Shown here: one piece after another, positions 1-64,000 of the stretch | How the letters are laid out: each line of letters starts with the position of its first letter | How positions within the stretch are numbered: the first letter of the stretch is position 1 | Assembly: GCA_963791425.1 (NCBI GenBank) | Contig: CAWBSE010000003.1 | Location: forward strand, 858,078 to 922,077 | Direction: 5' to 3' | DNA length: 64,000 nt | Origin: an uncultured Actinomycetes bacterium | GTDB lineage: Bacteria > Actinomycetota > Thermoleophilia > Gaiellales > Gaiellaceae | Program-made: the position numbers and the translations under genes | The notes under the pieces: model-generated | Told to the model about the DNA's origin: nothing | The model's database searches: none | The model's input: the letters and a program-made list of their open reading frames with translations, nothing else

Positions 1-523
1 CGTCCAGGTCGATCCGCTCCAGCACTTCGCGCCGGTAGCACTTGAACCCGCCGGTGAGGTCGCGGACGGGTGCGGCGAGCAGCGCCTGCGCGTACAGGGA
101 GCCCGCCCGCGAGACGAAACGGCGACTCGCCCCCCAGTCCTCCACCCGGCCGCCGTCCACGTAGCGCGAGCCGAGCACCACGTCCGCGTCCGCGGCCGCC
201 GCGATCAGGCGCGGAACGTCGTCCGGGTCGTGGGAGAAGTCGCAGTCCATCTCGAGCACGAGGTCGGCGCCGTCGGCGAGCGCGCGCTTGAATCCCGCGA
301 GGTACGCCGGGCCGAGGCCCTCCTTCGTCGCGCGGTGGAGCACGGCCACCCGCGGCTCGCGTGCCGCCAGCGCGTCGGCCAGGTCGCCGGTGCCGTCGGG
401 CGAGCCGTCGTCGATCACGAGGATCGAGTCGTCGGGCCCGAGCCGCTCGAGCAGCGCGGCGACCATCGGCTCGAGGTTCTCGCGCTCGTTGTACGTGGGG
501 AGGCAGATCGTGGTCTTGTGCAC
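1..523 (-). CDS. GT2-family polyprenol/dolichol-phosphate mannosyltransferase (Ppm1/DPM1-like); 3' end runs off the window
   Basis: Not in the ORF track because it is open at the window edge. My reverse-strand translation from GTG (523): VHKTTICLPTYNERENLEPMVAALLERLGPDDSILVIDDGSPDGTGDLAD...LVLEMDCDFSHDPDDVPRLI...GSRYVDGGRVEDWG. This is the typical GT2/DPM-synthase pattern. Confidence 0.8.
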   Translation of the reverse strand, partial: MHKTTICLPTYNERENLEPMVAALLERLGPDDSILVIDDGSPDGTGDLADALAAREPRVAVLHRATKEGLGPAYLAGFKRALADGADLVLEMDCDFSHDPDDVPRLIAAAADADVVLGSRYVDGGRVEDWGASRRFVSRAGSLYAQALLAAPVRDLTGGFKCYRREVLERIDLD

Positions 524-530
524 GGTCCCT

Positions 531-2237
531 ATGATCGCGGCAGTGGCGCTTCCCCGGAACGCAGAGGTGGTCGAGCAGCTCGAACTGCTCGCCGACATGC
601 TCGAGCTGGAGGGCACGGAGACGTTTCGTGTGCTGGCGTACCGCCGCGCCGCGCAGCGGATCGGCGAGACCGGCGGCTCGATCGCGCAGCTCGCCCTGGA
701 CGGCAAGGCGAAGGAGCTGCAGGGCATCGGGAAGACGATCGAGGAGAAGATCGTCCAGATCGTCGAGACGGGCGAGATCGAGGCGCTGACCAAGCGGAAA
801 GCGCGGATCCCGGCCGACGTGGTCGCGTTCATGGGGCTTCCCGGTCTCGGCCCGAAGACCGCGCGGCGGATCTGGCTCGAGCTCGACGTGACCACGCTCG
901 AGGGTCTGCGCGACGCGGCCGAGCACCAGCGCCTGCGGACGCTCACCGGGCTCGGCCCGAAGGTCGAGGAGAACGTGCTGAAGGCGCTGAAGGAGCGCTC
1001 GAAGCCGAAGGCCCCCACGCGCCCGCTGCTCGGCAACGGGCTGCCTGCCGTCGTCGCCGCAGTCGAGGCCCTGCGCGCCCATCCCGCGGCCGACCAGGTC
1101 TCGGAGGCGGGCAGCGTCCGCCGTCGCCGGGAGACCTTCCGCGACCTCGACATCATCGCTACCGCGACCGACGCGAAGGCCCTGATCGACGCGTTCACCG
1201 GCTCCGACTGGGTGGCCGACGTGGTCGCGAAGGGCGGGACGAAGGCGACCGTGATCTCCCAGGAGGGCCTCCGTTTCGACCTTCGCGTCGTTCCGCCGGA
1301 GTGCTACGGCAACCTGCTGCAGCACTTCACCGGCTCGAAGAACCACAACGTCGCGATGCGCGAGGAGGCACAGCGGCGCGGGCTGTCGATCTCCGAGTAC
1401 GGGATCACCGAGGTCGAGTCGGGCGAGGTGCACACGTTCACCGACGAGCGCGAGCTGTACGAGTGGCTCGGCTACCAGTTCATCCCGCCCGAGCTGCGCG
1501 AGGCGGCGGGCGAGCTGGAGGCGGCACGCGCCGGCGAATTGCCCACGCTCGTCGAGGAGAAGGATCTCCGCGGCGATCTGCACTCGCACACGACGTGGTC
1601 GCAGGACGGCAAGAGCACGATGGCCGAGATGGCGGCCGCGGCGAAGGCGCGCGGCTACGCGTACCTCGCGGTCACCGACCACTCGCACTACCTCCGCGAC
1701 GGCCGGCTGGAGGCGCAGGCCGAGGAGCTCGCCGCGCTGAACGCGAAGCTGAAGCCGTTCCGGCTGCTGCACGGCGTCGAGGCGAACATCAAGGCGAACG
1801 GGACGATCGACGTTCCGGACGAGACGCTCGCCGGGCTCGACTGGGTGGTCGCGTCGATCCATGCCGCCTTCACGACCTCGCCGACCGAGCGGGTGATCGC
1901 CGCGATGGAGAACCCGCACGTCGACGTGATCGGCCACCTCACCGGCCGGAGGATCAACAAGCGGGCGCCGATGGACATCGACCTCGAGCGGGTGTTCGAG
2001 AAGGCGGTCGAGACCGGCACCGCGATCGAGATCAACTCGCAGCCCGACCGCCTCGACATGCGCGACGCCGACGCGCGCCTCGCCGGCGAGCGCGGCGTGC
2101 GCATCACCATCGCGACGGACGCCCACGCGGTCACGTCGCTCGACTACATGCGGCTTGGCGTCGGCCAGGCCCGGCGGGCGTGGCTGACGAAGGAGCAGAT
2201 CGTGAACACGCGCCCCTGGTCGAAGGTGAAGAAATAG
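531..2237 (+). CDS. polX: DNA polymerase/3'-5' exonuclease PolX (Pol X core plus C-terminal PHP domain)
   Basis: Frame of ORF 288..2237 with ATG at 531 (MIAAVALPRNAEVVEQLELLADMLELEG). HhH motifs GIGKTIEEKI and LPGLGPKTARRIW. PHP motifs DLHSHTTWSQDG and AVTDHSHY. Confidence 0.9.
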   Translation: MIAAVALPRNAEVVEQLELLADMLELEGTETFRVLAYRRAAQRIGETGGSIAQLALDGKAKELQGIGKTIEEKIVQIVETGEIEALTKRKARIPADVVAFMGLPGLGPKTARRIWLELDVTTLEGLRDAAEHQRLRTLTGLGPKVEENVLKALKERSKPKAPTRPLLGNGLPAVVAAVEALRAHPAADQVSEAGSVRRRRETFRDLDIIATATDAKALIDAFTGSDWVADVVAKGGTKATVISQEGLRFDLRVVPPECYGNLLQHFTGSKNHNVAMREEAQRRGLSISEYGITEVESGEVHTFTDERELYEWLGYQFIPPELREAAGELEAARAGELPTLVEEKDLRGDLHSHTTWSQDGKSTMAEMAAAAKARGYAYLAVTDHSHYLRDGRLEAQAEELAALNAKLKPFRLLHGVEANIKANGTIDVPDETLAGLDWVVASIHAAFTTSPTERVIAAMENPHVDVIGHLTGRRINKRAPMDIDLERVFEKAVETGTAIEINSQPDRLDMRDADARLAGERGVRITIATDAHAVTSLDYMRLGVGQARRAWLTKEQIVNTRPWSKVKK

Positions 2238-3529
2238 CCACCTTCAGGGAAGACGGGCACCGCGCGATCGACTGGGCGGCCGACTACCTCGAGGGCGTCG
2301 GCGACCTGCCGGTGCTGGCGCAGGTGAAGCCCGGCGACATCCGCGCGAAGCTGCCGGCGTCGCCGCCGGAGCAGGCGGAGAGCTTCGACGCCGTGCTGCG
2401 CGACCTCGACGAGATCCTGCTCCCCGGCGTCACGCACTGGCAGCATCCGCGGTTCTTCGCGTACTTCGCCGTGTCCGGCTCCGAGCCGGGGATCCTGGCC
2501 GAGCTGCTCGCCGCCACGCTGAACAACGTCGGCTTCCTCTGGCGCACGGCTCCCGCGTCCACCGAGCTCGAGTTGCTGGTCGCCGACTGGGTCGCCCAGC
2601 TGATCGGGCTGCCGGCCGGCTGGCACGGGCACATCGAGGACACCGCCTCCACGTCGACGCTCGCAGCGCTGATCGCCGCGCGGCGCACGACCGGCCGCAA
2701 CGTCGTCGTCTGCTCGCCGCACACGCACTCGGCCACGCACAAGGCGGCGCAGATGCTCGGGATGGAGCTGCGGGAGACCGCCGCCGACGACGAGTACCGC
2801 ATGATCCCGGGCTCGGTGGCGCTCGACGACGCCGCCGTCGTCGTCGCGACGGTCGGGACGACGTCCACCGCCTCGGTCGACCCGCTCCCGGCGGTGGCCG
2901 AGTGGAGCAAACAGGCCGGTGCCTGGCTGCACGTCGACGCCGCCTACGCCGGCTCCGCGATGGTCTGCCCCGAGCTGCGCTGGGCGTTCGCGGGGATCGA
3001 TCAGGCCGACTCGCTGGTGATCAACCCGCACAAGTGGATGTTCACGCCGATGGACTGCTCGCTGCTCTGGACGAGCCGCCCGGACGAGTTCCGTGCCGCG
3101 TTCTCGCTCGTCCCCGAGTTCCTGCGGACGACCGACGAGGGCGAGCTCAACATCAGCGAGTACGGCCCGGCGCTCGGCCGCCGCTTCCGTTCGCTGAAGC
3201 TCTGGGCGGTGCTGCGCTGCTACGGCGCGGAGGGTCTCCGCGCCCGCGTGCGTGAGGCGATCCGCCTCGCGGAGCTGTTCGAGGGCTGGGTGCGCGACGA
3301 GCCCGGCTGGGAGGTCTGCGCGCCACGCCACTTCTCGCTCGTCTGCTTCCGGCGTGACGGCACCGACGAGGAGAACGCCGAGACCCTCGAGCGCGTGAAT
3401 TCGAGCGGCGAGATCTTCATCTCGCACACCAGGCTCGACGGGCGGTACGTCCTGCGCCTTGCCGTCGGCAACGACCGCACGACCGAGGACGACGTTCGGC
3501 GCGCGTGGGACGTCCTACGTCCTGGGTAA
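2180..3529 (+). CDS. PLP-dependent group II decarboxylase (aromatic-L-amino-acid/tyrosine decarboxylase-like)
   Basis: Last ~450 aa of frame 230..3529: EEIATFREDGHRAIDWAADYLE..HWQHPRFFAYFAVSGSEPGILAELL..SLVINPHKWMF (PLP-lysine motif). Start uncertain: nearest in-frame GTG is 2180, overlapping polX by 58 nt. Confidence 0.8.
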   Translation: MADEGADREHAPLVEGEEIATFREDGHRAIDWAADYLEGVGDLPVLAQVKPGDIRAKLPASPPEQAESFDAVLRDLDEILLPGVTHWQHPRFFAYFAVSGSEPGILAELLAATLNNVGFLWRTAPASTELELLVADWVAQLIGLPAGWHGHIEDTASTSTLAALIAARRTTGRNVVVCSPHTHSATHKAAQMLGMELRETAADDEYRMIPGSVALDDAAVVVATVGTTSTASVDPLPAVAEWSKQAGAWLHVDAAYAGSAMVCPELRWAFAGIDQADSLVINPHKWMFTPMDCSLLWTSRPDEFRAAFSLVPEFLRTTDEGELNISEYGPALGRRFRSLKLWAVLRCYGAEGLRARVREAIRLAELFEGWVRDEPGWEVCAPRHFSLVCFRRDGTDEENAETLERVNSSGEIFISHTRLDGRYVLRLAVGNDRTTEDDVRRAWDVLRPG

Positions 3530-4564
3530 CAGCACGATCATGATCGCGTAGACGGCTACCAGCGCGATCGAGTCGATGCCGAGCCAGAGGAACGTGCGCT
3601 TCGGCCGCGCGATCACCGCCGCCGCCGCGATCCCGGTCATCAGCAGCCCGGCGGCGCCGAGCCACACGTCCGAGCCGCGTGCGGCGACGATCACGGGAGT
3701 GCCGGCGATCAGGTCGGCCAGCAGAAAGAGCGTCAGCTGGAACGAGTTCCCGCCGAAGATGTCGCCCATCGCGAGCTGGTGGTCGCCGAGGCGGACGGCC
3801 GCGATGCCGCTCGAGATCTCCGGCAGGGCGGTCGCCGCGGCCAGGATCGTCGCTCCGAAGACGGCGCCCTGCATGCCCCAGCGTCCGGCCAGCTGGCTGC
3901 CCGACGACTGCAGACTGACGCCCGCGGCGAGCGTGACCGCGGAGGCGAGGCCGAAGACGAGCACGACGAACGCCGTCGAGCGCTTGGTGTACGGCCGTTC
4001 CTCCTGCTCGTGCGGCTCGCGCCGGTGACGCCGCCCGGGCACGCTCCCCGGCATCTCGATCTTCCAGTCGCCGTGCAGACGCACCTGGTTGACGACCCAC
4101 AGGCCGCCGAGCCAGAGGACGACGGCCAGGATGGACGTCGGGCTGACACCGCCGATGCTCGTCGACGCCGGCAGCGCCGCACCGCCGAGCACGGTCGCGA
4201 GCACGACGATGACGACCAGCGCTTCCAGGACGGGGATGAGCGAGCCGACCAGGAAGCTCAGCGGGCGCTTCTTGCCGGCCGCGCCGTCGAGTGCGACGAG
4301 GACGAGCGTCTGGATCGCGATCCCGCCGATCAGGTTGCCCACCGCCAACGAGAGATGCCCCGCGATGCACGCCGAGGTGACGATCGCGATCTCGGGGAGC
4401 GTCCCCGCGATCGCCAGCAGGACGGCCCCGCCGAGCGCCTCGCCGAGGTTCAGGCGCCGGTCGAGCGAGTCGGTCGCCTTCGAGAGGAAGGTGCCGGCGA
4501 CCCAGGTCGCTGCGGCGCCCGCGACGAACACGGCGACCAGCAGCGGAGTGGACAGGCTGCCCAC
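3515..4564 (-). CDS. Ca2+/cation antiporter family membrane protein (CaCA, YrbG-like)
   Basis: 349-aa polytopic ORF with two alpha-repeat-like motifs, GEALGGAVLLAIAGTLPEI and GDIFGGNSFQLTL/ATALPEISSGI. Confidence 0.8.
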   Translation of the reverse strand: MGSLSTPLLVAVFVAGAAATWVAGTFLSKATDSLDRRLNLGEALGGAVLLAIAGTLPEIAIVTSACIAGHLSLAVGNLIGGIAIQTLVLVALDGAAGKKRPLSFLVGSLIPVLEALVVIVVLATVLGGAALPASTSIGGVSPTSILAVVLWLGGLWVVNQVRLHGDWKIEMPGSVPGRRHRREPHEQEERPYTKRSTAFVVLVFGLASAVTLAAGVSLQSSGSQLAGRWGMQGAVFGATILAAATALPEISSGIAAVRLGDHQLAMGDIFGGNSFQLTLFLLADLIAGTPVIVAARGSDVWLGAAGLLMTGIAAAAVIARPKRTFLWLGIDSIALVAVYAIMIVLLPRT

Positions 4565-4583
4565 CCGTCTAGCCTACGGCCAC

Positions 4584-5099
4584 GTGTTCCCCCGCGAGGT
4601 CGAGACCGAACGACTGCTGCTCCGCCAATGGGCCGAGGACGACGCCGGGCCGTTGGCGGAGATTTACGAGCAGCCCGAGTACCTGGAGACGATGCCCGCG
4701 CTCGACCTCGAGGGCACGCGCGCGCAGGTGAGCCGGTTCATGCTCAGCTGGGAGGTGGACGGGTACTCGCAGTGGGCGGCCTGCGACCGGGCGACCGGCC
4801 GGCTGATCGGGCGGATCGGCGTGCTCTGCCACCACGACTGGCCACTCTCCGACCGTCCGGTTCCAGAAGTCGGCTGGGTGCTCCACCGGGACGTCTGGGG
4901 GCGCGGCCTCGCCACCGAGGGCGGGCAGGCCGGGGTCGACGCGTGGCGCGGCCACCTGCCGGACGAGCCGCTCCTCTACTCGTTCACGACCGCGAACAAC
5001 GTCCGCTCGCGCGCGGTGATGGCGCGGCTCGGCTTCACCGAGCAGGGCACGGCCGCCTGGCGCGGCTACGACATCGTCTGGCACTCACTCGCCAGATAA
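4584..5099 (+). CDS. GNAT family N-acetyltransferase (RimJ/RimL-like)
   Basis: In-frame GTG at 4584 within ORF 4089..5099. VFPREVETERLLLRQWAEDDAGPLAEIY...GRIGV..VGWVLHRDVWGRGLATEG...MARLGF is typical of acetyltransferase_3-type GNATs. Confidence 0.75.
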   Translation: MFPREVETERLLLRQWAEDDAGPLAEIYEQPEYLETMPALDLEGTRAQVSRFMLSWEVDGYSQWAACDRATGRLIGRIGVLCHHDWPLSDRPVPEVGWVLHRDVWGRGLATEGGQAGVDAWRGHLPDEPLLYSFTTANNVRSRAVMARLGFTEQGTAAWRGYDIVWHSLAR

Positions 5100-5642
5100 C
5101 GCTGCCAGCGCAGCGTCGTGCAGCGCGACCCGGTAGCGCCAGAACGCCCGGTCCGTGGCGAGCAGCCGCTCGCGCAGCGGCCCTGCGAGCTCCTCGGCCG
5201 TGCCCCACCGCGCCTCGGCGATCTCCTCGAGGTCGTGCGGCGTGATCTCCTCGTCGGTCGTGGTCGCCGAGAAGACGTGCGTCCGCCAGTCGAGCACCCG
5301 GCCGTCGTGCGCGAACCGCGCGTGCGTCTCGACCAGGTAGCGGTCGAGCTCGACTCGCAGGCCCGTCTCCTCGTACGCCTCCCGCAGCACGGCTTCGACG
5401 AAGTCCTCGCCCTCCTTGACGCCGCCGCCCGGCGGCCGCCACATGTCCGGCGCGAACGGGTGCTTGCGGATCAACGCGAGTCGCTCGCCGTTGAAGATGA
5501 ACAGCGTGACGTCGTGGGTGCGCACCGGGTTGTAGGTGGCGATCCCGTACTCGCGCTCGGAGATGTCGCCCTCCCACTCCAGGATCACGGGCTCCCCGTA
5601 ACGGGCGCGGATCGGGGCCAGGACTTCGTCCGTGAGGTGCAT
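5085..5642 (-). CDS. NUDIX hydrolase
   Basis: ATG at 5642 (MHLTDEVLAPIRARYGEP). Nudix box GGGVKEGEDFVEAVLREAYEETGL. Confidence 0.85.
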   Translation of the reverse strand: MHLTDEVLAPIRARYGEPVILEWEGDISEREYGIATYNPVRTHDVTLFIFNGERLALIRKHPFAPDMWRPPGGGVKEGEDFVEAVLREAYEETGLRVELDRYLVETHARFAHDGRVLDWRTHVFSATTTDEEITPHDLEEIAEARWGTAEELAGPLRERLLATDRAFWRYRVALHDAALAALSGE

Positions 5643-6358
5643 CAGAGCTGCCGCAGCAGGTCGACGAGCGCGGCCGTTCCCTCGACGACGACATCGGCCG
5701 CGCCGGCCAGCTCGCCCGGGCTCTCGGCGGAGACCACCGCGACCCGCACCGCCAGGTCGAGGTCGTCGAGCCCGCGGAACGCCTCCAGATCGGTCGAGTC
5801 GTCCCCGGCGTAGAGCGCCCGCTGGAGCCCGCGTTCGTCGAGCAGCGCGCGTACTGCGGTGCCCTTGTTCGCGTCGACCGGCGGTAGCACCTCCAGCACC
5901 TTTCGCCCCCAGCGCGCGCGCAGACCCAGCGCCTCCGCCTTCCGCTCGACCTCCTGCAGCGATGCGACCGCCGCGGCCTCGTCGGGCGCCGTCCGGTAGT
6001 GAAAGGCCGCCGAGAACTGTTTTCGCTCCGGCTCCCAGCCGCTCTCTGCGACCAGCTGGTCGAGCTCGTCGCCCCACTCCTCGGCGCGCGGGTCGAAGCC
6101 CATCCCGTGCTCGCCGACATAGGTCAGCTCGGGGACGCCCACCACCCGGCGTGCATCCCCCTCGGTGCGGCCGCTGACGCAGGCGACCAGTGCGTACCGC
6201 CGGGCGAGGCCCCGCAGGATCTCGCGGGTCTCCTCGGGGACGGACGCGGCGTCCGGCGTGTCGACGATCGGCGCGAGCGTGCCGTCCACGTCGAGCAGCA
6301 CGCCCGCCTCGTCGGGGCGGGCGGCGAGGCGTGCGACCGCGTCCGCCGGCTCGACCAT
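5642..6358 (-). CDS. otsB: Trehalose-6-phosphate phosphatase (HAD family)
   Basis: ATG at 6358 (MVEPADAVARL). HAD motif LLDVDGTLAPIV, KGTAVRALL and YAGDDSTDLEAF. Its stop shares 1 nt with the NUDIX start. Confidence 0.8.
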   Translation of the reverse strand: MVEPADAVARLAARPDEAGVLLDVDGTLAPIVDTPDAASVPEETREILRGLARRYALVACVSGRTEGDARRVVGVPELTYVGEHGMGFDPRAEEWGDELDQLVAESGWEPERKQFSAAFHYRTAPDEAAAVASLQEVERKAEALGLRARWGRKVLEVLPPVDANKGTAVRALLDERGLQRALYAGDDSTDLEAFRGLDDLDLAVRVAVVSAESPGELAGAADVVVEGTAALVDLLRQL

Positions 6359-6377
6359 CTGTGGAGAATAGGGAAGC

Positions 6378-6725
6378 GTGGTGCAGCTGGTCATGATCGG
6401 AATCGCGGCGGGCTTCTTCAGTGCGCTGTTCGGCGTCGGCGGCGGCATCGTGATCGTGCCGCTGCTGTTGCTCTCCGGCCGCTGGCTCGAGCGGCCCGCC
6501 ATGGCGACGTCGCTGGCCGCGATCGGCATCATCGCGGTCGTGGGCACGGTCTCCTACGGCTTCCACGGCGAGCTCGAGGCCGGCCCGGCGATGCTCGTCG
6601 GCATCCCCGCCGCCCTCGGCGCGATCGGCGGCACGGCGCTCCAGCAGCGAATTGCCGGCCGGACACTCTCGCTTCTCTTCGCCCTCCTCCTCGCCGGCAT
6701 CGGCGTGAAGCTGCTGATCGGATGA
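6378..6725 (+). CDS. TauE/SafE-family anion exporter, half-size (about 4 TM) subunit 1
   Basis: 115-aa ORF: MVQLVMIGIAAGFFSALFGVGGGIVIVPLLLL... The GxGGG motif is characteristic of TauE/SafE repeats. Confidence 0.7.
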   Translation: MVQLVMIGIAAGFFSALFGVGGGIVIVPLLLLSGRWLERPAMATSLAAIGIIAVVGTVSYGFHGELEAGPAMLVGIPAALGAIGGTALQQRIAGRTLSLLFALLLAGIGVKLLIG

Positions 6726-7105
6726 GCTGGGACGTCGTCCTGCTGGCGATCGGCCTCGGCGTGGTCGCCGGTGTCCTCGCGGGGCTGTTCGGCGTGGGTG
6801 GGGGCATCCTGTTCGTGCCGACGCTCGTGCTCGGCCTCGGCCTCACTCAGTTGCACGCCGAGGCGAGCTCGCTGCTGGCGATCATCCCGACCGTGATCGC
6901 CGGCACCTGGCGCCAGCAGAAGTACGGAAACGTGCGGTGGCGCCCGGCGATCATCCTCGGGATCGCCGCTGTGGCGGGGGTCGAGGGCGGTGTCGTCGTC
7001 GCCGAACGACTCCCGGAACACACGCTGCAACGGCTGTTCGGAGTGCTGATGATCGTGGTCGCGTCGCAGATCGCCTGGCGTGCGTGGCGGCGGCGACCAG
7101 CCTGA
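6722..7105 (+). CDS. TauE/SafE-family anion exporter, half-size subunit 2
   Basis: ATG at 6722 overlaps the upstream stop (ATGA). MSWDVVLLAIGLGVVAGVLAGLFGVGGGILFVPTLVL... is the second TauE-type repeat. Confidence 0.7.
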   Translation: MSWDVVLLAIGLGVVAGVLAGLFGVGGGILFVPTLVLGLGLTQLHAEASSLLAIIPTVIAGTWRQQKYGNVRWRPAIILGIAAVAGVEGGVVVAERLPEHTLQRLFGVLMIVVASQIAWRAWRRRPA

Positions 7106-7124
7106 GTGCCCATAATGAACTGCC

Positions 7125-8654
7125 GTGAAATGGCGCCTCAGCCTGTTCGTGGTCCCGGCCGCCGCCTGCGCTGCTCTTGCCGGCGGTGCGTCTGGGTCCC
7201 CTCCGGTCGCCCTGGGACCGCCGGCCACCGCCGACGGTCTCGCGATTCAGGTCGTCGGCACCGACCAGGCGCTGCTTGCCGCGACGAGTGAGGCGACCGC
7301 CCCGCCTGACGCCGACGTCCCCGACGCGGCCTTCGCGTACCCGGACGACGGCTCCGTGATCTCGGCCGACTCGACGTCCGCAAACGGTTCGGCGAGCGGC
7401 TCCGACGGCACGGCGAGCATGACGACGAAGGTGAGCAAGCTCTCGCTGTTCCTCGGCGAGATCACGGCCGACCAGGTCACCGCGTCGGTCAGTTCGGCCG
7501 GCACGGTCGGCGACCTCTCCGACTCGACTCTCGAGAATCTGATGGTCTTCGGCGCGCCCGTCGTGGTGGGGCCGAACGTGCGGATCGCGCTCGCGGACTG
7601 GGGCCACGCGGTGTTGCTCGCGCAGACGACGAAGAAGGGCGATGCCGGAACGCTGTCGTGGCGGGGCACGGTCACGGCGCTGGTCGTCCACCTCGACGCC
7701 GACCACGGAGGCCTGCCCGCCGGAAGCGAGATCCGGATCGGCTACGCCGACGCGTACGCCCGGCCGCCCGAGGCGGCGAGCACGACGACGACCGCCGCAG
7801 GGACGACGACGTCGGGCGGCGGCGCGATCGCGCCCCCGCGCATCCACCGGGTCGTCCCGCAGATGCCGGCGCCCGGGTTCGTGCCGGGAGCGGCGGCCGG
7901 CGTGAAGACGGCGGGGAAGAAGCCGAAGACCAAGGGCGGGCCGCTCGTCCTCACGCCCCCGACCGTGACGCCGAAGCTGACCTCCGGCGGCTACGTCTTC
8001 CCGGTCTACGGCCCGTCGGGTTACAGCGACACGTTCGGCGCCGCGCGCGCGGATGTCTCCGGGGGCTGGCACCACGGTGACGACATCTTTGCGCCCCTCG
8101 GGGCGCCGATCCTCGCGGTCGCCAACGGGACGGTCTTCTCGGTCGGCTGGAACGAGGTCGGCGGCTGGCGCCTGTGGTTGCGCGACCAGGGCGGGAACGA
8201 GTTCTACTACGCGCATCTCTCCGCCTACACGAGCCTGGCGGTGAACGGCCGGCACGTGAAGGCGGGCCAGGTGCTCGGGTTCGTCGGCAACACGGGCGAC
8301 GCGCAGGGCACGCCGTTCCATCTCCACTTCGAGGTGCACCCGGTCTCGATGCTGTTCCTCGGCTACGACGGCGCCGTCGACCCGACGAAGTACCTGGACG
8401 CGTGGAAGCGGCTCGACGACGTCCGCATCCTTCCGGCGGTGCCGGTGTACACGACGGCCGCGCAGAACTCGTCGGCCGCGAGCAGCGCGCCGGCGCCGGG
8501 CGCGATCCTGCTCGAGTCGAGCGACATCTCCACCGCGAGCGGCCTCGACCCCGGGTCGCTGCGTCGCGCGATGCGCGGGCCGGCTCCCGCCCAGGCGGGC
8601 GGCAGCTCGCCGGGAGACCTCCCGACGCCGCTGCCGATCCTCGATCGCGCCTAG
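7125..8654 (+). CDS. Secreted M23-family metallopeptidase
   Basis: Signal peptide MKWRLSLFVVPAAACAALAGGASG. C-terminal M23 motifs WHHGDDIFAPLGAPILAVANG and GNTGDAQGTPFHLHFEVHP. Confidence 0.85.
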   Translation: MKWRLSLFVVPAAACAALAGGASGSPPVALGPPATADGLAIQVVGTDQALLAATSEATAPPDADVPDAAFAYPDDGSVISADSTSANGSASGSDGTASMTTKVSKLSLFLGEITADQVTASVSSAGTVGDLSDSTLENLMVFGAPVVVGPNVRIALADWGHAVLLAQTTKKGDAGTLSWRGTVTALVVHLDADHGGLPAGSEIRIGYADAYARPPEAASTTTTAAGTTTSGGGAIAPPRIHRVVPQMPAPGFVPGAAAGVKTAGKKPKTKGGPLVLTPPTVTPKLTSGGYVFPVYGPSGYSDTFGAARADVSGGWHHGDDIFAPLGAPILAVANGTVFSVGWNEVGGWRLWLRDQGGNEFYYAHLSAYTSLAVNGRHVKAGQVLGFVGNTGDAQGTPFHLHFEVHPVSMLFLGYDGAVDPTKYLDAWKRLDDVRILPAVPVYTTAAQNSSAASSAPAPGAILLESSDISTASGLDPGSLRRAMRGPAPAQAGGSSPGDLPTPLPILDRA

Positions 8655-9080
8655 TTACGCGCCGTTGACGGACGAGTCGTCGAAGCCGAACTCGTCGCCA
8701 CCGCCGAACAGCTTGTCCTTCAGCCAGCGCCGCGTGTCCGGGCCCGTAACCGGGTTGTAGAGCACGACCGCGGTCACGCCCACGACGAGCAGGAACTTCG
8801 CGCCGCCGTGGCTCTTGTCGCGGCGTCCCTGCAGCCGCAGGGCGGCCTCACGGAGCTCGGCGAGGGCGACCCGGAGATTGGCCTGAATGTCCTGGTCGGT
8901 CGCAACGCGCGTGGCCGCGCTGACCACGCCGCGCGGGGCGATCAGTTCGTCGTAGATGACGCGGGCGGCGCCGTAGGCCGCTTTCGCGTGGTCGCGGAGC
9001 TCCTCGTCGTGCAGCGCACGATCCACGTACGGTTTCGCTGTCCCGGCCACATTTGCCACCTTGTCTGTCGTCGTCGGCAT
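8655..9080 (-). CDS. Hypothetical small membrane-anchored protein
   Basis: ATG at 9080 (MPTTTDKVANVAGTAKPYVDRALHDEELRDHAK...). One TM segment (FLLVVGVTAVVLY). GC3-rich codons. No family recognised. Confidence 0.55.
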   Translation of the reverse strand: MPTTTDKVANVAGTAKPYVDRALHDEELRDHAKAAYGAARVIYDELIAPRGVVSAATRVATDQDIQANLRVALAELREAALRLQGRRDKSHGGAKFLLVVGVTAVVLYNPVTGPDTRRWLKDKLFGGGDEFGFDDSSVNGA

Positions 9081-9147
9081 GGTTCGCGTCCTTTCGGTCG
9101 TAATACTTCGTCGAGTGTATCCCCAGGGAGACAGCTGCAAACGATAC

Positions 9148-9660
9148 GTGCCGCTCGCGGCCGGGCTCGTGCTGCTCGCCGTCGTGGCCGCGGGCTGCGG
9201 CGGGAAGAGCGGTGGAGGCGGCGGTGAGTCGACCGACGTCACGCTCGTCCAGGACGTGAACGGGCCGGGATTCACGTTCCGCGCCCTGTCGGCCTGGCCG
9301 GTGACGGTGGGCGCCACCTCTGCGGTTTCGAGGAAGAACGAGTCGACACTCGTCTCGGTGGTCGTCACGCCGCTGCTCAAGCCGTACAGGCCGGCGCTCT
9401 TCCCGAAGGTGGTCACGGAACTGGACCGGGTCGCGGGCGAGCTGGCCGGAAAGCTCGGCGGCAAGGTCACGTCGAAGAAGACCGCGATCGTCGCCGGCCG
9501 GAAGGCGAGGACGTACGACATCGCGCACGGCGACCTCGTCGACCGGATCACGTTCGTCCTGAAAGGGAAGTCGAACTACCAGCTCACCTGCCGCTGGTCC
9601 AACGCGGGCGGTGTGACCGACGGCTGCGGGCTGCTCGCGACGTCCTTCCGGTTCCGCTAG
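9148..9660 (+). CDS. Putative lipoprotein
   Basis: In-frame GTG at 9148. Lipobox LLAVVAAGCGG follows a hydrophobic h-region. No recognisable domain. Confidence 0.55.
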   Translation: MPLAAGLVLLAVVAAGCGGKSGGGGGESTDVTLVQDVNGPGFTFRALSAWPVTVGATSAVSRKNESTLVSVVVTPLLKPYRPALFPKVVTELDRVAGELAGKLGGKVTSKKTAIVAGRKARTYDIAHGDLVDRITFVLKGKSNYQLTCRWSNAGGVTDGCGLLATSFRFR

Positions 9661-9668
9661 CTGCTGCT

Positions 9669-12073
<2,405 letters not shown>

Positions 12074-12077
<4 letters not shown>

Positions 12078-12517
12078 GACTCTTCCCGCCGCTCGCCGAG
12101 GACGATCAGGATCCGGCCGGTACGCGGCCGCTGCGCCAGCGGCATCACGATCGTCAGCTGGCCGCGCTCGTAGTGCGCCTCGGCGCGCTCGGGGTCGACG
12201 TCCTCGGCCAGGCTGACGCTGCGCTGGAACTGTCCGTACTCGATCTCCATCTGGCGGTACGAGACGCGGCCCTCGAGCCGCGGCCGCCGCCGGATGCCGG
12301 TGATCGTCACGGTGCGCTCCGTCACGGTGATGTCGACGTCTGCCGGGTCGATGCCGGCGAGGTCGACGACCACTGTCACGGCCGGCGGAGTCTCGGACCG
12401 GTAACAGTCGATGTGCGGCTGGTAGCGCCCGCGCCGCGCGGCGAAGCCGGGCAGCTGCCACAGCTCGGAGAAGAGCTCTTCGATCTGCTCGGGAAGGATG
12501 TCGCGTTTTCTCGGCAC
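12074..12517 (-). CDS. Hsp20/alpha-crystallin small heat-shock protein
   Basis: 147-aa ORF. ACD-like core HIDCYRSETPPAVTVVVDLAGIDPADVDITV...AHYERGQLTIVMP. GTGA overlap with the lon start. Confidence 0.85.
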
Positions 12518-12557
12518 GTGGCTCTAGGGTACCCTCGGGTCGACGGTCCAACACGGA

Positions 12558-12586
12558 TTAGTACGCGCTAACTTAGCAAACACTAA
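12558..12586. promoter_or_regulatory. Two adjacent TTAG-N6-CTAA inverted repeats (candidate operator) in the hsp20-lon / MMPL divergent spacer
   Basis: TTAGTACGCGCTAA-C-TTAGCAAACACTAA is an AT-rich patch in an otherwise GC-rich 70-nt spacer. It only loosely resembles CIRCE. Confidence 0.35.
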
Positions 12587-12587
12587 C

Positions 12588-14759
12588 TTGATCACGACGT
12601 GGACGAAGGCGGCGATTCGCTTCCGGTGGGCGGTCGTCTGCGCATGGGTGGTCGTGCTGCTGGTGGGGTTCTGGGCAGCGGGCCGGCTCTCGTCGCTCCA
12701 GTCGAACGTCTTCAGCGTGCCCGGCACCGATTCCGAGCACGTCCGCGCGGTGCTGCAGGACCACTTCGGCGATCGCAGCGACGGCGCCTTCACGGTCGTC
12801 TTCCGCGTTCCCGATTCCGCCGATGCGTCCACGCAGGCGCGTCTGCAGGGTGTGGTCGACCGTGCAGCGCGCGCGGTCCCCGGCGGCAAGGGCACAGCCC
12901 TCGTGATCGCCGGCCCGCACGTGCTCTACGGGAACGTGATCTCGACGCTCAACCTGGCGAAGGCGAAGAACCGCGCCGACGCCCTCGTCCGTGCCGTCGG
13001 ACAGCCGCCGGGGGCGCACGCGTATGTCACCGGTGCGCCCGCGATCCAGAACGACCTCGATCCGGTCTTCAGCAAGGATCTGAAGAAGGGCGAGTCGATC
13101 GCGCTGCCGATCGCGCTCCTCGTCCTGCTGCTGGTCTTCGGCGTCTCGTGGGCGGTGACGATCCCGTTCCTGTTCGCGGCCAGCACCGTGTTCGGGACGC
13201 TCTCGCTGGTCTACATCGTCGCGCACTTCATGAACATGCCGACCTACGCGACGAACCTCGTGTTCCTGATCGGGCTCGGGGTCGCGATCGACTACTCGCT
13301 GCTGATCGTCTACCGCTTCCGCGAGGAGCTGGCCAACGGGCTGGAGGTCGAGGCGGCCGTGCTGCGGACGATGCAGACCGCGGGGCGCGCAGTGATGTTC
13401 TCGGGGGCGACCGTCGCGATCGGGCTCGCGCTGCTCATCTTCATGCCGCTGCCGTTCATCCGCTCGATCGGCGTCGCCGGGTTCCTGCTCCCCGTCGTCT
13501 CGGTGCTCGCCGCGGCGACGCTGCAGCCGGCGCTGCTCTCGCTCTACGGTCGCCGCGGCACGCGGCGCCTGCCGGTCGCGGGGTTCTTCCACCTCCCGGT
13601 CAAGGCTCGGGCGCCCGACGACGACGAGCACCGGTACTGGGCGCGAATGGCGCGGTCGATCATGCACCGGAAGTGGCGGTACGTGATCGCCACGGTCGGG
13701 CTGCTGCTCGCCGGGGCCGTGCCGGTCGCCTGGCTCCAGCTCACCCCGGGTGCGACGGCGGGCATCCCGCAGTCGCCGCAGTCGGTGCGCGGCCTGAAGG
13801 TGCTCGAGGGGGCGCTCGGGCCCGGGGCGATTGCTCCGGCCCAGGTCCTGATCGACACGGGCAAGGCGGGAGGCGCGTCCGACCCGGCCGTGCAGGCGGC
13901 GATCGTCCGGCTGGTCTCCCAGCTGAATCAGGACCAGGAGGTGTCGGCAACCTACTTCCTGCCCGGCGGCCGGTTCTTCGATCCGACCCGGCGGTACGCG
14001 CAGGTGATCGTCGCCACGGTCCACGAGTACGGCTCCGAGGAGGCCCAGGCATTCGCCGGCCGCCTGCGCTCGAAGCTGATCGACGCGGCCGGATTCCCGG
14101 CCGGCGCCGACGTGGAGGCGGGCGGAGCGTCACCGCAGGGCGTCGACTTCCTCAACGTCGCCTACGGCACGTTCCCCTGGCTCGTCCTGGCGGTGCTCGT
14201 GCTCACCTACCTGCTGCTGATGCGGGCGTTCCGCTCGCTGATCCTGCCGCTGAAGGCGGTGATCCTGAACCTCCTGTCGGTTGCGGCCGCGTACGGCGCG
14301 CTCGTGCTCGTCTTCCGGTTCGGGATCGGGAAGGACGTGCTCGGGCTGTACCAGTTCCCGCAGATCGAGGGCTGGATCCCGATCTTCCTGTTCGCGATGC
14401 TGTTCGGCCTCTCGATGGACTACGAGGTGTTCCTCGTCAGTCGGATGCGCGAGGAGTGGGACGAGACGCACGACAACGAGCGGGCGGTGGCGATGGGGCT
14501 CGAGCGCACGGGCCGGATCATCACGGCGGCCGCGGTGATCATGGTCGCCGCGTTCAGCGGGTTCATGGCAGGGAGCATCGTCGGCCTCCAGGAGTTCGGC
14601 GCCGGGCTGGCGGTCGCGATCCTGCTCGACGCGACCGTCGTGCGGGCGGTGATGGTGCCCGCGCTGATGGCGGTCATGGGCCGCTACAACTGGTGGCTGC
14701 CGGCACCGGTCGCCCGCGTTGTGCGCGTGCGGCCGTCCCCGTTGGCGCCCGCTGAATAA
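12588..14759 (+). CDS. MMPL-family (RND superfamily) membrane transporter
   Basis: 723-aa ORF with two 6-TM bundles. Typical MMPL motifs LGVAIDYSLLIVYRFREEL and FGLSMDYEVFLVSRMREEW. The TTG start abuts the repeat above. Confidence 0.9.
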   Translation: MITTWTKAAIRFRWAVVCAWVVVLLVGFWAAGRLSSLQSNVFSVPGTDSEHVRAVLQDHFGDRSDGAFTVVFRVPDSADASTQARLQGVVDRAARAVPGGKGTALVIAGPHVLYGNVISTLNLAKAKNRADALVRAVGQPPGAHAYVTGAPAIQNDLDPVFSKDLKKGESIALPIALLVLLLVFGVSWAVTIPFLFAASTVFGTLSLVYIVAHFMNMPTYATNLVFLIGLGVAIDYSLLIVYRFREELANGLEVEAAVLRTMQTAGRAVMFSGATVAIGLALLIFMPLPFIRSIGVAGFLLPVVSVLAAATLQPALLSLYGRRGTRRLPVAGFFHLPVKARAPDDDEHRYWARMARSIMHRKWRYVIATVGLLLAGAVPVAWLQLTPGATAGIPQSPQSVRGLKVLEGALGPGAIAPAQVLIDTGKAGGASDPAVQAAIVRLVSQLNQDQEVSATYFLPGGRFFDPTRRYAQVIVATVHEYGSEEAQAFAGRLRSKLIDAAGFPAGADVEAGGASPQGVDFLNVAYGTFPWLVLAVLVLTYLLLMRAFRSLILPLKAVILNLLSVAAAYGALVLVFRFGIGKDVLGLYQFPQIEGWIPIFLFAMLFGLSMDYEVFLVSRMREEWDETHDNERAVAMGLERTGRIITAAAVIMVAAFSGFMAGSIVGLQEFGAGLAVAILLDATVVRAVMVPALMAVMGRYNWWLPAPVARVVRVRPSPLAPAE

Positions 14760-14768
14760 AGTGCGGGC

Positions 14769-15365
14769 GTGGCCGACAACCGGGCCAGTCTGATTCTCCC
14801 CGACGGAACCGAGCGGGACCTCACCGCCGAGTTTTCCGTGGGCCGCGCCGAGGACAACAGCCTGATCATGGACAAGCCGACCGTCAGCCGGCATCACCTC
14901 GTCGTCACCGAGGAGGGCGACCGCTGGTTCGTCGAGGACCGCGGCAGCTTCAACGGCACGTTCATGAACGGCTCGCGGATCCAGGCGGGGTCGAAGGTGC
15001 CGCTCCGTCACGGCGACCGGATCGGCCTGGGCGCCGAGAGCGTCGTCTTCTCGGCGCCGAAGTCCCTGATCGATCCGGAGGTGACGACGTCGCTCTCGAC
15101 CGGCCCGCCGGCGATGACCCGGCCGCTCTCGCCGTTCCAGAAGCAGGTGGTCGAGGCGCTGTGCGCCGGCTGGCTCGCGGGCGGCTCGCTCGACGACCTG
15201 CCCACGAACGACGAGATCGCCGCGCGACTCGGCACACCGGGCGCGACGGAGACGGTGAAGGCGGCGCTGCGGCGCGCCTACGCGAAGGCGGGGCTCACGG
15301 AGGGCTCGCCGTACGCGAAGCGGCGGGCGCTCTGCAAGATCGCCAGGCAGCGCGGGTGGGTATGA
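14769..15365 (+). CDS. FHA-domain protein with C-terminal LuxR-like HTH region
   Basis: FHA core FSVGRAEDNSLIMDKPTVSRHHLVV..FVEDRGSFNGTFMNGSRI. C-terminus LSPFQKQVVEALCAGW...TNDEIAARLG...TVKAALRRAY resembles a GerE/LuxR HTH. Confidence 0.75.
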   Translation: MADNRASLILPDGTERDLTAEFSVGRAEDNSLIMDKPTVSRHHLVVTEEGDRWFVEDRGSFNGTFMNGSRIQAGSKVPLRHGDRIGLGAESVVFSAPKSLIDPEVTTSLSTGPPAMTRPLSPFQKQVVEALCAGWLAGGSLDDLPTNDEIAARLGTPGATETVKAALRRAYAKAGLTEGSPYAKRRALCKIARQRGWV

Positions 15366-16105
15366 AAGGCGTCGTTCTTGCAGGCGGGACCGGGTCGCGA
15401 CTCGACCCGCTGACCCGGATCACCAACAAGCACCTGCTGCCGGTCTACGACCGGCCGATGGTCTCCTACGCGATCGAGGCGCTCGTGCGTGCCGGGATCA
15501 ACGAGCTGATGCTCGTCACGGGCGGGACGCACGCCGGCGAGTTCTTCCGCCTGCTCGGCAACGGCCACGAGCACGGGATCGACAAGCTGCTGTACGCGTA
15601 CCAGGAGAAGCCGGGTGGGATCGCGGAGGCGCTCGGCCTGGCGGAGCGGTTCGTCGACCGCGACCGTGTCTGCGTGATGCTCGCGGACAACGTGCTCGAG
15701 CGGTCGTTCCGACCGTCGGCCGAGCGGTTCGCCGCGCAGGCGCGCGGCGCGCGGATCCTCCTGTCCCGCGAGTACGACTCCGACCATCTCCGCCACCTCG
15801 GCGTCCCCGAGTTCGACGGCGACGGGAAGCTCACGCGGATCGTCGAGAAGCCCGACGAGCCTCCGAGCGAGTACGCGGTCACCGGCGTCTACTTCTACGA
15901 CGAGACCGTGTGGGACGTGCTGCCGACGCTAGAGCCGTCCGGCCGCGGCGAGCTGGAGATCACCGACGTGAACAACTGGTTCGTCGAGCAGGGAACGATG
16001 GAGTACGACGTGCTCGAGGGCTTCTGGGGCGACGCCGGCGAGTCGATCGAGGCGTACTACGTCGCCAACGACTTCGTCCGGGCGAACGGCGCGAACCATG
16101 ATTGA
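15362..16105 (+). CDS. rmlA: Glucose-1-phosphate thymidylyltransferase-like sugar nucleotidyltransferase
   Basis: ATG at 15362 (ATGA overlap with the FHA gene). MKGVVLAGGTGSRLDPLTRITNKHLLPVYDRPM matches the G-x-G-T-R-L signature. Confidence 0.85.
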   Translation: MKGVVLAGGTGSRLDPLTRITNKHLLPVYDRPMVSYAIEALVRAGINELMLVTGGTHAGEFFRLLGNGHEHGIDKLLYAYQEKPGGIAEALGLAERFVDRDRVCVMLADNVLERSFRPSAERFAAQARGARILLSREYDSDHLRHLGVPEFDGDGKLTRIVEKPDEPPSEYAVTGVYFYDETVWDVLPTLEPSGRGELEITDVNNWFVEQGTMEYDVLEGFWGDAGESIEAYYVANDFVRANGANHD

Positions 16106-17330
16106 CGGGATCGTCCGGGTTCCGCTGAAGCGCTACGAGGACGAGCGCGGGTGGCTGATGGAGATCCGCCGCGAGAGCGCGCTGCCCAAGCCGACGCGGC
16201 AGACGAACGTGTCGTTCTCGCGCGCGGGCGTGATCCGCGGGCTGCATTTCCACGAGCGCGGCCAGGACGACCTGTTCTGTTGCCTGCAGGGCACGGCCCG
16301 CGTCGTCGTCCTCGACCGCACCACCGGCGAGACCTTCACCGAGGACATCGGCCAGGACAACCCGGTGGCGCTCTACATCCCCGGCATCCACGCTCACGGT
16401 TTCGAGGCGATCACCGATCTCGTCTTCTGTTACCACGTCACCGAGGAGTACGACCCCGCCGACCCCGACGAGCACGGGATCGACTGGGACGACCCGCGGG
16501 TCGGCCCACCTCTGGAGCACCTCATCTCCGATCCTCTCGGCGAGAGATACCCCCGCGTCCTGATCACGGGCGCCGGCGGGCAGCTCGGGACGGCGCTGGC
16601 GGAGGCGTTCCCGTGGGCGCACGCGTTCGACCGCACGGGGCTGGACGTCGTTCAGGAGGTGCCCGAGGGATACGACCTCGTCCTGCACGCCGCCGCCTGG
16701 ACGAACGTCGACGGGGCCGAGGGCGAGCCGCACAGCGCGGAGGCGGTGAACGTCCTCGGGACGCGGAACGTCGTCGCCGGTGGCGCGCCGGTCGTCTACT
16801 TCTCGAGCGACTACGTCTTCGACGGCGAGAAGCGCGAGCCGTATGTCGAGTCCGACCCGCCCGCGCCGCGTTCCGTCTACGGCCGGACGAAGCTCGAGGG
16901 CGAGCAGGAGGTACGCGACGGGTGGATCGTGCGCTCGTCTTGGCTGTTCGGCTCGACGGGCCACAACTTCGTCCGGACGATGCTCCGCCTCGGCGCTGAG
17001 CGCGACGAGGTCGCCGTCGTCGACGACCAGCGCGGCTCCCCGACCTACGTCGGTCATCTCGCCGATGCGACCCGGACGATCATCGAGCTGCCGCACGGCA
17101 CGTACCACGCCGCCGCCGAGGGCGACTGCACCTGGGCCGACTTCGCGGAGGCGATCTTCGAGGACGCCGGCCTCGCCTGCCGCGTCCGCCGGATCACGGC
17201 CGCCGAGTACGGCGCCGCCGCACCCCGCCCGGCCTACTCGGTCATCCGCTCCGAGAACCCGGACACCCCGCGCCTCCCCCACTGGCGCGAGGGTCTGCGC
17301 GCCTGCCTCGTCCGTCTCGGCCACGTCTGA
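16098..17330 (+). CDS. Fused dTDP-4-dehydrorhamnose 3,5-epimerase / dTDP-4-dehydrorhamnose reductase (RmlC-RmlD)
   Basis: The N-terminal ~150 aa form a cupin epimerase (RGLHFHERGQDDLFCCLQG..HGFEAI). The remainder is an SDR reductase (VLITGAGGQLG...YGRTKLEGE...DQRGSPTY). Confidence 0.85.
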   Translation: MIDGIVRVPLKRYEDERGWLMEIRRESALPKPTRQTNVSFSRAGVIRGLHFHERGQDDLFCCLQGTARVVVLDRTTGETFTEDIGQDNPVALYIPGIHAHGFEAITDLVFCYHVTEEYDPADPDEHGIDWDDPRVGPPLEHLISDPLGERYPRVLITGAGGQLGTALAEAFPWAHAFDRTGLDVVQEVPEGYDLVLHAAAWTNVDGAEGEPHSAEAVNVLGTRNVVAGGAPVVYFSSDYVFDGEKREPYVESDPPAPRSVYGRTKLEGEQEVRDGWIVRSSWLFGSTGHNFVRTMLRLGAERDEVAVVDDQRGSPTYVGHLADATRTIIELPHGTYHAAAEGDCTWADFAEAIFEDAGLACRVRRITAAEYGAAAPRPAYSVIRSENPDTPRLPHWREGLRACLVRLGHV

Positions 17331-17343
17331 GCACCGCCCACGA

Positions 17344-17470
17344 GACATGTCCGCGCAGGCCACGGCTGGTGCCAGGCACAGGACTTGGCCGTTCTGGCCA
17401 ATCACCCGGCATCGTTGACGGCCGCTCTCGTCCGGATTGGACATGTCGCGTGCCTGGCACCGGACGTGTC
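17344..17470. repeat. Long imperfect inverted repeat in the rmlCD-rmlB spacer
   Basis: GACATGTCC (17344..17352) and GGTGCCAGGCAC (17368..17379) pair with GTGCCTGGCACC (17450..17461) and GGACGTGTC (17462..17470). A nested palindrome TTGGCC-GTTCT-GGCCAA lies inside. Confidence 0.6.
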
Positions 17471-17535
17471 CGGTTGAGCCATGGCGGTGGCTCGCTGGCG
17501 GACAGGGCCGTTTCGTCTCCTCTACCCTTGTGGGC

Positions 17536-18527
17536 ATGAGGGTGCTCGTCACCGGCGGGGCCGGGTTCATCGGGTCGCACTTCGCGAAGCGGCTCGCCGC
17601 GCGCGGGGACGAGGTCGTCGTCCTCGACAAGCTGACCTACTCCGGGAACCCGGCGAATCTCGACGGCACGGACGTCGAGCTGGTGGTCGGGGACATCTGC
17701 GACGCGGAGGCGGTCGCCACCGCCGGTGCCGGTTGCGACGCGGTCGTCAACTTCGCCGCCGAGACGCACGTCGACCGGTCGATCCTCGGCGCGGCCGAGT
17801 TCATCGAGACCGATGTGCACGGCACCTACGTGCTGCTGAACTGGGCGCGCGAGACCGGCGCCCGCCTCGTCCAGGTCTCGACCGACGAGGTGTACGGCGA
17901 CATCCCGGAGGGCGAGCGCTCCACCGAGACCGATCCGCTGCGGCCGTCCAGCCCCTACGCGGCCTCGAAGGCCGGAGGTGACCTGCAGGTGCTCGCCGCC
18001 GTCCGCACGCACGGGGTAGACGCGTGCATCACCCGCGCCGCGAACAACTACGGGCCGAACCAGTACCCCGAGAAGCTGATTCCGCTGTTCGTCACCAACG
18101 CGCTCGACGGTGAGCCGCTGCCGCGTCTACGGTGACGGCCGACAGCGGCGCGAGTGGCTCCACGCCGACGACCACTGCGCCGCGGTCGAGCTCGTCCTCC
18201 GCGAGGGCCGCTCCGGCGAGATCTACAACGTGGGCGGTGAGGAGCGCGAGAACATCGAGATCACACACGCGCATCCTTGAGTTGACCAGCGCAGACGACG
18301 ACCTGTCCGCCATGTCGATGACCGGCGCCGGCCACGACCGTCGGTACGCGCTCGACGACTCGAAGCTTCACGCGCTTGGCTGGTCGCGGTCGCACTCGCT
18401 CGGTGGAAGTGGCCTCCGCGAGACGGTGGACTGGTACCGCGACAACCGCGCCTGGTGGGAGCCGATCAAGAGCGGCGAGTACCAGCGGTACTACGAGCAG
18501 CAGTACGGCGCTCGCCTCAGCAGTTAA
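17536..18527 (+). pseudogene. rmlB: dTDP-glucose 4,6-dehydratase, reading frame broken at least twice (frameshifts or sequencing errors)
   Basis: MRVLVTGGAGFIGSH..YAASKAGGD in frame 1 up to 18135. VYGDGRQRREWLHADDHCAAVELVL..NVGG in frame 2. RILELT..GHDRRYALD..WWEPIK in frame 3 (ORFs 17437..18135 and 18132..18527). Confidence 0.85.
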
Positions 18528-18564
18528 TTCCCTGTAAACGGCCCGAAACGTCAGCTAGCCTGGG

Positions 18565-19950
18565 GTGCCGGGTTCGCACATGCCCAGTCGCCGCCTCGCC
18601 CTCCTCATCGCCCTCCTCGCGGCCGCGCTGCTCGGTCCAGCGGGAGCGAGCCCGCAGACGACGCCCCCGGCGGTCGTCGCCACCACGTTCGTGATCTCTG
18701 GCCACGGCTGGGGCCACGGCGTCGGGCTGGCGCAGTGGGGCGCGTACGGGTACGCGAAGCACGGCGTCACGTACGACAAGATCCTCTCGCACTACTACCC
18801 GGGCACCACGCTCGCCCCGACGCCGGTCTCGAAGATCAACGTCCTGCTGGTCGAGGGCGCGAAGCGCGTCGTCGTCTCGTCGCCGGCCGACTTCAGCGTC
18901 AGGGACGCCTCGGGCGCCGTCCACGACCTCGCCGCCGGCAACTACGCGTGGGACTCGACGCTGACGCTGCAGACCGACCCGTCGCAGCCGGCCGTCCAGC
19001 TCCCCGGCCCGCTCACCTTCCTCCCCGGCAAGCAGCCGCTCTGGCTGAAGAATCCCTACCGCGGCACGTTCACACTGGCGGCGAACGGCAAGAACCTGAC
19101 CGTTGTGAACTCCGTCGCGATCGAGGGGTATACGCGCGGTGTGGTCTCCAGCGAGATGCCGCACGACTGGCCGCTGGAGGCGGTGAAGGCGCAGGCGGTC
19201 GCCGCCCGCTCCTACGCGCTCGCGCATCGCCGCGGCGGCACGTTCGACGTCTACAACGACACGCGCGACCAGGTCTACGGCGGCATCCTCGCCGAGACGC
19301 CCGTCGGCGACCAGGCGGTCGCGGGCACGAAGCGCCAGGTGCTGCTCTACGACGGCAAGGTCGCGAGCACGTTCTTCTTCTCGAGCTCCGGCGGCCGCAC
19401 GGCTGCCGTCACCAGCGTGTTCTCGGGCGCCAAGCCGACGCCCTATCTCGTCTCGGTGCCCGACCCCTGGGACATCTACTCCCCGTACCACAACTGGGGC
19501 CCGGTGGCCGTCAACGCCACCACCGCGAGCCAGATCCTCCAGGTCGGCGGGATCACCGCGCTCCGCACCGTTCCGGCGAAGGGCCACGCAAAGTCGATCG
19601 TCGTCACCGGCCGCAACGGCGACGTCACCATGTCCGCCTCGGAGGTCCGCCGCGCGCTCGGCCTGCGCTCGACCTGGATGACCATCGGCGTGCTCGCGCT
19701 GTCCCGCCCCGGCGGCGACGTCGCACCGGGCTCGTCGGTGACGATCAGCGGCAAGGCGACCGGGGTGCAGAGCGCGACGCTCGAGCAGCGGGCCGCCGCC
19801 GGCGGCACGTGGCAGCCCGGCCCGGCGCTGTCGCTCCAGTCGGACGGCACGTTCTCGGTCGCCGTCGCGCCGTCGGCGCCGACGCTCTACCGGCTCTCCG
19901 CCGGCACGATCAAGAGCGCCGCGCTGAAAGTCGCCGTCGTCGCGACATGA
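18565..19950 (+). CDS. SpoIID/LytB-domain protein (amidase-enhancer-like), secreted
   Basis: Signal peptide. Motifs GHGWGHGVGLAQWGAYGYA, AVKAQAVAARSYAL and FFFSSSGGRTA. Confidence 0.85.
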   Translation: MPGSHMPSRRLALLIALLAAALLGPAGASPQTTPPAVVATTFVISGHGWGHGVGLAQWGAYGYAKHGVTYDKILSHYYPGTTLAPTPVSKINVLLVEGAKRVVVSSPADFSVRDASGAVHDLAAGNYAWDSTLTLQTDPSQPAVQLPGPLTFLPGKQPLWLKNPYRGTFTLAANGKNLTVVNSVAIEGYTRGVVSSEMPHDWPLEAVKAQAVAARSYALAHRRGGTFDVYNDTRDQVYGGILAETPVGDQAVAGTKRQVLLYDGKVASTFFFSSSGGRTAAVTSVFSGAKPTPYLVSVPDPWDIYSPYHNWGPVAVNATTASQILQVGGITALRTVPAKGHAKSIVVTGRNGDVTMSASEVRRALGLRSTWMTIGVLALSRPGGDVAPGSSVTISGKATGVQSATLEQRAAAGGTWQPGPALSLQSDGTFSVAVAPSAPTLYRLSAGTIKSAALKVAVVAT

Positions 19951-21416
19951 AGCGGCTCGCGCTCGCGCTCCTCGCGCTCGCCCTGGCGCTGCCGGCGTGG
20001 GCGGCGGGGGGCAGCCACTTCGTGCCCGACGATCCGCTGGCCGCCAAACAGTGGTACCTCGGCGCGGTTCACGCGTTCGACTTCTGGCCCGACCAGCCGC
20101 CGGCGCTCGGCTCCGTGCGGGTGGCGGTGATCGACTCGGGGATCGACGAGAGCCATCCGGAGTTCGCCGGCCGCATCGCGCTGGCGCAGAGCTTCGTCGG
20201 CGGGGACGTCACCGACCGGCAGGGCCACGGCACCTTCGTCGCGGGGATCATCGCGGCATCGACCGACAACGCCGAGGGAATCGCCGGCATCGCGTTCCCG
20301 GCACAGCTTCTGATCGCCAAGGTCGTCAAGTCCGACGGCACGATCTCACCGGCCGAGGAGGCGAAGGCGATCCGCTGGGCGGCCGACAACGGCGCCCGCG
20401 TGATCAACCTCTCGCTCGGCGGCCTGCGCGACCCGCTTCAACCGAACCAGGACACCTACTCCGAGGTCGAGCAGAGCGCGATCTCGTACGCGTACTCGAA
20501 GGGGGCGGTCGTCGTCGCCGCGGTCGGCAACGCCGACGAGGCGCCGAAGACGCCGTGGGAGTACGCCAGCTATCCGGCGGCGCTCCCGCACGTGGTCGGG
20601 GTGAGTGCGCTCGCCGCCGACGGGTCGGTGCCGGCGTTCTCGATCCGCGACAAGGTCTACAACGACGTCGCCGCGCCGGGTGTCGGGATCGTCTCGACGC
20701 TGCCGCGGGCGCTGACCGCGACGCGCCCGACGTGCACCGACCAGGGCTACTCGATCTGTGGGCCGCTGGAGTTCCGGTCGGCCGACGGCACGTCGTACGC
20801 CGCGGCGCAGGTTTCGGCCGCAGCGGCGCTGCTGATCGCGATGCGGCCGTCGCTCGCACCCGACCAGGTGGCCGCGCTGCTCGAGCGCTCCGCCGCCGAC
20901 GTCAGCGCCGCAACCGGGTGCACCCGCTGCGAGCTCGGGCGGGACCGGTACAGCGGCTGGGGCCGCCTCGACATCGCCGCCGCCCTGAAGTCGCTGAGCG
21001 GCCCGATCCCGCCGCGCGACCGCTACGAGGGCAACGACCAGGCGGGCACCCACGCATTCACTCTCTACGGCCGGTCGATCGGCATCAGGGCGACGCTCGA
21101 CTACTGGGACGACAACATCGACGTCTACCGCGTCCGCCTGAAGAAGGGCCAGACCGTCTCCGTCTCGCTCCGCGGCCCCGCCGGAACCGACTCGAACCTC
21201 GTCCTCTGGAAGCCGGGCACCCAACTGGTGGAGGCCCCGTCGATCGGCCAGCAGGTGTCACTGCAGGCGTGGCGTGTGACGCAGTCGGCGCGCGGCGGCT
21301 CGAACGAGCACTTCCTCCACCGCGCGGCCCTCGACGGTTGGTACTACGTCGAGGTGAAGCTGACCACGCAGGGCCAGGGGCAGTACCGGCTGCGGATCGT
21401 GAAGAGCGCCGCGTGA
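19947..21416 (+). CDS. Secreted S8 subtilisin-family serine protease with C-terminal PPC-like beta domain
   Basis: ATG at 19947 (ATGA overlap). Signal peptide MKRLALALLALALALPAWA. Catalytic motifs VIDSGID, HGTFVAG and GTSYAAA. Confidence 0.9.
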   Translation: MKRLALALLALALALPAWAAGGSHFVPDDPLAAKQWYLGAVHAFDFWPDQPPALGSVRVAVIDSGIDESHPEFAGRIALAQSFVGGDVTDRQGHGTFVAGIIAASTDNAEGIAGIAFPAQLLIAKVVKSDGTISPAEEAKAIRWAADNGARVINLSLGGLRDPLQPNQDTYSEVEQSAISYAYSKGAVVVAAVGNADEAPKTPWEYASYPAALPHVVGVSALAADGSVPAFSIRDKVYNDVAAPGVGIVSTLPRALTATRPTCTDQGYSICGPLEFRSADGTSYAAAQVSAAAALLIAMRPSLAPDQVAALLERSAADVSAATGCTRCELGRDRYSGWGRLDIAAALKSLSGPIPPRDRYEGNDQAGTHAFTLYGRSIGIRATLDYWDDNIDVYRVRLKKGQTVSVSLRGPAGTDSNLVLWKPGTQLVEAPSIGQQVSLQAWRVTQSARGGSNEHFLHRAALDGWYYVEVKLTTQGQGQYRLRIVKSAA

Positions 21417-22285
21417 TCCGCGTCGGCGTGCAGCTTCCCGAGGCCGAGCGGGAGGTTCGCTGGCCCGAGTACGTCGCGATGGCGCAGGCGGCAGAGGAGG
21501 CCGGCTTCGACTCGATCTGGCTCGGCGACCACCTGCTCTACCGCGGCGACGGCCGTGAGGAGCGCGGGCCGTGGGAGGTCTGGACGATGCTCGCCGCCCT
21601 CGCCGCGGTGACCGAGCGCGTCCGCCTGGGGCCGCTGGTCGCGTGCGCGAGCTTCCACGCGCCGGGCCTGCTCGCGAAGATGGCGGCCGGCGTCGCCGAG
21701 GTCTCCGGCGGCCGGTTCGTCCTCGGTCTCGGCGCCGGCTGGAACGAGACCGAGTACCGCGCCTTCGGGCTTCCGTACGACCACCGGGTCTCGCGGTTCG
21801 AGGAGTCGTTCGAGATCGTCCGGCGGGTGCTCGCGGGCGAGCGGGTCACGTTCGACGGGCGGTTCTGGCAGGCCGAGGATCTGGTCGTGCTCCCGCGCCC
21901 GGCCGAGCCGGTCCCGCTGATGATCGGCTCGAACGGCGAGCGGATGCTGTCGATCGCGCTCCCGCACGTCGACTGGTGGAACACCTGGTACGCGGGCTAC
22001 GGGAACACGGCCGAGGGCTTCGCCGAGCTGAACGCGAGGATCACGGCCGCGGCCGAGCGCGCCGGCCGCGAGCCGGGCGAGGTGAAGCGGAGCGCCGCGG
22101 TGCTCGTCGAGCTCGACGAGAACGCGCCGAAGCGCCCGCATTCCGACACGGAGATCGCGCCGGTCACGCCGGACGGCCTCCGGTCGCATCTCCAGGCGCT
22201 CGAGCAGGCCGGCGCCGACGAGGCGATCCTGATCCTCCGCCCGATCACCGAGGAGTCGATCCGGGCGCTGGCGGGCCGCTTCTAG
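21413..22285 (+). CDS. LLM-class (luciferase-like) flavin/F420-dependent oxidoreductase
   Basis: GTG at 21413 (GTGA overlap). VIRVGVQLPEAE..AEEAGFDSIWLGDHLL..GRFVLGLGAGWNETEY. Confidence 0.8.
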   Translation: MIRVGVQLPEAEREVRWPEYVAMAQAAEEAGFDSIWLGDHLLYRGDGREERGPWEVWTMLAALAAVTERVRLGPLVACASFHAPGLLAKMAAGVAEVSGGRFVLGLGAGWNETEYRAFGLPYDHRVSRFEESFEIVRRVLAGERVTFDGRFWQAEDLVVLPRPAEPVPLMIGSNGERMLSIALPHVDWWNTWYAGYGNTAEGFAELNARITAAAERAGREPGEVKRSAAVLVELDENAPKRPHSDTEIAPVTPDGLRSHLQALEQAGADEAILILRPITEESIRALAGRF

Positions 22286-22929
22286 CGGCCGAGCAGCTCG
22301 TCTTCGGCGACGTCCCGGATCACCTTCGCCGGGTTGCCGAACACGACGGTGCGGGGCGGGACGTCCTTCGTCACGACCGAGCCGGCGCCGACGAACGCGT
22401 CCTCGCCGATCTCGACCGCGGGGCAGAGGATCGCGCCGCCGCCGATGCGGGCGCCGCGGCGGATCGTCGGGCCCTCGATCAGGTCGTGGCGCCGCTCGGT
22501 GCGCCCCATGAAGTTGTCGTTCGTCGTCACGACGCACGGCGCGATGAACACGTGATCCTCGAGCGTCGAATACGCGGTGATGTAGGCGTCGGCCTGGATC
22601 TTCGTCATCGTCCCGACCGTGGTGTCGTTCTCGACGAGCGAGCCGCGACCGACGACGACGTCGTCGCCGAGCGTCACGCGCTCGCGGATGCAGGCCTGGT
22701 CGCCGACGATCACGCGGGCGCCGATCGTCGAGCCGGCGAACACGACCGCGCCGGTGGAGACGACCGTCCCGTCGCCGATCGTCGTAGGCGGGAGGTCCTC
22801 TTTCTTCGCGGTCGAGCGCGGCGACAGCACCGGCTGCTTGCCGACGACCGCGTACTCGAGCACCTTCACGCCCTCCCCGAGCACCGTGCCGGGGTGGACG
22901 ATCGCGGTCGGGTGAACCTCAACTGCCAC
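22282..22929 (-). CDS. Hexapeptide-repeat (left-handed beta-helix) sugar N-acetyltransferase, WbpD/WlbB-like
   Basis: 215-aa ORF with repeated [LIV]G-x4 hexapeptides (IGDGTVVSTGAVVFAGSTIGARVIVGD...). Last gene of the sugar operon. Confidence 0.75.
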   Translation of the reverse strand: MAVEVHPTAIVHPGTVLGEGVKVLEYAVVGKQPVLSPRSTAKKEDLPPTTIGDGTVVSTGAVVFAGSTIGARVIVGDQACIRERVTLGDDVVVGRGSLVENDTTVGTMTKIQADAYITAYSTLEDHVFIAPCVVTTNDNFMGRTERRHDLIEGPTIRRGARIGGGAILCPAVEIGEDAFVGAGSVVTKDVPPRTVVFGNPAKVIRDVAEDELLGR

Positions 22930-23891
22930 GAAGTGAAATCGTCAGCTGCTCGAGCGCACGCACGACCATCGCGCCGTCGCGCGCCACCTTCTGCCGGTCG
23001 CCGGAGCCGCCGACCAGCGTCAGGAAGTGCTCGCACTCGAGCCGCAGCGGCTCGGAGGTCGGGATCTTCGGGATGAAGATGTCGCCGGACCGGGTCTGCC
23101 ACTCGCCGTAGGTCTCGGCGCGCTTCCACGGCGCCTTGTCGTAGATCGTCACCTTGCGCTCGAGCTCCATGTCGTCGAACACCGCCATCTTGTCGCGGCC
23201 GACGACGGTCAGTCGCCGCATCTTGTGCGGGTCGAGCCACGAGAGGTGCATGTGCGCGATCTTCCCCGAGGGGAAACGCAGGTAGCAGAAGACGACGTCC
23301 TCGACGCCCTCCTGGAGGAAGTCGCGGCCGTGCGCGATCGCCTGCTCGGGCTCCTCGTCGAGCAGGTAGAGGATCACCGAGAGGTCGTGGACGCCGAGCG
23401 ACCACAGCGCGTTCTCGTTCGCGCGGACGATGCCGAGGTTCTGGCGGTTGCCGTAGATGCACAGCACGTCGCCGAGCTCGCCCCCGGTGATCAGCTCCTT
23501 CAGCTTCTGGACGCCGGGGTGGTAGAGCAGCAGGTGGCCCGGGCATCAGCACGAGGTCGCGCGCGCCGGCCAGCTCGACGAGCTCGTCCATCTCCGCGGC
23601 GCGCATCGCGGGCGGCTTCTCGACCATCACGTGCTTGCCCGCCTCGAGCGCCTGTTTGGCGAGCTCGTAATGGGTCGGCACGGGCGTGGAGATCACGACC
23701 GCGTCGAGCGTGTCGTCGGCCAGCATCTCCGCGAAGCTCCCGGTCGGCATCGCCTGCGGGTAGCGCGCCGAGAACTCGGCGATCCGCTCGGCGGACGCGT
23801 CGCAGATCCAGGCCAGGTCGGAGAGCTCGTCGAAGTTGCGCGCGAGGTTCGGCCCCCAGTAGCCGAGCCCGGCGACGCCGACCCGAGTCAC
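22919..23891 (-). pseudogene. Gfo/Idh/MocA-family sugar oxidoreductase (WbpB/WlbA-like), one frameshift near 23537
   Basis: N-terminal part VTRVGVAGLGYWGPNLARNF..VMVEKPPA..LVLMPG (frame of ORF 22866..24332). C-terminal part (H)LLLYHPGVQKLKELI..LCIYGNRQNLGIVR (ORF 22919..23467 frame). The frames join at the CCCGGGC run. Confidence 0.8.
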
Positions 23892-25148
23892 AGCTTCCAG
23901 ACCTTCCCGTCGACCTCGTGCCCCTTCGTCGCGTTGCGGAAGTCGACGATCACCTTGCCGCGGCGGACGACGTCGCCGTAGTCGATGCTCGAGTGGGCGG
24001 TGACGATCGCGACGCAGTCGTACTGCTCGGGCTCGAGCGGCACCGAGGTCAGCCCGTCGAACGCCGGCACGTACGGGTCGTGATAGGCGACGTCGGCGCC
24101 GGCCGTCCGCAGCAGCTCGACGATCTTCTCGGCGGGCGACTCGCGGACGTCGTCGATGTCGTTCTTGTAGGCGACCCCGAGGAGCAGGATCTTCGAGCCG
24201 GACAGCGACTTCTTCGCCCCGTGGTTCAGCGCCTGCGAGATCACCGAGCGGCAGAAGTACGGCATGTTGTTGTTGATCTCGCCGGCCAGCTCGACGAAGC
24301 GCGTCGTGAAGTCGAACTCGCGCGCCTTCCACGAGAGGTAGTACGGATCGAGCGGGATGCAGTGGCCGCCGAGGCCAGGGCCTGGCTTGAACGACATGAA
24401 CCCGAACGGCTTGGTCGCGGCCGCGTCAACGACCTCCCAGACGTCGATCCCCATCCGGTCGCAGAGCTGCGCGAGCTCGTTGACGAGCGCGATGTTCACC
24501 GAGCGGAAGATGTTCTCGAGCAGCTTCGTCAACTCGGCCGCCTCGGCGGTGGAGACCGTGTGGACCGCGTCGAGCGCGCTCAGGTAGAGCTGCGCCGCGG
24601 CGTCGGTCGACGCCTGGTCGATGCCGCCGACGACCTTGGGCGTCGTCTTCGTCGTGAAGTCCTCGCGGCCGGGGTCGACGCGCTCGGGCGCGAAGGCGAG
24701 GTGGAAGTCGGTGCCTGCCGTCAGGCCGCTGCCGGCCTCGAGCAGCGGCTGGAGCACCTCGCGGGTCGTGCCGGGGTACGTCGTCGACTCGAGCACGACC
24801 AGCTGGCCCTTGCGGAGGTGCGGTGCGATCGACCGGGCCGCGTTCTCGATGGACGAGAGATCCGGCTCGCGCTGCGCCGACAGCGGCGTCGGGACGGCGA
24901 TCACGATCGCGTCTGCGTCGGCGACCGCCGCGAAGTCGCTGGTCGCGGTGATCGAGCCGGCGTCGATCATCGGCTTCAGCTGCTCCGACGGGACGTCCTT
25001 GATGTGGCTCTCGCCCCGGTTGATCGCGTCGACCACGTTCTGGACGACGTCCACGAGCACGACCTTCTTGCCGGCCTCGGCAAAGGTCTGTGCGTGCGGC
25101 ATGCCGACGTAGCCGGCGCCGATGACTGCGATGTCGTAGGTGCTCATT
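23888..25148 (-). CDS. UDP-N-acetyl-D-glucosamine/mannosamine 6-dehydrogenase (WbpA/WecC-like)
   Basis: ATG at 25148 (MSTYDIAVIGAGYVGMP). Catalytic region GLGGHCIPLDPYY. Confidence 0.9.
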
Positions 25149-26205
25149 CCGGTCGGGAAGGGTACAGCGCCGCCGCAATGCGCTCGGCGGCGTGCCCGTC
25201 GCCGTAGAGCTTCGGGCGGTGTCGGGGCATCTCCGCGCGGCGCACCGCGTCGGCGAGCCGGTCGGGGTCGTCGTCGACGAGGACGTTCGCTCCCGTCTCG
25301 ACCGTGTCCACCCACTCGGTGTTCGCGCGGGCGGTCACGCAGGGAATGCCGTACCAGTACGCCTCCTTCTGGAGCCCCCCGGAGTCGGTGACGATCACCC
25401 GCGCCCGCGAGGCAAGAGCGGCAAAGTCGAGGTAGCCGAGCGGCTGCACCATCTGGACATGTCCCAGGGACAGTCCCTCGGACCTGACCGAATGGGCCGT
25501 GCGTGGGTGGGCCGGGAAGACGACCGGCTCGTCGATCCGGGACAGGCCCTCGAGGATCCGCCCCAGCCGGGGCTCCGCGACGTTCGCCTCACGGTGGAGC
25601 GTCACCGCGACGTACCCGCCGCGCTCGAGTCCGAGCCGGTCGAGGATCGTCGAGCGCTCCCACGCGACCGGCAGGAGCTGCTGGTTCGCGTCCATCATCA
25701 CGTCGCCGACCACCTCGACCCGCCCCGCGACGTTCTCGGCCTCCAGGATCGCCTTCGAGCGGTCGTCGGGGGCGAAGAGCAGCTGCGAGAGCCGGTCGGT
25801 CTCGACGCGGTTGTGCTCCTCCGGCATCGAGTCGTCGTAGCTCCGCAGTCCCGATTCGACGTGCGCAAGCGGTACGCCCGCCTCGACCGCTGCCCGCGCG
25901 CCGCCCAGCGTCGAGTTCGTGTCGCCGTAGACGAGCACCCAGTCGGGCCGCTCCTCCTCGATCGCGGCGAGCAGGCCCGGCCTGAGCGCCGCCAGCATCT
26001 CGTCCCGCCCCATCCCGCCGACCTCGAGGCGGTGCTTCGGCTCGGGCAGCCCGAGCTCCTCGAAGAACACCTCGGAGAGCTCGCGGTCGTAGTGCTGCCC
26101 GGTGTGCAGCGTGACCTCGTCGACCCCGCGCTTGAGTAGCTCCACCGACAACGGCCCCGACTTGATGAACTGGGGCCGGTTGCCAACGACCGACAGCACT
26201 TTCAC
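25144..26205 (-). CDS. wecB: UDP-N-acetylglucosamine 2-epimerase (non-hydrolysing)
   Basis: MKVLSVVGNRPQFIKSGPL..HTGQHYD..VLVYGDTNSTLGGA..HVESGLRS. Confidence 0.9.
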   Translation of the reverse strand: MKVLSVVGNRPQFIKSGPLSVELLKRGVDEVTLHTGQHYDRELSEVFFEELGLPEPKHRLEVGGMGRDEMLAALRPGLLAAIEEERPDWVLVYGDTNSTLGGARAAVEAGVPLAHVESGLRSYDDSMPEEHNRVETDRLSQLLFAPDDRSKAILEAENVAGRVEVVGDVMMDANQQLLPVAWERSTILDRLGLERGGYVAVTLHREANVAEPRLGRILEGLSRIDEPVVFPAHPRTAHSVRSEGLSLGHVQMVQPLGYLDFAALASRARVIVTDSGGLQKEAYWYGIPCVTARANTEWVDTVETGANVLVDDDPDRLADAVRRAEMPRHRPKLYGDGHAAERIAAALYPSRPE

Positions 26206-26241
26206 CGGGGCAACACTACGCAGCCTGCGCGCCGCCGGCGG

Positions 26242-26868
26242 TCAGGTCGATGTGATTCCGTGCTCGTTGGCCCAGATCGCCGCCTGCGTCCGGTCGTCGA
26301 CTCCGATGCGGCGGTACACACTCGTCAGGTGGGACTTGACCGTCTTCTCGCTGATCCCGAGCCGCCGTGCGATCAGCTTGTTCGGAGCCCCCTCGGCCAC
26401 GAGCGCCAGTACGTCCCGCTCGCGGTTCGTGAGCTCCTCGCCGGGGCGGCGCTCGGCGCGCACCGCGAGGAGAGCGGAGGCCGCCTTCGGTGAGAGCGGG
26501 GATTCGCCGCGGGCAGCAGCGCGGATACCGGAGATGAGCTCCTCCGGCTCGGCGTCCTTGAGCAGGTAGCCGATTGCGCCCGCATCGATCGCGGCCAGGA
26601 TCCGCTCACGGTCGGTGAACGAGGTGAGCACGACCACCTGGGTGTCGGAAGACGCCTCGCGGATTCGGCGGGTCGCCTCGACGCCGTCCAGCCTGGGCAT
26701 CGCGAGGTCCATCAGCACCACGTCGGGCGAGGTCTCTCGGGCGAGGAGAAGGGCCTCCTCTCCGTCGGCGGCAGCGCCGACGAGCTCGATGTCGGCCGCG
26801 GTGTCGACCAGCTTTCCGAGGCCGGCGCGGACGACTGCGTGATCGTCGGCGATCAGGACGCGGATCAC
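26242..26868 (-). CDS. NarL/LuxR-family response regulator
   Basis: REC domain (IRVLIADDH..DVVLMDLAMPRLDG) followed by a GerE HTH (LTNRERDVLALVAEGAPNKLIARRLGISEKTVKSHL). Confidence 0.9.
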   Translation of the reverse strand: MIRVLIADDHAVVRAGLGKLVDTAADIELVGAAADGEEALLLARETSPDVVLMDLAMPRLDGVEATRRIREASSDTQVVVLTSFTDRERILAAIDAGAIGYLLKDAEPEELISGIRAAARGESPLSPKAASALLAVRAERRPGEELTNRERDVLALVAEGAPNKLIARRLGISEKTVKSHLTSVYRRIGVDDRTQAAIWANEHGITST

Positions 26869-28157
26869 GTTCGCGGGACCTCGACGCGCAGGCGGGTGCC
26901 GGTGTCGGGAGCGGATTCCACCGTCAGCGTGCCGCCCGCCTTCTCGACCAGGTCTGCGACGAGGGCAAGTCCGAGATGGCCTTCTGCTGCCCGGCCGGGT
27001 GTGAAGCCCTGCCCGTCGTCGGCCACGATCAACGTCGCCGTCTCGTCCGGCGCCGAGACCGAGACGGCGACCGTCGAGGCGCCGGCATGCTTGACGACGT
27101 TCCTGATCGCCTCCTGGGCGGTCCGGAAGAGCAACGCCTGAACCTCGGGGCCGAGCCTGGCCTCATCCTCGACGTCGAGTTGGGCTTCCAGCCCGCGCGC
27201 CGTCGCCGATGCGAGGACGTCGGAGAGGGCTGCCTCGAGGCCGGACTGGGAGAGGCTCGGCGGGTAGATCTGGGGGAGGAGCGAGCGCAGGCTGCGCACG
27301 CTTCGCCGCGCCTCTCGCGCGGCCTTCCGAAAGGCGCTCGCGTCGTCGCCGTCGCTTCGCTCGGCAGCCGCGGCGAGCTCGTACGAGAGGCCCGCGAGGT
27401 CCTGGACGACCCCGTCGTGGAGGTCGGCCGCGATTCGCCGGCGCTCGAGATCGGACGACTCGATCGCCCGGGTCAGGAGCGTCTCGCGCTCGATCTGCCC
27501 ATGACGAACGCGGCGCGCCAGCGACACCGCGAGCGGGATCTGGATCAGGGCGAGGATTCCGAGGCCGACCAGCCACGCCGGGAGGAAGAGCAGCCAGATC
27601 CTCCTCGCGCTCGCGGCGATCGACCCGAACTCGAGGTACTGCTCGTACAGGACTGTCGAACCGTCACGCGCGTGCAGCGGGAGGTACACCTCGAGCAACT
27701 TGCCGTGCTCCCGTTCGAATCGGTTCTCGGGCCGCGAGAGGTCGCTCACCTCCGCCTCGGCCTTGCCGCCCTTGAACTCGCCGAGATCCTGCGGGGAGAG
27801 CGTGTAGCGGGAGCCGATCAGCCGAGGCTCGTCGGAGTAGACGATCGTTCCGTCTCTCCGCCAGACCTTGACCCGGACGACCGATCCGCCCAGAACGCGC
27901 TCCCGCACGATCCGGTCGAGCTGTGTGAGCGCAGCAGGGTCTTGAGCTGTGACGCCCGCGGTCAGCATGGGCTCGATGATCCCCTTCCCGGCGAGCTGGG
28001 TCTGCTCTCGCGCGTTCTTGATCGCCTCGGACGTGCCGGCCTTCCTGAGAATGAGGGAGACGCCGACGCCCACCAGGATCACCGCGACGAGGCCGACGAC
28101 GACGAACCGCGCGACGGCCTCGGACACCGAGATGGGCGCTGAGCGCCTGCGCGACAA
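26865..28157 (-). CDS. Sensor histidine kinase (HisKA_3 / NarX-type)
   Basis: Two TM segments flank a sensor loop. H-box RRRIAADLHDGVVQDL. HATPase region NVVKHAGA..DDGQGF. GTGA overlap with the regulator gene. Confidence 0.85.
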   Translation of the reverse strand: MSRRRSAPISVSEAVARFVVVGLVAVILVGVGVSLILRKAGTSEAIKNAREQTQLAGKGIIEPMLTAGVTAQDPAALTQLDRIVRERVLGGSVVRVKVWRRDGTIVYSDEPRLIGSRYTLSPQDLGEFKGGKAEAEVSDLSRPENRFEREHGKLLEVYLPLHARDGSTVLYEQYLEFGSIAASARRIWLLFLPAWLVGLGILALIQIPLAVSLARRVRHGQIERETLLTRAIESSDLERRRIAADLHDGVVQDLAGLSYELAAAAERSDGDDASAFRKAAREARRSVRSLRSLLPQIYPPSLSQSGLEAALSDVLASATARGLEAQLDVEDEARLGPEVQALLFRTAQEAIRNVVKHAGASTVAVSVSAPDETATLIVADDGQGFTPGRAAEGHLGLALVADLVEKAGGTLTVESAPDTGTRLRVEVPRT

Positions 28158-28220
28158 ACCCGTTCCTCCCTCGCCGTGACCGCCCTACCGTAGCTCGCTT
28201 CTGCGCTCGGCAGGAGACGG

Positions 28221-28246
28221 CAGGGGCCCGCGACCACGGGCCCCTG
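28221..28246 (-). terminator. GC-rich hairpin downstream of the small secreted-protein gene
   Basis: CAGGGGCCCG-cgacca-CGGGCCCCTG, a 10-bp perfect stem. Confidence 0.5.
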
Positions 28247-28257
28247 GCCGACGGGCG

Positions 28258-28638
28258 TCAGAACCCGAACGAGGCGTTGCAGGTCTCGCCGGTGGCGCCG
28301 TTCGTTGCGGTCGCCTGGATCGCGTCCGTTCCGGCCTGATTCGCGGTCTTCGCCCTGGCCTCGAACGAGGCGCTGCGCCCTGCGGTCTTCATCGTCTTCT
28401 GGAGGAACATCGAGCCGTTGTCCGAGAGCGTCACGCCCCAGCTCTGGCCCTTCACGTTCGAGTCGACCTCGAACTCGATCTTCAGCTTGCCGTCGCGCTG
28501 GCCGACCTTGAGCTTGGACGTGCTGGAGGCGCTGCACGTGCCGTTGACCGTCTGGTCGCCGGACTTGGCGAACGCGTTCGAGCCGACGGCGAGCGTGGCA
28601 CCGAGCGCGAGTACGGCAATGGTGATCTTGGCCTTCAC
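28258..28638 (-). CDS. Small secreted protein of unknown function
   Basis: 126 aa. Signal peptide MKAKITIAVLALGATLAVGSNAFA. Ser/Thr/Lys-rich, beta-strand-like. Two Cys (one near each end of the mature chain). Confidence 0.6.
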   Translation of the reverse strand: MKAKITIAVLALGATLAVGSNAFAKSGDQTVNGTCSASSTSKLKVGQRDGKLKIEFEVDSNVKGQSWGVTLSDNGSMFLQKTMKTAGRSASFEARAKTANQAGTDAIQATATNGATGETCNASFGF

Positions 28639-28786
28639 GGGTGGTCCTTTCCTCGGAGATCCTGGGCTGTCCCAGCCTGCCCCGAGTCGGGGCCGAACCG
28701 CCAGTGGACATTGGTCCTAGGACCTCCGAAGGGCCGCGCGTGACCGGCCGGCGGCCCGCGCCGTCGGGCTACACTACGCAGCCCGC

Positions 28787-28859
28787 GGGCCGTTAGCTCA
28801 GTTGGTAGAGCAGGGGACTCTTAATCCCAAGGTCGAAGGTTCGAATCCTTCACGGCCCA
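28787..28859 (+). tRNA. tRNA-Lys (anticodon CTT)
   Basis: Hand-folded cloverleaf. Acceptor GGGCCGT/ACGGCCC, D-arm GCTC..GAGC, anticodon loop CTCTTAA, T-arm GAAGG-TTCGAAT-CCTTC, discriminator A. CCA is not encoded. Confidence 0.9.
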
Positions 28860-28861
28860 TC
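28818..28861 (+). repeat. att copy 1 (core inside the intact tRNA-Lys, anticodon loop to 3' end)
   Basis: CTCTTAATCCCAAGGTCGAAGGTTCGAATCCTTCACGGCCCATC is identical to 36382..36425. Shifted by 1 nt, it is identical to 41637..41680. Confidence 0.85.
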
Positions 28862-28970
28862 ACAGAAGCCCCTGCAAAGCCCTGGTTTCGGCCGGGACTT
28901 TGCGGTTTCTCGAGGGTCTACATCGGGCTAGGGGGCAACACACGGGGCAACACGCTGATATTGAGAGAGC

Positions 28971-29240
28971 GACCCGTTCCGCCATACCTGCGCGACGATG
29001 CTCTTTCGCCACGGCCTAAACGCGAAACAAGCGCAGGTCTGGCTCGGGCATCACTCGCCCGCGTTCACGCTCGCAACGTATGTCCACCTGCTCCCTGACG
29101 ACCTGCCAGACCCTGGCTTCCTCGACGGCATCACGGGGGCAACTGACCCCACCGAGAATGGGCGAAATGCCGAGGCCTCCGAGGCATGCGAAGCAGGGTT
29201 CGTTCCAAGCGAATCGACGGTAGCGGCGGCCGTCTCTTGA
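28971..29240 (+). pseudogene. Tyrosine recombinase/integrase, 5'-truncated remnant (C-terminal catalytic region only)
   Basis: In-frame reading DPFRHTCATMLFRHGLNAKQAQVWLGHHSPAFTLATYVHLLPDD matches the R-H-T..LGH..Y box II region. The frame opens only after a TGA at 28962. Confidence 0.7.
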
Positions 29241-29306
29241 TCGAAGGTCCGCCGACCACGTGCCGGCACTGGTCGACGCCCGCGACGGCGGGCTCGTGTT
29301 CGAGAG

Positions 29307-29331
29307 GGCGGCGGCCGTGATGGCCGCCGCC
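29307..29331. terminator. GC hairpin just 3' of the haloperoxidase-like gene
   Basis: GGCGGCGGCC-gtgat-GGCCGCCGCC, a 10-bp perfect stem. Confidence 0.5.
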
Positions 29332-29344
29332 TGTTCTCGTTCGG

Positions 29345-30679
29345 CTACTTGTTCGTCGGTTGGAAGTTCCCCTTCAGGTCGTACTGGGCGACCTGGGTGC
29401 CGATGTTGACGCCTGCAGTGGTGGAGAAGCGGTAGTGGAGGCCGGCCCAGACACGTGCGTTCGCGACGTTCTCGAGCAGGTCGTGGGCGGTCGCGAAGTG
29501 TTGGGAGGTGGTCAGAGTGGTGCCGCCGCCGGTTGCCCCGGGGACGTCGATGTTGACCGCAGACGTCTTCAGGACGGAGGCGAGCACCCCCGTGACGGCA
29601 GCGGTCACACAGCCGTGCTGGCTCGGGTACTCGGGGTGGTTGGGGGTGGTGATCAGCGGCGACCAGGCCGGGTCGGCCGTGGTGTTCGCATTCCCGTCCA
29701 GGCTCGCGCCACGGATCGCCGTGACCGGACGCCAGTACAGGTAGTGGTACTTGGAGTCCATGCAGGCGACGTGGGCGTCGGAGGCGACCATATTCCCCAT
29801 CGCCAGCAGCCTGACCGTGTCGACGAGGTCGAAATTGTGGCTCGTCGCGACGTCGCGAAAGACCTGGTTGTACTGGTTGATCACATTTGCGTTCCAGAAC
29901 AGCGCGGTCGCGGTCTGCGCCGCCGTCCTCGCGGTGCTCGTGGCCGAGCCCATCTTCTCGGTCTCGTTCAGGTCCGTGGCGTACTCGGGGCTCGTGATCG
30001 CCGGCGGAGCGGGAGCACGGAACTGGTCAGAGCTGTCGAGCATGAACGGCTTCACGTTTGCGAGCCACGGGGTCTGGGCCGACTGCGCCGACGGCGGCGG
30101 CGCGAACACCCAGGTGCCGGGCGCCTGCGGAGCGACACCGAACGCCGTCGAGACCGGAGCGTCGCGCCCGTCACCGAACTGGCTCACGATCAACTGGCTC
30201 GCGGCCGCCGAACCGACGGCGACCCCGGCCAGTCTCGCCTTCTCCGAAACCTGTGCCAGCGTCACGTTCAGGTAGTCGTTGTACGCCGACACGAGTGAAG
30301 GGGCGAGCGTCGGGAAGTAGTAGGAGAGCGTCGTGTACGCGGCGGCCGCGACCGCGGCGCGTGGCGAGGCGCCCGGTATCGCCTGCAGCGACGACCGGTA
30401 CGGCGCGTAGCGGCCCCTGATCGCCATCACCGCGTTGTACTCGGCCGCCTGCACATAGGCCATGTACAGCATCCCTTCCGGCTGGAACTTCGCCGGCGTC
30501 AACGCGGCCGAGCGCACGGTGTTGACCGCGATCACGTTCCAGTCCAGCGCCGCCTGCGGCGACAGCTTCGACTGGTCCTGCCGCACGCCCGACGCACCAG
30601 GCCCACTGACCAGGGTCGCCAGACCGGCAACGCCGAGCGCCGCCGTGACGAACAGCAAACGAAAACGGGCGAGTCTCAT
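29345..30679 (-). CDS. Secreted PAP2-superfamily, vanadium-haloperoxidase-like protein
   Basis: ATG at 30679 preceded by AAAGGGGGA. Signal peptide MRLARFRLLFVTAALGVAGLATLVSG. Motifs KYHYLYWRP, HPEYPSQHG and ARVWAGLHYRFS. Confidence 0.75.
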   Translation of the reverse strand: MRLARFRLLFVTAALGVAGLATLVSGPGASGVRQDQSKLSPQAALDWNVIAVNTVRSAALTPAKFQPEGMLYMAYVQAAEYNAVMAIRGRYAPYRSSLQAIPGASPRAAVAAAAYTTLSYYFPTLAPSLVSAYNDYLNVTLAQVSEKARLAGVAVGSAAASQLIVSQFGDGRDAPVSTAFGVAPQAPGTWVFAPPPSAQSAQTPWLANVKPFMLDSSDQFRAPAPPAITSPEYATDLNETEKMGSATSTARTAAQTATALFWNANVINQYNQVFRDVATSHNFDLVDTVRLLAMGNMVASDAHVACMDSKYHYLYWRPVTAIRGASLDGNANTTADPAWSPLITTPNHPEYPSQHGCVTAAVTGVLASVLKTSAVNIDVPGATGGGTTLTTSQHFATAHDLLENVANARVWAGLHYRFSTTAGVNIGTQVAQYDLKGNFQPTNK

Positions 30680-30765
30680 CCGAGATCCCCCTTTCTGCCG
30701 GGAGTCGATGCTCGAGGCGGCCGTGATCTTGAGCTTCCTGTTCATGTCTGCGATCTCCTTTCGAG

Positions 30766-30975
30766 TTACGGTGCGGGACGGTCGGTTGCCTCGCGAGGGG
30801 TGGTGGGCTGCGCTGCCAGCTCGGCGTGGAAGACGAGCAGCAGTGCCTCTTCGTGCGAGAGCGGCATGGAGTGGGCCTCCGCGGCGTGGCGCCTGACCTC
30901 CGCGATGAGCCCTTCCTCGTCCGCTGCGCGGGCCTCGAACCCGCACTCGCACGTGATCACCGCTCCCACTCGCAT
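30766..30975 (-). CDS. Small cytoplasmic Cys-x-Cys protein (loosely DUF1059-like), paralog A
   Basis: 69 aa: MRVGAVITCECGFEARAADEEGLIAEVRRHAAEAHSMPLSHEEALLLVFHAELA. Paralog of 34558..34777. Confidence 0.6.
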   Translation of the reverse strand: MRVGAVITCECGFEARAADEEGLIAEVRRHAAEAHSMPLSHEEALLLVFHAELAAQPTTPREATDRPAP

Positions 30976-30984
30976 CAGGCGAGG

Positions 30985-31002
30985 CTAGGCACCCGTCCCT
31001 AA
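30985..31002. promoter_or_regulatory. Inverted repeat CTAGG-N8-CCTAA, candidate operator between small gene A and the SARP gene
   Basis: CTAGGCACCCGTCCCTAA lies 9 nt from the small-gene start. It matches 15/18 positions of the repeat at 34530..34547. Confidence 0.45.
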
Positions 31003-31027
31003 AACGAGGCAAGATGGCGGCAACCGA

Positions 31028-34000
31028 ATGGCTAACACGCTGAGGCTGAAGGTCTCCGTCATCGGTCGCGTCGCGGTCGAGACCGACGGCGCCGTGATCG
31101 ACGAGGCCCAGCTCGGAGGCCGGCAGGGACGGCTCCTGTTCGCCTACCTCGTAGCCGAGCGGAGCAGGCCGGTTCCGCGGGACGAGCTCGCCGAGGCGCT
31201 CTGGGGCGAGACGCCGCCCGCGACCAGAGACAAGGCGCTGACAGTGATCGCCAGCAAGCTCCGTGGCGCGCTCGCAGACACCGGACTCGACGGCCGGGAG
31301 CTGTTGACAGCGGCGTTCGGCTGCTACCGGCTCGACCTGCCCGAGGGGACTTGGGTCGACCTGTTCGCAGCCGAGAGCAGCGCACAGGACGCGGAAGAAG
31401 CGCTCGCCGCAGGTGAGCTCGACCAGGCACGGGCGGCGGCTGAGTCGGCGGAGTCACTGGCGCACCGGCCGTTCCTGCCCGGTGAAGACGGAACGTGGGT
31501 CGAGCAGAAGCGACGCGACCTCGCCGACATCCGCGAGCGCGCGTTGAGCGTCCTTGCCGATGCGTGCCTACGCTTGGGTGCCGCGCGGGAGGCGGCAAAG
31601 TGGGCCGAGGAACTGATCGCGCTCTCGCCGTTTCGCGAGAGTGGATACCGCCATCTGATGGAGGCACACGTCGTCGCGGGAAACCGCGCCGAGGCGCTTC
31701 GCGTGTACGAGAAGTGCCGGCAGCTTCTCGCGGAGGAGCTCGGCGCGTATCCATCGCCGGAGACAGACTCGATCTACCGTGCACTGCTGGAGGCACCGCA
31801 GACGTCCGTTCGAACGACGCCGGTCGCCGAGCCGACGGTCGAACCCGGTACGTCCGAGCTCTCGCAAGTCCAGACGGAGGCGCTACGGCTCCAGGCGGAG
31901 CAGGTAGTCGAGCGACGGTCGCGGAAGCGCGGCGCACTCCTTCTCGCTGCGCTCGCCAGCGTGATCGCTGCGGCGGTCGTGATCCCGCTCGTGGCGTTCG
32001 GTGGAAGCGGAGGCCGCTCGGCCGTCTCGCCGGCCGGAGACTCGCTGGCGGTCGTCGACGCGCGCTCGGGCCGCCTTGTCGCTGCCACCGGCGTGGGCGC
32101 GACACCCACGGCCGTCGCGGCCGGCGAAGGTGCGTACTGGGTCACCAACGCCGATGGCCACACGGTGTCGCGGATCGACCCCGGAACGACCGCCGTCGTC
32201 GACACGATTCCGGTTGGCAACGGCCCGAGCGGGATCGCGACTGGCGCCGGCGCGGTCTGGGTGGTCAACAGCTTCGACAGCGCGGTCTCGCGGATCGACC
32301 CGGGCACGAACACGGTCGTCCAGACGATCCCCGTCGGGAGCGGCCCGCGCGGGATCCTCTACGCGGCCGGCTCGGTCTGGGTCACGAACACCGGCGACGG
32401 AACGATCACGAGGATCGACCCCGACAGCGGCGGGACGACCAAGACGCTCCCGGTCGCCGCGACCGAGCTCGCCTTCGGCGCAGGCACGCTGTGGGCGAGC
32501 GAGCCTGCGGCGGGCCAGGTGGTTCGCATAGATCCGACCACCGGGAAGCAGGTCGCCGTGATCCAGGTCGGGAACGGCCCGACGGGGATCGCCTTCGGCC
32601 AAGGCTCGGCGTGGGTGACGAACAGTCTGGACGGGACGGTTTCCCGGATCGATCCCGAGACGAACTCCGTCACCGCACTCGTTCCCACCGGCAACGGGCC
32701 AGATGCGGTGGCCGTCGGCCCACGTGGCATCTGGGTGACCAACCAGTTCGGCGGCGACGTCGTGCGGATCGATTCCGGCCGGAACCAGGTGGCGCAGCGG
32801 GTGAGCGTGGGAAGCCGTCCGTCGGGATTGGCGATGTCGGGCGGGGCCGTGCTCGTCGCCGTCCGTCAGTCGGGCGCCGGCCACCGCGGCGGGACGCTCG
32901 TGCTGCGGGCTGACCGGCTCAAGCAGGGGGACATCGTCGACTCCATTGATCCCGCCGTTTCCCTGTACACGTACGTCTATCCATTCCTGCGGATGACCGG
33001 CGACGGCCTCGTCGCGTTCAACCAGGTCAGCGGTCTGGCGGGAACGCAGCTCGTGCCCGACCTCGCGACGTCGCTGCCGACGCCGACCGACGGCGGCCGC
33101 ACGTACACATTCCGGCTCCGGCCGGGCATCCGCTACTCGACCGGCAGGCCGGTGCGGGCGACGGACTTCCGCTTCACCCTCGAACGCTTTTACGCGCTCC
33201 TATCCCCCGTGACGGACTACGACGGGATCGTCGGCGGCGCGCAATGCCGGAAGCATCCGAAACGGTGCGACCTCTCGCGCGGGATCGTCGCCAACGACGT
33301 TGCCCGCATCGTGACCTTCCACCTGGTCCGGCCGGACCCCTACTTCCTCCACAAGCTCGCCGGCCCGCCCGCCTACGTGCTGCCGGCCGGCACGCCGCCG
33401 CGGCCGGCCGGAACGCACCCGCTGCCCGCGACCGGCCCCTACATGATCGCGACCTACAGGCCGAGGAGACTGCTCAGGCTCGTCCGCAATCCGTTCTTCC
33501 ACGAGTGGTCGCCCGCCGCTCAGCCGGACGGATACCCCGACCGCATCGAGATCCGCATCGCCGGCACCCCGGACGACGCGATTCGCGACGTCGTCGACGG
33601 CAAGTCCGATGTCGTCTGGCTGTCCCAGCCGTGGCACCCGTCGCAGCTGTCGAGGGTCGAGGTCCGGTACGCGAGCCAGCTCCACTCCGACCCGAGCTGG
33701 AACTTCCAGGTGCTCTTCCTCAACCCTCGCGTCCCGCCCTTCGACCGGCTCGACGCCCGTCGGGCGGTGAACTTCGCCGTCGACCGCGCTGCGGCGACGA
33801 ACGCCTGGGGCGGGCCGCGCTTCGCCCAGATCACGTGCCAGATGCTGCCGCCGAACTACCCGGGCTACAGCCCCTACTGCCCGTACACCGCCGGCTCGAC
33901 GAAGAGCGGAGCGTGGACGGCACCCGACCTGGCGAGGGCGAGAGCGCTCGTGGCACGCTCGGGGACACGCGGCATGAAGGTCACCCTCTGGGCGTGGTCG

Positions 34001-34465
34001 CAGGCAGAGGGCTTCAACCGAGTGGCCGTGAAGGTGCTCCGCTCGCTCGGCTACCGCGTGGCCGTCAAGCCGGTCGTCGGCGACCGATACTGGAGCGTCG
34101 TCGGTGACTCGCGCAACCGGGCGCAGATCGGGTTCAACGGCTGGGCCCTGGGGTACCCGGACCCGGCGCCGTTCTTCGATCAGTTCAGCTGTCGAGCGTT
34201 CCTGCCCGGGAACCCCGCCAACCTCGGAAGCGGGCTCTGCGACCCGGGCATCGACCGCCAGATGCGCAGGGCGCAGGCAGAGCAGCTGAGCGACCCGATC
34301 GGGTCGCGCGCACGCTGGGCCCGCGTCGACCGCGAGGTCACCGACGCGGCACCGTGGGTGCCGCTCATGTTCTCGAAGAACGTGAACTTCCTCTCCAAGC
34401 GCGTCGGCAACTACCAATACAACCCGCAGCAGTTCGTGCTCATCGACCAGCTCTGGGTGCGGTAG
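31028..34465 (+). CDS. Membrane-tethered SARP-type regulator: wHTH + BTAD, single TM, about 7 YVTN beta-propeller repeats, family-5 solute-binding domain
   Basis: 1145 aa. N-terminus RDELAEALWGE..BTAD (LSPFRESGYRHLMEAHVVAGNRAEALRVYEKCRQLL). TM ALLLAALASVIAAAVVIPLVAF. Repeats VSRIDPGTN.VV.TIPVG.GP.GIA. C-terminus GGTLVLR...YTFRLRPGIRYSTGRPV is SBP_bac_5-like. Confidence 0.85.
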   Translation: MANTLRLKVSVIGRVAVETDGAVIDEAQLGGRQGRLLFAYLVAERSRPVPRDELAEALWGETPPATRDKALTVIASKLRGALADTGLDGRELLTAAFGCYRLDLPEGTWVDLFAAESSAQDAEEALAAGELDQARAAAESAESLAHRPFLPGEDGTWVEQKRRDLADIRERALSVLADACLRLGAAREAAKWAEELIALSPFRESGYRHLMEAHVVAGNRAEALRVYEKCRQLLAEELGAYPSPETDSIYRALLEAPQTSVRTTPVAEPTVEPGTSELSQVQTEALRLQAEQVVERRSRKRGALLLAALASVIAAAVVIPLVAFGGSGGRSAVSPAGDSLAVVDARSGRLVAATGVGATPTAVAAGEGAYWVTNADGHTVSRIDPGTTAVVDTIPVGNGPSGIATGAGAVWVVNSFDSAVSRIDPGTNTVVQTIPVGSGPRGILYAAGSVWVTNTGDGTITRIDPDSGGTTKTLPVAATELAFGAGTLWASEPAAGQVVRIDPTTGKQVAVIQVGNGPTGIAFGQGSAWVTNSLDGTVSRIDPETNSVTALVPTGNGPDAVAVGPRGIWVTNQFGGDVVRIDSGRNQVAQRVSVGSRPSGLAMSGGAVLVAVRQSGAGHRGGTLVLRADRLKQGDIVDSIDPAVSLYTYVYPFLRMTGDGLVAFNQVSGLAGTQLVPDLATSLPTPTDGGRTYTFRLRPGIRYSTGRPVRATDFRFTLERFYALLSPVTDYDGIVGGAQCRKHPKRCDLSRGIVANDVARIVTFHLVRPDPYFLHKLAGPPAYVLPAGTPPRPAGTHPLPATGPYMIATYRPRRLLRLVRNPFFHEWSPAAQPDGYPDRIEIRIAGTPDDAIRDVVDGKSDVVWLSQPWHPSQLSRVEVRYASQLHSDPSWNFQVLFLNPRVPPFDRLDARRAVNFAVDRAAATNAWGGPRFAQITCQMLPPNYPGYSPYCPYTAGSTKSGAWTAPDLARARALVARSGTRGMKVTLWAWSQAEGFNRVAVKVLRSLGYRVAVKPVVGDRYWSVVGDSRNRAQIGFNGWALGYPDPAPFFDQFSCRAFLPGNPANLGSGLCDPGIDRQMRRAQAEQLSDPIGSRARWARVDREVTDAAPWVPLMFSKNVNFLSKRVGNYQYNPQQFVLIDQLWVR

Positions 34466-34495
34466 GACAGCGCCGACAGGACGATGCCGCAGTGA

Positions 34496-34549
34496 TCTAG
34501 CCACGGTCTAGGCGCGAGCTTGCCGGTTCCTAGGCACCCATTCCTAGCC
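34496..34549. promoter_or_regulatory. CTAG-rich region holding inverted repeat CTAGG-N8-CCTAG, upstream of small gene B
   Basis: Four CTAG tetramers at 34497, 34508, 34530 and 34544. The inverted repeat is at 34530..34547, 10 nt before the GTG at 34558. Confidence 0.45.
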
Positions 34550-34557
34550 TCGGGTGC

Positions 34558-34777
34558 GTGGAGATCGTGGACAAGACGCTCACCTGCGACTGCGGATTCA
34601 TCGCCCGGGCCCCCGACGACGCCGGACTCGCCACCGAGGTTCTTGCGTCACGCCTGGGAGGCCCACGGGATGCGGCTCTCGCACGACGAAGCGCTGCTGC
34701 TCCTGTTCCACGCCGAGCTGGCAGAAGCGACCAGGATCCCCCCGCGACCACAGACCGCAACGGAAAGGGAGGAGTAA
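34558..34777 (+). pseudogene. Small Cys-x-Cys protein, paralog B, one frameshift near 34645
   Basis: MEIVDKTLTCDCGFIARAPDDAGLATEV (ORF 34558 frame) continues as LRHAWEAHGMRLSHDEALLLLFHAELAEA (ORF 34520..34777 frame). It is colinear with paralog A. Confidence 0.55.
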
Positions 34778-35958
34778 TGAAGCGAGCAATGCTGGCAGCC
34801 ATCGGGCTGCTCTCACTGAGTGTGTTCGTGCTTGCGGCGGCAGCCGCAGTCTGCACGACCAGGTACGTGTCACCGTCGGGCGTGGACAACGCGACCTGCA
34901 GCAAGAACAGCCCGTGCAAGCATGTCCAGCAGGCGGTCAACGTCGCCTCGGCCGGCGACACGATCTCGCTTGCCAAGGGCAGCTACGTCGAGCAGGTGTC
35001 GATCGCGAAGGATCTGACCCTGACCGGGGCAGGCTCCGGAGCGAGCACGATCTCTGCACCTGCCGTCGCGCTCGTGCCGGACAGCCACGGGTTCCTGAAC
35101 ATCGTCGAGATCAACAGCGGCGCGAGCGTTCGGATGAGCAACTTGGCTGTTGCCGGCCCCGGCCCTGGACCCTGCAACAGCATCGACAGGGGGATCTCCG
35201 TCATCGAGGGGGCGTCGCTCGCGCTCACGCGGGCGGCGGTCAGCGACATCCGCGACAACTTGCCGAGCAACGACTGTAACAACGGCTTCGGCGTCGGTGC
35301 CGGCACCCAGATCCGCGGCGGTCAACTCACGCCCGATCCTGAGGTCGGCCACCTCACCATCGACCACACCACCGTGACCGGCTACCAGAGAGCCGCGATC
35401 TTCGTCATCAACGACGGCTCGACCGGGCAGATCGACCACAACACCGTCAAGGGCACGCCCTGCAGTGTCTGTGCCGGCCCCGGCGGAATCGGGGTGTTTT
35501 TTGGTGGTTCGGCGACCATCGATCACAACACGATCAGCGGCAACGAATGCAACGACTCGGACTATGGGTGCGGCTCGGACTGGTTCAACAACTATCAGTC
35601 GTGGGGCGTTCTCACGATCGGGGCTGCCTCGTCGACTGTGATCTCACACAACAGCCTGAACACGAATGACGGAGGCATCTACACCGACACCGGGGTCACG
35701 ATCGACCACAACGACGTGGCCTCCCGCTACTTCGGCATCGCGACCGACTACGGGAACGCGGCGCAGGTCGATCACAACTCGACGACCGGCGGCGTCTACG
35801 GGATCTACGAGTTCGGCGGAACCGGCACCTTCAGCCACAACTCGGCGAGCGGCAGCTCGGGCGCCGATCTCTGGTGGGACGGCACCGGCACGCCCAGCTT
35901 CAGCCACAACAGCTGCGGTACGGCATCGCCCAGCAAAGCGATCTGGCACTGCCATTAG
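34777..35958 (+). CDS. Secreted right-handed parallel beta-helix repeat protein (pectin-lyase fold, Cys-rich)
   Basis: ATG at 34777 after GGGAGGAG, overlapping the upstream TAA by 1 nt. Signal peptide MKRAMLAAIGLLSLSVFVLAAAAA. RYVSPSGVDNATC..AGDTISLAKGSYVE plus repeated IDHN(T/S) turns. Confidence 0.8.
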   Translation: MKRAMLAAIGLLSLSVFVLAAAAAVCTTRYVSPSGVDNATCSKNSPCKHVQQAVNVASAGDTISLAKGSYVEQVSIAKDLTLTGAGSGASTISAPAVALVPDSHGFLNIVEINSGASVRMSNLAVAGPGPGPCNSIDRGISVIEGASLALTRAAVSDIRDNLPSNDCNNGFGVGAGTQIRGGQLTPDPEVGHLTIDHTTVTGYQRAAIFVINDGSTGQIDHNTVKGTPCSVCAGPGGIGVFFGGSATIDHNTISGNECNDSDYGCGSDWFNNYQSWGVLTIGAASSTVISHNSLNTNDGGIYTDTGVTIDHNDVASRYFGIATDYGNAAQVDHNSTTGGVYGIYEFGGTGTFSHNSASGSSGADLWWDGTGTPSFSHNSCGTASPSKAIWHCH

Positions 35959-35997
35959 CCGCCGTCGCACACCAACGCGACCACCGAGCACGACCAG

Positions 35998-36024
35998 CTG
36001 GAGCCCCCGGGAAGGGGGCTCCAG
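35998..36024 (+). terminator. GC hairpin after the beta-helix gene
   Basis: CTGGAGCCCCC-gggaa-GGGGGCTCCAG, an 11-bp perfect stem. Confidence 0.55.
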
Positions 36025-36054
36025 CGCCGCCGAACCGGAGGAACCCGCGTTCCA

Positions 36055-36170
36055 GGGCACCACTCCCCCGCCTTCACCCTCTCGGTCTACGTTCTGCCTC
36101 TTGGCCGACGAGCGCCCGGAAGTCTCGATCCTCGACAGCCCGTCCGAGGCAATGGCGGGGCAACCCACAT
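36055..36170 (+). pseudogene. Second, more degraded tyrosine-integrase 3' remnant
   Basis: GHHSPAFTLSVYV, then (after a frame slip) LLADERPEVSILD. Nucleotide-level similarity to 29046..29160 (GHHSPAFTLATYVHLLPDDLPDPGFLD). Confidence 0.4.
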
Positions 36171-36381
36171 ACCGAGCTGGGTTCGTACATGGCGTGTTGG
36201 TTCTTCCGACTCTCCCTGGAAATTGAGGGAATGGACCTAACCGGACTCGAACCGCCGTCGATTGGGGCAACGCAGGGGCAACATGACCTACCGAATCCGG
36301 CCGAAACCCGGCGTCGTCGGAGAGGCTGGAATCGGCCTGAAACGAAGCTCCACCGAGGCCGGCCGAGACTGCGCGCCGCTT

Positions 36382-36425
36382 CTCTTAATCCCAAGGTCGA
36401 AGGTTCGAATCCTTCACGGCCCATC
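36382..36425 (+). repeat. att copy 2 (tRNA-Lys 3' half only)
   Basis: 44/44 identity to 28818..28861. The upstream sequence has no tRNA 5' half. Confidence 0.85.
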
Positions 36426-36484
36426 GCAAAAGCCTCGCTAACCAGGGTTTTTTTATGCCTCGAGCCTCGCTGCGGTGTGGCGGC

Positions 36485-36513
36485 GCAGGGCGCGGGCAGT
36501 GCCCACGCCCTGC
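36485..36513. terminator. GC hairpin 3' of the NHL-repeat gene
   Basis: GCAGGGCG-C-GGGCA-G-TGCCC-A-CGCCCTGC, a nested perfect stem. Confidence 0.5.
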
Positions 36514-36533
36514 GTCCAGCCCGACTCGAGCGG

Positions 36534-37778
36534 CTACTTCGCGCTCGCCGGAACGCTCACCGTGACCTTGCGCGTCTCGGTGGTCAGACGCCCGTTGGTC
36601 TTGAGGACGATCGTGAAGGTGGCGGCCGTCGTGCTGCCCGCGACCTTCGAGAGGGCGGCTTGCGCCAGGGGTATCTCGATCGCGGTCGTCTTGCCCGCGG
36701 CGACCTTCACGGTCGCCTTGCCGGCGACGCCCTTCCCCGTGAGGCTCGCCGTCGCGTCCACCTGCGCCGGGCAGGCGACGTTGGTGAGGGCGTACCTCAC
36801 TCTGGCGACGTAGCCCCTCGGACCCTTCGCCACGACCAGCCGAACGGGCACGGCCGCCGCCGCCGGCTTCGAGCGGTCCTCGGCGAAGTGGATGACGCTG
36901 TGCGTGGCACCGTCGTACGCATAGAGGTCGCCGGTGGGCCCGACGGCGACGTCCTGCGGTTGCAGGTCCCCGGAGGTGGCCGTCGCGAGGATCCTGCCCG
37001 CCGGCGAGTATTTCACCAGGCTCCGCTTCGGGACGTTCGTCGACCAGACGTTGCAGTCCGGGTCGATGCCGATGCCGGTGTAGACGCCGGCACCGGCAGT
37101 GGCCGGTAGCTGGAGCCTGATCGTCGTCAGCAGCTTGCCACTCGAGTCGAAGCGCTTGACGGTTGGCGGCGAGCCTCTCTGATCTGCCACGTAGATGCTG
37201 CCGTCGGCGGACGCCTCGACGTCGCCTGGAACCTGAAAGCCCGTCGCCCAGGTCCTTGCTCCCGCCCATCCGGTGGACGTCTTGTCGAAGCGAACGACGA
37301 CGTGTGTGGTATCGCCGTTGGTGGAGACGTACACGTTCCCCGCCGCGTCGACGGCGATACCTTCCGCCCCCTTGGGTGTGCCGAGGTTCTCGGCCTGTCC
37401 GCCGCCCTTCGGGAACCGCCGTGCCTGCGCCGCCTGCTGAGCGGTGCCCCACACGTCGCCCTCCGGGCCGACGGCCACGTCCTCGACGAATTCCGAAGCC
37501 GCAAACGCGAGCTTCTGCTGGAACGCGCCCTTCGACGAGAAGATCTGGATGCGATGGCCATCGGAATCCGCGACGTACACGTTGCCGGCCTTGTCGGTGG
37601 CGAGCCCGAGCGCGTTGGCCGGGAACTGGCCGTTCCCCGTGCCGGGCTTGCCCCAGTGCCCCACCACCTTGTATGCAGGCCCTGCAGTCCCGGCCTCCTC
37701 GGCGGCCGTCGCACCGGCCGCACAGGCTGCGGCGGCGACGAGCGCCGACAGGGCGATCTTCAACCTTGCTCCCTTCAC
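36534..37778 (-). CDS. Secreted NHL-repeat beta-propeller protein with C-terminal Ig-like region
   Basis: GTG at 37778 after GAAGGAGGG. Signal peptide. Repeats GNGQFPANALGLATDKAGNVYVADSDGHRIQIFS, GIAVDAAGNVYVS and DGSIYVADQ. Confidence 0.8.
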   Translation of the reverse strand: MKGARLKIALSALVAAAACAAGATAAEEAGTAGPAYKVVGHWGKPGTGNGQFPANALGLATDKAGNVYVADSDGHRIQIFSSKGAFQQKLAFAASEFVEDVAVGPEGDVWGTAQQAAQARRFPKGGGQAENLGTPKGAEGIAVDAAGNVYVSTNGDTTHVVVRFDKTSTGWAGARTWATGFQVPGDVEASADGSIYVADQRGSPPTVKRFDSSGKLLTTIRLQLPATAGAGVYTGIGIDPDCNVWSTNVPKRSLVKYSPAGRILATATSGDLQPQDVAVGPTGDLYAYDGATHSVIHFAEDRSKPAAAAVPVRLVVAKGPRGYVARVRYALTNVACPAQVDATASLTGKGVAGKATVKVAAGKTTAIEIPLAQAALSKVAGSTTAATFTIVLKTNGRLTTETRKVTVSVPASAK

Positions 37779-38044
37779 GATCCCTCCTTCGTGTCGCTTT
37801 CGATGGTCTCGGTGATGCGCGCATCCGTGAGGCCCGACCTGCTCGCCGCCTCGAGGAGGGCCTCCCGTGAGGAGGCCTCGAAGACGTGGAAGCACGTCTC
37901 GTCCTCGGCGACGTACATCGTCCGGACATAGCGCACCGCCGCTTCGCTCCGGGCCTTCCGGTCTCCCACCATGCGAGCCCTGGCGGCGGCCTCCTCGAGG
38001 GCCTGCCCCCTGGGCATGTAGAGCTCGAGCAGGTACCGGGGCAT
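37775..38044 (-). CDS. DUF4242-like small protein
   Basis: ATG at 38044: MPRYLLELYMPRG...RYVRTMYVAEDETCFHVFEASSREALLEAASRSGLTDARITE. GTGA overlap with the NHL gene. Confidence 0.6.
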   Translation of the reverse strand: MPRYLLELYMPRGQALEEAAARARMVGDRKARSEAAVRYVRTMYVAEDETCFHVFEASSREALLEAASRSGLTDARITETIESDTKEGS

Positions 38045-38219
38045 TCGCCCGGTCACCGCCCCGTGTCGAGACCCGGGTCTCGCGTGAGCAACGTCTCGCC
38101 CATCATGGGTGGCGTGGCGGCGCCGGTACCGGCACCGGTCGCGTCGGGTTCCCTGGCACCTGGTCAGGCACCCTTGGCGAGCAGCGCGACCGACCAACGG
38201 AGCAGTCCGGCCCTGCGTC

Positions 38220-38714
38220 TCACTGGCCGGTGTGAAGCGGGTCGCGGGCGGCCTTCTTCGAGAACGCCCTCAGGTCAGCGGCGACGGCGCGCAGCGAGGC
38301 AAGCAGCTTTGCGTCGGCGAGCGGGCTGCCGACGAGGAGTGACGGGTCTACCGCCATGATCTGGGCCCGGAGCTCCTTCTGGTCCCCGCTCGTGAAGCCG
38401 AGCTTCGCGAGTACGGCGGTGAGCTGCGCCGGCAGGCCCTTCCTGACGAGCGCGTCCTGGAACGCGTACGCGTCATCCTCCGAGACGGACAGATCCGGAG
38501 TATCGGGAGTCCAGAACGCCGACGTCGTCAGAGCAAGAAGGGGCCCAACCAGGACGTCGTACGCGTACGCCACCTCGATCGGATTGACCGTGATGTTGAT
38601 GTTGCCGGCGCCCGGACGAGCGCTCGCGGGCGTCGCGAGCAGGGTCGCCACCAGCCCGGCTGACGCGAGCGACACGGCCAGCGCGCGTGCCCGGCGTCTC
38701 TTCCGTTGCACCAT
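38220..38714 (-). CDS. Secreted hypothetical protein
   Basis: ATG at 38714. Arg-rich n-region plus signal MVQRKRRRARALAVSLASAGLVATLLATPASA. No domain recognised. Confidence 0.5.
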   Translation of the reverse strand: MVQRKRRRARALAVSLASAGLVATLLATPASARPGAGNINITVNPIEVAYAYDVLVGPLLALTTSAFWTPDTPDLSVSEDDAYAFQDALVRKGLPAQLTAVLAKLGFTSGDQKELRAQIMAVDPSLLVGSPLADAKLLASLRAVAADLRAFSKKAARDPLHTGQ

Positions 38715-38760
38715 CGAACCAGCGTGGCGGCGCGCCGCATCCGCGGCAACGGGGAGATCC

Positions 38761-41532
38761 CTAGGGTTTGCTCCCGGTGCCGGCCAGCCGCCGTGCGAGC
38801 TCAACGCGGGAGCGGACGCCGAGCTTGCGGTAGACGTTGCCGAGGTGGAACTCGACCGTCTTGACGCTCACGAAGAGCGCCGCCGCGATTTCCTTGTTGG
38901 CCTTCCCCTGGGCGACGAGCTCCGCCACCTGCCGTTCGGCGGTCGTCAGCTCCCCGCTCGACGGCGTCCGGCCGCCGAGCCGGGCGATCTCCCCGCGTGC
39001 ACGGTCCGCCCAGAGGGCGGCGCCGAGCCGCTCGAAGGCGGTGAGCGCAGCCTCGAGCGAGCGACGGGCATCTAATCGCTTGCGCGCGCGTCGCTGCACC
39101 TGGCCCAGCGCGAGGAGGGTGCGCGCACGCTCGAAGGGCTGCGGGAGCCGCTCGCCGATCTCCAGTGCGCGGCGCAGCTCGGCGACGGCACCCTCGACGT
39201 CCCCCCGGGCGGCGGAGAGGAGCCCACGACAGCGTGCCGCGGTCGCGAGTGCCCACGGGCTCGAGAGCGTGCTTCCCCGTTCCTCGAGGTGCACGACGAG
39301 CTCCTCGGCCTCGTCGAGCTCTCCGAGGATCACAAGAGCCTCGATCAGGTCCGGCAGCACCGGGTTGAGGTTCGGCTGACCGTAGCCGCGTGCGGCGTAG
39401 ATGCCCGGGAGCGGCCGCAGCCGGCCGACCGCCGCCTCGGCGCCGCCGACGGACAGCTCGAGGAAGCCGAGAACGCCTTCGACGTGGAGCCGGTGGACGG
39501 CGTCGCCCGCGGCCTCGGAGGCGGCGAGGCTTCGCGCGCCCCAGGCTCGGGCCTCCTCGACCCGGCCGAGATGCGCGGCGACCATCGCCTCTGCGTAGGC
39601 GGCGGTGCTCTCGTTGCTCGAGCCCGACTCCTGGAAGACCGCGTGGCTGTCGTGGGCGTAGGCCTCCACTCGCTGCCACTCTCCCGCCCGGATCTCGAGC
39701 TGCACGAGGTGCAACTGCAGCACGGCCCGCGCGTACTCGTCGGCCTGGTCGCCGGCATCGCCGTACGCCCGCTCGAGCAGCTCCCGCGCCTCGTCGAGGC
39801 GGTCGTCGAACATCAGCCGCAGGCCGAGCACGATGCTCGGCCGGTACCACGGGGGAAGCCCTCCGACCTCCTCCTCGAGCTCGAGCGCGCGCTCGAGGAG
39901 CCCTGGGGTGATCTCCGCGGTGAGGCTCTCGATGTGGGCGAGGTCGGCGAGCGCCATCGCCAGCGCAGGTGTATCCCCGGTGCGCTCGGTGAGCTCGATG
40001 GCCAGGCGCGCATGCTCGGTCGCTCGCCCGAGATCGCCCATGACGATCCAGGTGTCGACGAGGTGGCGGTGGATCTCGGCCTCGAGCGCTGCGTCGCCGC
40101 GGGCCTCGTCGAGCGCCTCCTGGTAGACCCCTGCGCAGATCTGGAGGTTCTCCTCCCGTGCGCGCACGGACAGAACCAGGGCCCGCGCCCGTTCGGGACC
40201 GGCGGGGAGCTCGCCGAGCAGCTGGACGACGAGCTCCTCGGCGTTCGCGAACCGACCCGAAGCGAAGCCGTGCTCGGCGACGAGGATCGTCCGCCGCTGC
40301 CGCGCCGATATCTCCTCTTCGGGCGTGAGCCTGAGCGCGAGCTCCGCGAGCTCGACCGCGACGTCGTGAACGCCGCGTCTGGCGGCACTGTGGACGGCGA
40401 GTTCCAGCTCCGCGGCGATCTCCTCGGACGGTTCTCCGGCGCTGAGCGCGAGGTGCCGGGCGCGCTCCTCCGGATCGGGGACGACCTCGGCCAGACGCCG
40501 GTGCACCGCTTGCCTGCTCGCGCGACCGGCATCGGCGTAGACCACCGAGGCGAGCAGCGGATGGGTGAAGCGAATCGAATCCGCGGAGAACTGGATCACC
40601 TGGCCCTCGAGGGCGGGTCGCAGAAGACGGTCCGTGCTGTCCCCCCCGAAGGTGAGCTCGAGAAGCTCGACGGTGGGATGCGAGAGAGCGGCAACGGCGA
40701 GGAGCGCAGTGCGCGTGTCCTCGGGCAGCAGCACGATCCGTCCGCGAACGAGGTCGTGCAGGTTGTCGGGGACCGGAAGCGGCTGTCCGGGCTCCAGTGC
40801 CTGCCCACTCCGCTCGAGCGCACGGACGATCTCGAGGGCGAACAGCGGGTTCCCCTCGGTGGTCTCGTGCAAACGACGTAGAGCCTGCCGCGGGAAGTCA
40901 GCGCCGAGCTGGATTCGGACGACACGTCCCAGGGCGCCGAGACTAAGCGGGCCGACCTCGATCCGCCGAAGGTCGCCGCCCGCAAACGCCCGGTCGAGGC
41001 CGAGCGGCGCCTGAGATTCGCCTTCGCTGCGCGTCGAGAGGAGCAGTCTGATCGGATCGCCCCGGAGCCTGCGGGTTGCGTACTCGAGCACCCCGGCCGA
41101 AGGCCCGTCGAGCCACTGAACGTCGTCCACCGCGACGAGGACGGGGCCGCGGGCAGCCAGCGCGCGCAGCGCGTTGAGGAAGGAGGCTGCGATCGCGCCG
41201 GGTCCCGGAGCAGCCTGATCCGGCTCGGAGCGAAAGAGAGCTATCGCCAAGGTGCGCCGCTGCGGCTCGGGGAGCTCGTCGGCGATCTCATCGAAGCGGT
41301 CGTCCAGCAGGTCGCGGAGCGCCGAGAGCGAGAACTGCGTCTCGGAGCCGCTCGGGTTGCACGGAAGCACCGTCTGGCCACGGGCCTGCGCCTCCTCGAT
41401 CCCGACGTGCCAGAGTGTCGTCTTCCCGATGCCGGCCTCTCCGTCCAGCACGAGCGCGCTCGGAGCATCGTCGCCGAGGAAGGCCAGAATGCGCGCAACC
41501 TCCTCGTCCCGCCCGACGACCTCGCCCGCCAT
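38761..41532 (-). CDS. LAL/MalT-type large ATP-binding LuxR-family regulator (AAA/STAND NTPase, TPR-like repeats, GerE HTH)
   Basis: Walker [13 protein letters not shown]. Walker [14 protein letters not shown]-terminal [39 protein letters not shown]. Confidence 0.9.
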
Positions 41533-41636
41533 TCGTCTCGTCTAGCACATGGGAGACGCGCATGGAAGCCGAAGCCTGTCGAATCGTGCCCGTGGCAGGA
41601 ATCCGTTGGGACGGGGCTAGGCTGGGGCCGGTCACC

Positions 41637-41680
41637 ACTCTTAATCCCAAGGTCGAAGGTTCGAATCCTTCACGGCCCAT
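41637..41680 (+). repeat. att copy 3 (tRNA-Lys 3' half; probably the displaced ancestral 3' end)
   Basis: 44/44 identity to 28817..28860. A hairpin follows at 41714..41733. Confidence 0.85.
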
Positions 41681-41713
41681 GAGGCGCAGCAAAGGGGCAG
41701 CGCAGGCGCGCGT

Positions 41714-41733
41714 CCTCCCCCCGACGGGGGAGG
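41714..41733 (+). terminator. Hairpin after the distal tRNA-Lys 3' half
   Basis: CCTCCCCC-cgac-GGGGGAGG, an 8-bp stem. Confidence 0.4.
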
Positions 41734-41822
41734 GAGCGGAACTTCGCTCGGTCGAGGGGCTGCGCCGTTCAGGCACAGGAGTCTCCGCAGGGCCAGGCTG
41801 TCTGCACGCTGCCGTAACGTCC

Positions 41823-42287
41823 ATGGCGATGGCGCGGACGAGCTACATCGAGAAGCGGATGGGCAAGTTCCTCCGCGAGCCGCCGACGGTCCGCGGTGCG
41901 GCGGGCACGATCGTCTTCGCCACGGCCGGCGTCGTGGTCATCAGCGGCGTTCTGATCCGGGTGTTCGACCACAAGGAGTACGCCAACATCTGGGTCGGGA
42001 TGTGGTGGGCGATCCAGACGGTCACCACCGTCGGCTACGGCGATGTCACGCCCGCCGACCCCACCGGCCGCGTCATCGCAACCTTCGTGATGCTCGAGGG
42101 GATCGCGTTTTTGGCCATCCTCACCGCTGCGATCACGTCCACCTTCGTCGCGCGGGCGACGAAGGAGCATGAGGCGTCGTACACAACGGATGAGCTGACG
42201 GAGATCCAGAAGATCGAGTCGCGGTTCGACGACCTCGACCGCAAGATCGACCGGATCGAAGCCGCGCTTCGCGGTCGCGGCTCCTGA
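41823..42287 (+). CDS. Two-TM potassium channel (KcsA-like pore)
   Basis: ATG at 41823. Selectivity filter TTVGYGD between two TM helices. Coiled-coil-like C-terminus. Confidence 0.85.
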   Translation: MAMARTSYIEKRMGKFLREPPTVRGAAGTIVFATAGVVVISGVLIRVFDHKEYANIWVGMWWAIQTVTTVGYGDVTPADPTGRVIATFVMLEGIAFLAILTAAITSTFVARATKEHEASYTTDELTEIQKIESRFDDLDRKIDRIEAALRGRGS

Positions 42288-42292
42288 CGCAC

Positions 42293-44215
42293 ATGAGGCG
42301 GTGCGCTGCCCTCGGCACCGTGCTGCTTGCGGTGCTGGCGGCGGGTGCCGGTGCCGCCCGCGCCGACGACACCTCGCCCGAGCTACAGCTCGCCGAGAAG
42401 TACGCGCCGGTCGTCGCCCTGAAGCAACAGACCGAGGCGTGCAGCGACGGCGGCGAGCCGTATCGGCCGGTGCCCGCGGACGTCGTGCTCGGGCGCTCCG
42501 ACGTCGATCTCGTCGACTCCGAGGGCCGGGTGCTCCGGGCGGCCCCGACCGCCGCCGACCTGTTCCACCGTCCCGAGGGCACGTATCTCGACTTCCCGGG
42601 CTCGCCGCTCGACCCGGGGTGCAGTTACGAGCAGTGGGCCGACCAGATCACGAAGGGCAAGCCGACGACCGCCTACGCGCACGTCCTTCAGCAGCGCGGC
42701 AAGCCCGGGAAGCTGGTGCTCCAGTACTGGCTCTACTACGTGTTCAACGACTGGAACAACAAGCACGAATCCGACTGGGAGATGATCCAGCTGATGTTCG
42801 ACGCGTCGTCCGCGTCGGACGCGCTGAAGCGGGCGCCGACCGAGGTCGGGTACTCGCAGCACGAGGGGGCGGAGAGCGCCGAGTGGGACAGCTCCAAGCT
42901 CCAGAAGCAAGGCGTGCGCCCGATCGTCTTCCCCGGCCGTGGCTCGCACGCGAACTACTACAAGCAGAGCATCTGGCTCGGCCACAGCGCGCAGGAGGGG
43001 TTCGGGTGCGACAACACGACCGCCCCGTCGAACATGGAGCAGACGCAGGTCGTGCTGATGCCCGACGCGCGGCCCACATCCGCGGACGATCCCTTCGCAT
43101 GGCTCACCTTCGACGGACACTGGGGCCAGGAGGCGAACGGTCCGAACACCGGCCCGACCGGCCCCAACACCAAGGCGCAATGGACCGACCCGGTCACCTG
43201 GTCCGAGGACGAGTGGCGCCCGAGCAGCACGGAGGTGCCGCTCCAGTCGACGCTCGGGCCGAGCGCGACCACCTTCTTCTGCGGCGCCGTCGCCTGGGGG
43301 TCGGGCGTCTACCTCCGGTTCCTGCGGACGCCGTGGCTCGTGCTCGGTGCGCTGCTCGGGATCACGCTGCTCGGCATCTGGCTGAGCCGGCGGACACGCT
43401 GGAAGCCCGTCGAGCCCTTCCCGATCGACGACGTCCGCAGCGGCGGCCAGATCTACCGCTCCGCGCTCAGGATCTACCGCCGCTACCCCTTGCTGTTCCT
43501 CGGCATCGGCGTGATCTTCATCCCGCTGGCCGTCGTCACGGCGCTGGTGCAGGCGCTCCTCGACACGTACACCGGCATCGGCACGTTCCTGAACACGACC
43601 GCGACCGACCCGATCGTCGAGGGCGTGACGGCACTGCTCTTCGGCCAGCTCTCGACGATCATCGCGAGCATCGGCGTCAGCGCCGCGGTGGCCTTCGCGC
43701 TTGCGCGCATCATCGAAGGCGGCCGTCCGGACACGCTCGAGGCGTTCAGGGGGACATTCCCGCGTGCCGGCTCCCTCGGCCGTGCCTGGGTGCAGATCGT
43801 CGTGATCGCCGGGCTCCTGACGATCACGGTCGTCGGGATCCCGATCGCGATCTTCTACCTCGTCCGCAAGACGGTCGTCACCCAGGCGTGCGTCATCGAG
43901 GACCTGCACGCGCGTCCGGCGCTGAACCGCAGCTCCGAGCTCGTCCGGCGCCACGGGTTCCGCGTGCTGGCGATCGCCGCGCTCGTCAACGTCACCGCCT
44001 TCCTGCTCGGCCCGATCGTCGGCGTGCTCGTGCTCTTCCTGACCTCGAGCTCGCTCGCGGTGATCAACGTGATCAGCTCGCTCGTCTACGCCGTGGTCGT
44101 GCCGTACGCGTCCATTGCGATCGCGCTGCTGTTCTACGACCTCAGGCGGCGGAAGGCGGGGGAGGAGCCGGTGGCTGCTCCCGCCGCAGGCGTCGTTCCC
44201 ACAACGTCGCATTGA
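42293..44215 (+). CDS. Membrane protein: signal peptide, exposed N-terminal domain (Vps62/DUF946-like by motif), C-terminal polytopic domain
   Basis: 640 aa. AEKYAPVVAL...LQYWLYYVFNDWNNKHESDWEMIQL..GRGSHANY. About 6 TM segments follow. The homology call is tentative. Confidence 0.65.
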   Translation: MRRCAALGTVLLAVLAAGAGAARADDTSPELQLAEKYAPVVALKQQTEACSDGGEPYRPVPADVVLGRSDVDLVDSEGRVLRAAPTAADLFHRPEGTYLDFPGSPLDPGCSYEQWADQITKGKPTTAYAHVLQQRGKPGKLVLQYWLYYVFNDWNNKHESDWEMIQLMFDASSASDALKRAPTEVGYSQHEGAESAEWDSSKLQKQGVRPIVFPGRGSHANYYKQSIWLGHSAQEGFGCDNTTAPSNMEQTQVVLMPDARPTSADDPFAWLTFDGHWGQEANGPNTGPTGPNTKAQWTDPVTWSEDEWRPSSTEVPLQSTLGPSATTFFCGAVAWGSGVYLRFLRTPWLVLGALLGITLLGIWLSRRTRWKPVEPFPIDDVRSGGQIYRSALRIYRRYPLLFLGIGVIFIPLAVVTALVQALLDTYTGIGTFLNTTATDPIVEGVTALLFGQLSTIIASIGVSAAVAFALARIIEGGRPDTLEAFRGTFPRAGSLGRAWVQIVVIAGLLTITVVGIPIAIFYLVRKTVVTQACVIEDLHARPALNRSSELVRRHGFRVLAIAALVNVTAFLLGPIVGVLVLFLTSSSLAVINVISSLVYAVVVPYASIAIALLFYDLRRRKAGEEPVAAPAAGVVPTTSH

Positions 44216-45071
44216 CGACGGCGCCGCCGACCATCAGGCGCGCGAGCAGAAACAGCCCGAAGAGCAGTGTCGATGCGATTCCGAGCGCACCGTACGTGCC
44301 CTGCTTGTTGTGGGCCCACGGCGCGATGATGAAGACGGTGACGATGTTGAGCACCTCGATCCCGAGCCCGACGATGAGCGCGCCCGGGATCAGGGCCTTC
44401 CAGGTCGCCGTGCCGTGCGGGAGCCGGTGCGAGAGCGCCAGCCAGAGGCCTGCGTAGGCGAGCGCGACCAGGATCGTGACGAGGATCCCGAGCCCGTTGG
44501 ACTTGCTGCGCGCGTAGATCGTCACGGCGGCGATCACGTAGAAGCCGAGCATGAACCCCAGGAACATGAGGGTCGCCTTCGGCGTCGGCTTGTGTCTCCG
44601 CCCGGCGACGTCGATCCAGACGAGCCGGTGCGCTCCGATCATCACCCGCAGGACGCTTCGCGTCGCCCAGAGCAGCAGCGGGATGCCGATCAGCAGGCAG
44701 TACCACCGGCCCTGGCCGTCCGCAGCGCTCGCAACCGAGCTCGTGACCAGGCCGGCGAGGCCCATCGATGCGGCGGCGTCCTTGGGGTCGGTCGACGAGG
44801 CATCCGCCGCGAGGCCGAGGCCGCCGACGAGCACGAGCGCGAAGGGCAGCAGCCAGATGAACAACCGGTAGGCGAGCGCTCCGGCGATGATCCCGCCGGC
44901 GACCTCTCCGTCGCGGTCGACCATCTGGAATGTCGCGTCCACGGATGCGTGGCGCGACCGCTCCTCCTGGGCGCGCTTCTCGAGCGCATCCGCGCGCGCA
45001 CGGGCCGCCTCGTAGCGCAGCTTCCACCGCCCGGCTTTGGTCGTGGGCGCATCGCCGGCCGGCGGTTCCAT
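44142..45071 (-). CDS. YihY/BrkB-family membrane protein
   Basis: 309-aa polytopic ORF (GGIIAGALAYRLFIWLLPFALVLV..). It overlaps the 3' end of the convergent gene by 74 nt. Confidence 0.75.
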   Translation of the reverse strand: MEPPAGDAPTTKAGRWKLRYEAARARADALEKRAQEERSRHASVDATFQMVDRDGEVAGGIIAGALAYRLFIWLLPFALVLVGGLGLAADASSTDPKDAAASMGLAGLVTSSVASAADGQGRWYCLLIGIPLLLWATRSVLRVMIGAHRLVWIDVAGRRHKPTPKATLMFLGFMLGFYVIAAVTIYARSKSNGLGILVTILVALAYAGLWLALSHRLPHGTATWKALIPGALIVGLGIEVLNIVTVFIIAPWAHNKQGTYGALGIASTLLFGLFLLARLMVGGAVVNATLWERRLRREQPPAPPPPSAA

Positions 45072-45197
45072 ACCGGGAACCCTGGCACAAGCGGCGTCGG
45101 GGGTTTCACCCCAATCGGGCTATGACGCGCTCATGCAAAGCATGCGATGCTCCGCCCTGATCAGGCGACGCGCGTTTCCGATGAAGGGAGCACACCG

Positions 45198-46351
45198 ATG
45201 AGCGAGACCCCGGCACCGACCCCCAAGAAGGCCTCGCACGGCCCGACGAAGACGCGGATCATCCTCGCGCGCACGCTGACGGTGATCGGGATCCTGCTGG
45301 TGGTCGTGAGCGTGCTCGCCAACTACGTCAAGCGTGAGGCGCTCGACTCGTCCCACTTCAAGGCGACGTCGCGGGCGCTGATCGCCGACCAGGCGATCCG
45401 CGAGCAGATCGCGCTGACGCTCGTCGACCAGCTCTACGCGAACACCGACGTGGCCGGCGCGCTCAAGGAGAAGCTGCCGGCGAACCTCCAGCCCCTGGCG
45501 GTGCCGATCGCCGGCCTGGCCCGCAACGCGACCGAGACCGCGGCGAAGCGGTTGCTCGAGCGGCCGAAGGTCCAGGATCTCTTCGTCGCCGCGACCTCGC
45601 TGGCGCAGAAGGAGTTCATCGCCGTCCTCGACGGCAACACGAAGGTGCTCGACTCGACCGAACGGCAAGGTCGTGCTCGACCTCCGCCCGATCATGATCA
45701 AGCTCGGGACACGCTTCAACATCGTGCAGAGCAAGATTCCGCCGCAGTCGGGGCAGGTGACGATCCTCGACTCCGACCAGCTCAAGGCGGGCCAGAGGAT
45801 GACGCGGGCGCTGCGCTTCACCGCGAGCTGGATCTGGGCGCTCGCGCTCCTGTCGTGGGCCGGCGCGATCCTGCTGGTGAAGGGCCGCCGCCGTCTCGAG
45901 GTCCGCGCGATCGCGATCGGGTTCGTCTCGGCCGGCTTCCTCATCCTGATCGTCCGGTCGCTCGGCGAGCGGTACTTCGTCAACCATCTCGTCCAGTCCG
46001 ACTCCGTGCGCCCGGCGGCGCAGCACGCCTTCGAGATCCTCACCGACCTGCTCAAGGGCGCCGGCTGGACCGCGGTGATCGTCGGCGTGGTCGCGCTCGC
46101 CGGCGTCTGGCTCACCGGGCCCGGACGGCGGGCGACGCAGGCCGGAGCCGCGCTCGCGCCGCACTGTCGCCGGGGCCGGTATCTACGGCGCCACGATCGG
46201 CGCCTACCTGTTGCTGCTCTGGTGGCGGCCGACGCCGCAGTTCGGCTACTGGGTGAACGACCTGATCCTCCTCGGGCTGCTGCTGGTCGGGACGGAGGTT
46301 GTGCGCCGCCAGTTGGCGCGTGAGGCACCCGCGCCTGCCGAAGCCGCATGA
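45198..46351 (+). pseudogene. Conserved-looking integral membrane protein, two frame disruptions (about 45660 and 46164)
   Basis: MSETPAPTPKK..VLDSTE (frame of ORF 45147), then GKVVLDLRPIMIKLG..WLTGPGRRATQ (ORF 45673 frame). The third frame, by my translation, gives VAGAGIYGATIGAYLLLLWWRPTPQFGYWVNDLILLGLLLVG, ending at TGA 46349..46351. Confidence 0.6.
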
Positions 46352-48355
46352 CCGACGAGCCAAGCTGGCGGCCGGAGCCGCTGCGCTACCGGCCGGTGCC
46401 GGTCGTTCTCGGCTGGCTGACGGCGGCGGCAGGGCTCCTGTTCGCCGCCTGGGTCGTGCCCGGCGTCTCGGTCGACGGGTTCAAGGGCGCACTCGTCACC
46501 GCGCTGCTGATCGGGATCCTGAACGCCGTCCTGAACCCGATCGCCGCCGCACTGAAGATCCCGTTCATGGCGGTGCTCGGCTTCCTGATCGCCCTGATCC
46601 TCGACGCCGTGATGCTGATGATCGCGTCGAGCATCGACCGGCGGCGATCACCGTCTCGAACTTCTGGTGGGCGCTGCTGACCGCGCTGGTCGCGTCGGCG
46701 ATCGTGGTCGTGATCGACGTGCTGATCGGGACGAACGACGACGACACGTACATGCTGCGGATGACCAGGCGGATCGCCAGACGGACCGGCGCAACGATCA
46801 GCACCGACGTCCCGGGGCTGCTCTTCCTCGAGATCGACGGGCTCGCCCTGCCGGTGCTCCGCCACGCGATGACGGTCGGCTCCGCCCCGACGCTCGCGCG
46901 CTGGCTCGAGGAGGGGTCGCACCGGCTGGTCGAGTGGGAGCCCGACCTCTCGTCGCAGACGGGCGCCAGCCAGGCCGGGATCCTGCTCGGCTCGAACGAG
47001 GACATCCCCGCCTTCCGCTGGGTCGACAAGGAGTCGGGCCGCGTGATCGCCTGCTCCGGCCCGCAGGACTGCGCCGAGATCGAGGCGGCGCACGCGACCG
47101 GGATCGGCCTGCTGGTCAACGGCGGCTCGAGCCGCGGCAACCTGCTGTCGGGCGAGGCCGACGAGGTGATCCTCACCTGCAGCCGGATGAGCGCCGAGAC
47201 GCACGCGAACCCCGGCTACCGCGCCTTCTTCGCGAACGGGCTCAACGTCACCAAGACGTTCGTCCTCTTCTTCTGGGAGGTCTTCCTCGAGTGGACGGCG
47301 GCGGGCCGGGCGAAGCGGCGCGACGTGCGTCCGCGCGGCCACCGCGGCGGCCTGTACCCGTTCATGCGGGCGGCGATGTGCGTGGTCGTCCGCGACCTGA
47401 TCGTCTACGGCGTGATCGCGGACATGATGCGCGGCCGCCCCGCCGTCTACTCGACATTCTCGAGTTACGACGAGGTCGCGCACCACTCCGGGCTCGAGCG
47501 CGCCGACACGCTCGAGGCACTGCGGAAGCTCGACCAGCAGTTCGCCCGGATCGACCGGGCGCGGAAGTACGCGCCGCGGCCGTACGTGATCGCCGTCCTC
47601 TCCGACCACGGCCAGACCCAGGGCGCGACCTTCAAGCAGCGGAACGGCTACGGCCTCGACGAGCTCGTCGAGAAGTCGCTCGAGCAGCGCGACCGTGCAG
47701 GCGATTGCGGGCGGCGACGAGCAGAAGGCGATGACGAACCTCGCGTTCGAAGAGGCGACCGGCACGGGGACGAAGAAGAAGCAGGCGAAGAACGAGGTCG
47801 GCGACCGCCAGGTGGTCGTGCTCGGCTCCGGGAACCTCGGGCTGATCTACCTGATGGACGAGAAGCGGCGGCTGACGCTCGAGGAGATCGACGCCCGTCA
47901 CCCGCGGCTGATCACGTCGCTGCGCGAGCACCCGCACGTCGGGTGGCTGCTCGTCCGCTCCAGCGAGCGCGGCGCGGTCGTCCTCGGCGGTCGCGGCACC
48001 CGCTACCTCGACACGGGCGAGGTCGTCGGCGACGACCCGCTGGCCGGCTTCTCACCGCACGCGGCGCAGCACCTGGCGCGCACCGACGGCTTCGCGCACG
48101 TGGCCGACGTGATGGTCGGCAGCTTCTACGACCCGCAGCTCGAGGAAGGCTGTGCGTTCGAGGAGCTGATCTCGTTCCACGGCGGGCTCGGCGGGCCGCA
48201 GACCCGGCCGTTCATTCTCTATCCGGCCGAGCTGGCCGCGCCCGACGGCGAGACTCGTCGGCGCCGCGGCCGTGCACGGCGTGCTCACCGGCTGGCGCCG
48301 CGCCCTCCAGGGCGACGACGCCGTCCCGCTGCCCTCCGCGGCGGCGGCGGCCTGA
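46348..48355 (+). pseudogene. Holin-family-4/DUF360-like membrane domain fused to an alkaline-phosphatase-superfamily (type I phosphodiesterase-like) domain; three frame disruptions
   Basis: ORF 46348..46680 (LIGILNAVLNPIAAALKIPFMAVLGFLIALILDAVMLMIASS). ORF 46299..48386 middle part (GLLFLEIDGLA..SDHGQTQG). ORF 47695 frame (VVVLGSGNLGLIYL..ISFHGGLGG). A final shifted tail reads LVGAAAVHGVLTGWRRAL. Confidence 0.7.
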
Positions 48356-48382
48356 GCGGCCGCCGCCCGCACGCTTCGGAAG

Positions 48383-48769
48383 CTAGGAGGCGAGTGCTTT
48401 CGCCTTCAGCGTGTCGAACTCGGCCTGGGTGATCGCGCCGGAGTCGAGAAGCTCCTTGCCCTTCGCGATCTGCTCGGCGCTGCTCGAGCCGGCGACGTCC
48501 TTGACGTAGCTGTCGAACTGCTGCTGCGACTGCTGCGCGTCCTTCTGCTGCCGCTCGGCGATCCCGTGCCCGTTCACGATCAGGTAGATGAACAGACCGA
48601 GGAACGGTGCGACCAGGATGAACAGGAACCACAGGGCCTTCTTGCCGCCGTGGATGTCGTGCCGGCGGAAGATGTCCACGATGACTCCGAAGAGCATCAT
48701 GAAGTAGACGACCATGAAGAAGATGACGATCAACGACCACAGGAAGGTCGTGAACTGGGTAGCGAGCAT
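48383..48769 (-). CDS. PLDc_N-type membrane domain plus SHOCT domain protein
   Basis: LWSLIVIFFMVVYFMMLFGVIVDIF..KALWFLFILVAPFLGLFIYLIV. C-terminus ELLDSGAITQAEFDTLKAKAL. Confidence 0.75.
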   Translation of the reverse strand: MLATQFTTFLWSLIVIFFMVVYFMMLFGVIVDIFRRHDIHGGKKALWFLFILVAPFLGLFIYLIVNGHGIAERQQKDAQQSQQQFDSYVKDVAGSSSAEQIAKGKELLDSGAITQAEFDTLKAKALAS

Positions 48770-48828
48770 TCGAGTCCTTTCTCAGGGTGGATTCGAGGTG
48801 ATCCTGCGCAACGCTACGCCCCGCGGCA

Positions 48829-49569
48829 TCACCCCGTCGGGGTGATCACTCCAGCGGGCAGGACGCCCTCGACCGGCAGGATCCGGACGTCGACCTCCGG
48901 CGCGAGCTCAGCGGCTGCACGCGCGAACGCCTCGGCCGGGGCCGATTCGCCCTTTCGCCGCCCTGCCCGGTAGGTGCCCCAGTGGATCGGGATTGCGATC
49001 GCCGGGCGCAGGAGTGCCAGCGCCGACGCTGCGCGTTGCGGGTCGAGATGCCCGGGGCCGAGTTTCTTCCCCCAGCCGGCCACGGGCAGCAGCGCGACGT
49101 CCAGGGGTGCGAACGCCGCCATGCCCGCGAAGAGGTCGGTGTCGCCCGCGAAGTAGACCGACCGGGTGCCGCGGAGGACGTAGCCGAGCGCCGGCCCGTG
49201 CGCGCCGCCCGGATGCCGCCGCCCGTCGTGCACGGCCTCGACCGCGTCGATCTGCACCCGGCCGAGCCTGATGCTCTCGCCCGGTTCGATCTCCCGGATG
49301 TCCGTGAAGCCGCGCAGCAACCCGGCGCCGCCGCGCGGCACCACGACCGGCAGGTCGCGCGCGAACCGTCGCAGCGACGGCAGGTCGAGGTGGTCGTAGT
49401 GCAGGTGTGAGAGGAGCACGCCGGTCGCGCCTTCCGGCGCCGGCGCGGCGCGATCGCGGCGCAGGTGAACGACGCGCCGGCGCAGCACGGGGTCGGTGAC
49501 GATCCGCTCGCCGTCGAGGTCGATGACGACGGTCGCGTGCCCGAGCCAGGTGATCGATTCGCTCACCAT
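48829..49569 (-). CDS. MBL-fold metallo-hydrolase
   Basis: WLGHATVVIDLDG..VLLSHLHYDHLD..YFAGDTD. Confidence 0.8.
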   Translation of the reverse strand: MVSESITWLGHATVVIDLDGERIVTDPVLRRRVVHLRRDRAAPAPEGATGVLLSHLHYDHLDLPSLRRFARDLPVVVPRGGAGLLRGFTDIREIEPGESIRLGRVQIDAVEAVHDGRRHPGGAHGPALGYVLRGTRSVYFAGDTDLFAGMAAFAPLDVALLPVAGWGKKLGPGHLDPQRAASALALLRPAIAIPIHWGTYRAGRRKGESAPAEAFARAAAELAPEVDVRILPVEGVLPAGVITPTG

Positions 49570-49604
49570 GGTGATTCTCGTATTCCGCGGGGCTCTATGG
49601 CAGC

Positions 49605-50078
49605 ATGACCGCGATGACCCGGGCAGGCATCCTCATCGTCGTCCTCGCGTTTGCACTGGTTCTGGCCACGTCGGCCGGCTCCGTGATCGTCCCGCAGCGC
49701 AGCATCGGTGGGGTCAAGATCGGGATGACCCAGGCGCAGGTGAAGGCGGTTCTCGGCACGCCGCGTGTCAAGCGCGGGTCGAACGACTTCGGCTCGTACG
49801 TGACCTTCCTCTACACCGGCTACACGGTGCACTTCCAGGGCGTGACCAACGTCACCCAGATCGACACGAGCTCCCGCAAGGAGCGCACTGCATCCGGCGT
49901 CGGCGTCGGCTCGACGAAGGCCCAGGTGAAGGTGGGTGTCGCCGGCGTGAAGTGCGAGGGCCCGGCCTCCGCCGGCCACTGCTACCTCGGCAAGTTCGTG
50001 CCAGGCGCGCACGTGACGGACTTCTTCCTGAAGAACGGGAAGGTCACGAACGTGATCGTCGGCATCGTCATCGACTAG
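49605..50078 (+). CDS. Secreted hypothetical protein
   Basis: Signal/TM MTAMTRAGILIVVLAFALVLATSAG. GC3-rich. No domain recognised. Confidence 0.5.
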   Translation: MTAMTRAGILIVVLAFALVLATSAGSVIVPQRSIGGVKIGMTQAQVKAVLGTPRVKRGSNDFGSYVTFLYTGYTVHFQGVTNVTQIDTSSRKERTASGVGVGSTKAQVKVGVAGVKCEGPASAGHCYLGKFVPGAHVTDFFLKNGKVTNVIVGIVID

Positions 50079-50086
50079 ACCGGCGG

Positions 50087-51052
50087 CTAGAAGTTCCGCC
50101 GTCGCAGCACGACGCCGAGCGGCACGACCGCGGCGACGACGAACCACGGCGCCAGGTCGTGACGGCCGGTGGTCGAGCCGAGGTTGGCCGTCGGCCCTGA
50201 CCCGAGTGCGGCCAGCGCCGCCTGCTCGGCGCCGCCGATGTGGTGCTCGTCGAACGACTTCCCGCGGGTGGCGTCGAGGAACTGCTTCAGCGTGTCGCCC
50301 TCCGCCGGGGGCGGGATGTACGCGCTCTCGGCCTGTCCGCTCGGGCCGAAGACCCTCTCGCCCTTCGCGCCGATCCGGATCAGGACGACCGACGTTCGCG
50401 GCCGCGCCTCGAAGCTCTTCTTGACGCCGGCGTAGTTGAACCCGGTGCTCTCGGCGTCGGTCAGGATCACCAGCAGCCGCTTCGTCGCGCCCGGCTTGAA
50501 GTAGCCCTCGAGCGGGAACGGCGCGACCGCGTCGAAGCTCGAGATCGTCGTGCTGCTCTGGAGGCCGGGCGGCTGCTCGATGCCCAGCGACTGCCGGACC
50601 GCGGCCGTGAACGCCTCGCGGTCGGGGGTGGGGAGCAGCAGCGGGAGCGGCCGGTCGGTGAACGTGCCGAGGCCCGTCGGCACGGAGGGGAAGGCGGCGC
50701 GGAGCTCCTGGGCGATGCGCCGGGCGCGGTCGAGCCGGACGGTCGTGTCCGCGGTGCGTGACGCCAGCATCGAGCGTGACGTGTCGACGGCGACGAACGC
50801 CTCGGCGTCGAGCCGGGCGTTGCGAGGCTTCTCGGTGCGGAAGACCGGCTGCGCGGCGGCCACCGCGAGCGCGAGCGAGAGCGCGACGATCGAGACCGGC
50901 AGGGTGAGCCGTTCGCGCCGGCTCGTCGTCGGGAGCCCGAGCAGCGCCTGCGCCCGTGCGTTCCGGCGGTCGACGGCGATCGCGATCGCCAGCGGCACGA
51001 GCCCGACGAGGGCGACGAGCGCGGCGGCGGGCGAGATGAAGTGGAGGTGCAT
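50087..51052 (-). CDS. VWA-domain membrane protein (BatA-like)
   Basis: ATG at 51052. N-terminal TM segments. MIDAS-like FVAVDTSRSM. C-terminal TM. Confidence 0.7.
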   Translation of the reverse strand: MHLHFISPAAALVALVGLVPLAIAIAVDRRNARAQALLGLPTTSRRERLTLPVSIVALSLALAVAAAQPVFRTEKPRNARLDAEAFVAVDTSRSMLASRTADTTVRLDRARRIAQELRAAFPSVPTGLGTFTDRPLPLLLPTPDREAFTAAVRQSLGIEQPPGLQSSTTISSFDAVAPFPLEGYFKPGATKRLLVILTDAESTGFNYAGVKKSFEARPRTSVVLIRIGAKGERVFGPSGQAESAYIPPPAEGDTLKQFLDATRGKSFDEHHIGGAEQAALAALGSGPTANLGSTTGRHDLAPWFVVAAVVPLGVVLRRRNF

Positions 51053-51678
51053 CAGTACCCGTGCCCGGGCGCGGACGTGCTCGCGCCCTCGTGAGCCGAG
51101 CGCTGCAGCTGCTCGCGCCCGCGCACCGACGACCTGAACGAGTTCTGCTGGTAGAGCAGCTCGAGGTTCGCCTTCGCCTGCTCGTTCGACGGGTCGAGCC
51201 GGATCGCGTCCTGGAACTCGAAGAGGCTGCGATCGATCGGCACGCTGCCGTTGCGCGCCGCGGCCGCGTCGACGAGCGCGAGGATGCCGAGCATGTTCGA
51301 CGCGGCCGATGCCCGCTCCCGGTTCGAGTCGGTGCGGATCGAGTGCGCGAGCGCGGTCTCGGCGCGGATCCGGAGCGCCCCGCCGTCGGTGCTGCTCTCG
51401 AACTCCGGATCGCGGGTGTAGGCGCGGCGGAAGAGCATCGCGGCGTGTCGGAACGCGAGGTCGTCGCCGAGGCCGAGCACGCGCCGCGCGGGCGAGAACG
51501 GCAACGCCTCGTCGTTCGACCACGTCGCACGCCGGGGGTGCACCGGGTCGGCGGCGGCCACGTCGCCCGCGCGCATCGCCGCCGGCCAGCGGCCGACGTC
51601 CCGGGCGAGCACGGCGAGCAGGATCGCGGCGATCGCGCAGATGCCGGCCGCGCCGAGGAGGATCAGCTTCCCCCTCAC
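51052..51678 (-). CDS. Membrane-anchored hypothetical protein of the MoxR/VWA operon
   Basis: GTG at 51678 (GTGA overlap). One TM (LILLGAAGICAIAAILLAVLA), then a helical domain. Confidence 0.5.
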   Translation of the reverse strand: MRGKLILLGAAGICAIAAILLAVLARDVGRWPAAMRAGDVAAADPVHPRRATWSNDEALPFSPARRVLGLGDDLAFRHAAMLFRRAYTRDPEFESSTDGGALRIRAETALAHSIRTDSNRERASAASNMLGILALVDAAAARNGSVPIDRSLFEFQDAIRLDPSNEQAKANLELLYQQNSFRSSVRGREQLQRSAHEGASTSAPGHGY

Positions 51679-52469
51679 GCTTCGAGCCTCCTGCGTCCCC
51701 AGGTCAGCGCCCCGAGGATCTGCTCGTTCAGCGCGAGCAGCAGCGCGACCAGCGCGATCACCACGACGAGCGTGACCGGGAACCCTCCGCCGCCGCTCCC
51801 GGCGGTCACCGACCGCAGCGTCGTCACCGAACCGCCCCCCTGCAGCGCGTCGCGGAAGAAGGCCTCGTCCTGCTTCGTCGGGTTCACCGCGATCATCCGG
51901 ATCGGGATGTTCTCCCGCTGGAACGTGACCAGGTTCTTGGCGAGATCGGTCTCGTCGCTCGGCGAGTCGTCGAGATCGCTGATCAGCACGACCGAGCCGT
52001 TCTTCACGTGCGCCCGGAGGAGCATGCGGTGCGCCAGATCGAGGCCCGCGCCGATGCGAGTCCCGGCCGAGAACGTCGCCCGCCACGGGTCCGCGCCGGC
52101 GCCCTTGAAGAACCGCAGAAACGGCCGTAGCGCCTCCGCCCGCGTCCCCAGCGGGAGCGCCATGTATGCCGTGTCGGAGAAGAGGACGAGCCCGAGCCGG
52201 CGGCCCGAGTCGACGAAGCCCTTCAGGGTCTGCTCGATCAGCTTGGACTTGTCGTACGAGACGCTCCAGGAGAGGTCGAGCGCGATCACCGGGCTCCGGC
52301 CCGCCTCGAGGTACGCGTCCGTCCGCGAGTGCTTGTGCGTCAACTGGAACGCAGCGACGAGCCCGCCGACGAGCAGCACCGCGAGCCCGATCCGCGCGGC
52401 GAGCGTCCAGCGCGCCTTGCCGGCGAACGCACGCGCCGAGGAGAACGGGATCGACGGGCGGGCCTTCAC
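51675..52469 (-). CDS. VWA-domain protein
   Basis: VIALDLSWSVS (MIDAS DxSxS) and VVLISDLDDS. TM segments at both ends. Confidence 0.7.
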   Translation of the reverse strand: MKARPSIPFSSARAFAGKARWTLAARIGLAVLLVGGLVAAFQLTHKHSRTDAYLEAGRSPVIALDLSWSVSYDKSKLIEQTLKGFVDSGRRLGLVLFSDTAYMALPLGTRAEALRPFLRFFKGAGADPWRATFSAGTRIGAGLDLAHRMLLRAHVKNGSVVLISDLDDSPSDETDLAKNLVTFQRENIPIRMIAVNPTKQDEAFFRDALQGGGSVTTLRSVTAGSGGGGFPVTLVVVIALVALLLALNEQILGALTWGRRRLEA

Positions 52470-53356
52470 TCCGCGCCCTCCGCGGTCTCGACCTCGGCGG
52501 CGAAGTCGCCGGCCGCCTGCCCGGTCGGCGCGCTCGCAGACCAGGCCAGACGCCGCGCCTCGTTCGCCTCGGTGGGCCGCTCGACCGTGCGCAACTCACG
52601 GCCGAGCCAGCCCAGCGCCTTCCGCCGCTCGGCCGGCTTCCCGTTGGCGCTGCTCGCGCGCACCGCACGGAGCGCCTGCTCGAGCCGCGACACGGACGGC
52701 CCGCGGTCGCCGCCGCGCTCCGGCCGCAACGCGAACCAGGCGAGTGCCGCCGCGGCGACGGCGAGCAGGCCTGCGAGCAGGGTCAGCAGCGTCCGCAGTG
52801 TCCCGGGGTCGACGCGGTACGTCGGCGCGGGCAGGGCCGCCTCGTAGCGGAGGCTCGTCGCCGGGCTCTTGCGGTCGTGGTCGGTCACCCGGGAGAGGAG
52901 CTGGTACGAGGGCCAGGGCACGCGCTGCGTGACGGTGGCCCCGTCACGCGTCCGGTACGAGACGACCGCGGTCTGGAACTGCCGCACCGCCCGGCTGCGC
53001 TCCGGCGTGCAGGCCGGGATCAGGCACTCGAGCGCGAAGCGATACGAGACGAGCTCCCCCGTGCCGCGCGTCCGTACCACGCTCGTCTTCGCCAGCCGCC
53101 ACGCGCCGAACCGCGGGCGCACCTCGATCGCGGACGGGTCGATCCTGGCCGGGTCGACGAGGAGGTCGAGCCGCGCGGTGAGCGGATCGCCGAACGACAC
53201 CGTGCCGGTGGAGAGCGAGGTGGTCGCGCTGAACGCCCTGGCCGGGCCGGCCGCGGTGCTGCCGCCGCCGAACCAGCCCTGCGCGATTGCGACGACGAGC
53301 AGGAGCGCGACCACGGCGGCACCCGCGACCCAGGCCCACTGCCGCCTCACCGCCAC
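52466..53356 (-). CDS. Two-TM hypothetical protein of the MoxR/VWA operon
   Basis: 296-aa ORF with overlapping start and stop codons on both sides. TM segments at the N-terminus and at TLLTLLAGLLAVAAAALAWFAL. Confidence 0.5.
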   Translation of the reverse strand: MAVRRQWAWVAGAAVVALLLVVAIAQGWFGGGSTAAGPARAFSATTSLSTGTVSFGDPLTARLDLLVDPARIDPSAIEVRPRFGAWRLAKTSVVRTRGTGELVSYRFALECLIPACTPERSRAVRQFQTAVVSYRTRDGATVTQRVPWPSYQLLSRVTDHDRKSPATSLRYEAALPAPTYRVDPGTLRTLLTLLAGLLAVAAAALAWFALRPERGGDRGPSVSRLEQALRAVRASSANGKPAERRKALGWLGRELRTVERPTEANEARRLAWSASAPTGQAAGDFAAEVETAEGAE

Positions 53357-54267
53357 TCACCCCGCCGGTACGCGATGCGACAGTCGGCCCAGTCGAAGAA
53401 CGCGCGGACGACGACGGCCGGGTCGGGGTCCCCGATCACCACGTAGTCGAGACCGAGGCTGGCGAACTCGCCGAGGAGCGTGGCCAGCCGGGCCTCGTGC
53501 GCCTCCTGCAGCCGCCGGGCCTCGGTCCGCGAGATCCGCACGCGGCGCACGCGGCTGGTTCCCGGGTCGGCGAAGGGAACGACCAGCCCGTCGACCGCCG
53601 GGAAGCTCTGTTCCCAGAGCGGATCCTGGATCACCACCGGCACGACGTCCCAGCGGTAGCCGAGCGCCCGCAGCCACGCCTCGGGGGGAGGCGGCGCGAG
53701 GAAGTCGGAGCAGACGAAGACGAAGGTGCCGGCCGGGAGCGACCGCCGGTTGCGCGCCAGCCGGTCGAGCGCGGGCTCGATTCCCTCCGCGGGAGCATCG
53801 AACGCGGCCGCCGCCTGGCGGGTGTCGATCTCGTCGAGCGACGCGCCCGGCCGCGGCGCGAACCAGCCGTCGCCTGCAGCCGTGTCGAGGTAGCCGGCGA
53901 GGCCGAGCTCCGCCACCGACGCGGACGCGACGGCGCCCCAGACCGACCGGAGTGCCGCCGGCTTCGACAGCCAGGGCAGGTCGTCCGGGTACAGGCTCAT
54001 CGACGCGGCGTAGTCGGCGATCACGACCGTCCGCGGCGCCTCGTCGGCGAAGTCCTCACGGACGATGAACTCGGCGTCGCCGCGGATCGAGGACATCCGG
54101 GCAGAGAGCTTCCAGTCGATCAGCCCGGGGTCGTCGCCCGGGCGGTAGGCGCGCGTGCTCGCCACGCTCGATCCGATTCCGCGCCGAGCCGCCCGAAGGC
54201 GACCGAAGGCCGAGCCGACCGGCCGCCAGCGGGGGACGAGGGGAAACGTCAGCTCGCTGACGTCCAC
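53347..54267 (-). CDS. DUF58-domain protein
   Basis: GTG at 54267. RAYRPGDDPGLIDWKLSAR is the DUF58 hallmark. Directly downstream of moxR. Confidence 0.75.
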   Translation of the reverse strand: MDVSELTFPLVPRWRPVGSAFGRLRAARRGIGSSVASTRAYRPGDDPGLIDWKLSARMSSIRGDAEFIVREDFADEAPRTVVIADYAASMSLYPDDLPWLSKPAALRSVWGAVASASVAELGLAGYLDTAAGDGWFAPRPGASLDEIDTRQAAAAFDAPAEGIEPALDRLARNRRSLPAGTFVFVCSDFLAPPPPEAWLRALGYRWDVVPVVIQDPLWEQSFPAVDGLVVPFADPGTSRVRRVRISRTEARRLQEAHEARLATLLGEFASLGLDYVVIGDPDPAVVVRAFFDWADCRIAYRRGEWR

Positions 54268-55295
54268 CTCGGACCGCGAACGCCGGCGACGTCTTCGAGC
54301 TCGGGCGGCGGCGCCACCTCGATGCAGCGTGCGTACATCTCGAGCAGGATCTCCTCGCGCGTGCGGCCGCGCGACTCGGCGATGAACGACGGTGCGAACA
54401 CGAGCCGGTGGCCGAGCACGGGCGCGAACATCCGCTCGACGTCGTCGGGCGTCGCGTACTCGCGGCCGTCGAGCAGTGCCCAGGCCCTGGCTGCCCGTTC
54501 GAGCGCCAGGCTGCCGCGCACCGACGCACCGATCGAGACCTCCGGCAGCTCCCGCGTCACGCGCACGAGTGCGATCGTCCACCGGCGGACGAGGTCGTCC
54601 ATGTATACGGCGCCGAGCGCTGCCTCGAGCCGGTCGAGCTCGGCGGCGTTCACCACCGGCTGGAGGCGGTCGAGCGGGTGGCCGTCGTGCTGGTCGAGGA
54701 CGATCCCCAGCTCGTCGTCCTCGTCGGGGTAGCCGAGCCGCGCCTTGAGGAAGAAGCGGTCGAGCTGGGCCTCCGGCAGCGGGAAGACTCCCTCGAACTC
54801 GATCGGGTTCTCGGTGGCGAGGACCAGGAACGGCTGCGGGAGCACGTACGTGTGCCCGTCGATCGTCACCTGGCGCTCCGCCATCGCCTCGAGCAGCGCC
54901 GACTGGGTCTTCGGCATCGCGCGGTTGATCTCGTCGACGAGCACGACGTTCGCGAACAGCGGCCCGCGCCGGAACTCGAAGTCGCGCGTCTTCTGGTCGT
55001 AGATGTTCACGCCGGTCACATCCGACGGCTGCAGGTCCGGCGTGCACTGGATCCGCGCGAAGGCGGTGTCCTCGATGCTCCGCGCGATCGCGCGGGCGAG
55101 GACGGTCTTCCCCGTTCCCGGCACGTCCTCGAACAGGACGTGGCCGTGGCAGGCGAGTGCGGCGAGGATCAGCTTGATCTCCTCGCGCTTTCCGCGGAGG
55201 ACACGCTCGATGTTCGCGAGCAGCCGGTCGCCGATCTCGACGGCGTCGGCCAGCCGCGGGTCCCCGGCCGGTTGCCTCTCGGTTTCCGGCTTCAC
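54249..55295 (-). CDS. MoxR-family AAA+ ATPase
   Basis: GHVLFEDVPGTGKTVLARA (Walker A), VVLVDEINRAMPKTQSALLEAM, LVLATENP. Confidence 0.9.
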   Translation of the reverse strand: MKPETERQPAGDPRLADAVEIGDRLLANIERVLRGKREEIKLILAALACHGHVLFEDVPGTGKTVLARAIARSIEDTAFARIQCTPDLQPSDVTGVNIYDQKTRDFEFRRGPLFANVVLVDEINRAMPKTQSALLEAMAERQVTIDGHTYVLPQPFLVLATENPIEFEGVFPLPEAQLDRFFLKARLGYPDEDDELGIVLDQHDGHPLDRLQPVVNAAELDRLEAALGAVYMDDLVRRWTIALVRVTRELPEVSIGASVRGSLALERAARAWALLDGREYATPDDVERMFAPVLGHRLVFAPSFIAESRGRTREEILLEMYARCIEVAPPPELEDVAGVRGPRWTSAS

Positions 55296-55322
55296 CGCGG
55301 GAGTATGGCGCAGGACCAGGCG

Positions 55323-55356
55323 CGTCTCGGGGACAGACCCATACCTGTCCCCGAGA
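55323..55356 (-). terminator. Strong hairpin between the collagen-like gene and moxR
   Basis: GTCTCGGGGACAG-acccatac-CTGTCCCCGAGAC, a 13-bp perfect stem. Confidence 0.55.
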
Positions 55357-55383
55357 CGTCAGAACTGCCTGGGAGTTAGTGCG

Positions 55384-56175
55384 CTAGCTGACCTTGACGC
55401 GCTCGACGACGAGCGACCAGTTCCTGAGGTCGAGCGAAGTGGAGCCGTTGGAGGTCGAGAACTGCACCTTCACCACGTGCGCGCCGGCGGCGAGATTGCC
55501 GCTGTACCGGACGATCGCGTGGCTCTCGAAGTCGTTCGAGCTCTTCGCATTGAACGTGTTGACGATGGGACCGGTGCTCGTGGTCTTCAGGCCGAGGTCA
55601 TTGTTGTCGAACGCGGTGCTGCCGCTCGATACAGGGTTGAGATCGGTGCTGTCGACGATGACCTTCACCTGGCAGGTGCGAAGTGCCGAGCCGCCGTAGC
55701 AGGCCGAGTCGGACGAGAAGTGCGCGATGAGCACGTCGGTCTCACCCGCCGGGACGGTCACGGTCAGGACTGCGTTGCTGACGTCGGTGAACGAGGTGCT
55801 GGCCGTCGTGGTCGTGCTCGTGCTCGACACGGACTGCACCTGCGCGACGTAGCCCGGCGCTGCGACGCCTGCCGCGCCTGCCGGTCCTGCCGGTCCCGCC
55901 GGACCCGCCGGTCCTGCCGGACCTGCCGGGACCTGGCCGGCCCTGAAGTCGGCCCTGAGCAGCGAGCCGTTCAGCACCTTCGACGAGTTGACTGCATTTG
56001 CCTTGATCTTCGACGAGTTGACTGCATTTGCCTTGATCTGGAGCGGGCCGACGCTGTTTCTCGGCACGACGATCCGTACGGCCGCGACACTCGTGCCTGC
56101 GAGGGCGATGAGCAGCGCGACGCAGGCGACGACCATCGCGGGCGACGGGCTCAGACGGCGTAGACGTTTTTTCAA
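55384..56175 (-). CDS. Membrane-anchored collagen-like (GPA-repeat) protein with beta-rich C-terminal domain
   Basis: TTG at 56175 after AGGAGG (or ATG near 56139). TM VVACVALLIALAGTSVAA. Tandem IKANAVNSSK x2. PAGPAGPAGPAGPAGPAG. Confidence 0.7.
   Translation of the reverse strand: MKKRLRRLSPSPAMVVACVALLIALAGTSVAAVRIVVPRNSVGPLQIKANAVNSSKIKANAVNSSKVLNGSLLRADFRAGQVPAGPAGPAGPAGPAGPAGAAGVAAPGYVAQVQSVSSTSTTTTASTSFTDVSNAVLTVTVPAGETDVLIAHFSSDSACYGGSALRTCQVKVIVDSTDLNPVSSGSTAFDNNDLGLKTTSTGPIVNTFNAKSSNDFESHAIVRYSGNLAAGAHVVKVQFSTSNGSTSLDLRNWSLVVERVKVS
55981..56040. repeat. 30-bp tandem duplication inside the collagen-like gene
   Basis: CGACGAGTTGACTGCATTTGCCTTGATCT[T/G] occurs twice, 29/30 identical. 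Confidence 0.9.
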
Positions 56176-56618
56176 GGGAAGTACCTCCTGATGGGCGACG
56201 TCTGCTGTTTCACAGCTTGACTGCCGCTCCGGCCAGTTCCCCCCGGCCGTCCCTCGAATGAGGGCTTGAGCAGCGCCTCGATCGTAACTACGTCTTGTAA
56301 AGAGGCTGTTGGGGAGGGGAATCGCATCCGTTGTCGCATGTTTCGCGGTCGCCGCGGTGGGTACATCCGCCGCCGCCGCGAGTCCCGCGTGGGCTTTGCC
56401 TGCGACGCGACGAAGTACGGCGGCGGCGCGCAACTCTTCGACAAGCTGAAGGCGGTTGAGGCGACCGAGAGCCGCGTCGCGGTCTTCTGGGACCCGACCC
56501 AGCCGGACACGATCCAGGAGAAGCCGTTCCTCGACCGGATGCTCCCCGCGCCGTTCATCGTCTCGCCTCGGTAGAAAGCCCCGATGCCCGGGAGGGCAAC
56601 CCGGGCGAAAGTTTCGCC

Positions 56619-57104
56619 GTGCGCAGGCTGCTCCCACGTCGCCGCTGGCTGCGGATCGTCGTCTACTGCGTCCTCGGCGCGGTGGGCCTGCTCGCGGTCG
56701 CGCAGGTGATCCCCTACGGCCGCGGCCACTCGAACCCGCCGGTGACGAAGGAGCCGGCCTGGGACTCGTCCCGGACGCGCGAGCTGGCGAAGCGCGCGTG
56801 CTTCGACTGCCACAGCAACGAGACGACCTGGCCCTGGTACAGCAACGTCGCGCCCGAGTCGTGGTTGATCCAGCGCGACGTCGACGCGGGCCGCTCGACG
56901 CTGAACTTCTCCGAGTGGGACAAGCCGCAGGACACCGGGGTCGGCGACATCACCGAGGCGGTGAACGGCGGCGGCATGCCGCCCTGGTACTACACCCTCC
57001 TCCACTCGAGGTCGGGCCTCTCGAAGGCAGAGAAGCAGGAGCTCGTCGCGGGCCTGGCCAGGACGCTCGCAGCCTCCCCACCGATCGGTGGCGGAGGCGG
57101 TTAG
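56619..57104 (+). CDS. Heme-binding-domain (Haem_bd-like) membrane-anchored protein
   Basis: N-terminal TM. CFDCHS (CxxCH) followed by WPWYSNVAPESWLIQRDV..GGMPPWYY. Confidence 0.7.
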   Translation: MRRLLPRRRWLRIVVYCVLGAVGLLAVAQVIPYGRGHSNPPVTKEPAWDSSRTRELAKRACFDCHSNETTWPWYSNVAPESWLIQRDVDAGRSTLNFSEWDKPQDTGVGDITEAVNGGGMPPWYYTLLHSRSGLSKAEKQELVAGLARTLAASPPIGGGGG

Positions 57105-57191
57105 TCCTTCCCGACTTGAAACCGGCAGCGGTTCACTCGATACTCCTGGTTCGCAGGACGCGAAGCGATCCGAAGCAAGGAGGAGGTTGGA

Positions 57192-58499
57192 GTGACGAAA
57201 CGTCTTTTCGTGGCGTTCCTGGTTGGGGTGGCCGGGACGCTCGTGCTCGCTACTGTCAGTTCAGGCGGGACGAGCAAGAAGCAGGCAACCCCGCTACCCG
57301 CGGCGTCGTGCGCCCCGCTCGTCTACAAGGGCGCGGGGACGCCGAAGTTCATCATGGCCTCCGACCTGCCTCGCCAGGGGGCGCAGCGGTCGCAGTCGAA
57401 CCAGATGGTGCAGGCGGAGCAGTTCATCCTGAGCGGAGCGGGTTGGAAGGCCGGCGCGTACACGGTCGGCTTCCAGGATTGCGACGACTCGACCGCACAG
57501 GCGGGCAAGTGGGACTCGGCCAAGTGCTCGCAGAACGCCAACTCGTACGCCAATGACAAGGACGTCATCGGCGTGGTCGGGACGTTCAACTCGGGCTGCT
57601 CTGAGATCATCGTCCCGATCCTCAACCGCGCCCCGGGCGGGTCGGTCGGAATGGTCAGCCCGGCGAACACGTACACCGGCCTGACCACCGCCGGACCCGG
57701 AACCGCCCCGGGCGAGCCGGGCAAGTACTACCCGACCGGCAAGCGGAACTACGCCCGCGTCGTGGCCCAGGACGAGTACCAGGGCGCTGCCGACGCGATG
57801 CTCGCAAAGCGGCTCGGGGTCAAGAGCATGTACATCCTGAACGACAAGGAGGCCTACGGTCTCGGCGTCGCTACGAACACGCGCAACTCTGCCACGACCT
57901 TGAAGATCAAGGTCGCCGGGTTCTCCGCGTACGACCCGAAGGCCTCGGACTACACGGCGCTCGCCTCGAAGATCAAGGGCACCGGTGCAGGCGCTCTCTA
58001 CATCGGGGGCCTGGTCTGCGAGAACGGCGGCAAGCTGATCAAGGATATGCGGGCGACGCTCGGCCCGAAGGTCAAGCTGATCCTCCCCGACGGGTTCACG
58101 CCGATCTCGGCCACGGCCCAAGGTGCGGGTAAGGCCGCCGACGGCGCGTACGTCAGCGTCGCGGGTCTCCCCAACTCGCAGCTGAAGGGGACGGGCAAGG
58201 CGTTCCTCGTGGCGTTCACGAAGCAACTGCACGGCACGCCGCCGAATCCGTACGCGGTCTATGCCGCGCAGGCCGCGGTCGTGATGCTGAACGCGATCGC
58301 GAAGTCGAACGGCACTCGCGCCAGCGTCACGCAGCAGATCTTCAAGACAAACCTGGCCAACAGCATCCTTGGGACGGTCAAGTTCGACGCCAATGGTGAC
58401 GTCCAGGGCGGCCCGGTCGCGATCTACCTGATCAAGGCCGGGAAGAGCACCGACTACACGGTGCTGTACCCGCCGCAGTCGCTGATCAAAAAGGCGTAG
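57192..58499 (+). CDS. ABC transporter substrate-binding protein (branched-chain amino-acid/LivJ-like, Peripla_BP_6)
   Basis: GTG after AAGGAGGAGG. Signal peptide. VIGVVGTFNSGCSEIIVPILNRA..SPANTYTGLT. Confidence 0.8.
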   Translation: MTKRLFVAFLVGVAGTLVLATVSSGGTSKKQATPLPAASCAPLVYKGAGTPKFIMASDLPRQGAQRSQSNQMVQAEQFILSGAGWKAGAYTVGFQDCDDSTAQAGKWDSAKCSQNANSYANDKDVIGVVGTFNSGCSEIIVPILNRAPGGSVGMVSPANTYTGLTTAGPGTAPGEPGKYYPTGKRNYARVVAQDEYQGAADAMLAKRLGVKSMYILNDKEAYGLGVATNTRNSATTLKIKVAGFSAYDPKASDYTALASKIKGTGAGALYIGGLVCENGGKLIKDMRATLGPKVKLILPDGFTPISATAQGAGKAADGAYVSVAGLPNSQLKGTGKAFLVAFTKQLHGTPPNPYAVYAAQAAVVMLNAIAKSNGTRASVTQQIFKTNLANSILGTVKFDANGDVQGGPVAIYLIKAGKSTDYTVLYPPQSLIKKA

Positions 58500-58523
58500 T
58501 TCCGACCACCGACGTCGTACTCC

Positions 58524-58553
58524 AGAGGGGGAGGGCGAGAGCCCTCCCCCTCT
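58524..58553 (+). terminator. Intrinsic-type terminator after the SBP gene
   Basis: AGAGGGGGAGGGC-gaga-GCCCTCCCCCTCT, a 13-bp perfect stem, then TCGTTTC. Confidence 0.65.
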
Positions 58554-58637
58554 TCGTTTCGGTGGTTGCAAAGGTGGAAAGCGGGCGCCGCGGTACGGTT
58601 CACGCCGCTGGTCGGAATTCACTAGTCTCGGGTTTCC

Positions 58638-59648
58638 GTGCGTAAGGGTTCGATTCTCCAGATCCTGGGGCTGGGCATCCTGTTCGGAGTGGCGGGGACG
58701 CTCGTCGCCCTCCTGATCCCCTGGCTGCCCCCCGTCGCGTCCAAGCAGCGCGACCGGATCGACTTCGTCTTCTGGGTGACGACCGCGATCTGCATCGGCG
58801 TGTTCGCGCTCGTCTTCGCCGTCATCACCTACTCGGTGCTCAAGTTCCGCGTCCGTCCCGACGACGACTCCGACGGCCCGCCGATCCACGGCAACACCGT
58901 GATCGAGATCGTGTGGACGGCGCTGCCGGCGATCCTGGTCACCGTCATCTCCGTGGTCAGCGCCGTCGCGCTCGTCCAGAACGAGGCGACCGGCAAGGAC
59001 ACGATGAACGTGAACGTGACCGCCCGGCAGTTCATCTGGTCGTTCGCATATCCGGACGACGGCGGCCTGACCTCGGCGCAGCTCCGGCTGCCGCTCGGCC
59101 GCACGGTGAAGCTCCACCTGCGCGCGCTCGACGTCATCCACTCGTTCTGGGTGCCCGAGTTCGGGCAGAAGGAGGACGCGGTGCCCGGCCAGGAGACGAG
59201 CCTGGTGATCACGCCGACCAAGATCGGGACGTACAACGTGATCTGCACCGAGCTCTGCGGTCTCGGCCACGCCCTGATGCGGACTTCGGCGATCGTGATG
59301 CCACCGGCCGCGTTCCGGGCATGGGTGCACGACCAGAAAGAGGCTGCGAAGAGCCCGGGCGGCGGGGGGCAGGCGGTGTTCGCCGCCAACGGCTGCGCGA
59401 GCTGCCACACGCTGAAGGCCGCCAACGCGACGGGGACGGCAGGGCCCGACCTGGATAAGCTCCCCGACTACGCGAAGCAGGCGGGCAAGCCGCTCGAGGA
59501 CTTCGTCAGAGAGTCGATCGTCGATCCGAATGCCTATGTCCAGCCCGGCTTCCCGAAGAACCTGATGCCGCCGTTCTCGACCCTGCCCAAGGACCAGCTC
59601 GACGCGCTGGTCACGTACCTGATCGCCTCCAGCAAGGGAGCGAAGTGA
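58638..59648 (+). CDS. ctaC: Cytochrome c oxidase subunit II with fused C-terminal cytochrome c domain (caa3-type)
   Basis: CuA site HSFWVPEFG..CTELCGLGHALM. Heme c site CASCH. Confidence 0.9.
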   Translation: MRKGSILQILGLGILFGVAGTLVALLIPWLPPVASKQRDRIDFVFWVTTAICIGVFALVFAVITYSVLKFRVRPDDDSDGPPIHGNTVIEIVWTALPAILVTVISVVSAVALVQNEATGKDTMNVNVTARQFIWSFAYPDDGGLTSAQLRLPLGRTVKLHLRALDVIHSFWVPEFGQKEDAVPGQETSLVITPTKIGTYNVICTELCGLGHALMRTSAIVMPPAAFRAWVHDQKEAAKSPGGGGQAVFAANGCASCHTLKAANATGTAGPDLDKLPDYAKQAGKPLEDFVRESIVDPNAYVQPGFPKNLMPPFSTLPKDQLDALVTYLIASSKGAK

Positions 59649-59678
59649 CCGCCGTCGCCGAGACGCACGCATTCGCCG

Positions 59679-61584
59679 GTGAGCGCGCCCCGGACGCCGA
59701 AGACGCTCCGCGACTACTTCCTGAAGGCGGGCTGGATTCGCGCCGCCTGGATGATGTGCCTCTTCTGGGGCATCGGCCTCGGCATCGTCCTGCTCTTCCG
59801 CTCGTGGGCCGGCTGGGATCCGCTCTTCCTGTGGTCGGTGATCACCGTCGTGGCGACGCTGACCATGGCGCCGATCGGCTTCCTCGGCGGGCTCGGCTGC
59901 TTCGACTACTGGATCCGGTACGCGACCGGCGCGCCGACCGTGCCCGAGGACCACTCGAGCCACGGCGGCAAGACCTGGCACGACTACTTCCGCCCGAACA
60001 CCGACCACAAGGTGATCGGCGTCCAGTACCTCGTCACGACGATCGTCTTCTTCGTCGCGGGCGGGATGATGGCGATGCTGTTCCGCGCGGAGCTCGCGCG
60101 GCCGGGCATGCAGTTCGTCGACAACCAGACCTTCAACGGCCTGGTGTCGGTGCACGCGGCCCTGATGATCTTCCTGTTCGTGATCCCGGCGTTCGCCGGC
60201 CTCGGCAACTACGTGATCCCGCTGATGATCGGCGCGCCGGACATGGCGTTCCCGCGGTTGAACGCGCTCTCGTACTGGCTGCTGCCGGTCGCCGGCACGA
60301 TGATGCTGCTCAGCTTCCTCGTCCCCGGCGGTGCGTTCGCGACCGGCTGGACGAGCTACGCGCCCCTGGCGACCGACCAGCCGCTGGGGCAGGTGTTCTT
60401 CAACATGGGCGTCCAGTGGGCAGGCGCGTCGTCGATCATGACCGCGCTCAACTTCCTGGTCACGATCATCACCATGCGCGCGCCGGGGATGACCTTCTGG
60501 CGCATGCCGCTGCTGGTGTGGGCGAACTTCACGACCTCGCTGCTGGTCGTGATCGCGACGCCGTTCATCGCCGGCTCGCAGTTCTTCGTGATGTTCGACC
60601 GCATCATGCACACCAACTTCTTCGATGCGGCCGACGGCGGCTACGTGCTCGGGTACCAGCACATCTTCTGGTTCTACTCGCACCCGGCGGTCTACATCAT
60701 GATGTTGCCAGGCTTCGGGATAGCCTCGGAGGTCATATCCACGATGTGCCGGAAGCCGATCTTCGGCTACCGGCTGATGGCCCTGTCACTGATGGCGATC
60801 CTCGTTCCTCGGCTTCTCCGTGTGGGCACACCACATGTTCGTCGCCGGCGTCGCGCCGTGGCTGCGCATCCCGATGATGGTCACGTCGATGATCATCGCG
60901 GTGCCGACCGGGATCAAGGTGTTTTCCTGGCTGGCAACGATGTGGGAGGGGAAGATCCACTTCAACACGCCGATGCTGTTCGCGCTCGGCTTCGTGTCGA
61001 TGTTCGTGATCGGCGGCCTCTCCGGCATCTACCTCGCCGCCGTGCCGATCGACATCCACGTCTCCGACACGTACTTCGTCGTCGCCCACATTCACTACGT
61101 GCTGTTCGGCGGCTCCCTGTTCACGATCTTCGCGGGCATCTACTACTGGTTCCCGAAGATGACGGGGAAGATGTACAACGAGCGGCTCGGGAAGATCCAC
61201 TTCTGGATGACGTTCGTCGGGTTCAACCTCACGTTCTTCCCGATGCACTACCTCGGGACGCAGGGGATGCCGCGCCGCGTGTCCGACTACGCGCCGCGGT
61301 TCGGGACCCTGAACATGATCATCTCGATCTCGTCGTTCTTCCTCGGGATCTCGATCCTCGTGTTCCTCTACAACATGATCGTCAGCTGGGCCCGCGGCCC
61401 GCTGGCCGGCTCGAACCCGTGGCGCGCGAAGACGCTCGAGTGGCAGGTGTCGTCGCCGCCGCCGTACTTCAACTTCGACGAGATCCCGCAGATCGTCGGC
61501 GGCCCGTACGAGTACGGCGTGCCCGACGCGCAGCACGCGGTGTTCAACGGCGACCGCACCGAGCACGAAGAGGTGCACGCGTGA
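59679..61584 (+). pseudogene. ctaD: Cytochrome c oxidase subunit I, single frame disruption near 60800; N-terminal two-TM extension
   Basis: ORF 59679 frame runs up to ..LMALSLMAILV. ORF 60820..61584 frame resumes at FSVWAHHMFVAG. Motifs TDHKVIGVQYL, GNYVIPLMIGAPDMAFPR and HPAVYIMMLPGFG. Confidence 0.85.
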
Positions 61585-62425
61585 GGCATCTCCTGGTCGT
61601 CGCGAACGAGACCGTCGCCGGCAAGGAGCTGACCGACGCCGTGAAGAAACACGACGGCACCGGTGACCTCCAGGTCACGGTCGTCTGCCCGGTGAACGCG
61701 CCGAACGAGGGCTACGTCGTCTACCAGGACACGCGCCATGCGGCCGCGCGGCGGCGGCTCGACAAGACGCTCGCCGACCTGCGCGCGTCGGGTATCGCCG
61801 CCGACGGCTTCGTCGTCGAGTCCGATCCCGTCGACGCCGTGCGCGACGCGCTCGTCGCAGCTCGAGCCGCCCGTCGACGAGATCATCGTCTCGACGCACC
61901 CGGAGTCGAAGTCCGGCTGGCTGCGCCGCGACGTCGTCGAGGGGATCGACGAAGGTGGCGGGCGACATCCCCGTCGAGCACGTCGTCGTCGACCTGGCCC
62001 GCGAGGGCGGCGAGGCGAACGTGCTCGTGATCGCGAACGAGACGGTGCTCGGCGACGCGCTGCTCGCGCGGATCAAGGAGCGCGCGGCGAAGCAGCCGCC
62101 GGCGAGCTTCATGCTGATCTGCCCGCAGAGCGACCCGCTGATGCACGGCCATCCGGACGCCGAGCGGCGCCTGCGCCGCGCTCTCGCCGCCCTGCGCGGC
62201 GCCGGGATCGACGCCCACGGCCAGATCGCGCACCCCGACCCGTACACGGCGGCGATGCACGCCGTCCACGACGAGCGGGTCGACGAGATCATCGTCTCGA
62301 CGTTCCCGGGCGAGGCGCGCTCGAGCTGGCTGCGCAAGGACGTGGTCACGCGGCTGCGCGACGCAACGAAGCTGCCCGTCGAGCACATCGAGGTCGAGCC
62401 CGCACCGGAGGCGGTGACCGCATGA
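61581..62425 (+). pseudogene. Unknown internally duplicated two-domain protein inside the oxidase operon; two frame disruptions (about 61857 and 61952)
   Basis: GTG at 61581 (GTGA overlap with the ctaD stop). Repeat 1: RHLLVVANETVAGKEL..VDEIIVSTHPESKSGWLRRDVV..IPVEHVVV. Repeat 2: NVLVIANETVLGDAL..VDEIIVSTFPGEARSSWLRKDVV..LPVEHIEV. ATGA overlap with ctaE. Confidence 0.65.
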
Positions 62426-63027
62426 GCGCCCACGCCGAGCCGGCCCACGACCACCACGGCCCGCCGGTCGCGAACCAGAGCTCGACCGTCGACGCGCGCG
62501 TCCTCGGGATGCTCATGTTCATCGGGTCGGAGGTCATGCTCTTCGGCTCGTTCTTCACCGCCTACTTCTTCGTCCGGGTCGTCAACCACCCGCCGCACTG
62601 GCCGCCGCTCGGCTTCCACCTGCCCGTCTTCGTCGCCGGCGTCAACACGGTGATCCTGGTCACCTCCAGCTTCACGATGCACTGGGCGCTGACGTCGATC
62701 AAGCGCGGCGACCGCGCCGGGTTGAAGGCCGGGCTCTCCCTCACCTTCCTGATGGGCTTCTCGTTCCTGGCGACGCAGATCATGGAGTACGCGCGCATCG
62801 GCTTCGCGCCGCGCGACAACGCCTTCACGACGATCTTCTTCTCGCTCACCGGGCTGCACGGTGCCCACGTCTTCGTCGGACTGACCATCCTGCTGGTTAC
62901 GGCCATCCGTGCGTTCAGAGGCCACTACTCGCCGGACCATCACCATGGTGTCGAGCTCGCCGGGATCTACTGGCACTTCGTCGACATCATGTGGATCGTC
63001 GTCTACTTCACCGTCTACATCATCTGA
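62422..63027 (+). CDS. ctaE: Cytochrome c oxidase subunit III
   Basis: MSAHAEPAHDHHGPP..LGMLMFIGSEVMLFGSFFTAYF..FFSLTGLHGAHVFVG..YWHFVDIMWIVVY. Confidence 0.9.
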   Translation: MSAHAEPAHDHHGPPVANQSSTVDARVLGMLMFIGSEVMLFGSFFTAYFFVRVVNHPPHWPPLGFHLPVFVAGVNTVILVTSSFTMHWALTSIKRGDRAGLKAGLSLTFLMGFSFLATQIMEYARIGFAPRDNAFTTIFFSLTGLHGAHVFVGLTILLVTAIRAFRGHYSPDHHHGVELAGIYWHFVDIMWIVVYFTVYII

Positions 63028-63191
63028 GGAATCCGCTCCGCAGCGAGGCCGCGGCGTTCCGGTTCCTGATCGGGACGGGGATCTACTTTGCGGTGATCGC
63101 GATCGCGGCGGCGCTCGGCGGCCCCTGGGTGGGGCTCGGGGTGTTCGTCGCCCTTACTGCCGGCGTGCTGGTCTGGGCGTTTCGAGCCTGA
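62991..63191 (+). CDS. Possible small two-TM protein trailing ctaE (start uncertain)
   Basis: ORF 62991..63191: ..FRFLIGTGIYFAVIAIAAALGGPWVGLGVFVALTAGVLVWAF. The only canonical in-frame start is GTG 62991, inside ctaE. Confidence 0.35.
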   Translation: MDRRLLHRLHHLRNPLRSEAAAFRFLIGTGIYFAVIAIAAALGGPWVGLGVFVALTAGVLVWAFRA

Positions 63192-63853
63192 CCGCCATCA
63201 GAACGTAGAAGACGAGGTAGGCGGCGGTGAGCAGCACCGTGACGGCGACGGTCACGGCCGCGGCGCGCGCGAGCGAGGCGGGGTCGGCGAGGTGCGCGTG
63301 GAGCTGCGCCAGCCTCGCGCCGGGCTGCGTGAGCATGTCCCAGCTGTTCCAGCGCTTCACGCGCCCGAGGTAGACGCCGACGCTGACGAGCCCGAGCACG
63401 CCGAAGACGCCCACCCAGCCGGCGGCGGCGCCGAACCGGTGCCGTGCGACCGCGTGCACGAGGTACAGCGAGACGAAGCCGAGCAGCATCCCCGTCCACG
63501 CGAAGGCCGAGACCTCGACGCCGTCGAGCCACAGCGGCGCCCGTGAGACGCGCGAGAGGTGGACGAAGTCGGTGACGATGTACGGCGCGTTCGGCAGGAA
63601 CAGCAGCCAGAGCACGAGCGCCGGCGCCAGGACGAGCAGCGGCCGCCCGCGGCGGTAGCGGTCGTAGATCGAGCAGCGCGAGCAGCAGCGGGATCCAGGC
63701 GAGGAACAGGTTCCAGATCAGGAACCGGAAGCCGTAGGCGTCGTAGTGGCGTTCGCGGACGAGCTCGAGCCCCAGGCACAGCGCCGAGGCCACGCCCAGG
63801 CCGGCGAGCACGACGAGACGCTCGTTGGGGAACCGGCGTGTGCGAATACCCAC
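63154..63853 (-). pseudogene. DUF1361-like membrane protein, one frame disruption near 63670 (start GTG 63853 or ATG 63916)
   Basis: FRFLIWNLFLAWIPLLLALL (ORF 63083..63916 frame) continues after a 1-nt slip as IYDRYRRGRPLLVLAPALVLWLLFLPNAPYIVTDFVHL (ORF 63154..63615 frame). Confidence 0.6.
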
Positions 63854-64000
63854 GGGTACAGGGTAATCGCGGCGCTTTAGGACGAGGTAAGCACCGCGGG
63901 TCCCCGTCTGGGTCACCGCGGATCGGTGAACTCCCCGATTTCCGCCCCCGGCCCCGCTCGATACGACTGCCTGTCGATGGCGTTCCAGACGATCATCGAG

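Follow-up and report, generated by a model that had tools for sequence, protein, structure and literature searches.

The 12.8 kb separating tRNA-Lys(CTT) from a K+ channel gene in the 64-kb stretch of DNA analysed here (the window) are best read as a tandem array of decayed integrative elements of one family, with a probability of about 0.85. Successive insertion of mobile elements at a tRNA is a familiar route to bacterial accessory genes, and the tandem-insertion reading accounts for a 12.8-kb accessory block in an uncultured soil actinobacterium. The features on which this reading is built are collected in Table 1.

Table 1. Features of the tRNA-Lys(CTT) array and of its right border in the window
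Feature	Position	Strand	Evidence or remark
tRNA-Lys(CTT), intact	28787..28859	+	ARAGORN; Rfam tRNA 73.9 bits
att core 1	28818-28860	+	supplies tRNA-Lys 3' part from position 32
P' arm, attL-type junction	28861..28966	+	P'-arm profile (nhmmer), repeat pair, fold
Integrase remnant 1, C-terminal ~80 codons of a tyrosine integrase of ~396 aa	28965..29240	+	translation, tblastn
P arm A, within tail of integrase remnant 1	29119..29233	+	nhmmer
Vestigial partial core (candidate), end of stump A	29234..29249	+	local alignment
Secreted PAP2/vanadium-haloperoxidase-like protein	29345..30679	-	Pfam VCPO_2nd 1.4e-7, PAP2 6.9e-6
Small DUF1059 protein gene, upstream of PAP2 gene	30766..30975	-	Pfam DUF1059 1.8e-6
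1145-aa regulator fusion: SARP-type N-terminus (Trans_reg_C + BTAD), beta-propeller, SBP_bac_5	31028..34465	+	Pfam
Secreted DUF1565/pectin-lyase-like repeat protein	34777..35958	+	Pfam DUF1565 1e-3, weak; signal peptide in translation
Integrase remnant 2, GHHSPAFTLSVYV and scrambled tail	36052..36170	+	tblastn
P arm B	36254..36381	+	nhmmer E=2.8e-17; alignments with L028, L035, L029, L079 and 12 others
Core 2, orphan tRNA-Lys 3' part, P-O-P' hybrid junction	36382..36424	+	exact repeat
Degenerate P' arm, island C: AAAAGCC..GGGTTTTTTT terminator-like stretch and decayed repeats	36425..36533	+	alignment
Secreted NHL-repeat beta-propeller protein	36534..37778	-	Pfam NHL 1.9e-16, SGL 1.5e-8
Secreted protein, no Pfam match	38220..38714	-	signal-peptide-like N-terminus
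Large ATP-binding LuxR-type (LAL) regulator	38761..41532	-	Pfam AAA_16, TPR_12, GerE
Core 3, distal orphan tRNA-Lys 3' part, attR-type	41638..41680	+	exact repeat
9-bp G+C hairpin after core 3	41713..41734	+	fold
2-TM K+ channel gene, right flank, outside islands	41823..42287	+	Pfam Ion_trans_2 2.5e-14

Three attachment cores at tRNA-Lys(CTT)

According to both ARAGORN and Rfam, tRNA-Lys(CTT) is the sole tRNA in the window. The 43-mer CTCTTAATCCCAAGGTCGAAGGTTCGAATCCTTCACGGCCCAT occurs in three mismatch-free copies on the + strand, the first within the intact tRNA, and did not occur in any of 100 dinucleotide shuffles. Each distal copy shares exactly 44 nt with the first (28818-28861 with 36382-36425 for core 2, and 28817-28860 with 41637-41680 for core 3), which confirms the 44-nt coordinates given for them in an earlier note on this DNA. 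As stated in that note, the shared block opens within the anticodon loop, at its first base (tRNA position 31/32); it ends 1-2 nt beyond the discriminator. Upon alignment, the 31 nt preceding cores 2 and 3 show no resemblance to the 5' half of the tRNA, which the distal copies had indeed been said to lack. Perfect cores beside nearly vanished integrases fit either recent events or simply the shortness of the core; neither is a quantitative account.

The hairpin previously noticed downstream of the distal copy was recovered as a 9-bp stem (MFE of -36.8 kcal/mol for 41680-41750, z = -1.95) and is a candidate for the native tRNA terminator or for a processing stem. Copy 1 is followed by an imperfect bulged stem at 28864-28910 (z = -1.9), again as described before.

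Attachment-site arms and integrase remnants

The bulged, terminator-like stem after core 1 opens a P' arm and is followed by GGGGCAAC-N4-GGGGCAAC at 28932-28951. A P'-arm profile derived from five other loci, the window being excluded, matches 28872-28966 (nhmmer, E=6.3e-8). The P-arm profile, from whose construction the window was also left out, matches P arm A at 29119-29223 (E=6.1e-12) and, most strongly, P arm B, which displays in order paired GGGGCAAC (36264-36282), a CCGAA..GGCCGAAAC block and a CCGAG..GGCCGAG block whose end abuts core 2. P arms A and B share only 61% identity, and A is therefore not a recent duplicate. GGGGCAAC is found eight times in the window for 1.5 expected occurrences, six of the eight being located in att arms or integrase tails; the pairs are probably arm-type integrase binding sites.

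Integrase remnant 1 (FRHTCAT...LGHHSPAFTLATYVHLL...) starts 13 nt past the P' repeats and aligns with residues 316-368 of the full-length L035 integrase at 85% identity (tblastn, E=5e-26), its region being matched by all 120 of 120 integrase homologues. Its stop TGA (29238-29240) occupies the position of the anticodon-loop TAA, an arrangement also seen in L032, L033 and L038. The stretch CTCTTGATCGAAGGTC, aligned with CTCTTAATCCCAAGGTC, is not significant alone, as 101 of 500 shuffles score equally well; it was called a vestigial core because it comes directly after P arm A and because the integrase stop falls in the anticodon-loop position. Remnant 2 retains ~13 conserved codons (36055-36093), corresponding to residues 339-351 of the L035 integrase, followed by a tail in which 36148-36164 form a degenerate repeat pair, and receives tblastn matches from 134 family fragments (best E=4e-6).

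Neither remnant carries the complete R-K-H-R-H/W-Y catalytic set of tyrosine recombinases (PF00589), which is present in full in the L035 homologue: remnant 1 keeps the RHT...GHH...Y part only, and remnant 2 only GHHSPAFTLSVYV. When the window was searched with the element proteins of L031 and L035 (tblastn), none of int, xis, AAA_25 and the other element genes was found intact in its 64 kb, and island C yielded no integrase relic, in agreement with the earlier statement that only integrase fragments are left. Further weak integrase-like tblastn matches at 24311-24610 and 41374-41514 (E=0.004-0.03) were attributed to chance; the full-length integrase matches neither, and the latter is antisense to the LAL gene, inside its well-supported AAA_16 domain.

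As judged by sequence, cores and arms are complete in the unit bounded by copies 1 and 2. In the unit bounded by copies 2 and 3 the upstream arm is gone, with no family P arm detected by profile in the 105 nt preceding core 3, and the P' arm after core 2 is degenerate (nhmmer E=1.2, not significant alone). Because of this missing P arm and non-significant P' arm, the family membership of island C rests on its core and weak similarity. A minus-strand T-loop-like stretch at ~36240-36262, considered as a reversed tRNA fragment, was rejected on account of the lack of a T-arm fold and of any tool call.

Cargo genes and composition

Pfam scans bear out the accessory-type content previously ascribed to the DNA between the copies: two large regulators, four secreted proteins and small DUF1059 genes. 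The PAP2-like protein possesses a signal peptide, MRLARFRLLFVTAALGVAGLATL, and its gene has a GC3 of 0.894. A frameshifted paralogue of the DUF1059 gene is located upstream of the DUF1565-like gene (~34560-34770, + strand; alignment 73% over ~280 nt). The SARP gene is flanked by an 80-nt inverted repeat, 85% identical; its interpretation as a shared RNA leader or operator was discarded, as Rfam returned nothing and the repeat corresponds to the paralogous DUF1059 small ORFs. In exact-protein look-ups, the LAL regulator was retrieved only from a 3.1-kb Logan contig (run ERR12035933) and from a second contig, longer than 1 Mb; no exact-protein record was found for the K+ channel or its 640-aa neighbour.

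The island proteins display no conjugation or replication domains that would denote an ICE or AICE (Pfam), the L031/L035 tblastn comparison being negative as well, and no phage structural or packaging genes that would denote a prophage were found in the Pfam scans. Integration and transfer genes have been lost, as in a CIME.

The comparison of composition between islands and flanks that had been proposed as a check reveals a modest shift. GC3 is lower in island genes than in the flanks (0.868 vs 0.916, p=5e-4) and the tetranucleotide distance is raised across 27-42 kb; in overall GC content, island C (0.707) does not differ from the flanks.

The integrase family in metagenomes

In metagenomes, 79 family loci were found, with 81 integrase matches: 41 are full-length-like, having 300 or more open codons ahead of the conserved C-terminal block, 23 are frame-interrupted (fewer such codons) and 17 are cut at a contig end. 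The first homologue search had returned only fragments of 58-160 aa, as if the family were extant solely as relics; this idea was dropped because the short fragments were an artefact of candidate selection, and many full-length genes are present at metagenome loci. The 396-aa L035 integrase has Phage_integrase and SAM-like domains, and an HTH_17 excisionase is encoded ahead of it. The L031 and L035 elements are located at tRNA-Lys(CTT) and contain Type I R-M, AAA_25, xis and int, and the elements of L032, L033, L035 and L038 are bounded by the identical 43-nt Lys core. The three-core layout recurs in L028, at tRNA-Thr.

In the family att layout, paired GGGGCAAC is placed ~100 nt before the core and again 60-75 nt after it, at a constant core distance in ~20 loci and at least six tRNA types (Lys-CTT, Lys-TTT, Thr-CGT, Met-CAT, Gln-CTG and Arg-TCT). 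Homology of the P arms of other loci extends to the CTnnnAA boundary. The attachment sites look modular, near-identical arms being apparently combined with different tRNA cores. The C-terminal catalytic block of the integrase is 70-98% identical across tRNA targets, and the use of its 53 aa as a tracker of the target tRNA was abandoned, conservation being too high to be informative. Among 2.9 million viral contigs, integrase alignment retrieved a single distant relative (44% identity), and the best matches of a full-length family integrase in phage and plasmid collections are less than 31% identical.

It is possible, and we put it forward tentatively, that the window is an instance of an undescribed and abundant family of small integrative elements with modular attachment sites in soil Actinomycetota (Thermoleophilia/Gaiellaceae-like). 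Its many tRNA targets provide material on integrase retargeting, and the family, if real, would constitute a natural series on retargeting by tyrosine integrases; the A+B unit of the window, devoid of an integrase, would then be a CIME that sister elements continue to mobilise in trans. The arm profile, with paired GGGGCAAC around a tRNA-derived core, is a practical signature by which even fully decayed islands of the family can be mapped in Actinomycetota MAGs.

Search for an empty site

An empty site, in which the K+ channel gene comes immediately after tRNA-Lys, had been proposed as a further check; no such site was found. The left flank is syntenic in one relative, L018 (61-92% aa identity), and the promoter-like block GGGCTACACTACGCAGCCCGC upstream of tRNA-Lys(CTT) is common to L018 and L082. 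The tRNA-Lys of L018 is unoccupied, with arms, integrase and repeat all absent. This locus was nevertheless rejected as the empty site, since synteny is lacking on the right side, where the channel homologue (59% identical) is inverted and convergent with tRNA-Lys. L024 was set aside as well, its channel gene having tRNA-Arg(CCT) rather than tRNA-Lys directly upstream. The K+ channel protein was searched in 185,579 species genomes without retrieving a same-species genome with a clean empty site; its relatives are only 53-73% identical, and none of those found follows tRNA-Lys in the orientation of the window. The channel gene and the next two genes are syntenic in L001 and L002.

Origin of the array and alternative explanations

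Elements of the family encode a tyrosine integrase and an HTH_17 excisionase and, to judge from the family and from what is established for tRNA-targeting integrases, would enter by site-specific recombination between their attP and the 3' part of a tRNA. The attP would comprise a P arm with paired GGGGCAAC, the 43-nt core and a P' arm in which a terminator hairpin is joined by a second repeat pair. The tRNA would be rebuilt with the core brought in by the element, and the displaced old 3' part would move downstream. Repeated insertion and deletion probably produced three segments. Stump A (28861-29249, ~0.4 kb) consists of the P' arm, the last ~80 integrase codons, a P arm and the candidate vestigial core. 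Island B (29250-36381) contains the PAP2-like, DUF1059, SARP-fusion and DUF1565-like genes, the 13-codon integrase relic and an intact P arm. Island C (36425-41637) lacks a P arm and has a degenerate P' arm; it contains the NHL protein, the secreted protein of no known family and the LAL regulator. We infer the order of these insertion events, as well as a crossover in the anticodon loop.

The remnants, the family arms next to the cores, the cargo and the compositional shift bear out the earlier proposal of integrase-mediated insertion into the tRNA 3' half, tandem accretion and decay of the integrases. The number of two islands requires revision: at least three insertions, including stump A before 29249, are indicated because a second P-arm match lies in the tail of remnant 1 and is followed by a vestigial partial core. 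The suggestion that the array is immobilised holds in cis, as the window contains nothing able to catalyse excision. It does not extend to trans: the A+B unit, the only one with a complete attL/attR pair at the sequence level, keeps both arms, and a related integrase might in principle mobilise it.

An explanation that we consider rather unlikely goes further and takes the A+B unit, perhaps the whole array, for a working CIME that the cognate integrase and excisionase of a sister element elsewhere in the genome would excise, re-integrate or move. In its favour, both ends of the A+B unit (core 1 plus P' arm, P arm B plus core 2) strongly match the family profiles, every core is free of mismatches, related soil bacteria harbor intact integrases and excisionases with the identical Lys core (L035, L032, L038), and CIME-type accretion with cis-mobilisation is documented (PMC5704250). 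However, the 64-kb window has no intact family integrase and island C has no P arm. The latter also bears on the improbable case that the array arrived en bloc, as a composite of already decayed islands integrated as one unit instead of by successive local insertions: the outermost right junction lacks the P arm needed for such an integration, the window holds nothing able to move a 12.8-kb composite, and no related locus with the same composite array was found, although transfer of whole CIME-ICE composites is known (PMC5704250) and the units are old relative to each other, judging by their divergent P arms, with cores that are all perfect.

The window being part of a metagenome-derived contig, the repeated tRNA halves might finally be an assembly artefact, or segmental duplications resulting from replication or repair errors, and not integrase footprints. 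This is very hard to reconcile with the different unique sequence flanking each core, with the family arms and integrase relics of two cores, positioned as in ~20 independent loci, and with the identical layout at other tRNAs in independent assemblies (L028, L029); the LAL gene next to core 3 is moreover present on the independent Logan contig.

Comparison with known systems

Actinomycete integrative elements (pSAM2-type AICEs) and actinophages with tyrosine integrases, such as those of mycobacteriophages, use the 3' part of a tRNA as attB, with an identity segment of 40-60 nt, an Int + Xis(HTH) module and arm-type repeats flanking the core, as in pSAM2 and lambda-type arms. The family to which the window array belongs shares these features. 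Unlike AICEs, the window is devoid of replication and transfer genes, and the intact relatives carry Type I R-M and AAA_25 instead of classic AICE modules.

The Islander collection contains, among 3919 islands, 125 tandems of at least two and four of at least three (Hudson, Lau & Williams 2015, PMC4383910). As in its islands of class 'A' (anticodon-centred attP; Williams 2002, NAR 30:866), an intact tDNA shares its replicon and orientation here with displaced 3' fragments, namely two exact ones on the + strand, and the identity block begins in the anticodon loop and reaches the 3' end of the tRNA, with an integrase of the tyrosine family. Islander demands an integrase gene for each tandem member, whereas only relics of 13 and ~80 codons remain in the window array; integrase-based island finders would therefore miss or merge these islands.

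The array also resembles the CIMEs and accretion described for ICESt1/CIME of Streptococcus thermophilus (Pavlovic 2004; Bellanger 2011; reviewed in Guedon 2017, PMC5704250), which are likewise decayed, with integration and transfer genes lost, and have been stacked head-to-tail by site-specific recombination at a target gene's 3' end. Those elements keep attL/attR, as the A+B unit does at the sequence level. The window array differs in its host, an uncultured Thermoleophilia-like member of the Actinomycetota, in its unrelated integrase family, in having no adjacent functional partner and in the loss of one arm in island C. The finding is real but ordinary: established concepts are unchanged by the array, tandem accretion of decayed, CIME-like islands being already known.

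The tRNA-Lys gene and its repeated 3' part

The sole tRNA gene of the window is a tRNA-Lys(CTT), detected by ARAGORN and scored at 73.9 bits with Rfam. A 43-nt part of this gene (the core), which begins with the anticodon loop and extends one base beyond the discriminator, is repeated twice downstream on the same strand and without mismatch; the repeat gave no match in 100 dinucleotide-preserving shuffles. The earlier note had reported a 44-nt recurrence, the absence of a tRNA 5' half before the distal copies, a hairpin after the third copy and a bulged stem after the first. These observations were reproduced: either distal copy has 44 nt in common with the tRNA gene, alignment of the sequence preceding copies 2 and 3 revealed no resemblance to the 5' half, and both structures were recovered by folding.

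Attachment-site layout across the integrase family

In about 20 independent loci, an upstream repeat pair, (G)GGCAAC-N4-5-GGGCAAC, ends approximately 100 nt before the tRNA-derived core, and the T-loop is located 117-141 nt downstream of this pair, 119 being the commonest distance. The pair is followed by conserved CCGAAAC..GGCCGAAA and CCGAG..CCGAG blocks, and the homology of this upstream (P) arm ends exactly at the start of the anticodon loop (CTnnnAA). A second repeat pair, in the downstream (P') arm, lies 60-75 nt 3' of the intact tRNA, beyond a terminator-like hairpin. By analogy with lambda-type systems, the repeat pairs are putative arm-type binding sites of the integrase. The cores derive from at least six tRNAs (Lys-CTT, Lys-TTT, Thr-CGT, Met-CAT, Gln-CTG and Arg-TCT); in loci L032, L033 and L038 the integrase stop is the anticodon-loop TAA of a 43-nt Lys core identical to that of the window. 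Cargo is found between integrase and core in L028 and L035 and the integrase directly after the tRNA in L057 and L058, so gene order varies within the family.

Structure of the array

A P-arm profile built without the window matched it twice (see table). Behind the match in the tail of integrase relic 1, CTCTTGATCGAAGGTC at 29234 is similar to the core over the initial 17 nt of the latter, with the stop codon of the relic at the anticodon-loop position. The similarity of this partial core is not significant when sequence alone is considered; what lends it credibility is its position. The P'-arm profile was matched after copy 1 and weakly after copy 2 (E=1.2), and nothing similar to a P arm precedes copy 3 within 105 nt. 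The array therefore consists of a stump (A), two islands (B and C) and three cores, in the order tRNA/core 1, stump A, island B, core 2, island C, core 3 and chromosomal flank. The GGGGCAAC repeat of the arms is present in eight copies in the window where 1.5 would be expected, and six of the eight are in att arms and integrase tails. The two P arms of the window are just 61% identical to each other and therefore originate from different elements. A further degenerate repeat pair at 36148-36164 may, on weak evidence, mark another event.

Features of the array and its surroundings, with proteins named by Pfam
Feature	Position	Strand	Location or content
UDP-glucose dehydrogenase; UDP-GlcNAc 2-epimerase			left of tRNA
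LuxR-type response regulator and its histidine kinase	26242-28157	minus	left of tRNA
tRNA-Lys(CTT)	28787-28859
Core, copy 1	28818-28860
Stump A	28861-29249		P' arm, integrase 3' end, P arm, vestigial core
P' arm	28872-28966		after copy 1, E=6.3e-8
Integrase relic 1, aligned part	28977-29135
P arm A	29119-29223		within tail of relic 1, E=6.1e-12
Island B	29250-36381		right end: 13-codon integrase relic, intact P arm, core 2
PAP2/vanadium-haloperoxidase-like protein, secreted	29345-30679	minus	between copies 1 and 2
DUF1059, small	30766-30975	minus	between copies 1 and 2
SARP-type (Trans_reg_C + BTAD) N-terminus, beta-propeller, SBP_bac_5; 1145 aa	31028-34465	plus	between copies 1 and 2
DUF1059, small, second	about 34560-34770	plus	apparently frameshifted
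DUF1565-like protein, secreted	34777-35958		between copies 1 and 2
Integrase relic 2	36055-36093
P arm B	36254-36379		ends at copy 2, E=2.8e-17
Core, copy 2	36382-36424
Island C	36425-41637		decayed P' arm, without P arm
NHL-repeat protein, secreted		minus	between copies 2 and 3
Secreted protein of unknown family		minus	between copies 2 and 3
LAL-type LuxR regulator, 923 aa		minus	between copies 2 and 3
Core, copy 3	41638-41680
Hairpin, 9-bp stem	41713-41734		3' of copy 3
Small K+ channel	41823-42287		3' of copy 3

Integrase relics and family

The frame of relic 1 opens 105 nt 3' of copy 1, reads ...FRHTCATMLFRHGLNAKQAQVWLGHHSPAFTLATYVHLLPDDLPDPGFLD... and stops at 29238-29240; it represents the C-terminus of a tyrosine recombinase, in which the second arginine, the histidines and the tyrosine are retained. 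The full-length integrase of locus L035 (396 aa) aligns with the window in just two places, through residues 316-368 with relic 1 (85% identity, E=5e-26) and residues 339-351 with relic 2, which bears out the claim that only integrase fragments remain. Excisionase or other element genes are no longer present in the window.

A metagenome scan using an alignment of the integrase fragments as query yielded 79 loci; metagenome hits numbered 227 in all. At least 300 open codons precede the conserved block in 41 of the 81 integrase hits at these loci, 23 being interrupted and 17 cut by contig ends; the notion of a family known only as fragments was thus rejected as a search artefact. In a word-seeded search with a 91-aa C-terminal query, the best 120 hits were all 58-160 aa long despite the many family members of about 400 aa; there seems to be a bias toward short database entries when the query is short. 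The integrase gene of L035 encodes Phage_integrase and SAM-like domains and follows an HTH_17 excisionase gene. Two more complete elements at tRNA-Lys(CTT), L031 (255-5799) and L035 (36-5172), have defence cargo in the form of a Type I restriction-modification system (HsdR/S/M), and an AAA_25 protein adjoining xis-int. The closest integrases in phage and plasmid collections are less than 31% identical, and 2.9 million viral contigs contained one distant relative only (44% identity). Judged by its K+ channel relatives, the host belongs among uncultured Gaiellaceae/Thermoleophilia-like Actinomycetota.

Comparable arrangements were observed elsewhere. L028, an Actinomycetota contig, displays a tandem layout at tRNA-Thr(CGT) (5102-15178), where three exact cores bound islands of 3.5 and 6.5 kb. 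The second has both a P' and a P arm as well as NTPase/WD40 cargo, its excisionase gene being decayed and its integrase gene frameshifted; the cargo of this locus is of nSTAND/WD40/PG-binding type. Its P arm matches P arm B of the window at 31 of the 35 core-proximal nucleotides, though the cores differ. L029 is a mosaic hot spot (12549-18704 and 14294-15062) with two integrase relics and orphan 3' parts of tRNA-Met(CAT) (three) and of a tRNA-Thr-like gene (two, reversed), neither gene being found intact in 20 kb. L082 resembles the window: its tRNA-Lys(CTT) is accompanied by a P' arm and by an integrase that has lost its 5' part, though with another deletion end-point. Decay beside a tRNA is therefore recurrent in the family.

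Cargo and flanking genes

Genes were called by third-position G+C since the G+C content of the window is about 70%. The description of the cargo as regulators and secreted proteins proved accurate. The SARP fusion, an uncommon architecture for a single protein in which the DNA-binding N-terminus of a transcriptional activator is joined to a beta-propeller and an extracellular solute-binding domain (SBP_bac_5), suggests a one-component sensor-regulator. The two paralogous DUF1059 genes contain an inverted repeat (30813-30892/34645-34724), and each is directly 5' of a secreted-protein gene (PAP2-like or DUF1565-like), mirrored about the fusion gene, an arrangement that resembles a small regulon made up of duplicated cassettes.

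Mean third-position G+C is 0.868 for the island genes versus 0.916 for 26 flanking genes (one-sided Mann-Whitney p=5e-4), and the tetranucleotide distance from the remaining window is elevated across 27-42 kb. The compositional comparison suggested in the earlier note gave a modest shift, and in overall G+C island C does not differ from the flanks. The region 55000-64000, which carries cytochrome oxidase genes, has the lowest G+C of the window (0.64-0.68) and deviates most in tetranucleotide composition; a COX1 ORF at 60793-61584 matches profile positions 251-435 only and could be truncated, frameshifted or an assembly error.

L018, a locus of a related MAG, has seven left-flank genes (61-92% amino acid identity) and a tRNA promoter-like block in common with the window. 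Its single tRNA-Lys(CTT) is accompanied by no repeat, arms or integrase, and the site is therefore unoccupied. The empty site predicted previously, tRNA-Lys followed directly by the K+ channel gene, was not found in the relatives available, all of them from other species: the right flank of L018 is not syntenic and presents a convergent channel homologue (59% identical) after the tRNA, and the right-flank block of the window (channel and two genes) is syntenic in the channel loci L001 and L002, yet not beside tRNA-Lys there. The response regulator/kinase pair is missing from L018 and has an island-like third-position G+C (0.876 and 0.884); the region 5' of the tRNA may be variable as well. Channel homologues adjoin tRNAs in L024 (9777-10001, tRNA-Arg(CCT) 152 nt upstream) and L018 (6789-7430), which may be coincidental or reflect a tendency of channel genes toward tRNA-linked variable spots.

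Interpretation and comparison with known systems

Tandem accretion at a tRNA by integrase-type elements was essentially the correct reading. Accretion stands, with the number of insertions refined to at least three and the elements assigned to one particular family of integrases, which can be recognised by the signature of its arms. The A+B unit, between cores 1 and 2, retains both arms, and from its sequence one might propose that it is still moved in trans, which we regard as unlikely. Its excision would join the tRNA 5' half, the core and CGCAAAAGCCTCGC, excision of the whole array would join the 5' half, the core and GAGGCGCAGCAAAGG, and the junction of an excised circle would read, for example, GACTGCGCGCCGCTT, core, CACAGAAGCCCCTGC.

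The accreted array belongs to an already known type of tRNA island and is of modest interest; the modular arms joined to many tRNA cores are the sole aspect that might repay more study. In tRNA-targeted islands, the gene is made whole again by the copy that the element brings in, and the fragment thereby displaced lies at the distal boundary (Islander, PMC4383910); the window array uses this same standard mechanism. It does not possess the one integrase per array member expected by Islander, nor, in contrast to ICEs, AICEs or prophages, any conjugation, replication or phage module, and it is therefore filed as a decayed, CIME-like tandem array rather than as one of these elements. Its tandem, integrase-less state agrees with the accretion/CIME (cis-mobilizable element) scheme described for streptococcal elements and Streptomyces pathogenicity islands (PMC5704250).

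Follow-up and report, generated by a model that had tools for sequence, protein, structure and literature searches.

The CTAG cluster in front of small gene B and the related sequence in front of small gene A, both of which encode small DUF1059 proteins, are probably SARP-type direct-repeat promoters, an ordinary type of cis-element, with the interest residing in the regulator and its regulon. The four CTAGs would belong to one activator-dependent promoter type that is present once per DUF1059 operon. The CTAG inverted repeat, which had been noticed first, looks like a by-product of such an activator-type promoter. Based on gene linkage, repeat geometry and conservation among orthologous loci, it is probable that the repeat boxes are binding sites of the SARP domain encoded by the open reading frame at 31028-34465, which would serve both cassettes. 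Here, the evidence from the window (the whole stretch of 64,000 nucleotides that was analysed), from the genome and from orthologous loci is described together with the alternatives.

The CTAG cluster and its rarity in the genome

The genome is a MAG of 8 contigs and 3.42 Mb with 70% G+C, in which CTAG is scarce. A total of 1373 copies were counted in 3,420,300 bases (0.40 per kb), compared with a Markov expectation of about 3047, and the window contains 23 copies, compared with 76.9 ± 8.3 in dinucleotide-preserving shuffles. The scarcity that the earlier note had judged by eye was thus upheld at both scales. The tetranucleotide occurs at 34497, 34508, 34530 and 34544, which reproduces the spacings of 11, 22 and 14 nt given before, and four or more CTAGs are packed this tightly at one other locus of the genome only (C3:295973-296017). 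The cluster is far beyond chance.

The two 18-mers of the inverted repeat, CTAGGCACCCATTCCTAG (34530-34547) and CTAGGCACCCGTCCCTAA (30985-31002), were found where they had been placed; as had been described, they are identical at 15 of 18 positions and have the 10-mer CTAGGCACCC in common. An inverted repeat is present at both genes, but the copy at gene A is imperfect (CTAGG / CCTAA). In the genome, occurrences of the 10-mer are confined to the two loci, there is no third copy of the pattern [CT]TAGG-N8-CCTA[GA], and TTGCC[GT]-N19-TAGCCT is unique to promoters A and B.

Gene orientation and gene models

Small gene A is located on the minus strand and small gene B on the plus strand, so that the 15/18 match, which was made on one strand, pairs the promoter of one gene with the reversed promoter of the other. 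Such a match is possible only because the CTAG-based arms are self-complementary and because GGGTG happens to sit in the A spacer; this GGGTG is absent from the closest A orthologue (L012). The same-strand homology of the 18-mers was therefore rejected as a meaningful alignment. The whole 74-nt promoters align in gene orientation, in which both read TTGCC(T/G), 19 nt, TAGCCT, 6/7 nt and the start codon.

The small gene, which same-genus relatives also carry, is almost always translationally coupled to the next gene, with which it overlaps by ATGA or TAATG and which encodes a secreted protein, most often a cupin. At cassette A, the partner is a PAP2/vanadium-haloperoxidase-like protein, and at cassette B it is a DUF1565 lipoprotein. 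The stop codon of small gene B and the ATG (34777) of the DUF1565 lipoprotein gene overlap in the sequence TAATG. No orthologue has the additional T that is present in gene B at 34643/34644, a 1-nt insertion. The start codon GTG 34558, which had been assumed for gene B, is less likely by orthology than the GTG at 34567, which is preceded by GGAG; the orthologues read TAGCCTcggttgcGAGGAGatcGTGGAC in this region. The coordinates of all features are listed in Table 1.

Table 1. Positions in the window of the repeat units, putative promoter elements and genes of the two cassettes.
Feature	Position	Strand	Remarks or basis
Promoter B, U4, distal unit ATCTAGCCACG	34495..34505	+	-62..-52; holds first CTAG (34497)
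Promoter B, U3 GTCTAGGCGCG	34506..34516	+	-51..-41; second CTAG (34508)
Promoter B, U2 AGCTTGCCGGT	34517..34527	+	-40..-30; TTGCCG 34520-34525
Promoter B, U1, proximal unit TCCTAGGCACC	34528..34538	+	-29..-19
Promoter B, putative -10 hexamer TAGCCT (TANNNT type)	34545..34550	+	Conservation among orthologues
Gene B, putative transcription start (~34557-34558), GGAG Shine-Dalgarno (34560-34563), GTG start (34567)	34557..34569	+	Orthologue alignments
Small gene B (DUF1059)	34567..34777	+	Frameshifted
Candidate regulator, open reading frame	31028..34465	+	Pfam, hydropathy, structure-sequence matches
Promoter A, U4 TGTTAGCCATT	31027-31037	-	Covers ATG of divergent SARP gene (31028-31030)
Promoter A, U3 CGGTTGCCGCC	31016-31026	-	
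Promoter A, U2 ATCTTGCCTCG	31005..31015	-	TTGCCT, -35-like hexamer, 19 nt from -10
Promoter A, U1, proximal unit TTTTAGGGACG	30994..31004	-	Overlaps CCCTAA end of the 18-mer of the earlier note
Promoter A, putative -10 hexamer TAGCCT	30982..30987	-	6 nt before ATG 30975
Small gene A (DUF1059, 69 aa)	30766..30975	-	
Secreted PAP2/vanadium-haloperoxidase-like gene after small gene A	29345-30700		

Direct repeats in orthologous promoters

Conservation upstream of orthologous cassettes had been named as a check on the motif, and the motif region is indeed kept there. The sample consisted of 46 orthologous loci from GTDB species genomes, nearly all of which are Gaiellales/Thermoleophilia soil MAGs. 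Together with the two promoters of the window, 42 of 48 promoters (40 orthologous ones among the 42) can be aligned without gaps from -64 to +9. The alignment was anchored on the -10 hexamer, of which the T is numbered -12; since this hexamer was assigned from conservation, the numbering is good to about ±1. Many of the 42 promoters are close relatives, so the conservation in tandem-type loci carries little weight; 27 promoters remain at <85% identity.

In gene orientation, the consensus consists of three to four 11-nt units with an 8-nt core, ATCT[T/A]GSC, followed by TTCC-TAGCCT-CG. Based on sequence-weighted information content, the cores are ATCTTGCC at -40..-33 and ATCTAGgc at -29..-22, accompanied by a weaker core, cTCT[T/A]GCC, at -51..-44 and a further TAGCC at -59..-55; the cores carry 1-2.6 bits and the linkers between them 0.1-0.3 bits. 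Among the columns used for anchoring, T-37, T-36, G-35, C-34 and C-33 each have a weighted frequency of at least 0.94, and T-12, A-11 and T-7 stand at 0.99. T-16, T-15 and G-5, which flank the -10 and are non-anchor positions, are likewise conserved; the C-14, C-13 and C-6/G-5 columns had a small anchoring bonus. Self-identity within -62..-19 is 0.50 at a lag of 11 and 0.45 at a lag of 22, compared with 0.20-0.28 at all other lags from 4 to 23 and 0.26 in shuffles. Mean identity between units is 4.7/8 for U1-U2 and 5.1/8 for U2-U3. A systematic difference exists at 2 of 5 core positions between the proximal unit (TAGGC) and the -35 unit (TTGCC), which speaks against the SARP model in so far as one protein would have to tolerate both, unless the -35 unit is constrained by sigma.

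A matrix built from the orthologues only, with the window copies left out, scores 49.1 and 46.9 bits at the two promoters of the window, and the next best score in the 3.42 Mb is 1.9 bits. The recovery of only two promoters suggests a private regulator-target pair, and no wider regulon was indicated in this genome by the orthologue-derived matrix. A scan with the sigma-70 consensus found no canonical sigma-70 promoter.

Units of promoters B and A

The CTAG spacings of promoter B can be read from its units. Those of 11 and 22 nt correspond to helical phasing of the direct-repeat array, in which one CTAG appears to be missing because the unit at 34517-34527 reads TTGCC and not TAGGC; the 14-nt spacing reflects how far the proximal unit stands from the -10. 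In the orthologue alignment, U3 keeps the 11-nt phasing and a conserved core and has a variable tail. The TTGCCG of U2 doubles as a -35-like hexamer at 19 nt from the -10. The proximal unit contains the left arm of the inverted repeat (CTAGG, 34530-34534), and 8 bp separate its heptamer CTAGGCA (34530-34536) from TAGCCT, which forms the right arm, CCTAG, together with a CC prefix (34543-34544). On the minus strand, the distal unit U4 reads GTGGCTAG, a start codon plus two codons, which is recognisable from orthologous sequence as the putative relic start of a lost second, divergent SARP gene. At G018/L043, the U4-equivalent sequence begins an intact divergent SARP gene (GTGGCTAAG..., VAKSLRLKV...).

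In promoter A, the placement of the putative -10 fits a leaderless mRNA for small gene A. In A-type orthologues, the Shine-Dalgarno sequence GAGGAG is lost, and the hexamer is followed at a distance of 6-7 nt by an ATG that shares the reading frame of the former GTG. This replacement resembles a switch to a leaderless mRNA starting at the ATG, and the shift of the start codon would lend indirect support to the proposed transcription start. A search of the 52-nt divergent spacer for a promoter of the SARP gene found no conserved TANNNT.

In SARP targets, direct repeats were reported at distances of 11 or 22 bp, with 8 bp between the 3' repeat and the -10 (PMC10936776). The afs box bound by AfsR is located at -40..-19, contacts within each 11-bp repeat are limited to its first 8 bp, and SARP target promoters have a poor -35 and an extended spacer (PMC10936776). 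Promoters A and B display the same features, namely direct repeats, spacings of 11/22 bp, 8 bp to the putative -10, and a weak, overlapped -35 with an extended spacer.

Inverted repeat and hairpin as alternatives

The earlier note had proposed the inverted repeat as a cis-regulatory site shared by the two cassettes. The idea of a shared site is partly supported, the motif region being conserved and specific to the two loci, but the functional unit is probably not the inverted repeat. Of the two arms, CTAGG on the left (-27..-23) coincides with the core of the proximal unit, and CCTAG on the right (-14..-10) consists of the CC prefix and the initial TAG of the -10 hexamer. Since two independently constrained elements both contain the self-complementary CTAG, the palindrome can be understood as their by-product.

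The alternative is that CTAGG-N8-CCTAG is the palindromic operator of a dimeric repressor (for example MerR-, TetR- or ArsR-like), which would cover the -10 and the spacer and would replace the direct repeats or act in addition to them. A spacing of 19 nt between -35 and -10 is typical of MerR-type promoters. Both arms are conserved in most orthologues, the left at C-27 (0.72), T-26 (0.87), A-25 (0.80) and G-24 (0.93), the right at C-14 (0.90), C-13 (0.93), T-12, A-11 and G-10 (0.81), and the five-base arms are complementary at 3.8/5 positions on average. This complementarity is, however, no higher than in a control. In the covariation test, for which the 3' letters were shuffled among the 27 promoters <85% identical, complementary letters are seen in 77.8% of the arm cells, compared with 77.9% in the column-shuffled control, and 317 of 500 shuffles reach as high a value. 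Only 1 of 135 cells is compensatory, and no covariation of the arms was detected among the 27 promoters. The symmetry also does not extend beyond the arms (0.19 of 2 outward, 0.85 of 4 inward), and conservation of the left arm runs on in the 5' direction as AT (-29/-28), which matches the AT of the next unit (-40/-39) and not a dyad. The right-arm variants CCTAC, CCTAT and CCTAA occur without compensation in the left arm, so that the dyad is not maintained in the manner of a dimeric-repressor operator. A distant clade (see below) has direct repeats without the dyad, and no gene for a dimeric HTH regulator was found among the scanned neighbours or conserved beside the cassettes. The palindromic operator was rejected for lack of covariation and of symmetry extension, and we regard it as unlikely.

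Even less probable is a 5'-UTR hairpin occluding the start region of gene B through pairing of GCACCC (34534-34539) with GGGTGC (34552-34557), which the earlier note had offered as its second explanation. The 6-bp stem is perfect in B, where the local fold reaches -18.3 kcal/mol, but this fold is not significant (z = -1.44; 13 of 200 shuffles fold as well), the stem is perfect in B only, and region A has no counterpart (z +0.76). Among the 27 promoters, pairing of the stem amounts to 46.9% of cells, inside the 31-52% range of slid controls, and its 5' arm lies upstream of the putative transcription start. No Rfam family matched at E <= 1. At its predicted 5' end, the B mRNA has less structure than shuffled sequences (z = +2.19), in keeping with an open initiation region. 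With no conserved, covarying stem, the hairpin was rejected and is considered very improbable.

The candidate regulator and its linkage to the cassettes

The direct repeats, to which the preferred reading assigns the regulatory function, lie beside a gene with the domains expected of a SARP-type activator. The open reading frame at 31028-34465 encodes an OmpR-type wHTH and a BTAD, which form a SARP domain at aa 1-260 (Trans_reg_C 29.4 bits, cut-off 26.2; BTAD 89.6 bits, cut-off 22.1). Its residues 6-257 match the structures of EmbR (2fez, E 5e-21) and AfsR (8hvr, E 1.3e-20). Based on this order of domains, an N-terminal OmpR-type wHTH and then BTAD, the predicted protein is assigned to the SARP family. 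Its strongest hydrophobic segment, a single one at aa 302-324 after RRSRKR, is predicted to be a TM helix, and the C-terminal part contains a beta-propeller and an SBP_bac_5 domain.

A gene with this wHTH-BTAD-TM-propeller-SBP5 composition is adjacent to the small gene in 40 of the 46 orthologous loci, divergent in 22 and directly upstream in 18; at cassette B, the SARP gene is likewise directly upstream. A SARP gene belonging to cassette B itself is lacking, and the regulator would have to act there in trans. The promoter is kept in four of the six loci without a linked SARP gene, and at least two of these (L035 and L040) keep relics of the SARP N-terminus. The LAL regulator of island 2, which had been suggested as another candidate binder, shows no linkage in orthologous loci. 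A literature search returned nothing on DUF1059 regulation or on membrane-anchored SARPs, an absence that is not proof.

The distant clade, which comprises L052, L053 and L055, has SARPs that are 53-59% identical. Its promoters contain three to four heptamers in steps of 11 nt, apart from a single 10-nt step in L055, with the cores CTAGCGG, CTAGCGA and CTAACCG; the last heptamer is followed by 8 bp and then by a different -10, [CG]AGTAT (for example CTAACCG + 8 bp + CAGTAT), and the inverted repeat is absent. The predicted recognition helix is KALRVLMTKLR in L052 and L053, compared with KALTVIVSKLR.

It could be supposed that the repeats are bound by another factor, such as an unlinked response regulator of the OmpR family, or by none. 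In the latter case, the promoter would be constitutive or of the ECF-sigma type, and the upstream periodicity would be a relic of local duplication. Many proteins of the OmpR/PhoB family use 11-nt direct repeats, the promoter persists at cassette B and at loci L020, L035, L040 and L046, where no intact SARP gene is adjacent, and the conserved block TTCC-TAGCCT-CG could reflect a special sigma factor. Against another factor stand the linkage of the SARP gene in 40 of 46 loci, the concerted change of box sequence and recognition helix in the distant clade, and a geometry that is exactly that of SARP targets. The cores are conserved while tails and linkers drift, unlike in decaying duplications. 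Taken together, these points make a different binder, or the lack of one, unlikely, and the SARP encoded beside the cassettes is the preferred candidate.

A second, unrelated SARP/DUF1059 locus is present in the same genome at C4:3742-3791. It contains three CCAAGG repeats at 11 nt, then CACACT and, 7 nt on, a leaderless ATG. A matrix of the direct repeats only gives weak matches in the genome, one of which is at C4:3769 on the minus strand. The locus was rejected as a member of the regulon because its core is different and its reading direction opposite, and it is regarded as an analogue. The pairing of SARP and DUF1059 seems to be a recurrent theme.

Promoter model

In the proposed model, the two proximal units would span about -40 to -19, with the TTGCC unit (-40..-30) doubling as the -35-like hexamer. 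The cytoplasmic SARP domain of the adjacent membrane-anchored regulator would bind the boxes side by side, one protomer per repeat, and would bring RNA polymerase to the promoter in the manner of AfsR at the afs box. The transcript would begin about 7 nt past the -10, yielding a very short leader with a Shine-Dalgarno sequence (B-type) or starting at the ATG itself (A-type, leaderless). The repeat cores of this lineage read CTAG(G/C)C, and the -10, taken together with the CC in front of it, reads CCTAGCC; the resemblance of the proximal box and the -10 to an inverted repeat arises because CTAG is self-complementary. The most distal box of promoter A covers the start codon of the regulator, which suggests autoregulation, and its occupancy may throttle expression of the regulator.

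Comparison with known regulatory systems

The closest parallels are the SARP promoters of Streptomyces, including the afs box of afsS/AfsR and the targets of ActII-ORF4, DnrI and RedD. Common to both are 11-bp direct repeats with an 8-nt core and 3 free nt, proximal units at about -40..-19, 8 bp to the -10, a weak or overlapped -35 and a long spacer (19 nt here), and a regulator with OmpR-type wHTH and BTAD, which in the present case matches the AfsR and EmbR structures. The differences concern both the DNA and its setting. The core is ATCT[T/A]GSC, which contains CTAG, whereas Streptomyces has TCGAG or GCGTTCA-like cores; the promoters here have three to four units and the SARP promoters of Streptomyces two; and the host belongs to the Gaiellales (Thermoleophilia). 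Instead of an antibiotic cluster, the target is a small DUF1059 protein that is translationally coupled to a secreted protein (cupin, PAP2/VCPO, DUF1565 or subtilase). Unlike the Streptomyces SARPs, the regulator that would bind here is predicted to be membrane-anchored, with an extracytoplasmic propeller and SBP5.

The predicted topology, an N-terminal cytoplasmic OmpR-type wHTH, a single TM segment and an extracytoplasmic sensor part, resembles that of ToxR/CadC-type activators. These activators are likewise reported to have repeated target units just upstream of or overlapping the -35 (PMC10629549, PMC5430869). The regulator here differs in having a BTAD after the wHTH, which makes it a SARP, and in its propeller and family-5 solute-binding sensor, and there is no sequence relationship to ToxR/CadC beyond the wHTH. 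The likeness to a ToxR/CadC-like membrane one-component system is thus a predicted one and concerns the architecture only.

With MerR-type promoters, the promoters described here have in common the 19-nt spacing between -35 and -10 and a short inverted repeat in the region. The dyad (-27..-10), however, includes the -10 and is not centred in a 19-20-bp spacer, it shows neither covariation nor extension, and no match to a MerR gene was found among nine neighbouring proteins. Neither the centred dyad nor the adjacent merR-family gene of a MerR-type promoter is therefore present.

Significance

With this analysis, a misleading palindrome is turned into a testable promoter model with box units, a -10, a likely start and a candidate regulator. 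To our knowledge, no promoter or regulator has been characterised in the Gaiellales, an uncultured soil lineage. A promoter geometry known from the antibiotic clusters of Streptomyces is conserved in a deep-branching actinobacterial class, where it stands in front of, and would control, small DUF1059 proteins coupled to secreted enzymes.

More tentatively, and at somewhat less than even confidence, the boxes may be the targets of an uncharacterised class of regulators, a membrane-tethered, ToxR-like SARP that senses an external ligand through its extracytoplasmic beta-propeller and family-5 solute-binding domains, directly activates portable operons of DUF1059 and secreted enzymes in Gaiellales and autoregulates at its own start codon. 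If this is true, the first cis-element for the membrane-tethered SARP class would be defined by the CTAG-core box together with the 8-bp rule and the 19-nt spacer, and the 'sigma adaptation' of the AfsR type would extend outside antibiotic regulation and outside Streptomyces. The boxes also provide a defined candidate DNA target for a membrane-anchored SARP with sensor ectodomains, whose response to a signal would thereby become testable in a heterologous reporter.

SARP remnant and a second locus

The interval between the SARP gene and promoter B (the promoter of the small DUF1059 gene B) is the leftover of a second, divergent SARP gene. On its minus strand, GTGGCTAG at 34497-34504 corresponds to GTGGCTAAG, the start of the intact SARP in a related genome (locus L043). 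The tandem arrangement, with the SARP gene directly upstream of the small gene, is common to 18 other MAGs, in which the relic is longer; the window's own genome carries an additional deletion.

Another SARP/DUF1059 locus is present in this genome outside the window, at positions 3034-4300 of contig C4. There, CCAAGG occurs three times (3742, 3753, and 3764) with a spacing of exactly 11 nt, and a DsrE-like gene lies ahead of a DUF1059 gene. The divergent SARP of this locus is 36 % identical and seems to start at a TTG within the first CCAAGG repeat. CTAGs crowd together as densely at just one further site in the genome, C3:295973-296017, also outside the window; five of them fall in 45 nt there, arranged as (G)TCTAGAC-like palindromes, probably an operator array for another regulator.

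Features of the SARP remnant and of the second SARP/DUF1059 locus
Feature	Position	Strand	Context
Remnant of second divergent SARP gene	Window 34466-34516	Minus	Between SARP stop TAG (34463-34465) and promoter B
CACACT	C4 3778-3783		3' of the three CCAAGG repeats
Leaderless ATG of DsrE-like gene	C4 3791		7 nt beyond CACACT

Reading frames and partner genes

Across the orthologous loci L012-L056, translation of the DUF1059 gene is almost always coupled, through an ATGA or TAATG overlap, to that of a downstream gene for a signal-peptide protein (29345-30700 and 34777-35958 in the window). The family of this partner varies, secreted cupins with a GWHSHPG motif being the commonest, and PAP2/VCPO, DUF1565 beta-helix and subtilase proteins are also found. 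Gene B carries a surplus single T at 34640-34646, reading CTTGCG where all orthologues read CTGCG, and its shifted frame runs stop-free into the downstream DUF1565 gene, giving an open frame of 466 aa (34558-35958). The extra T could reflect a real pseudogene or fusion, or else an indel error of assembly. In five orthologous loci (L016, L021, L028, L029, and L036), the SBP domain encoded by the upstream SARP gene is matched by tblastn in adjoining pieces, which suggests frameshifts that may stem from assembly indels or decay; a lone frameshift in one of these MAGs should accordingly be treated with caution as a biological signal.

Promoter units and leaders

In one orthologue, L028, a 1-nt insertion between U4 and U3 of the 11-nt direct-repeat units upstream of the inferred -10 hexamer TAGCCT widens their spacing to 12 nt. 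The proximal two units remain 11 nt apart, which hints that the proximal pair is the critical one. In the lineage of gene A orthologues (L012-L017, L041, and the window at 30960-30987), an in-frame ATG 6-7 nt past the -10 substitutes for the GAGGAG Shine-Dalgarno of the short leader, a replacement that resembles an evolutionary change from leadered to leaderless mRNA.

Follow-up and report, generated by a model that had tools for sequence, protein, structure and literature searches.

Bacterial cytochrome c oxidases of the A family are commonly regarded as enzymes of three to four membrane subunits without a soluble cytoplasmic partner. Universal stress proteins (USPs), in turn, include tandem forms such as Rv2623 of M. 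tuberculosis, UspE of E. coli and Salmonella, and the A. fulgidus protein of PDB entry 3LOQ, all of which are soluble and cytoplasmic, contain two USP-fold domains, and are encoded outside oxidase operons. Rv2623 binds ATP via the motif G-x2-G-x9-G(S/T). USP-like domains also act as cytoplasmic regulatory or dimerisation modules in KdpD and in the C-terminal domains of the cation-chloride cotransporters (CCC; NKCC/KCC/NCC), where they are arranged in tandem. In Halomonas elongata, the USP TeaD is encoded in the operon of the TRAP transporter TeaABC and modulates TeaABC activity (PMC9006882). TT0030 of Thermus thermophilus, finally, was solved by structural genomics as a "hypothetical protein" (PDB 2IEL), and a literature search on it found no function or paper.

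The window analysed here, a stretch of 64,000 nucleotides from an uncultured bacterium of the Gaiellaceae, carries an oxidase operon with an additional gene, hereafter X, between ctaD and ctaE (Table 1). The enzyme is caa3-type, given the C-terminal cytochrome c domain of CtaC. The placement of X, with GTGA and ATGA overlaps joining it to its two neighbours, had been part of the original prediction, and its coordinates proved exact. Literature searches on 2IEL/TT0030, on ctaD-ctaE with universal stress proteins, and on heme-copper oxidase operons with USPs returned no description of X; in the genome paper of the cultured Gaiella occulta, the oxidase genes are Gocc_0001, 0002, and 0004, with 0003, presumably the X orthologue, passed over. 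Judged from sequence comparison and a predicted structure, X probably encodes a cytoplasmic partner or regulator of the respiratory oxidase that had so far not been described.

Table 1. Positions of gene X, its parts, and the neighbouring oxidase genes in the window.
Feature	Position	Strand	Details
ctaC, oxidase subunit II with C-terminal cytochrome c domain (CASCH)	58638..59648	+	orthologue: COX2 + Cytochrom_C
ctaD, subunit I	59679..61584	+	one surplus base near 60807
ctaD/X coupling junction	61567..61584	+	Shine-Dalgarno-like GAAGAGG (61567-61573), 7-nt spacer, GTGA (X start GTG at 61581 overlapping ctaD stop, 61582-61584)
gene X (tandem TT0030-like/USP-fold protein)	61581..62425	+	280 codons after dropping two surplus bases
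X domain 1	61581..61996	+	residues 1-137; LLVVANETV, VVCP, DP, IIVSTHPESKSGWLRR, IPVEHVVV; holds both frame breaks
X first surplus base	61854..61857	+	most simply T at 61855; frame 0 to +1
X second surplus base	61950..61952	+	near 61951; frame +1 to +2
X domain 2	62018..62398	+	residues 145-271; VLVIANETV, LICP, HPDP, IIVSTFPGEARSSWLRK, LPVEHIEV
X/ctaE coupling junction	62407..62425	+	GGAGG (62407-62411), 10-nt spacer, ATGA (X stop TGA, 62423-62425, overlapping ctaE ATG at 62422)
ctaE, subunit III	62422..63027	+	intact
small 2-TM protein gene	63024..63191	+	conserved N-terminal NPLRSE..AF motif; candidate subunit-IV-like partner

Fold and relatives of the X protein

The two halves of X align over 137 residues at 39% identity (E=8e-15), which bears out the internal duplication first proposed for the gene, and the motifs listed at that time (ANET, STHP/STFP...S(G/S)WLR, and PVEH) are present and conserved, ANET standing in 54/58 first domains and 46/58 second domains of the X sequences. 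The expected lack of a TM segment holds as well, the top 19-residue Kyte-Doolittle mean being 1.19. With neither a TM helix nor a match to a COX family, X does not resemble a canonical integral oxidase subunit, and it differs in this from CtaF, the subunit IV of bacterial aa3/caa3 oxidases, which like X has its gene in the cta operon. Neither Pfam nor NCBIfam gave a usable family for the whole protein or for either half, a match to Exog_C (20 bits, below the cutoff of 29.5) being judged spurious, as it spans a 26-residue Arg-rich helix. More than 8000 database proteins match X (best 89% identity; 277-281 aa, all uninterrupted), and all homologues are labelled "hypothetical" in their source databases, in keeping with the earlier description of the gene as uncharacterised.

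A USP/HUP-like fold had been guessed for X, with profile and structure searches named as the check, and both searches lead to 2IEL. The X family profile matches this entry at E=1.4e-9 (profile positions 148-269 against chain residues 4-136), and Foldseek aligns the AlphaFold model of X (pLDDT 80.8) with it at a TM score of 0.78 and 31% identity, ahead of the tandem USPs. In the model, the order b1-a1-b2-a2-b3-a3-b4-a4-b5 occurs twice, giving two complete domains, each with a five-stranded parallel sheet and four helices, the first domain running from E2-7 to E130-134. TT0030 is the closest relative of X by both sequence and structure; the match covers a whole domain, and the motifs common to the two proteins are (L/V)VVA-x-x-T, a Pro after strand 2, ST-x-P...S-x-WLR, and LPV-x-HV. 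TT0030 is, however, a single 138-aa domain with AHRT, whereas X is a tandem with ANET. The USPs 3LOQ, 3CIS, 2JAX, 4R2J, and 7JI4 are matched by the model with Foldseek probability 1.0, yet identity to the tandem USPs is 12-14%, and whole-chain TM scores against them of about 0.33-0.34 reflect a different inter-domain geometry, the two-domain arrangement superposing poorly.

Sequence profiles connect X to the Usp family in two steps. Neither X nor either of its halves matches Pfam PF00582 (Usp) at E<=10, whereas a paralogous third copy of the domain in locus L001, 47% identical to X domain 1, passes this profile with 34.3 bits against a cutoff of 24 (E=4.2e-8). The third-copy profile in turn finds 2IEL at E=1.7e-12 and UspF (4R2M) at E=0.003. 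As X itself falls below PF00582 and the third copy above it, the sequence homology of X to Usp is supported only transitively. By profile match and predicted model taken together, each half of X is a divergent USP fold of the TT0030 type, two such homologous domains being joined in one chain.

Operon placement and probable association with the oxidase

The order ctaC-ctaD-X-ctaE is found in 57/57 Gaiellales-type loci with flanks and also in L060-L063, L065, L071, and L072. It recurs, with 4-nt and 1-nt overlaps, in a Solirubrobacterales-type subfamily at 31-36% identity and in the P0136 subfamily at 43% identity; the 4-nt ctaD/X overlap of the window is likewise present in L001 and L060-L062. 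A survey of the ctaD-ctaE slot in relatives, another of the checks named at the outset, found X in every orthologue locus examined. The only exceptions to this placement, which is kept across divergent lineages, are more divergent paralogues with degenerate motifs, one tandem paralogue adjoining a Ccm cytochrome c maturation cluster and another having no oxidase gene in view.

In one divergent clade, X continues in frame from the C-terminus of CtaD as a single fusion protein. Clean in-frame junctions are limited to L066, L064/P0252, and P0239: the L066 fusion, from a JGI sample, reads cleanly in one frame, that of L064 comes from an independent ENA sample, and P0239, 51% identical to L066, has the same linker, HAV(I/V)FAPEE(V/I)GGEL. 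The clade is about 50% divergent internally, and the second-domain motifs of its X are degenerate. Other long "fusion" proteins (P0124, P0199, P0232, and P0217, among others) were rejected as frame-scrambled products of noisy assemblies. Because the gene order does not vary between two taxonomic orders and CtaD-X fusions occur naturally, the linkage to the oxidase is stronger than first claimed; judged by gene order, X is a fixed part of the oxidase operon in at least two Thermoleophilia orders, including Gaiellales.

About 54/57 relatives encode, after ctaE, a third, cytoplasmic X-type domain, carried by a 2-TM anchor in which a positively charged segment follows TM2, and the Solirubrobacterales loci have an anchored third copy within 2-3 kb. 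The 2-TM protein of the window carries no such domain; candidate starts of its gene are GTG at 62991 or CTG at 63024. The gene occupies the slot of ctaF in the ctaCDEF order of Bacillus, and since the protein gave no significant match by sequence to solved oxidase subunits or Pfam, "subunit IV-like" is a positional analogy only.

Taken together, sequence and model make it fairly likely that X is a soluble two-domain USP-fold accessory or regulatory subunit of the caa3-type oxidase, coupled to it in fixed proportion and bound to subunit I on its cytoplasmic side; the best reading of the sequence comparison is that such a subunit would be specific to the class Thermoleophilia. Translational coupling inside ctaC-ctaD-X-ctaE would yield X in fixed proportion to the oxidase, and X would bind near the C-terminus of CtaD, which to our knowledge is cytoplasmic in all A-family oxidase structures. 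Where the anchored third domain is present, X may pair with it via the usual USP dimer interface, a pairing that would not be obligatory, as the anchored domain is absent from the window, L017, and L028. The CtaD-X fusion and the 2-TM-anchored copy find a parallel in the KdpD and CCC modules, which are Foldseek matches of X at 10-14% identity, although their membrane partners differ and none is a heme-copper oxidase. The closest functional analogy is TeaD, an operon-encoded USP acting on a membrane machine, which nonetheless is single-domain, binds ATP, acts on a transporter, and has no specific sequence relation to X. Single-domain relatives such as Thermus TT0030 and some divergent tandem paralogues lie away from oxidase genes, which counts against the subunit reading, as do the degenerate motifs in the second domain of the fused clade and the poor superposition of the X model on tandem USPs.

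An alternative that we consider unlikely is that X, rather than being a stable subunit or regulator, is a transient assembly or maturation factor, which might, for example, hold CtaD/CtaE from the cytoplasmic side while cofactors are inserted or subunits joined. Operon membership and coupling fit this role equally well, a divergent tandem paralogue adjoins the Ccm cluster, and genes for Caa3_CtaG, CtaA, and CtaB lie near the operon in some loci. The permanent joining of X to CtaD in one clade, and the membrane-anchored copy in most relatives, however, argue for lasting association, and the X sequences contain no conserved Cys/His metal-handling motif, the Pro alone being invariant in the CP motif; we also know of no USP-fold protein that serves as a haem or copper chaperone.

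Frame breaks and selection

The X frame of the window is interrupted. Its span of 845 nt corresponds to 281 codons plus 2 surplus bases, and the breakage by two single surplus bases, as originally predicted, is located near 61855 and 61951 by tblastn segments and GC3 phase. The gene is read in frame 0 to about 61853, in +1 over 61855-61950, and in +2 over 61952-62425, the phase moving exactly at both breaks and the three segments having GC3 values of 0.93, 1.00, and 0.97. At the first break, the aligned tblastn segments stop at 61853 and resume at 61855, and dropping T 61855 restores "...RDALAQLEPPVDEI...", matching intact homologues and including their DALAQLEPP; dropping one base near 61951 gives "...I(x)KVAGDIPVEH". 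Because the GC3 signal tracks the plus-strand frames, large antisense ORFs (61675-62976 on the minus strand, and others) were dismissed as shadow ORFs of high-GC coding sequence. A scan of the plus strand of the operon, weak for this phylum, found neither a sigma-70-like promoter nor an intrinsic terminator.

Once repaired, X of the window has dN/dS values of 0.16-0.23 against close relatives in both halves, and X is, on these alignments, under purifying selection. Against distant relatives the ratio climbs to 0.4-0.6, a rise that we put down to dS, which saturates at about 0.5-0.6 in this 70% GC genome, rather than to relaxed selection. The low ratio and the thousands of intact matches place the conservation of X, as seen in sequence comparison, far beyond chance.

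The two breaks are probably assembly errors rather than signs of decay, because the same type of lesion occurs in ctaD and in a minus-strand DUF1361 gene, where it lies between 63669 and 63692. That X, perhaps with the whole operon, is a decaying pseudogene in this genome and both breaks are real is quite improbable. In favour of decay, a stretch of about 3 kb contains four single-base breaks (one each in ctaD and DUF1361 and two in X), no third USP-like domain follows downstream, and the start of the small 2-TM gene is unclear. Every lesion is nonetheless a single inserted base, without in-frame stops or deletions, GC3 remains at 0.93-1.0 inside each X segment and omega at 0.16-0.23, and the gene of the catalytic subunit would need to be dying as well; like frame errors, moreover, are seen in long-read metagenome assemblies of the same family (L048, L054, L055, and the scrambled-frame proteins).

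Possible stress function, possible ligand binding, and wider meaning

X might also be a general stress protein merely co-transcribed with the oxidase, neither in contact with it nor tied to it by any specific function. USPs are often stress-induced, and single-domain relatives stand alone, as in Thermus, where the TT0030 orthologue lies upstream of lptF/lptG and, unlike X, had no oxidase genes beside it when these were looked for, or among stress genes (Usp, Asp23, and a sigma factor). Retention in the same slot with stop/start overlaps across lineages at about 31-43% identity, and fusion to CtaD in a clade of some 50% internal divergence, would be unexpected for such a passenger and make it highly improbable. 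Equally doubtful is a classical ATP-binding tandem USP like Rv2623 that reports the ATP level to the oxidase via the canonical pocket, for although the tandem architecture fits Rv2623, UspE, and 3LOQ at fold level and conserved X residues are placed where USPs bind nucleotide, the motif G..G.{8,10}G[ST] occurs in 0/58 X sequences (and in 1/57 third-copy proteins), the equivalent stretch reading STHPxxxSGWLRR or STFPGxxxSSWLRK, and X scores nothing against Pfam Usp. With the classical motif absent from X, the nucleotide-sensing role that the original prediction had allowed for is not supported in its canonical form.

For the accessory subunit preferred here, a different kind of ligand is conceivable. 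Conserved residues of X lie at the C-terminal ends of strands 1, 2, and 4 (ANET, P, and ST-x-P...S-x-WLR), where USP/HUP proteins bind ligands, and may together make up a pocket for a small molecule, though not for ATP in its canonical binding mode. Through such a pocket X would tune or protect the oxidase, for instance in starvation or dormancy, in parallel to TeaD, although the missing ATP motif counts against this ligand idea. We put forward only tentatively, and as an unlikely outcome, that X, joined by the 2-TM-anchored third copy in those relatives that have it, is a stable cytoplasmic regulatory subunit which senses a nucleotide, second messenger, or other metabolite at a remodelled USP pocket and throttles or protects the oxidase close to where its proton pathways open to the cytoplasm. 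Allosteric nucleotide control has long been discussed for mitochondrial cytochrome c oxidase, and such a sensing subunit, if real, would be a bacterial counterpart of it, used in dormancy by the abundant, slow-growing Thermoleophilia of soils. If X binds the oxidase, it would represent a new type of oxidase subunit, its context would provide the first functional setting for the TT0030/2IEL structural-genomics family, and it would open a route into the post-translational control of respiration in the poorly studied and hard-to-culture Thermoleophilia.

Reading frame and junctions of the gene between ctaD and ctaE

Gene X begins with a GTG lying within a GTGA, three bases of which are common to the ctaD stop, and ends with a TGA lying within an ATGA that overlaps the ctaE start codon at 62422, in agreement with the overlaps given in the original prediction. 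Shine-Dalgarno-like sequences precede both X (GAAGAGG, 7 nt 5' of the start) and ctaE (GGAGG, 10 nt 5'), and a sequence scan found neither promoter-like nor terminator-like sites on the forward strand inside the cta operon. The prediction of a frame of about 280 codons, broken twice by single surplus bases, also holds: an intact orthologue aligned to the window by tblastn falls into exactly three pieces, matching the three frame segments, and the phase of third-codon-position GC shifts at both junctions. Deleting the T at 61855 gives DALAQLEPPVDEI, a reading matched in X homologues, while deleting one base near 61951 restores ...KVAGDIPVEH. The halves of the protein are homologous (39% identity, E=8e-15), and 19-residue hydropathy means over the whole protein, 1.19 at most, reveal no stretch hydrophobic enough for a membrane helix, both as predicted.

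Coordinates of features in and around the cta operon
Feature	Position	Strand	Remarks
161-aa ORF	56619-57104	+	N-terminal hydrophobic segment, CFDCH haem-c-type motif; upstream of periplasmic binding protein gene
ctaD frame break	60800-60815	+	one surplus base near 60807; orthologue aligns in frame 3 to 60806, frame 1 from 60808
Gene X	61581-62425	+	GTG start to TGA stop; 280 codons once repaired
X segment, frame 0	61581 to ~61853	+	three-frame translation; GC3 0.93
X segment, frame +1	61855-61950	+	three-frame translation; GC3 1.00
X segment, frame +2	61952-62425	+	three-frame translation; GC3 0.97
Two-TM part without X-like domain	63024-63191	+	directly abuts ctaE stop
DUF1361-family gene	63163-63865	-	frame break between 63669 and 63692; convergent with cta operon

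More than 8000 database proteins match X, and the best 120 of these are uninterrupted (277-286 aa, identity up to 89%); against close relatives, repaired X has a dN/dS of 0.16-0.23 in both halves. Some 3 kb of the window contain four single-base breaks (ctaD, X twice, the DUF1361-family gene), and no break affects ctaC, ctaE, the genes for MoxR and the periplasmic binding protein, or the genes upstream of 59.6 kb. Similar frame errors occur in long-read metagenome bins, the source of many X relatives, and frame-scrambled database proteins continue past X into ctaE sequence. The breaks in X are most simply read as assembly errors, and it is quite improbable that they mark a real pseudogene in this genome. 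CtaD of the window (~640 aa) is extended at its N-terminus by roughly 90 residues, which include two hydrophobic stretches (59679-59960, +); in a related lineage (locus L071, 3521-6004) subunit I has 827 aa and an N-terminal DUF4389 domain.

Fold and family

Pfam and NCBIfam scans found no family for X, whose homologues are named 'hypothetical' in the source databases, so that the gene stands as uncharacterised, as predicted. Some JGI pipelines name homologues 'phosphopantetheine adenylyltransferase' or 'predicted deacetylase', others 'molybdopterin-guanine dinucleotide biosynthesis protein A' or 'acetyl/propionyl-CoA carboxylase alpha subunit'; the names contradict one another, and no profile match found supports any of them. 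The original prediction had guessed a USP/HUP-like fold and proposed profile and structure searches, which bear the guess out. A family profile built from 17 members and searched against solved structures matches one, TT0030 of Thermus thermophilus (PDB 2IEL; E=1.4e-9), a 138-aa 'hypothetical protein', and the alignment spans a whole domain and the family motifs. The AlphaFold model (mean pLDDT 80.8, pTM 0.69) has two b-a-b-a-b-a-b-a-b domains, and Foldseek against the PDB again ranks 2IEL first (TM 0.78, 31% identity), followed by the tandem universal stress proteins 3LOQ, Rv2623 and UspE, with further matches to the tandem USP-like C-terminal domains of cation-chloride cotransporters and the USP domain of KdpD. 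X is thus a tandem of divergent USP-fold domains; by fold it belongs to the USP superfamily and by sequence to the uncharacterised TT0030/2IEL family, the Pfam Usp profile not matching it.

Strands 1 to 4 are followed by the conserved motifs ANET, Pro, DP and ST-x-P...S-x-WLR respectively, and strand 5 itself carries PV-x-H. HUP-class proteins bind ligands at the C-terminal ends of strands, and the motifs following strands 1, 2 and 4 sit at such ends and thus, to judge from known USP structures, appear to coincide with the ligand-binding position. Judging by this placement a ligand is plausible, though it would not be ATP bound in the canonical manner: the classical motif G-x2-G-x9-G(S/T) is present in 0 of 58 X sequences, its position being taken by STHPxxxSGWLRR or STFPGxxxSSWLRK, and that X is a classical ATP-binding USP is very improbable.

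Linkage to the oxidase

The survey of ctaD-ctaE content that had been proposed covered 57 loci from species-representative genomes (Gaiellaceae, Gaiellales, 'Thermoleophilia' and Actinomycetota MAGs), and the order ctaC-ctaD-X-ctaE recurs in every one with sufficient flank. A distant subfamily (31-36% identity; one bin named Solirubrobacterales) occupies the same slot, overlapping ctaD by 4 nt and ctaE by 1 nt, as does a third (43% identity) adjoining Caa3_CtaG. The Gaiella occulta genome paper assigns the oxidase to Gocc_0001, 0002 and 0004, omitting 0003 (PMC6741124), a gap that an unremarked X gene in this cultured strain would fit. Single-domain relatives have no oxidase linkage, one in Thermus lying upstream of lptFG and another among Usp, Asp23 and sigma-factor genes. 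Outside the slot, too, are two divergent tandem paralogues whose motifs are degenerate: one has no oxidase gene within its 3-kb contig, and the other (L069, L070, 6001-6807; ~35% identical to X, ANET degenerate) lies ~320 bp downstream of a hemA-ccmE-ccmF-ccmG-ccmH cluster, a second family link to cytochrome biogenesis that may be coincidence. In Solirubrobacterales-type loci (L060-L062, ~11000-12400) the neighbours of the cta-X operon repeatedly include a small CBS-domain gene and one for a di-haem cytochrome c; the CBS-domain gene turns up again in L071 (1467-1886), a P0136-type locus. CBS domains frequently bind adenine nucleotides.

One clade has ctaD and X joined in a single reading frame. 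In a JGI soil contig (L066) the frame is clean from the CtaD helices via ...GARHAVVFAPEEIGGELTETEKRT-ILVIADETV... up to the end of X, with ctaE next, and an independent ENA sample (L064) has the same junction. Database protein P0239 is only 51% identical to L066, yet keeps junction and linker, the linker matching in length the window's CtaD tail and X N-terminus taken together. Persisting as it does through ~50% divergence, the fusion is no artefact of sequencing. Established structures of A-family oxidases have the C-terminus of subunit I on the cytoplasmic side, and the fusion therefore places X at that face of subunit I.

In ~54 of the 57 loci ctaE is followed by a gene whose product has a conserved motif at its N-terminus (M-x-NP-L/F-RSE..AF), two TM helices, an Arg-rich segment and a third X-like domain, ~47% identical to X domain 1, recognised as Usp by Pfam (E=4.2e-8) and cytoplasmic by the positive-inside rule; Solirubrobacterales loci carry the same anchored protein 2-3 kb downstream. 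The window, L017 and L028 share a truncation to the two-TM part. In the window this gene follows the ctaE stop with no spacer, and the conserved M-x-NPLRSE position lacks an ATG; its start could be CTG at 63024 or GTG at 62991, inside ctaE.

Proposed role

X is not a canonical oxidase subunit. Our preferred reading, held with moderate confidence, is that it is co-translated with the oxidase and is most likely an accessory or regulatory subunit docked on the cytoplasmic side of the enzyme; the observations of the original prediction are confirmed and its interpretation is supported. X may pair with the anchored third domain via the usual USP dimer interface, a pairing that cannot be essential because some genomes, the window's included, have no third domain. 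A transient assembly factor seems unlikely, and a passenger stress gene very improbable.

What a docked accessory subunit would do to the oxidase is suggested by analogy. In KdpD and the CCC transporters, USP-like domains act as regulatory modules on the cytoplasmic side, and the TeaABC transporter is modulated by TeaD, a USP from its own operon (PMC9006882). Regulation of a membrane machine by a USP-fold module is a familiar kind of arrangement; what is unfamiliar is a heme-copper oxidase as partner, along with the triplicated domain set and the fusion to CtaD. The open-access literature yielded no description of a USP-like protein encoded within a cta operon or joined to subunit I. Though its mechanism is inferential, X is well supported as a candidate for a new accessory subunit of the oxidase in a major soil lineage, and the proposal can be tested.
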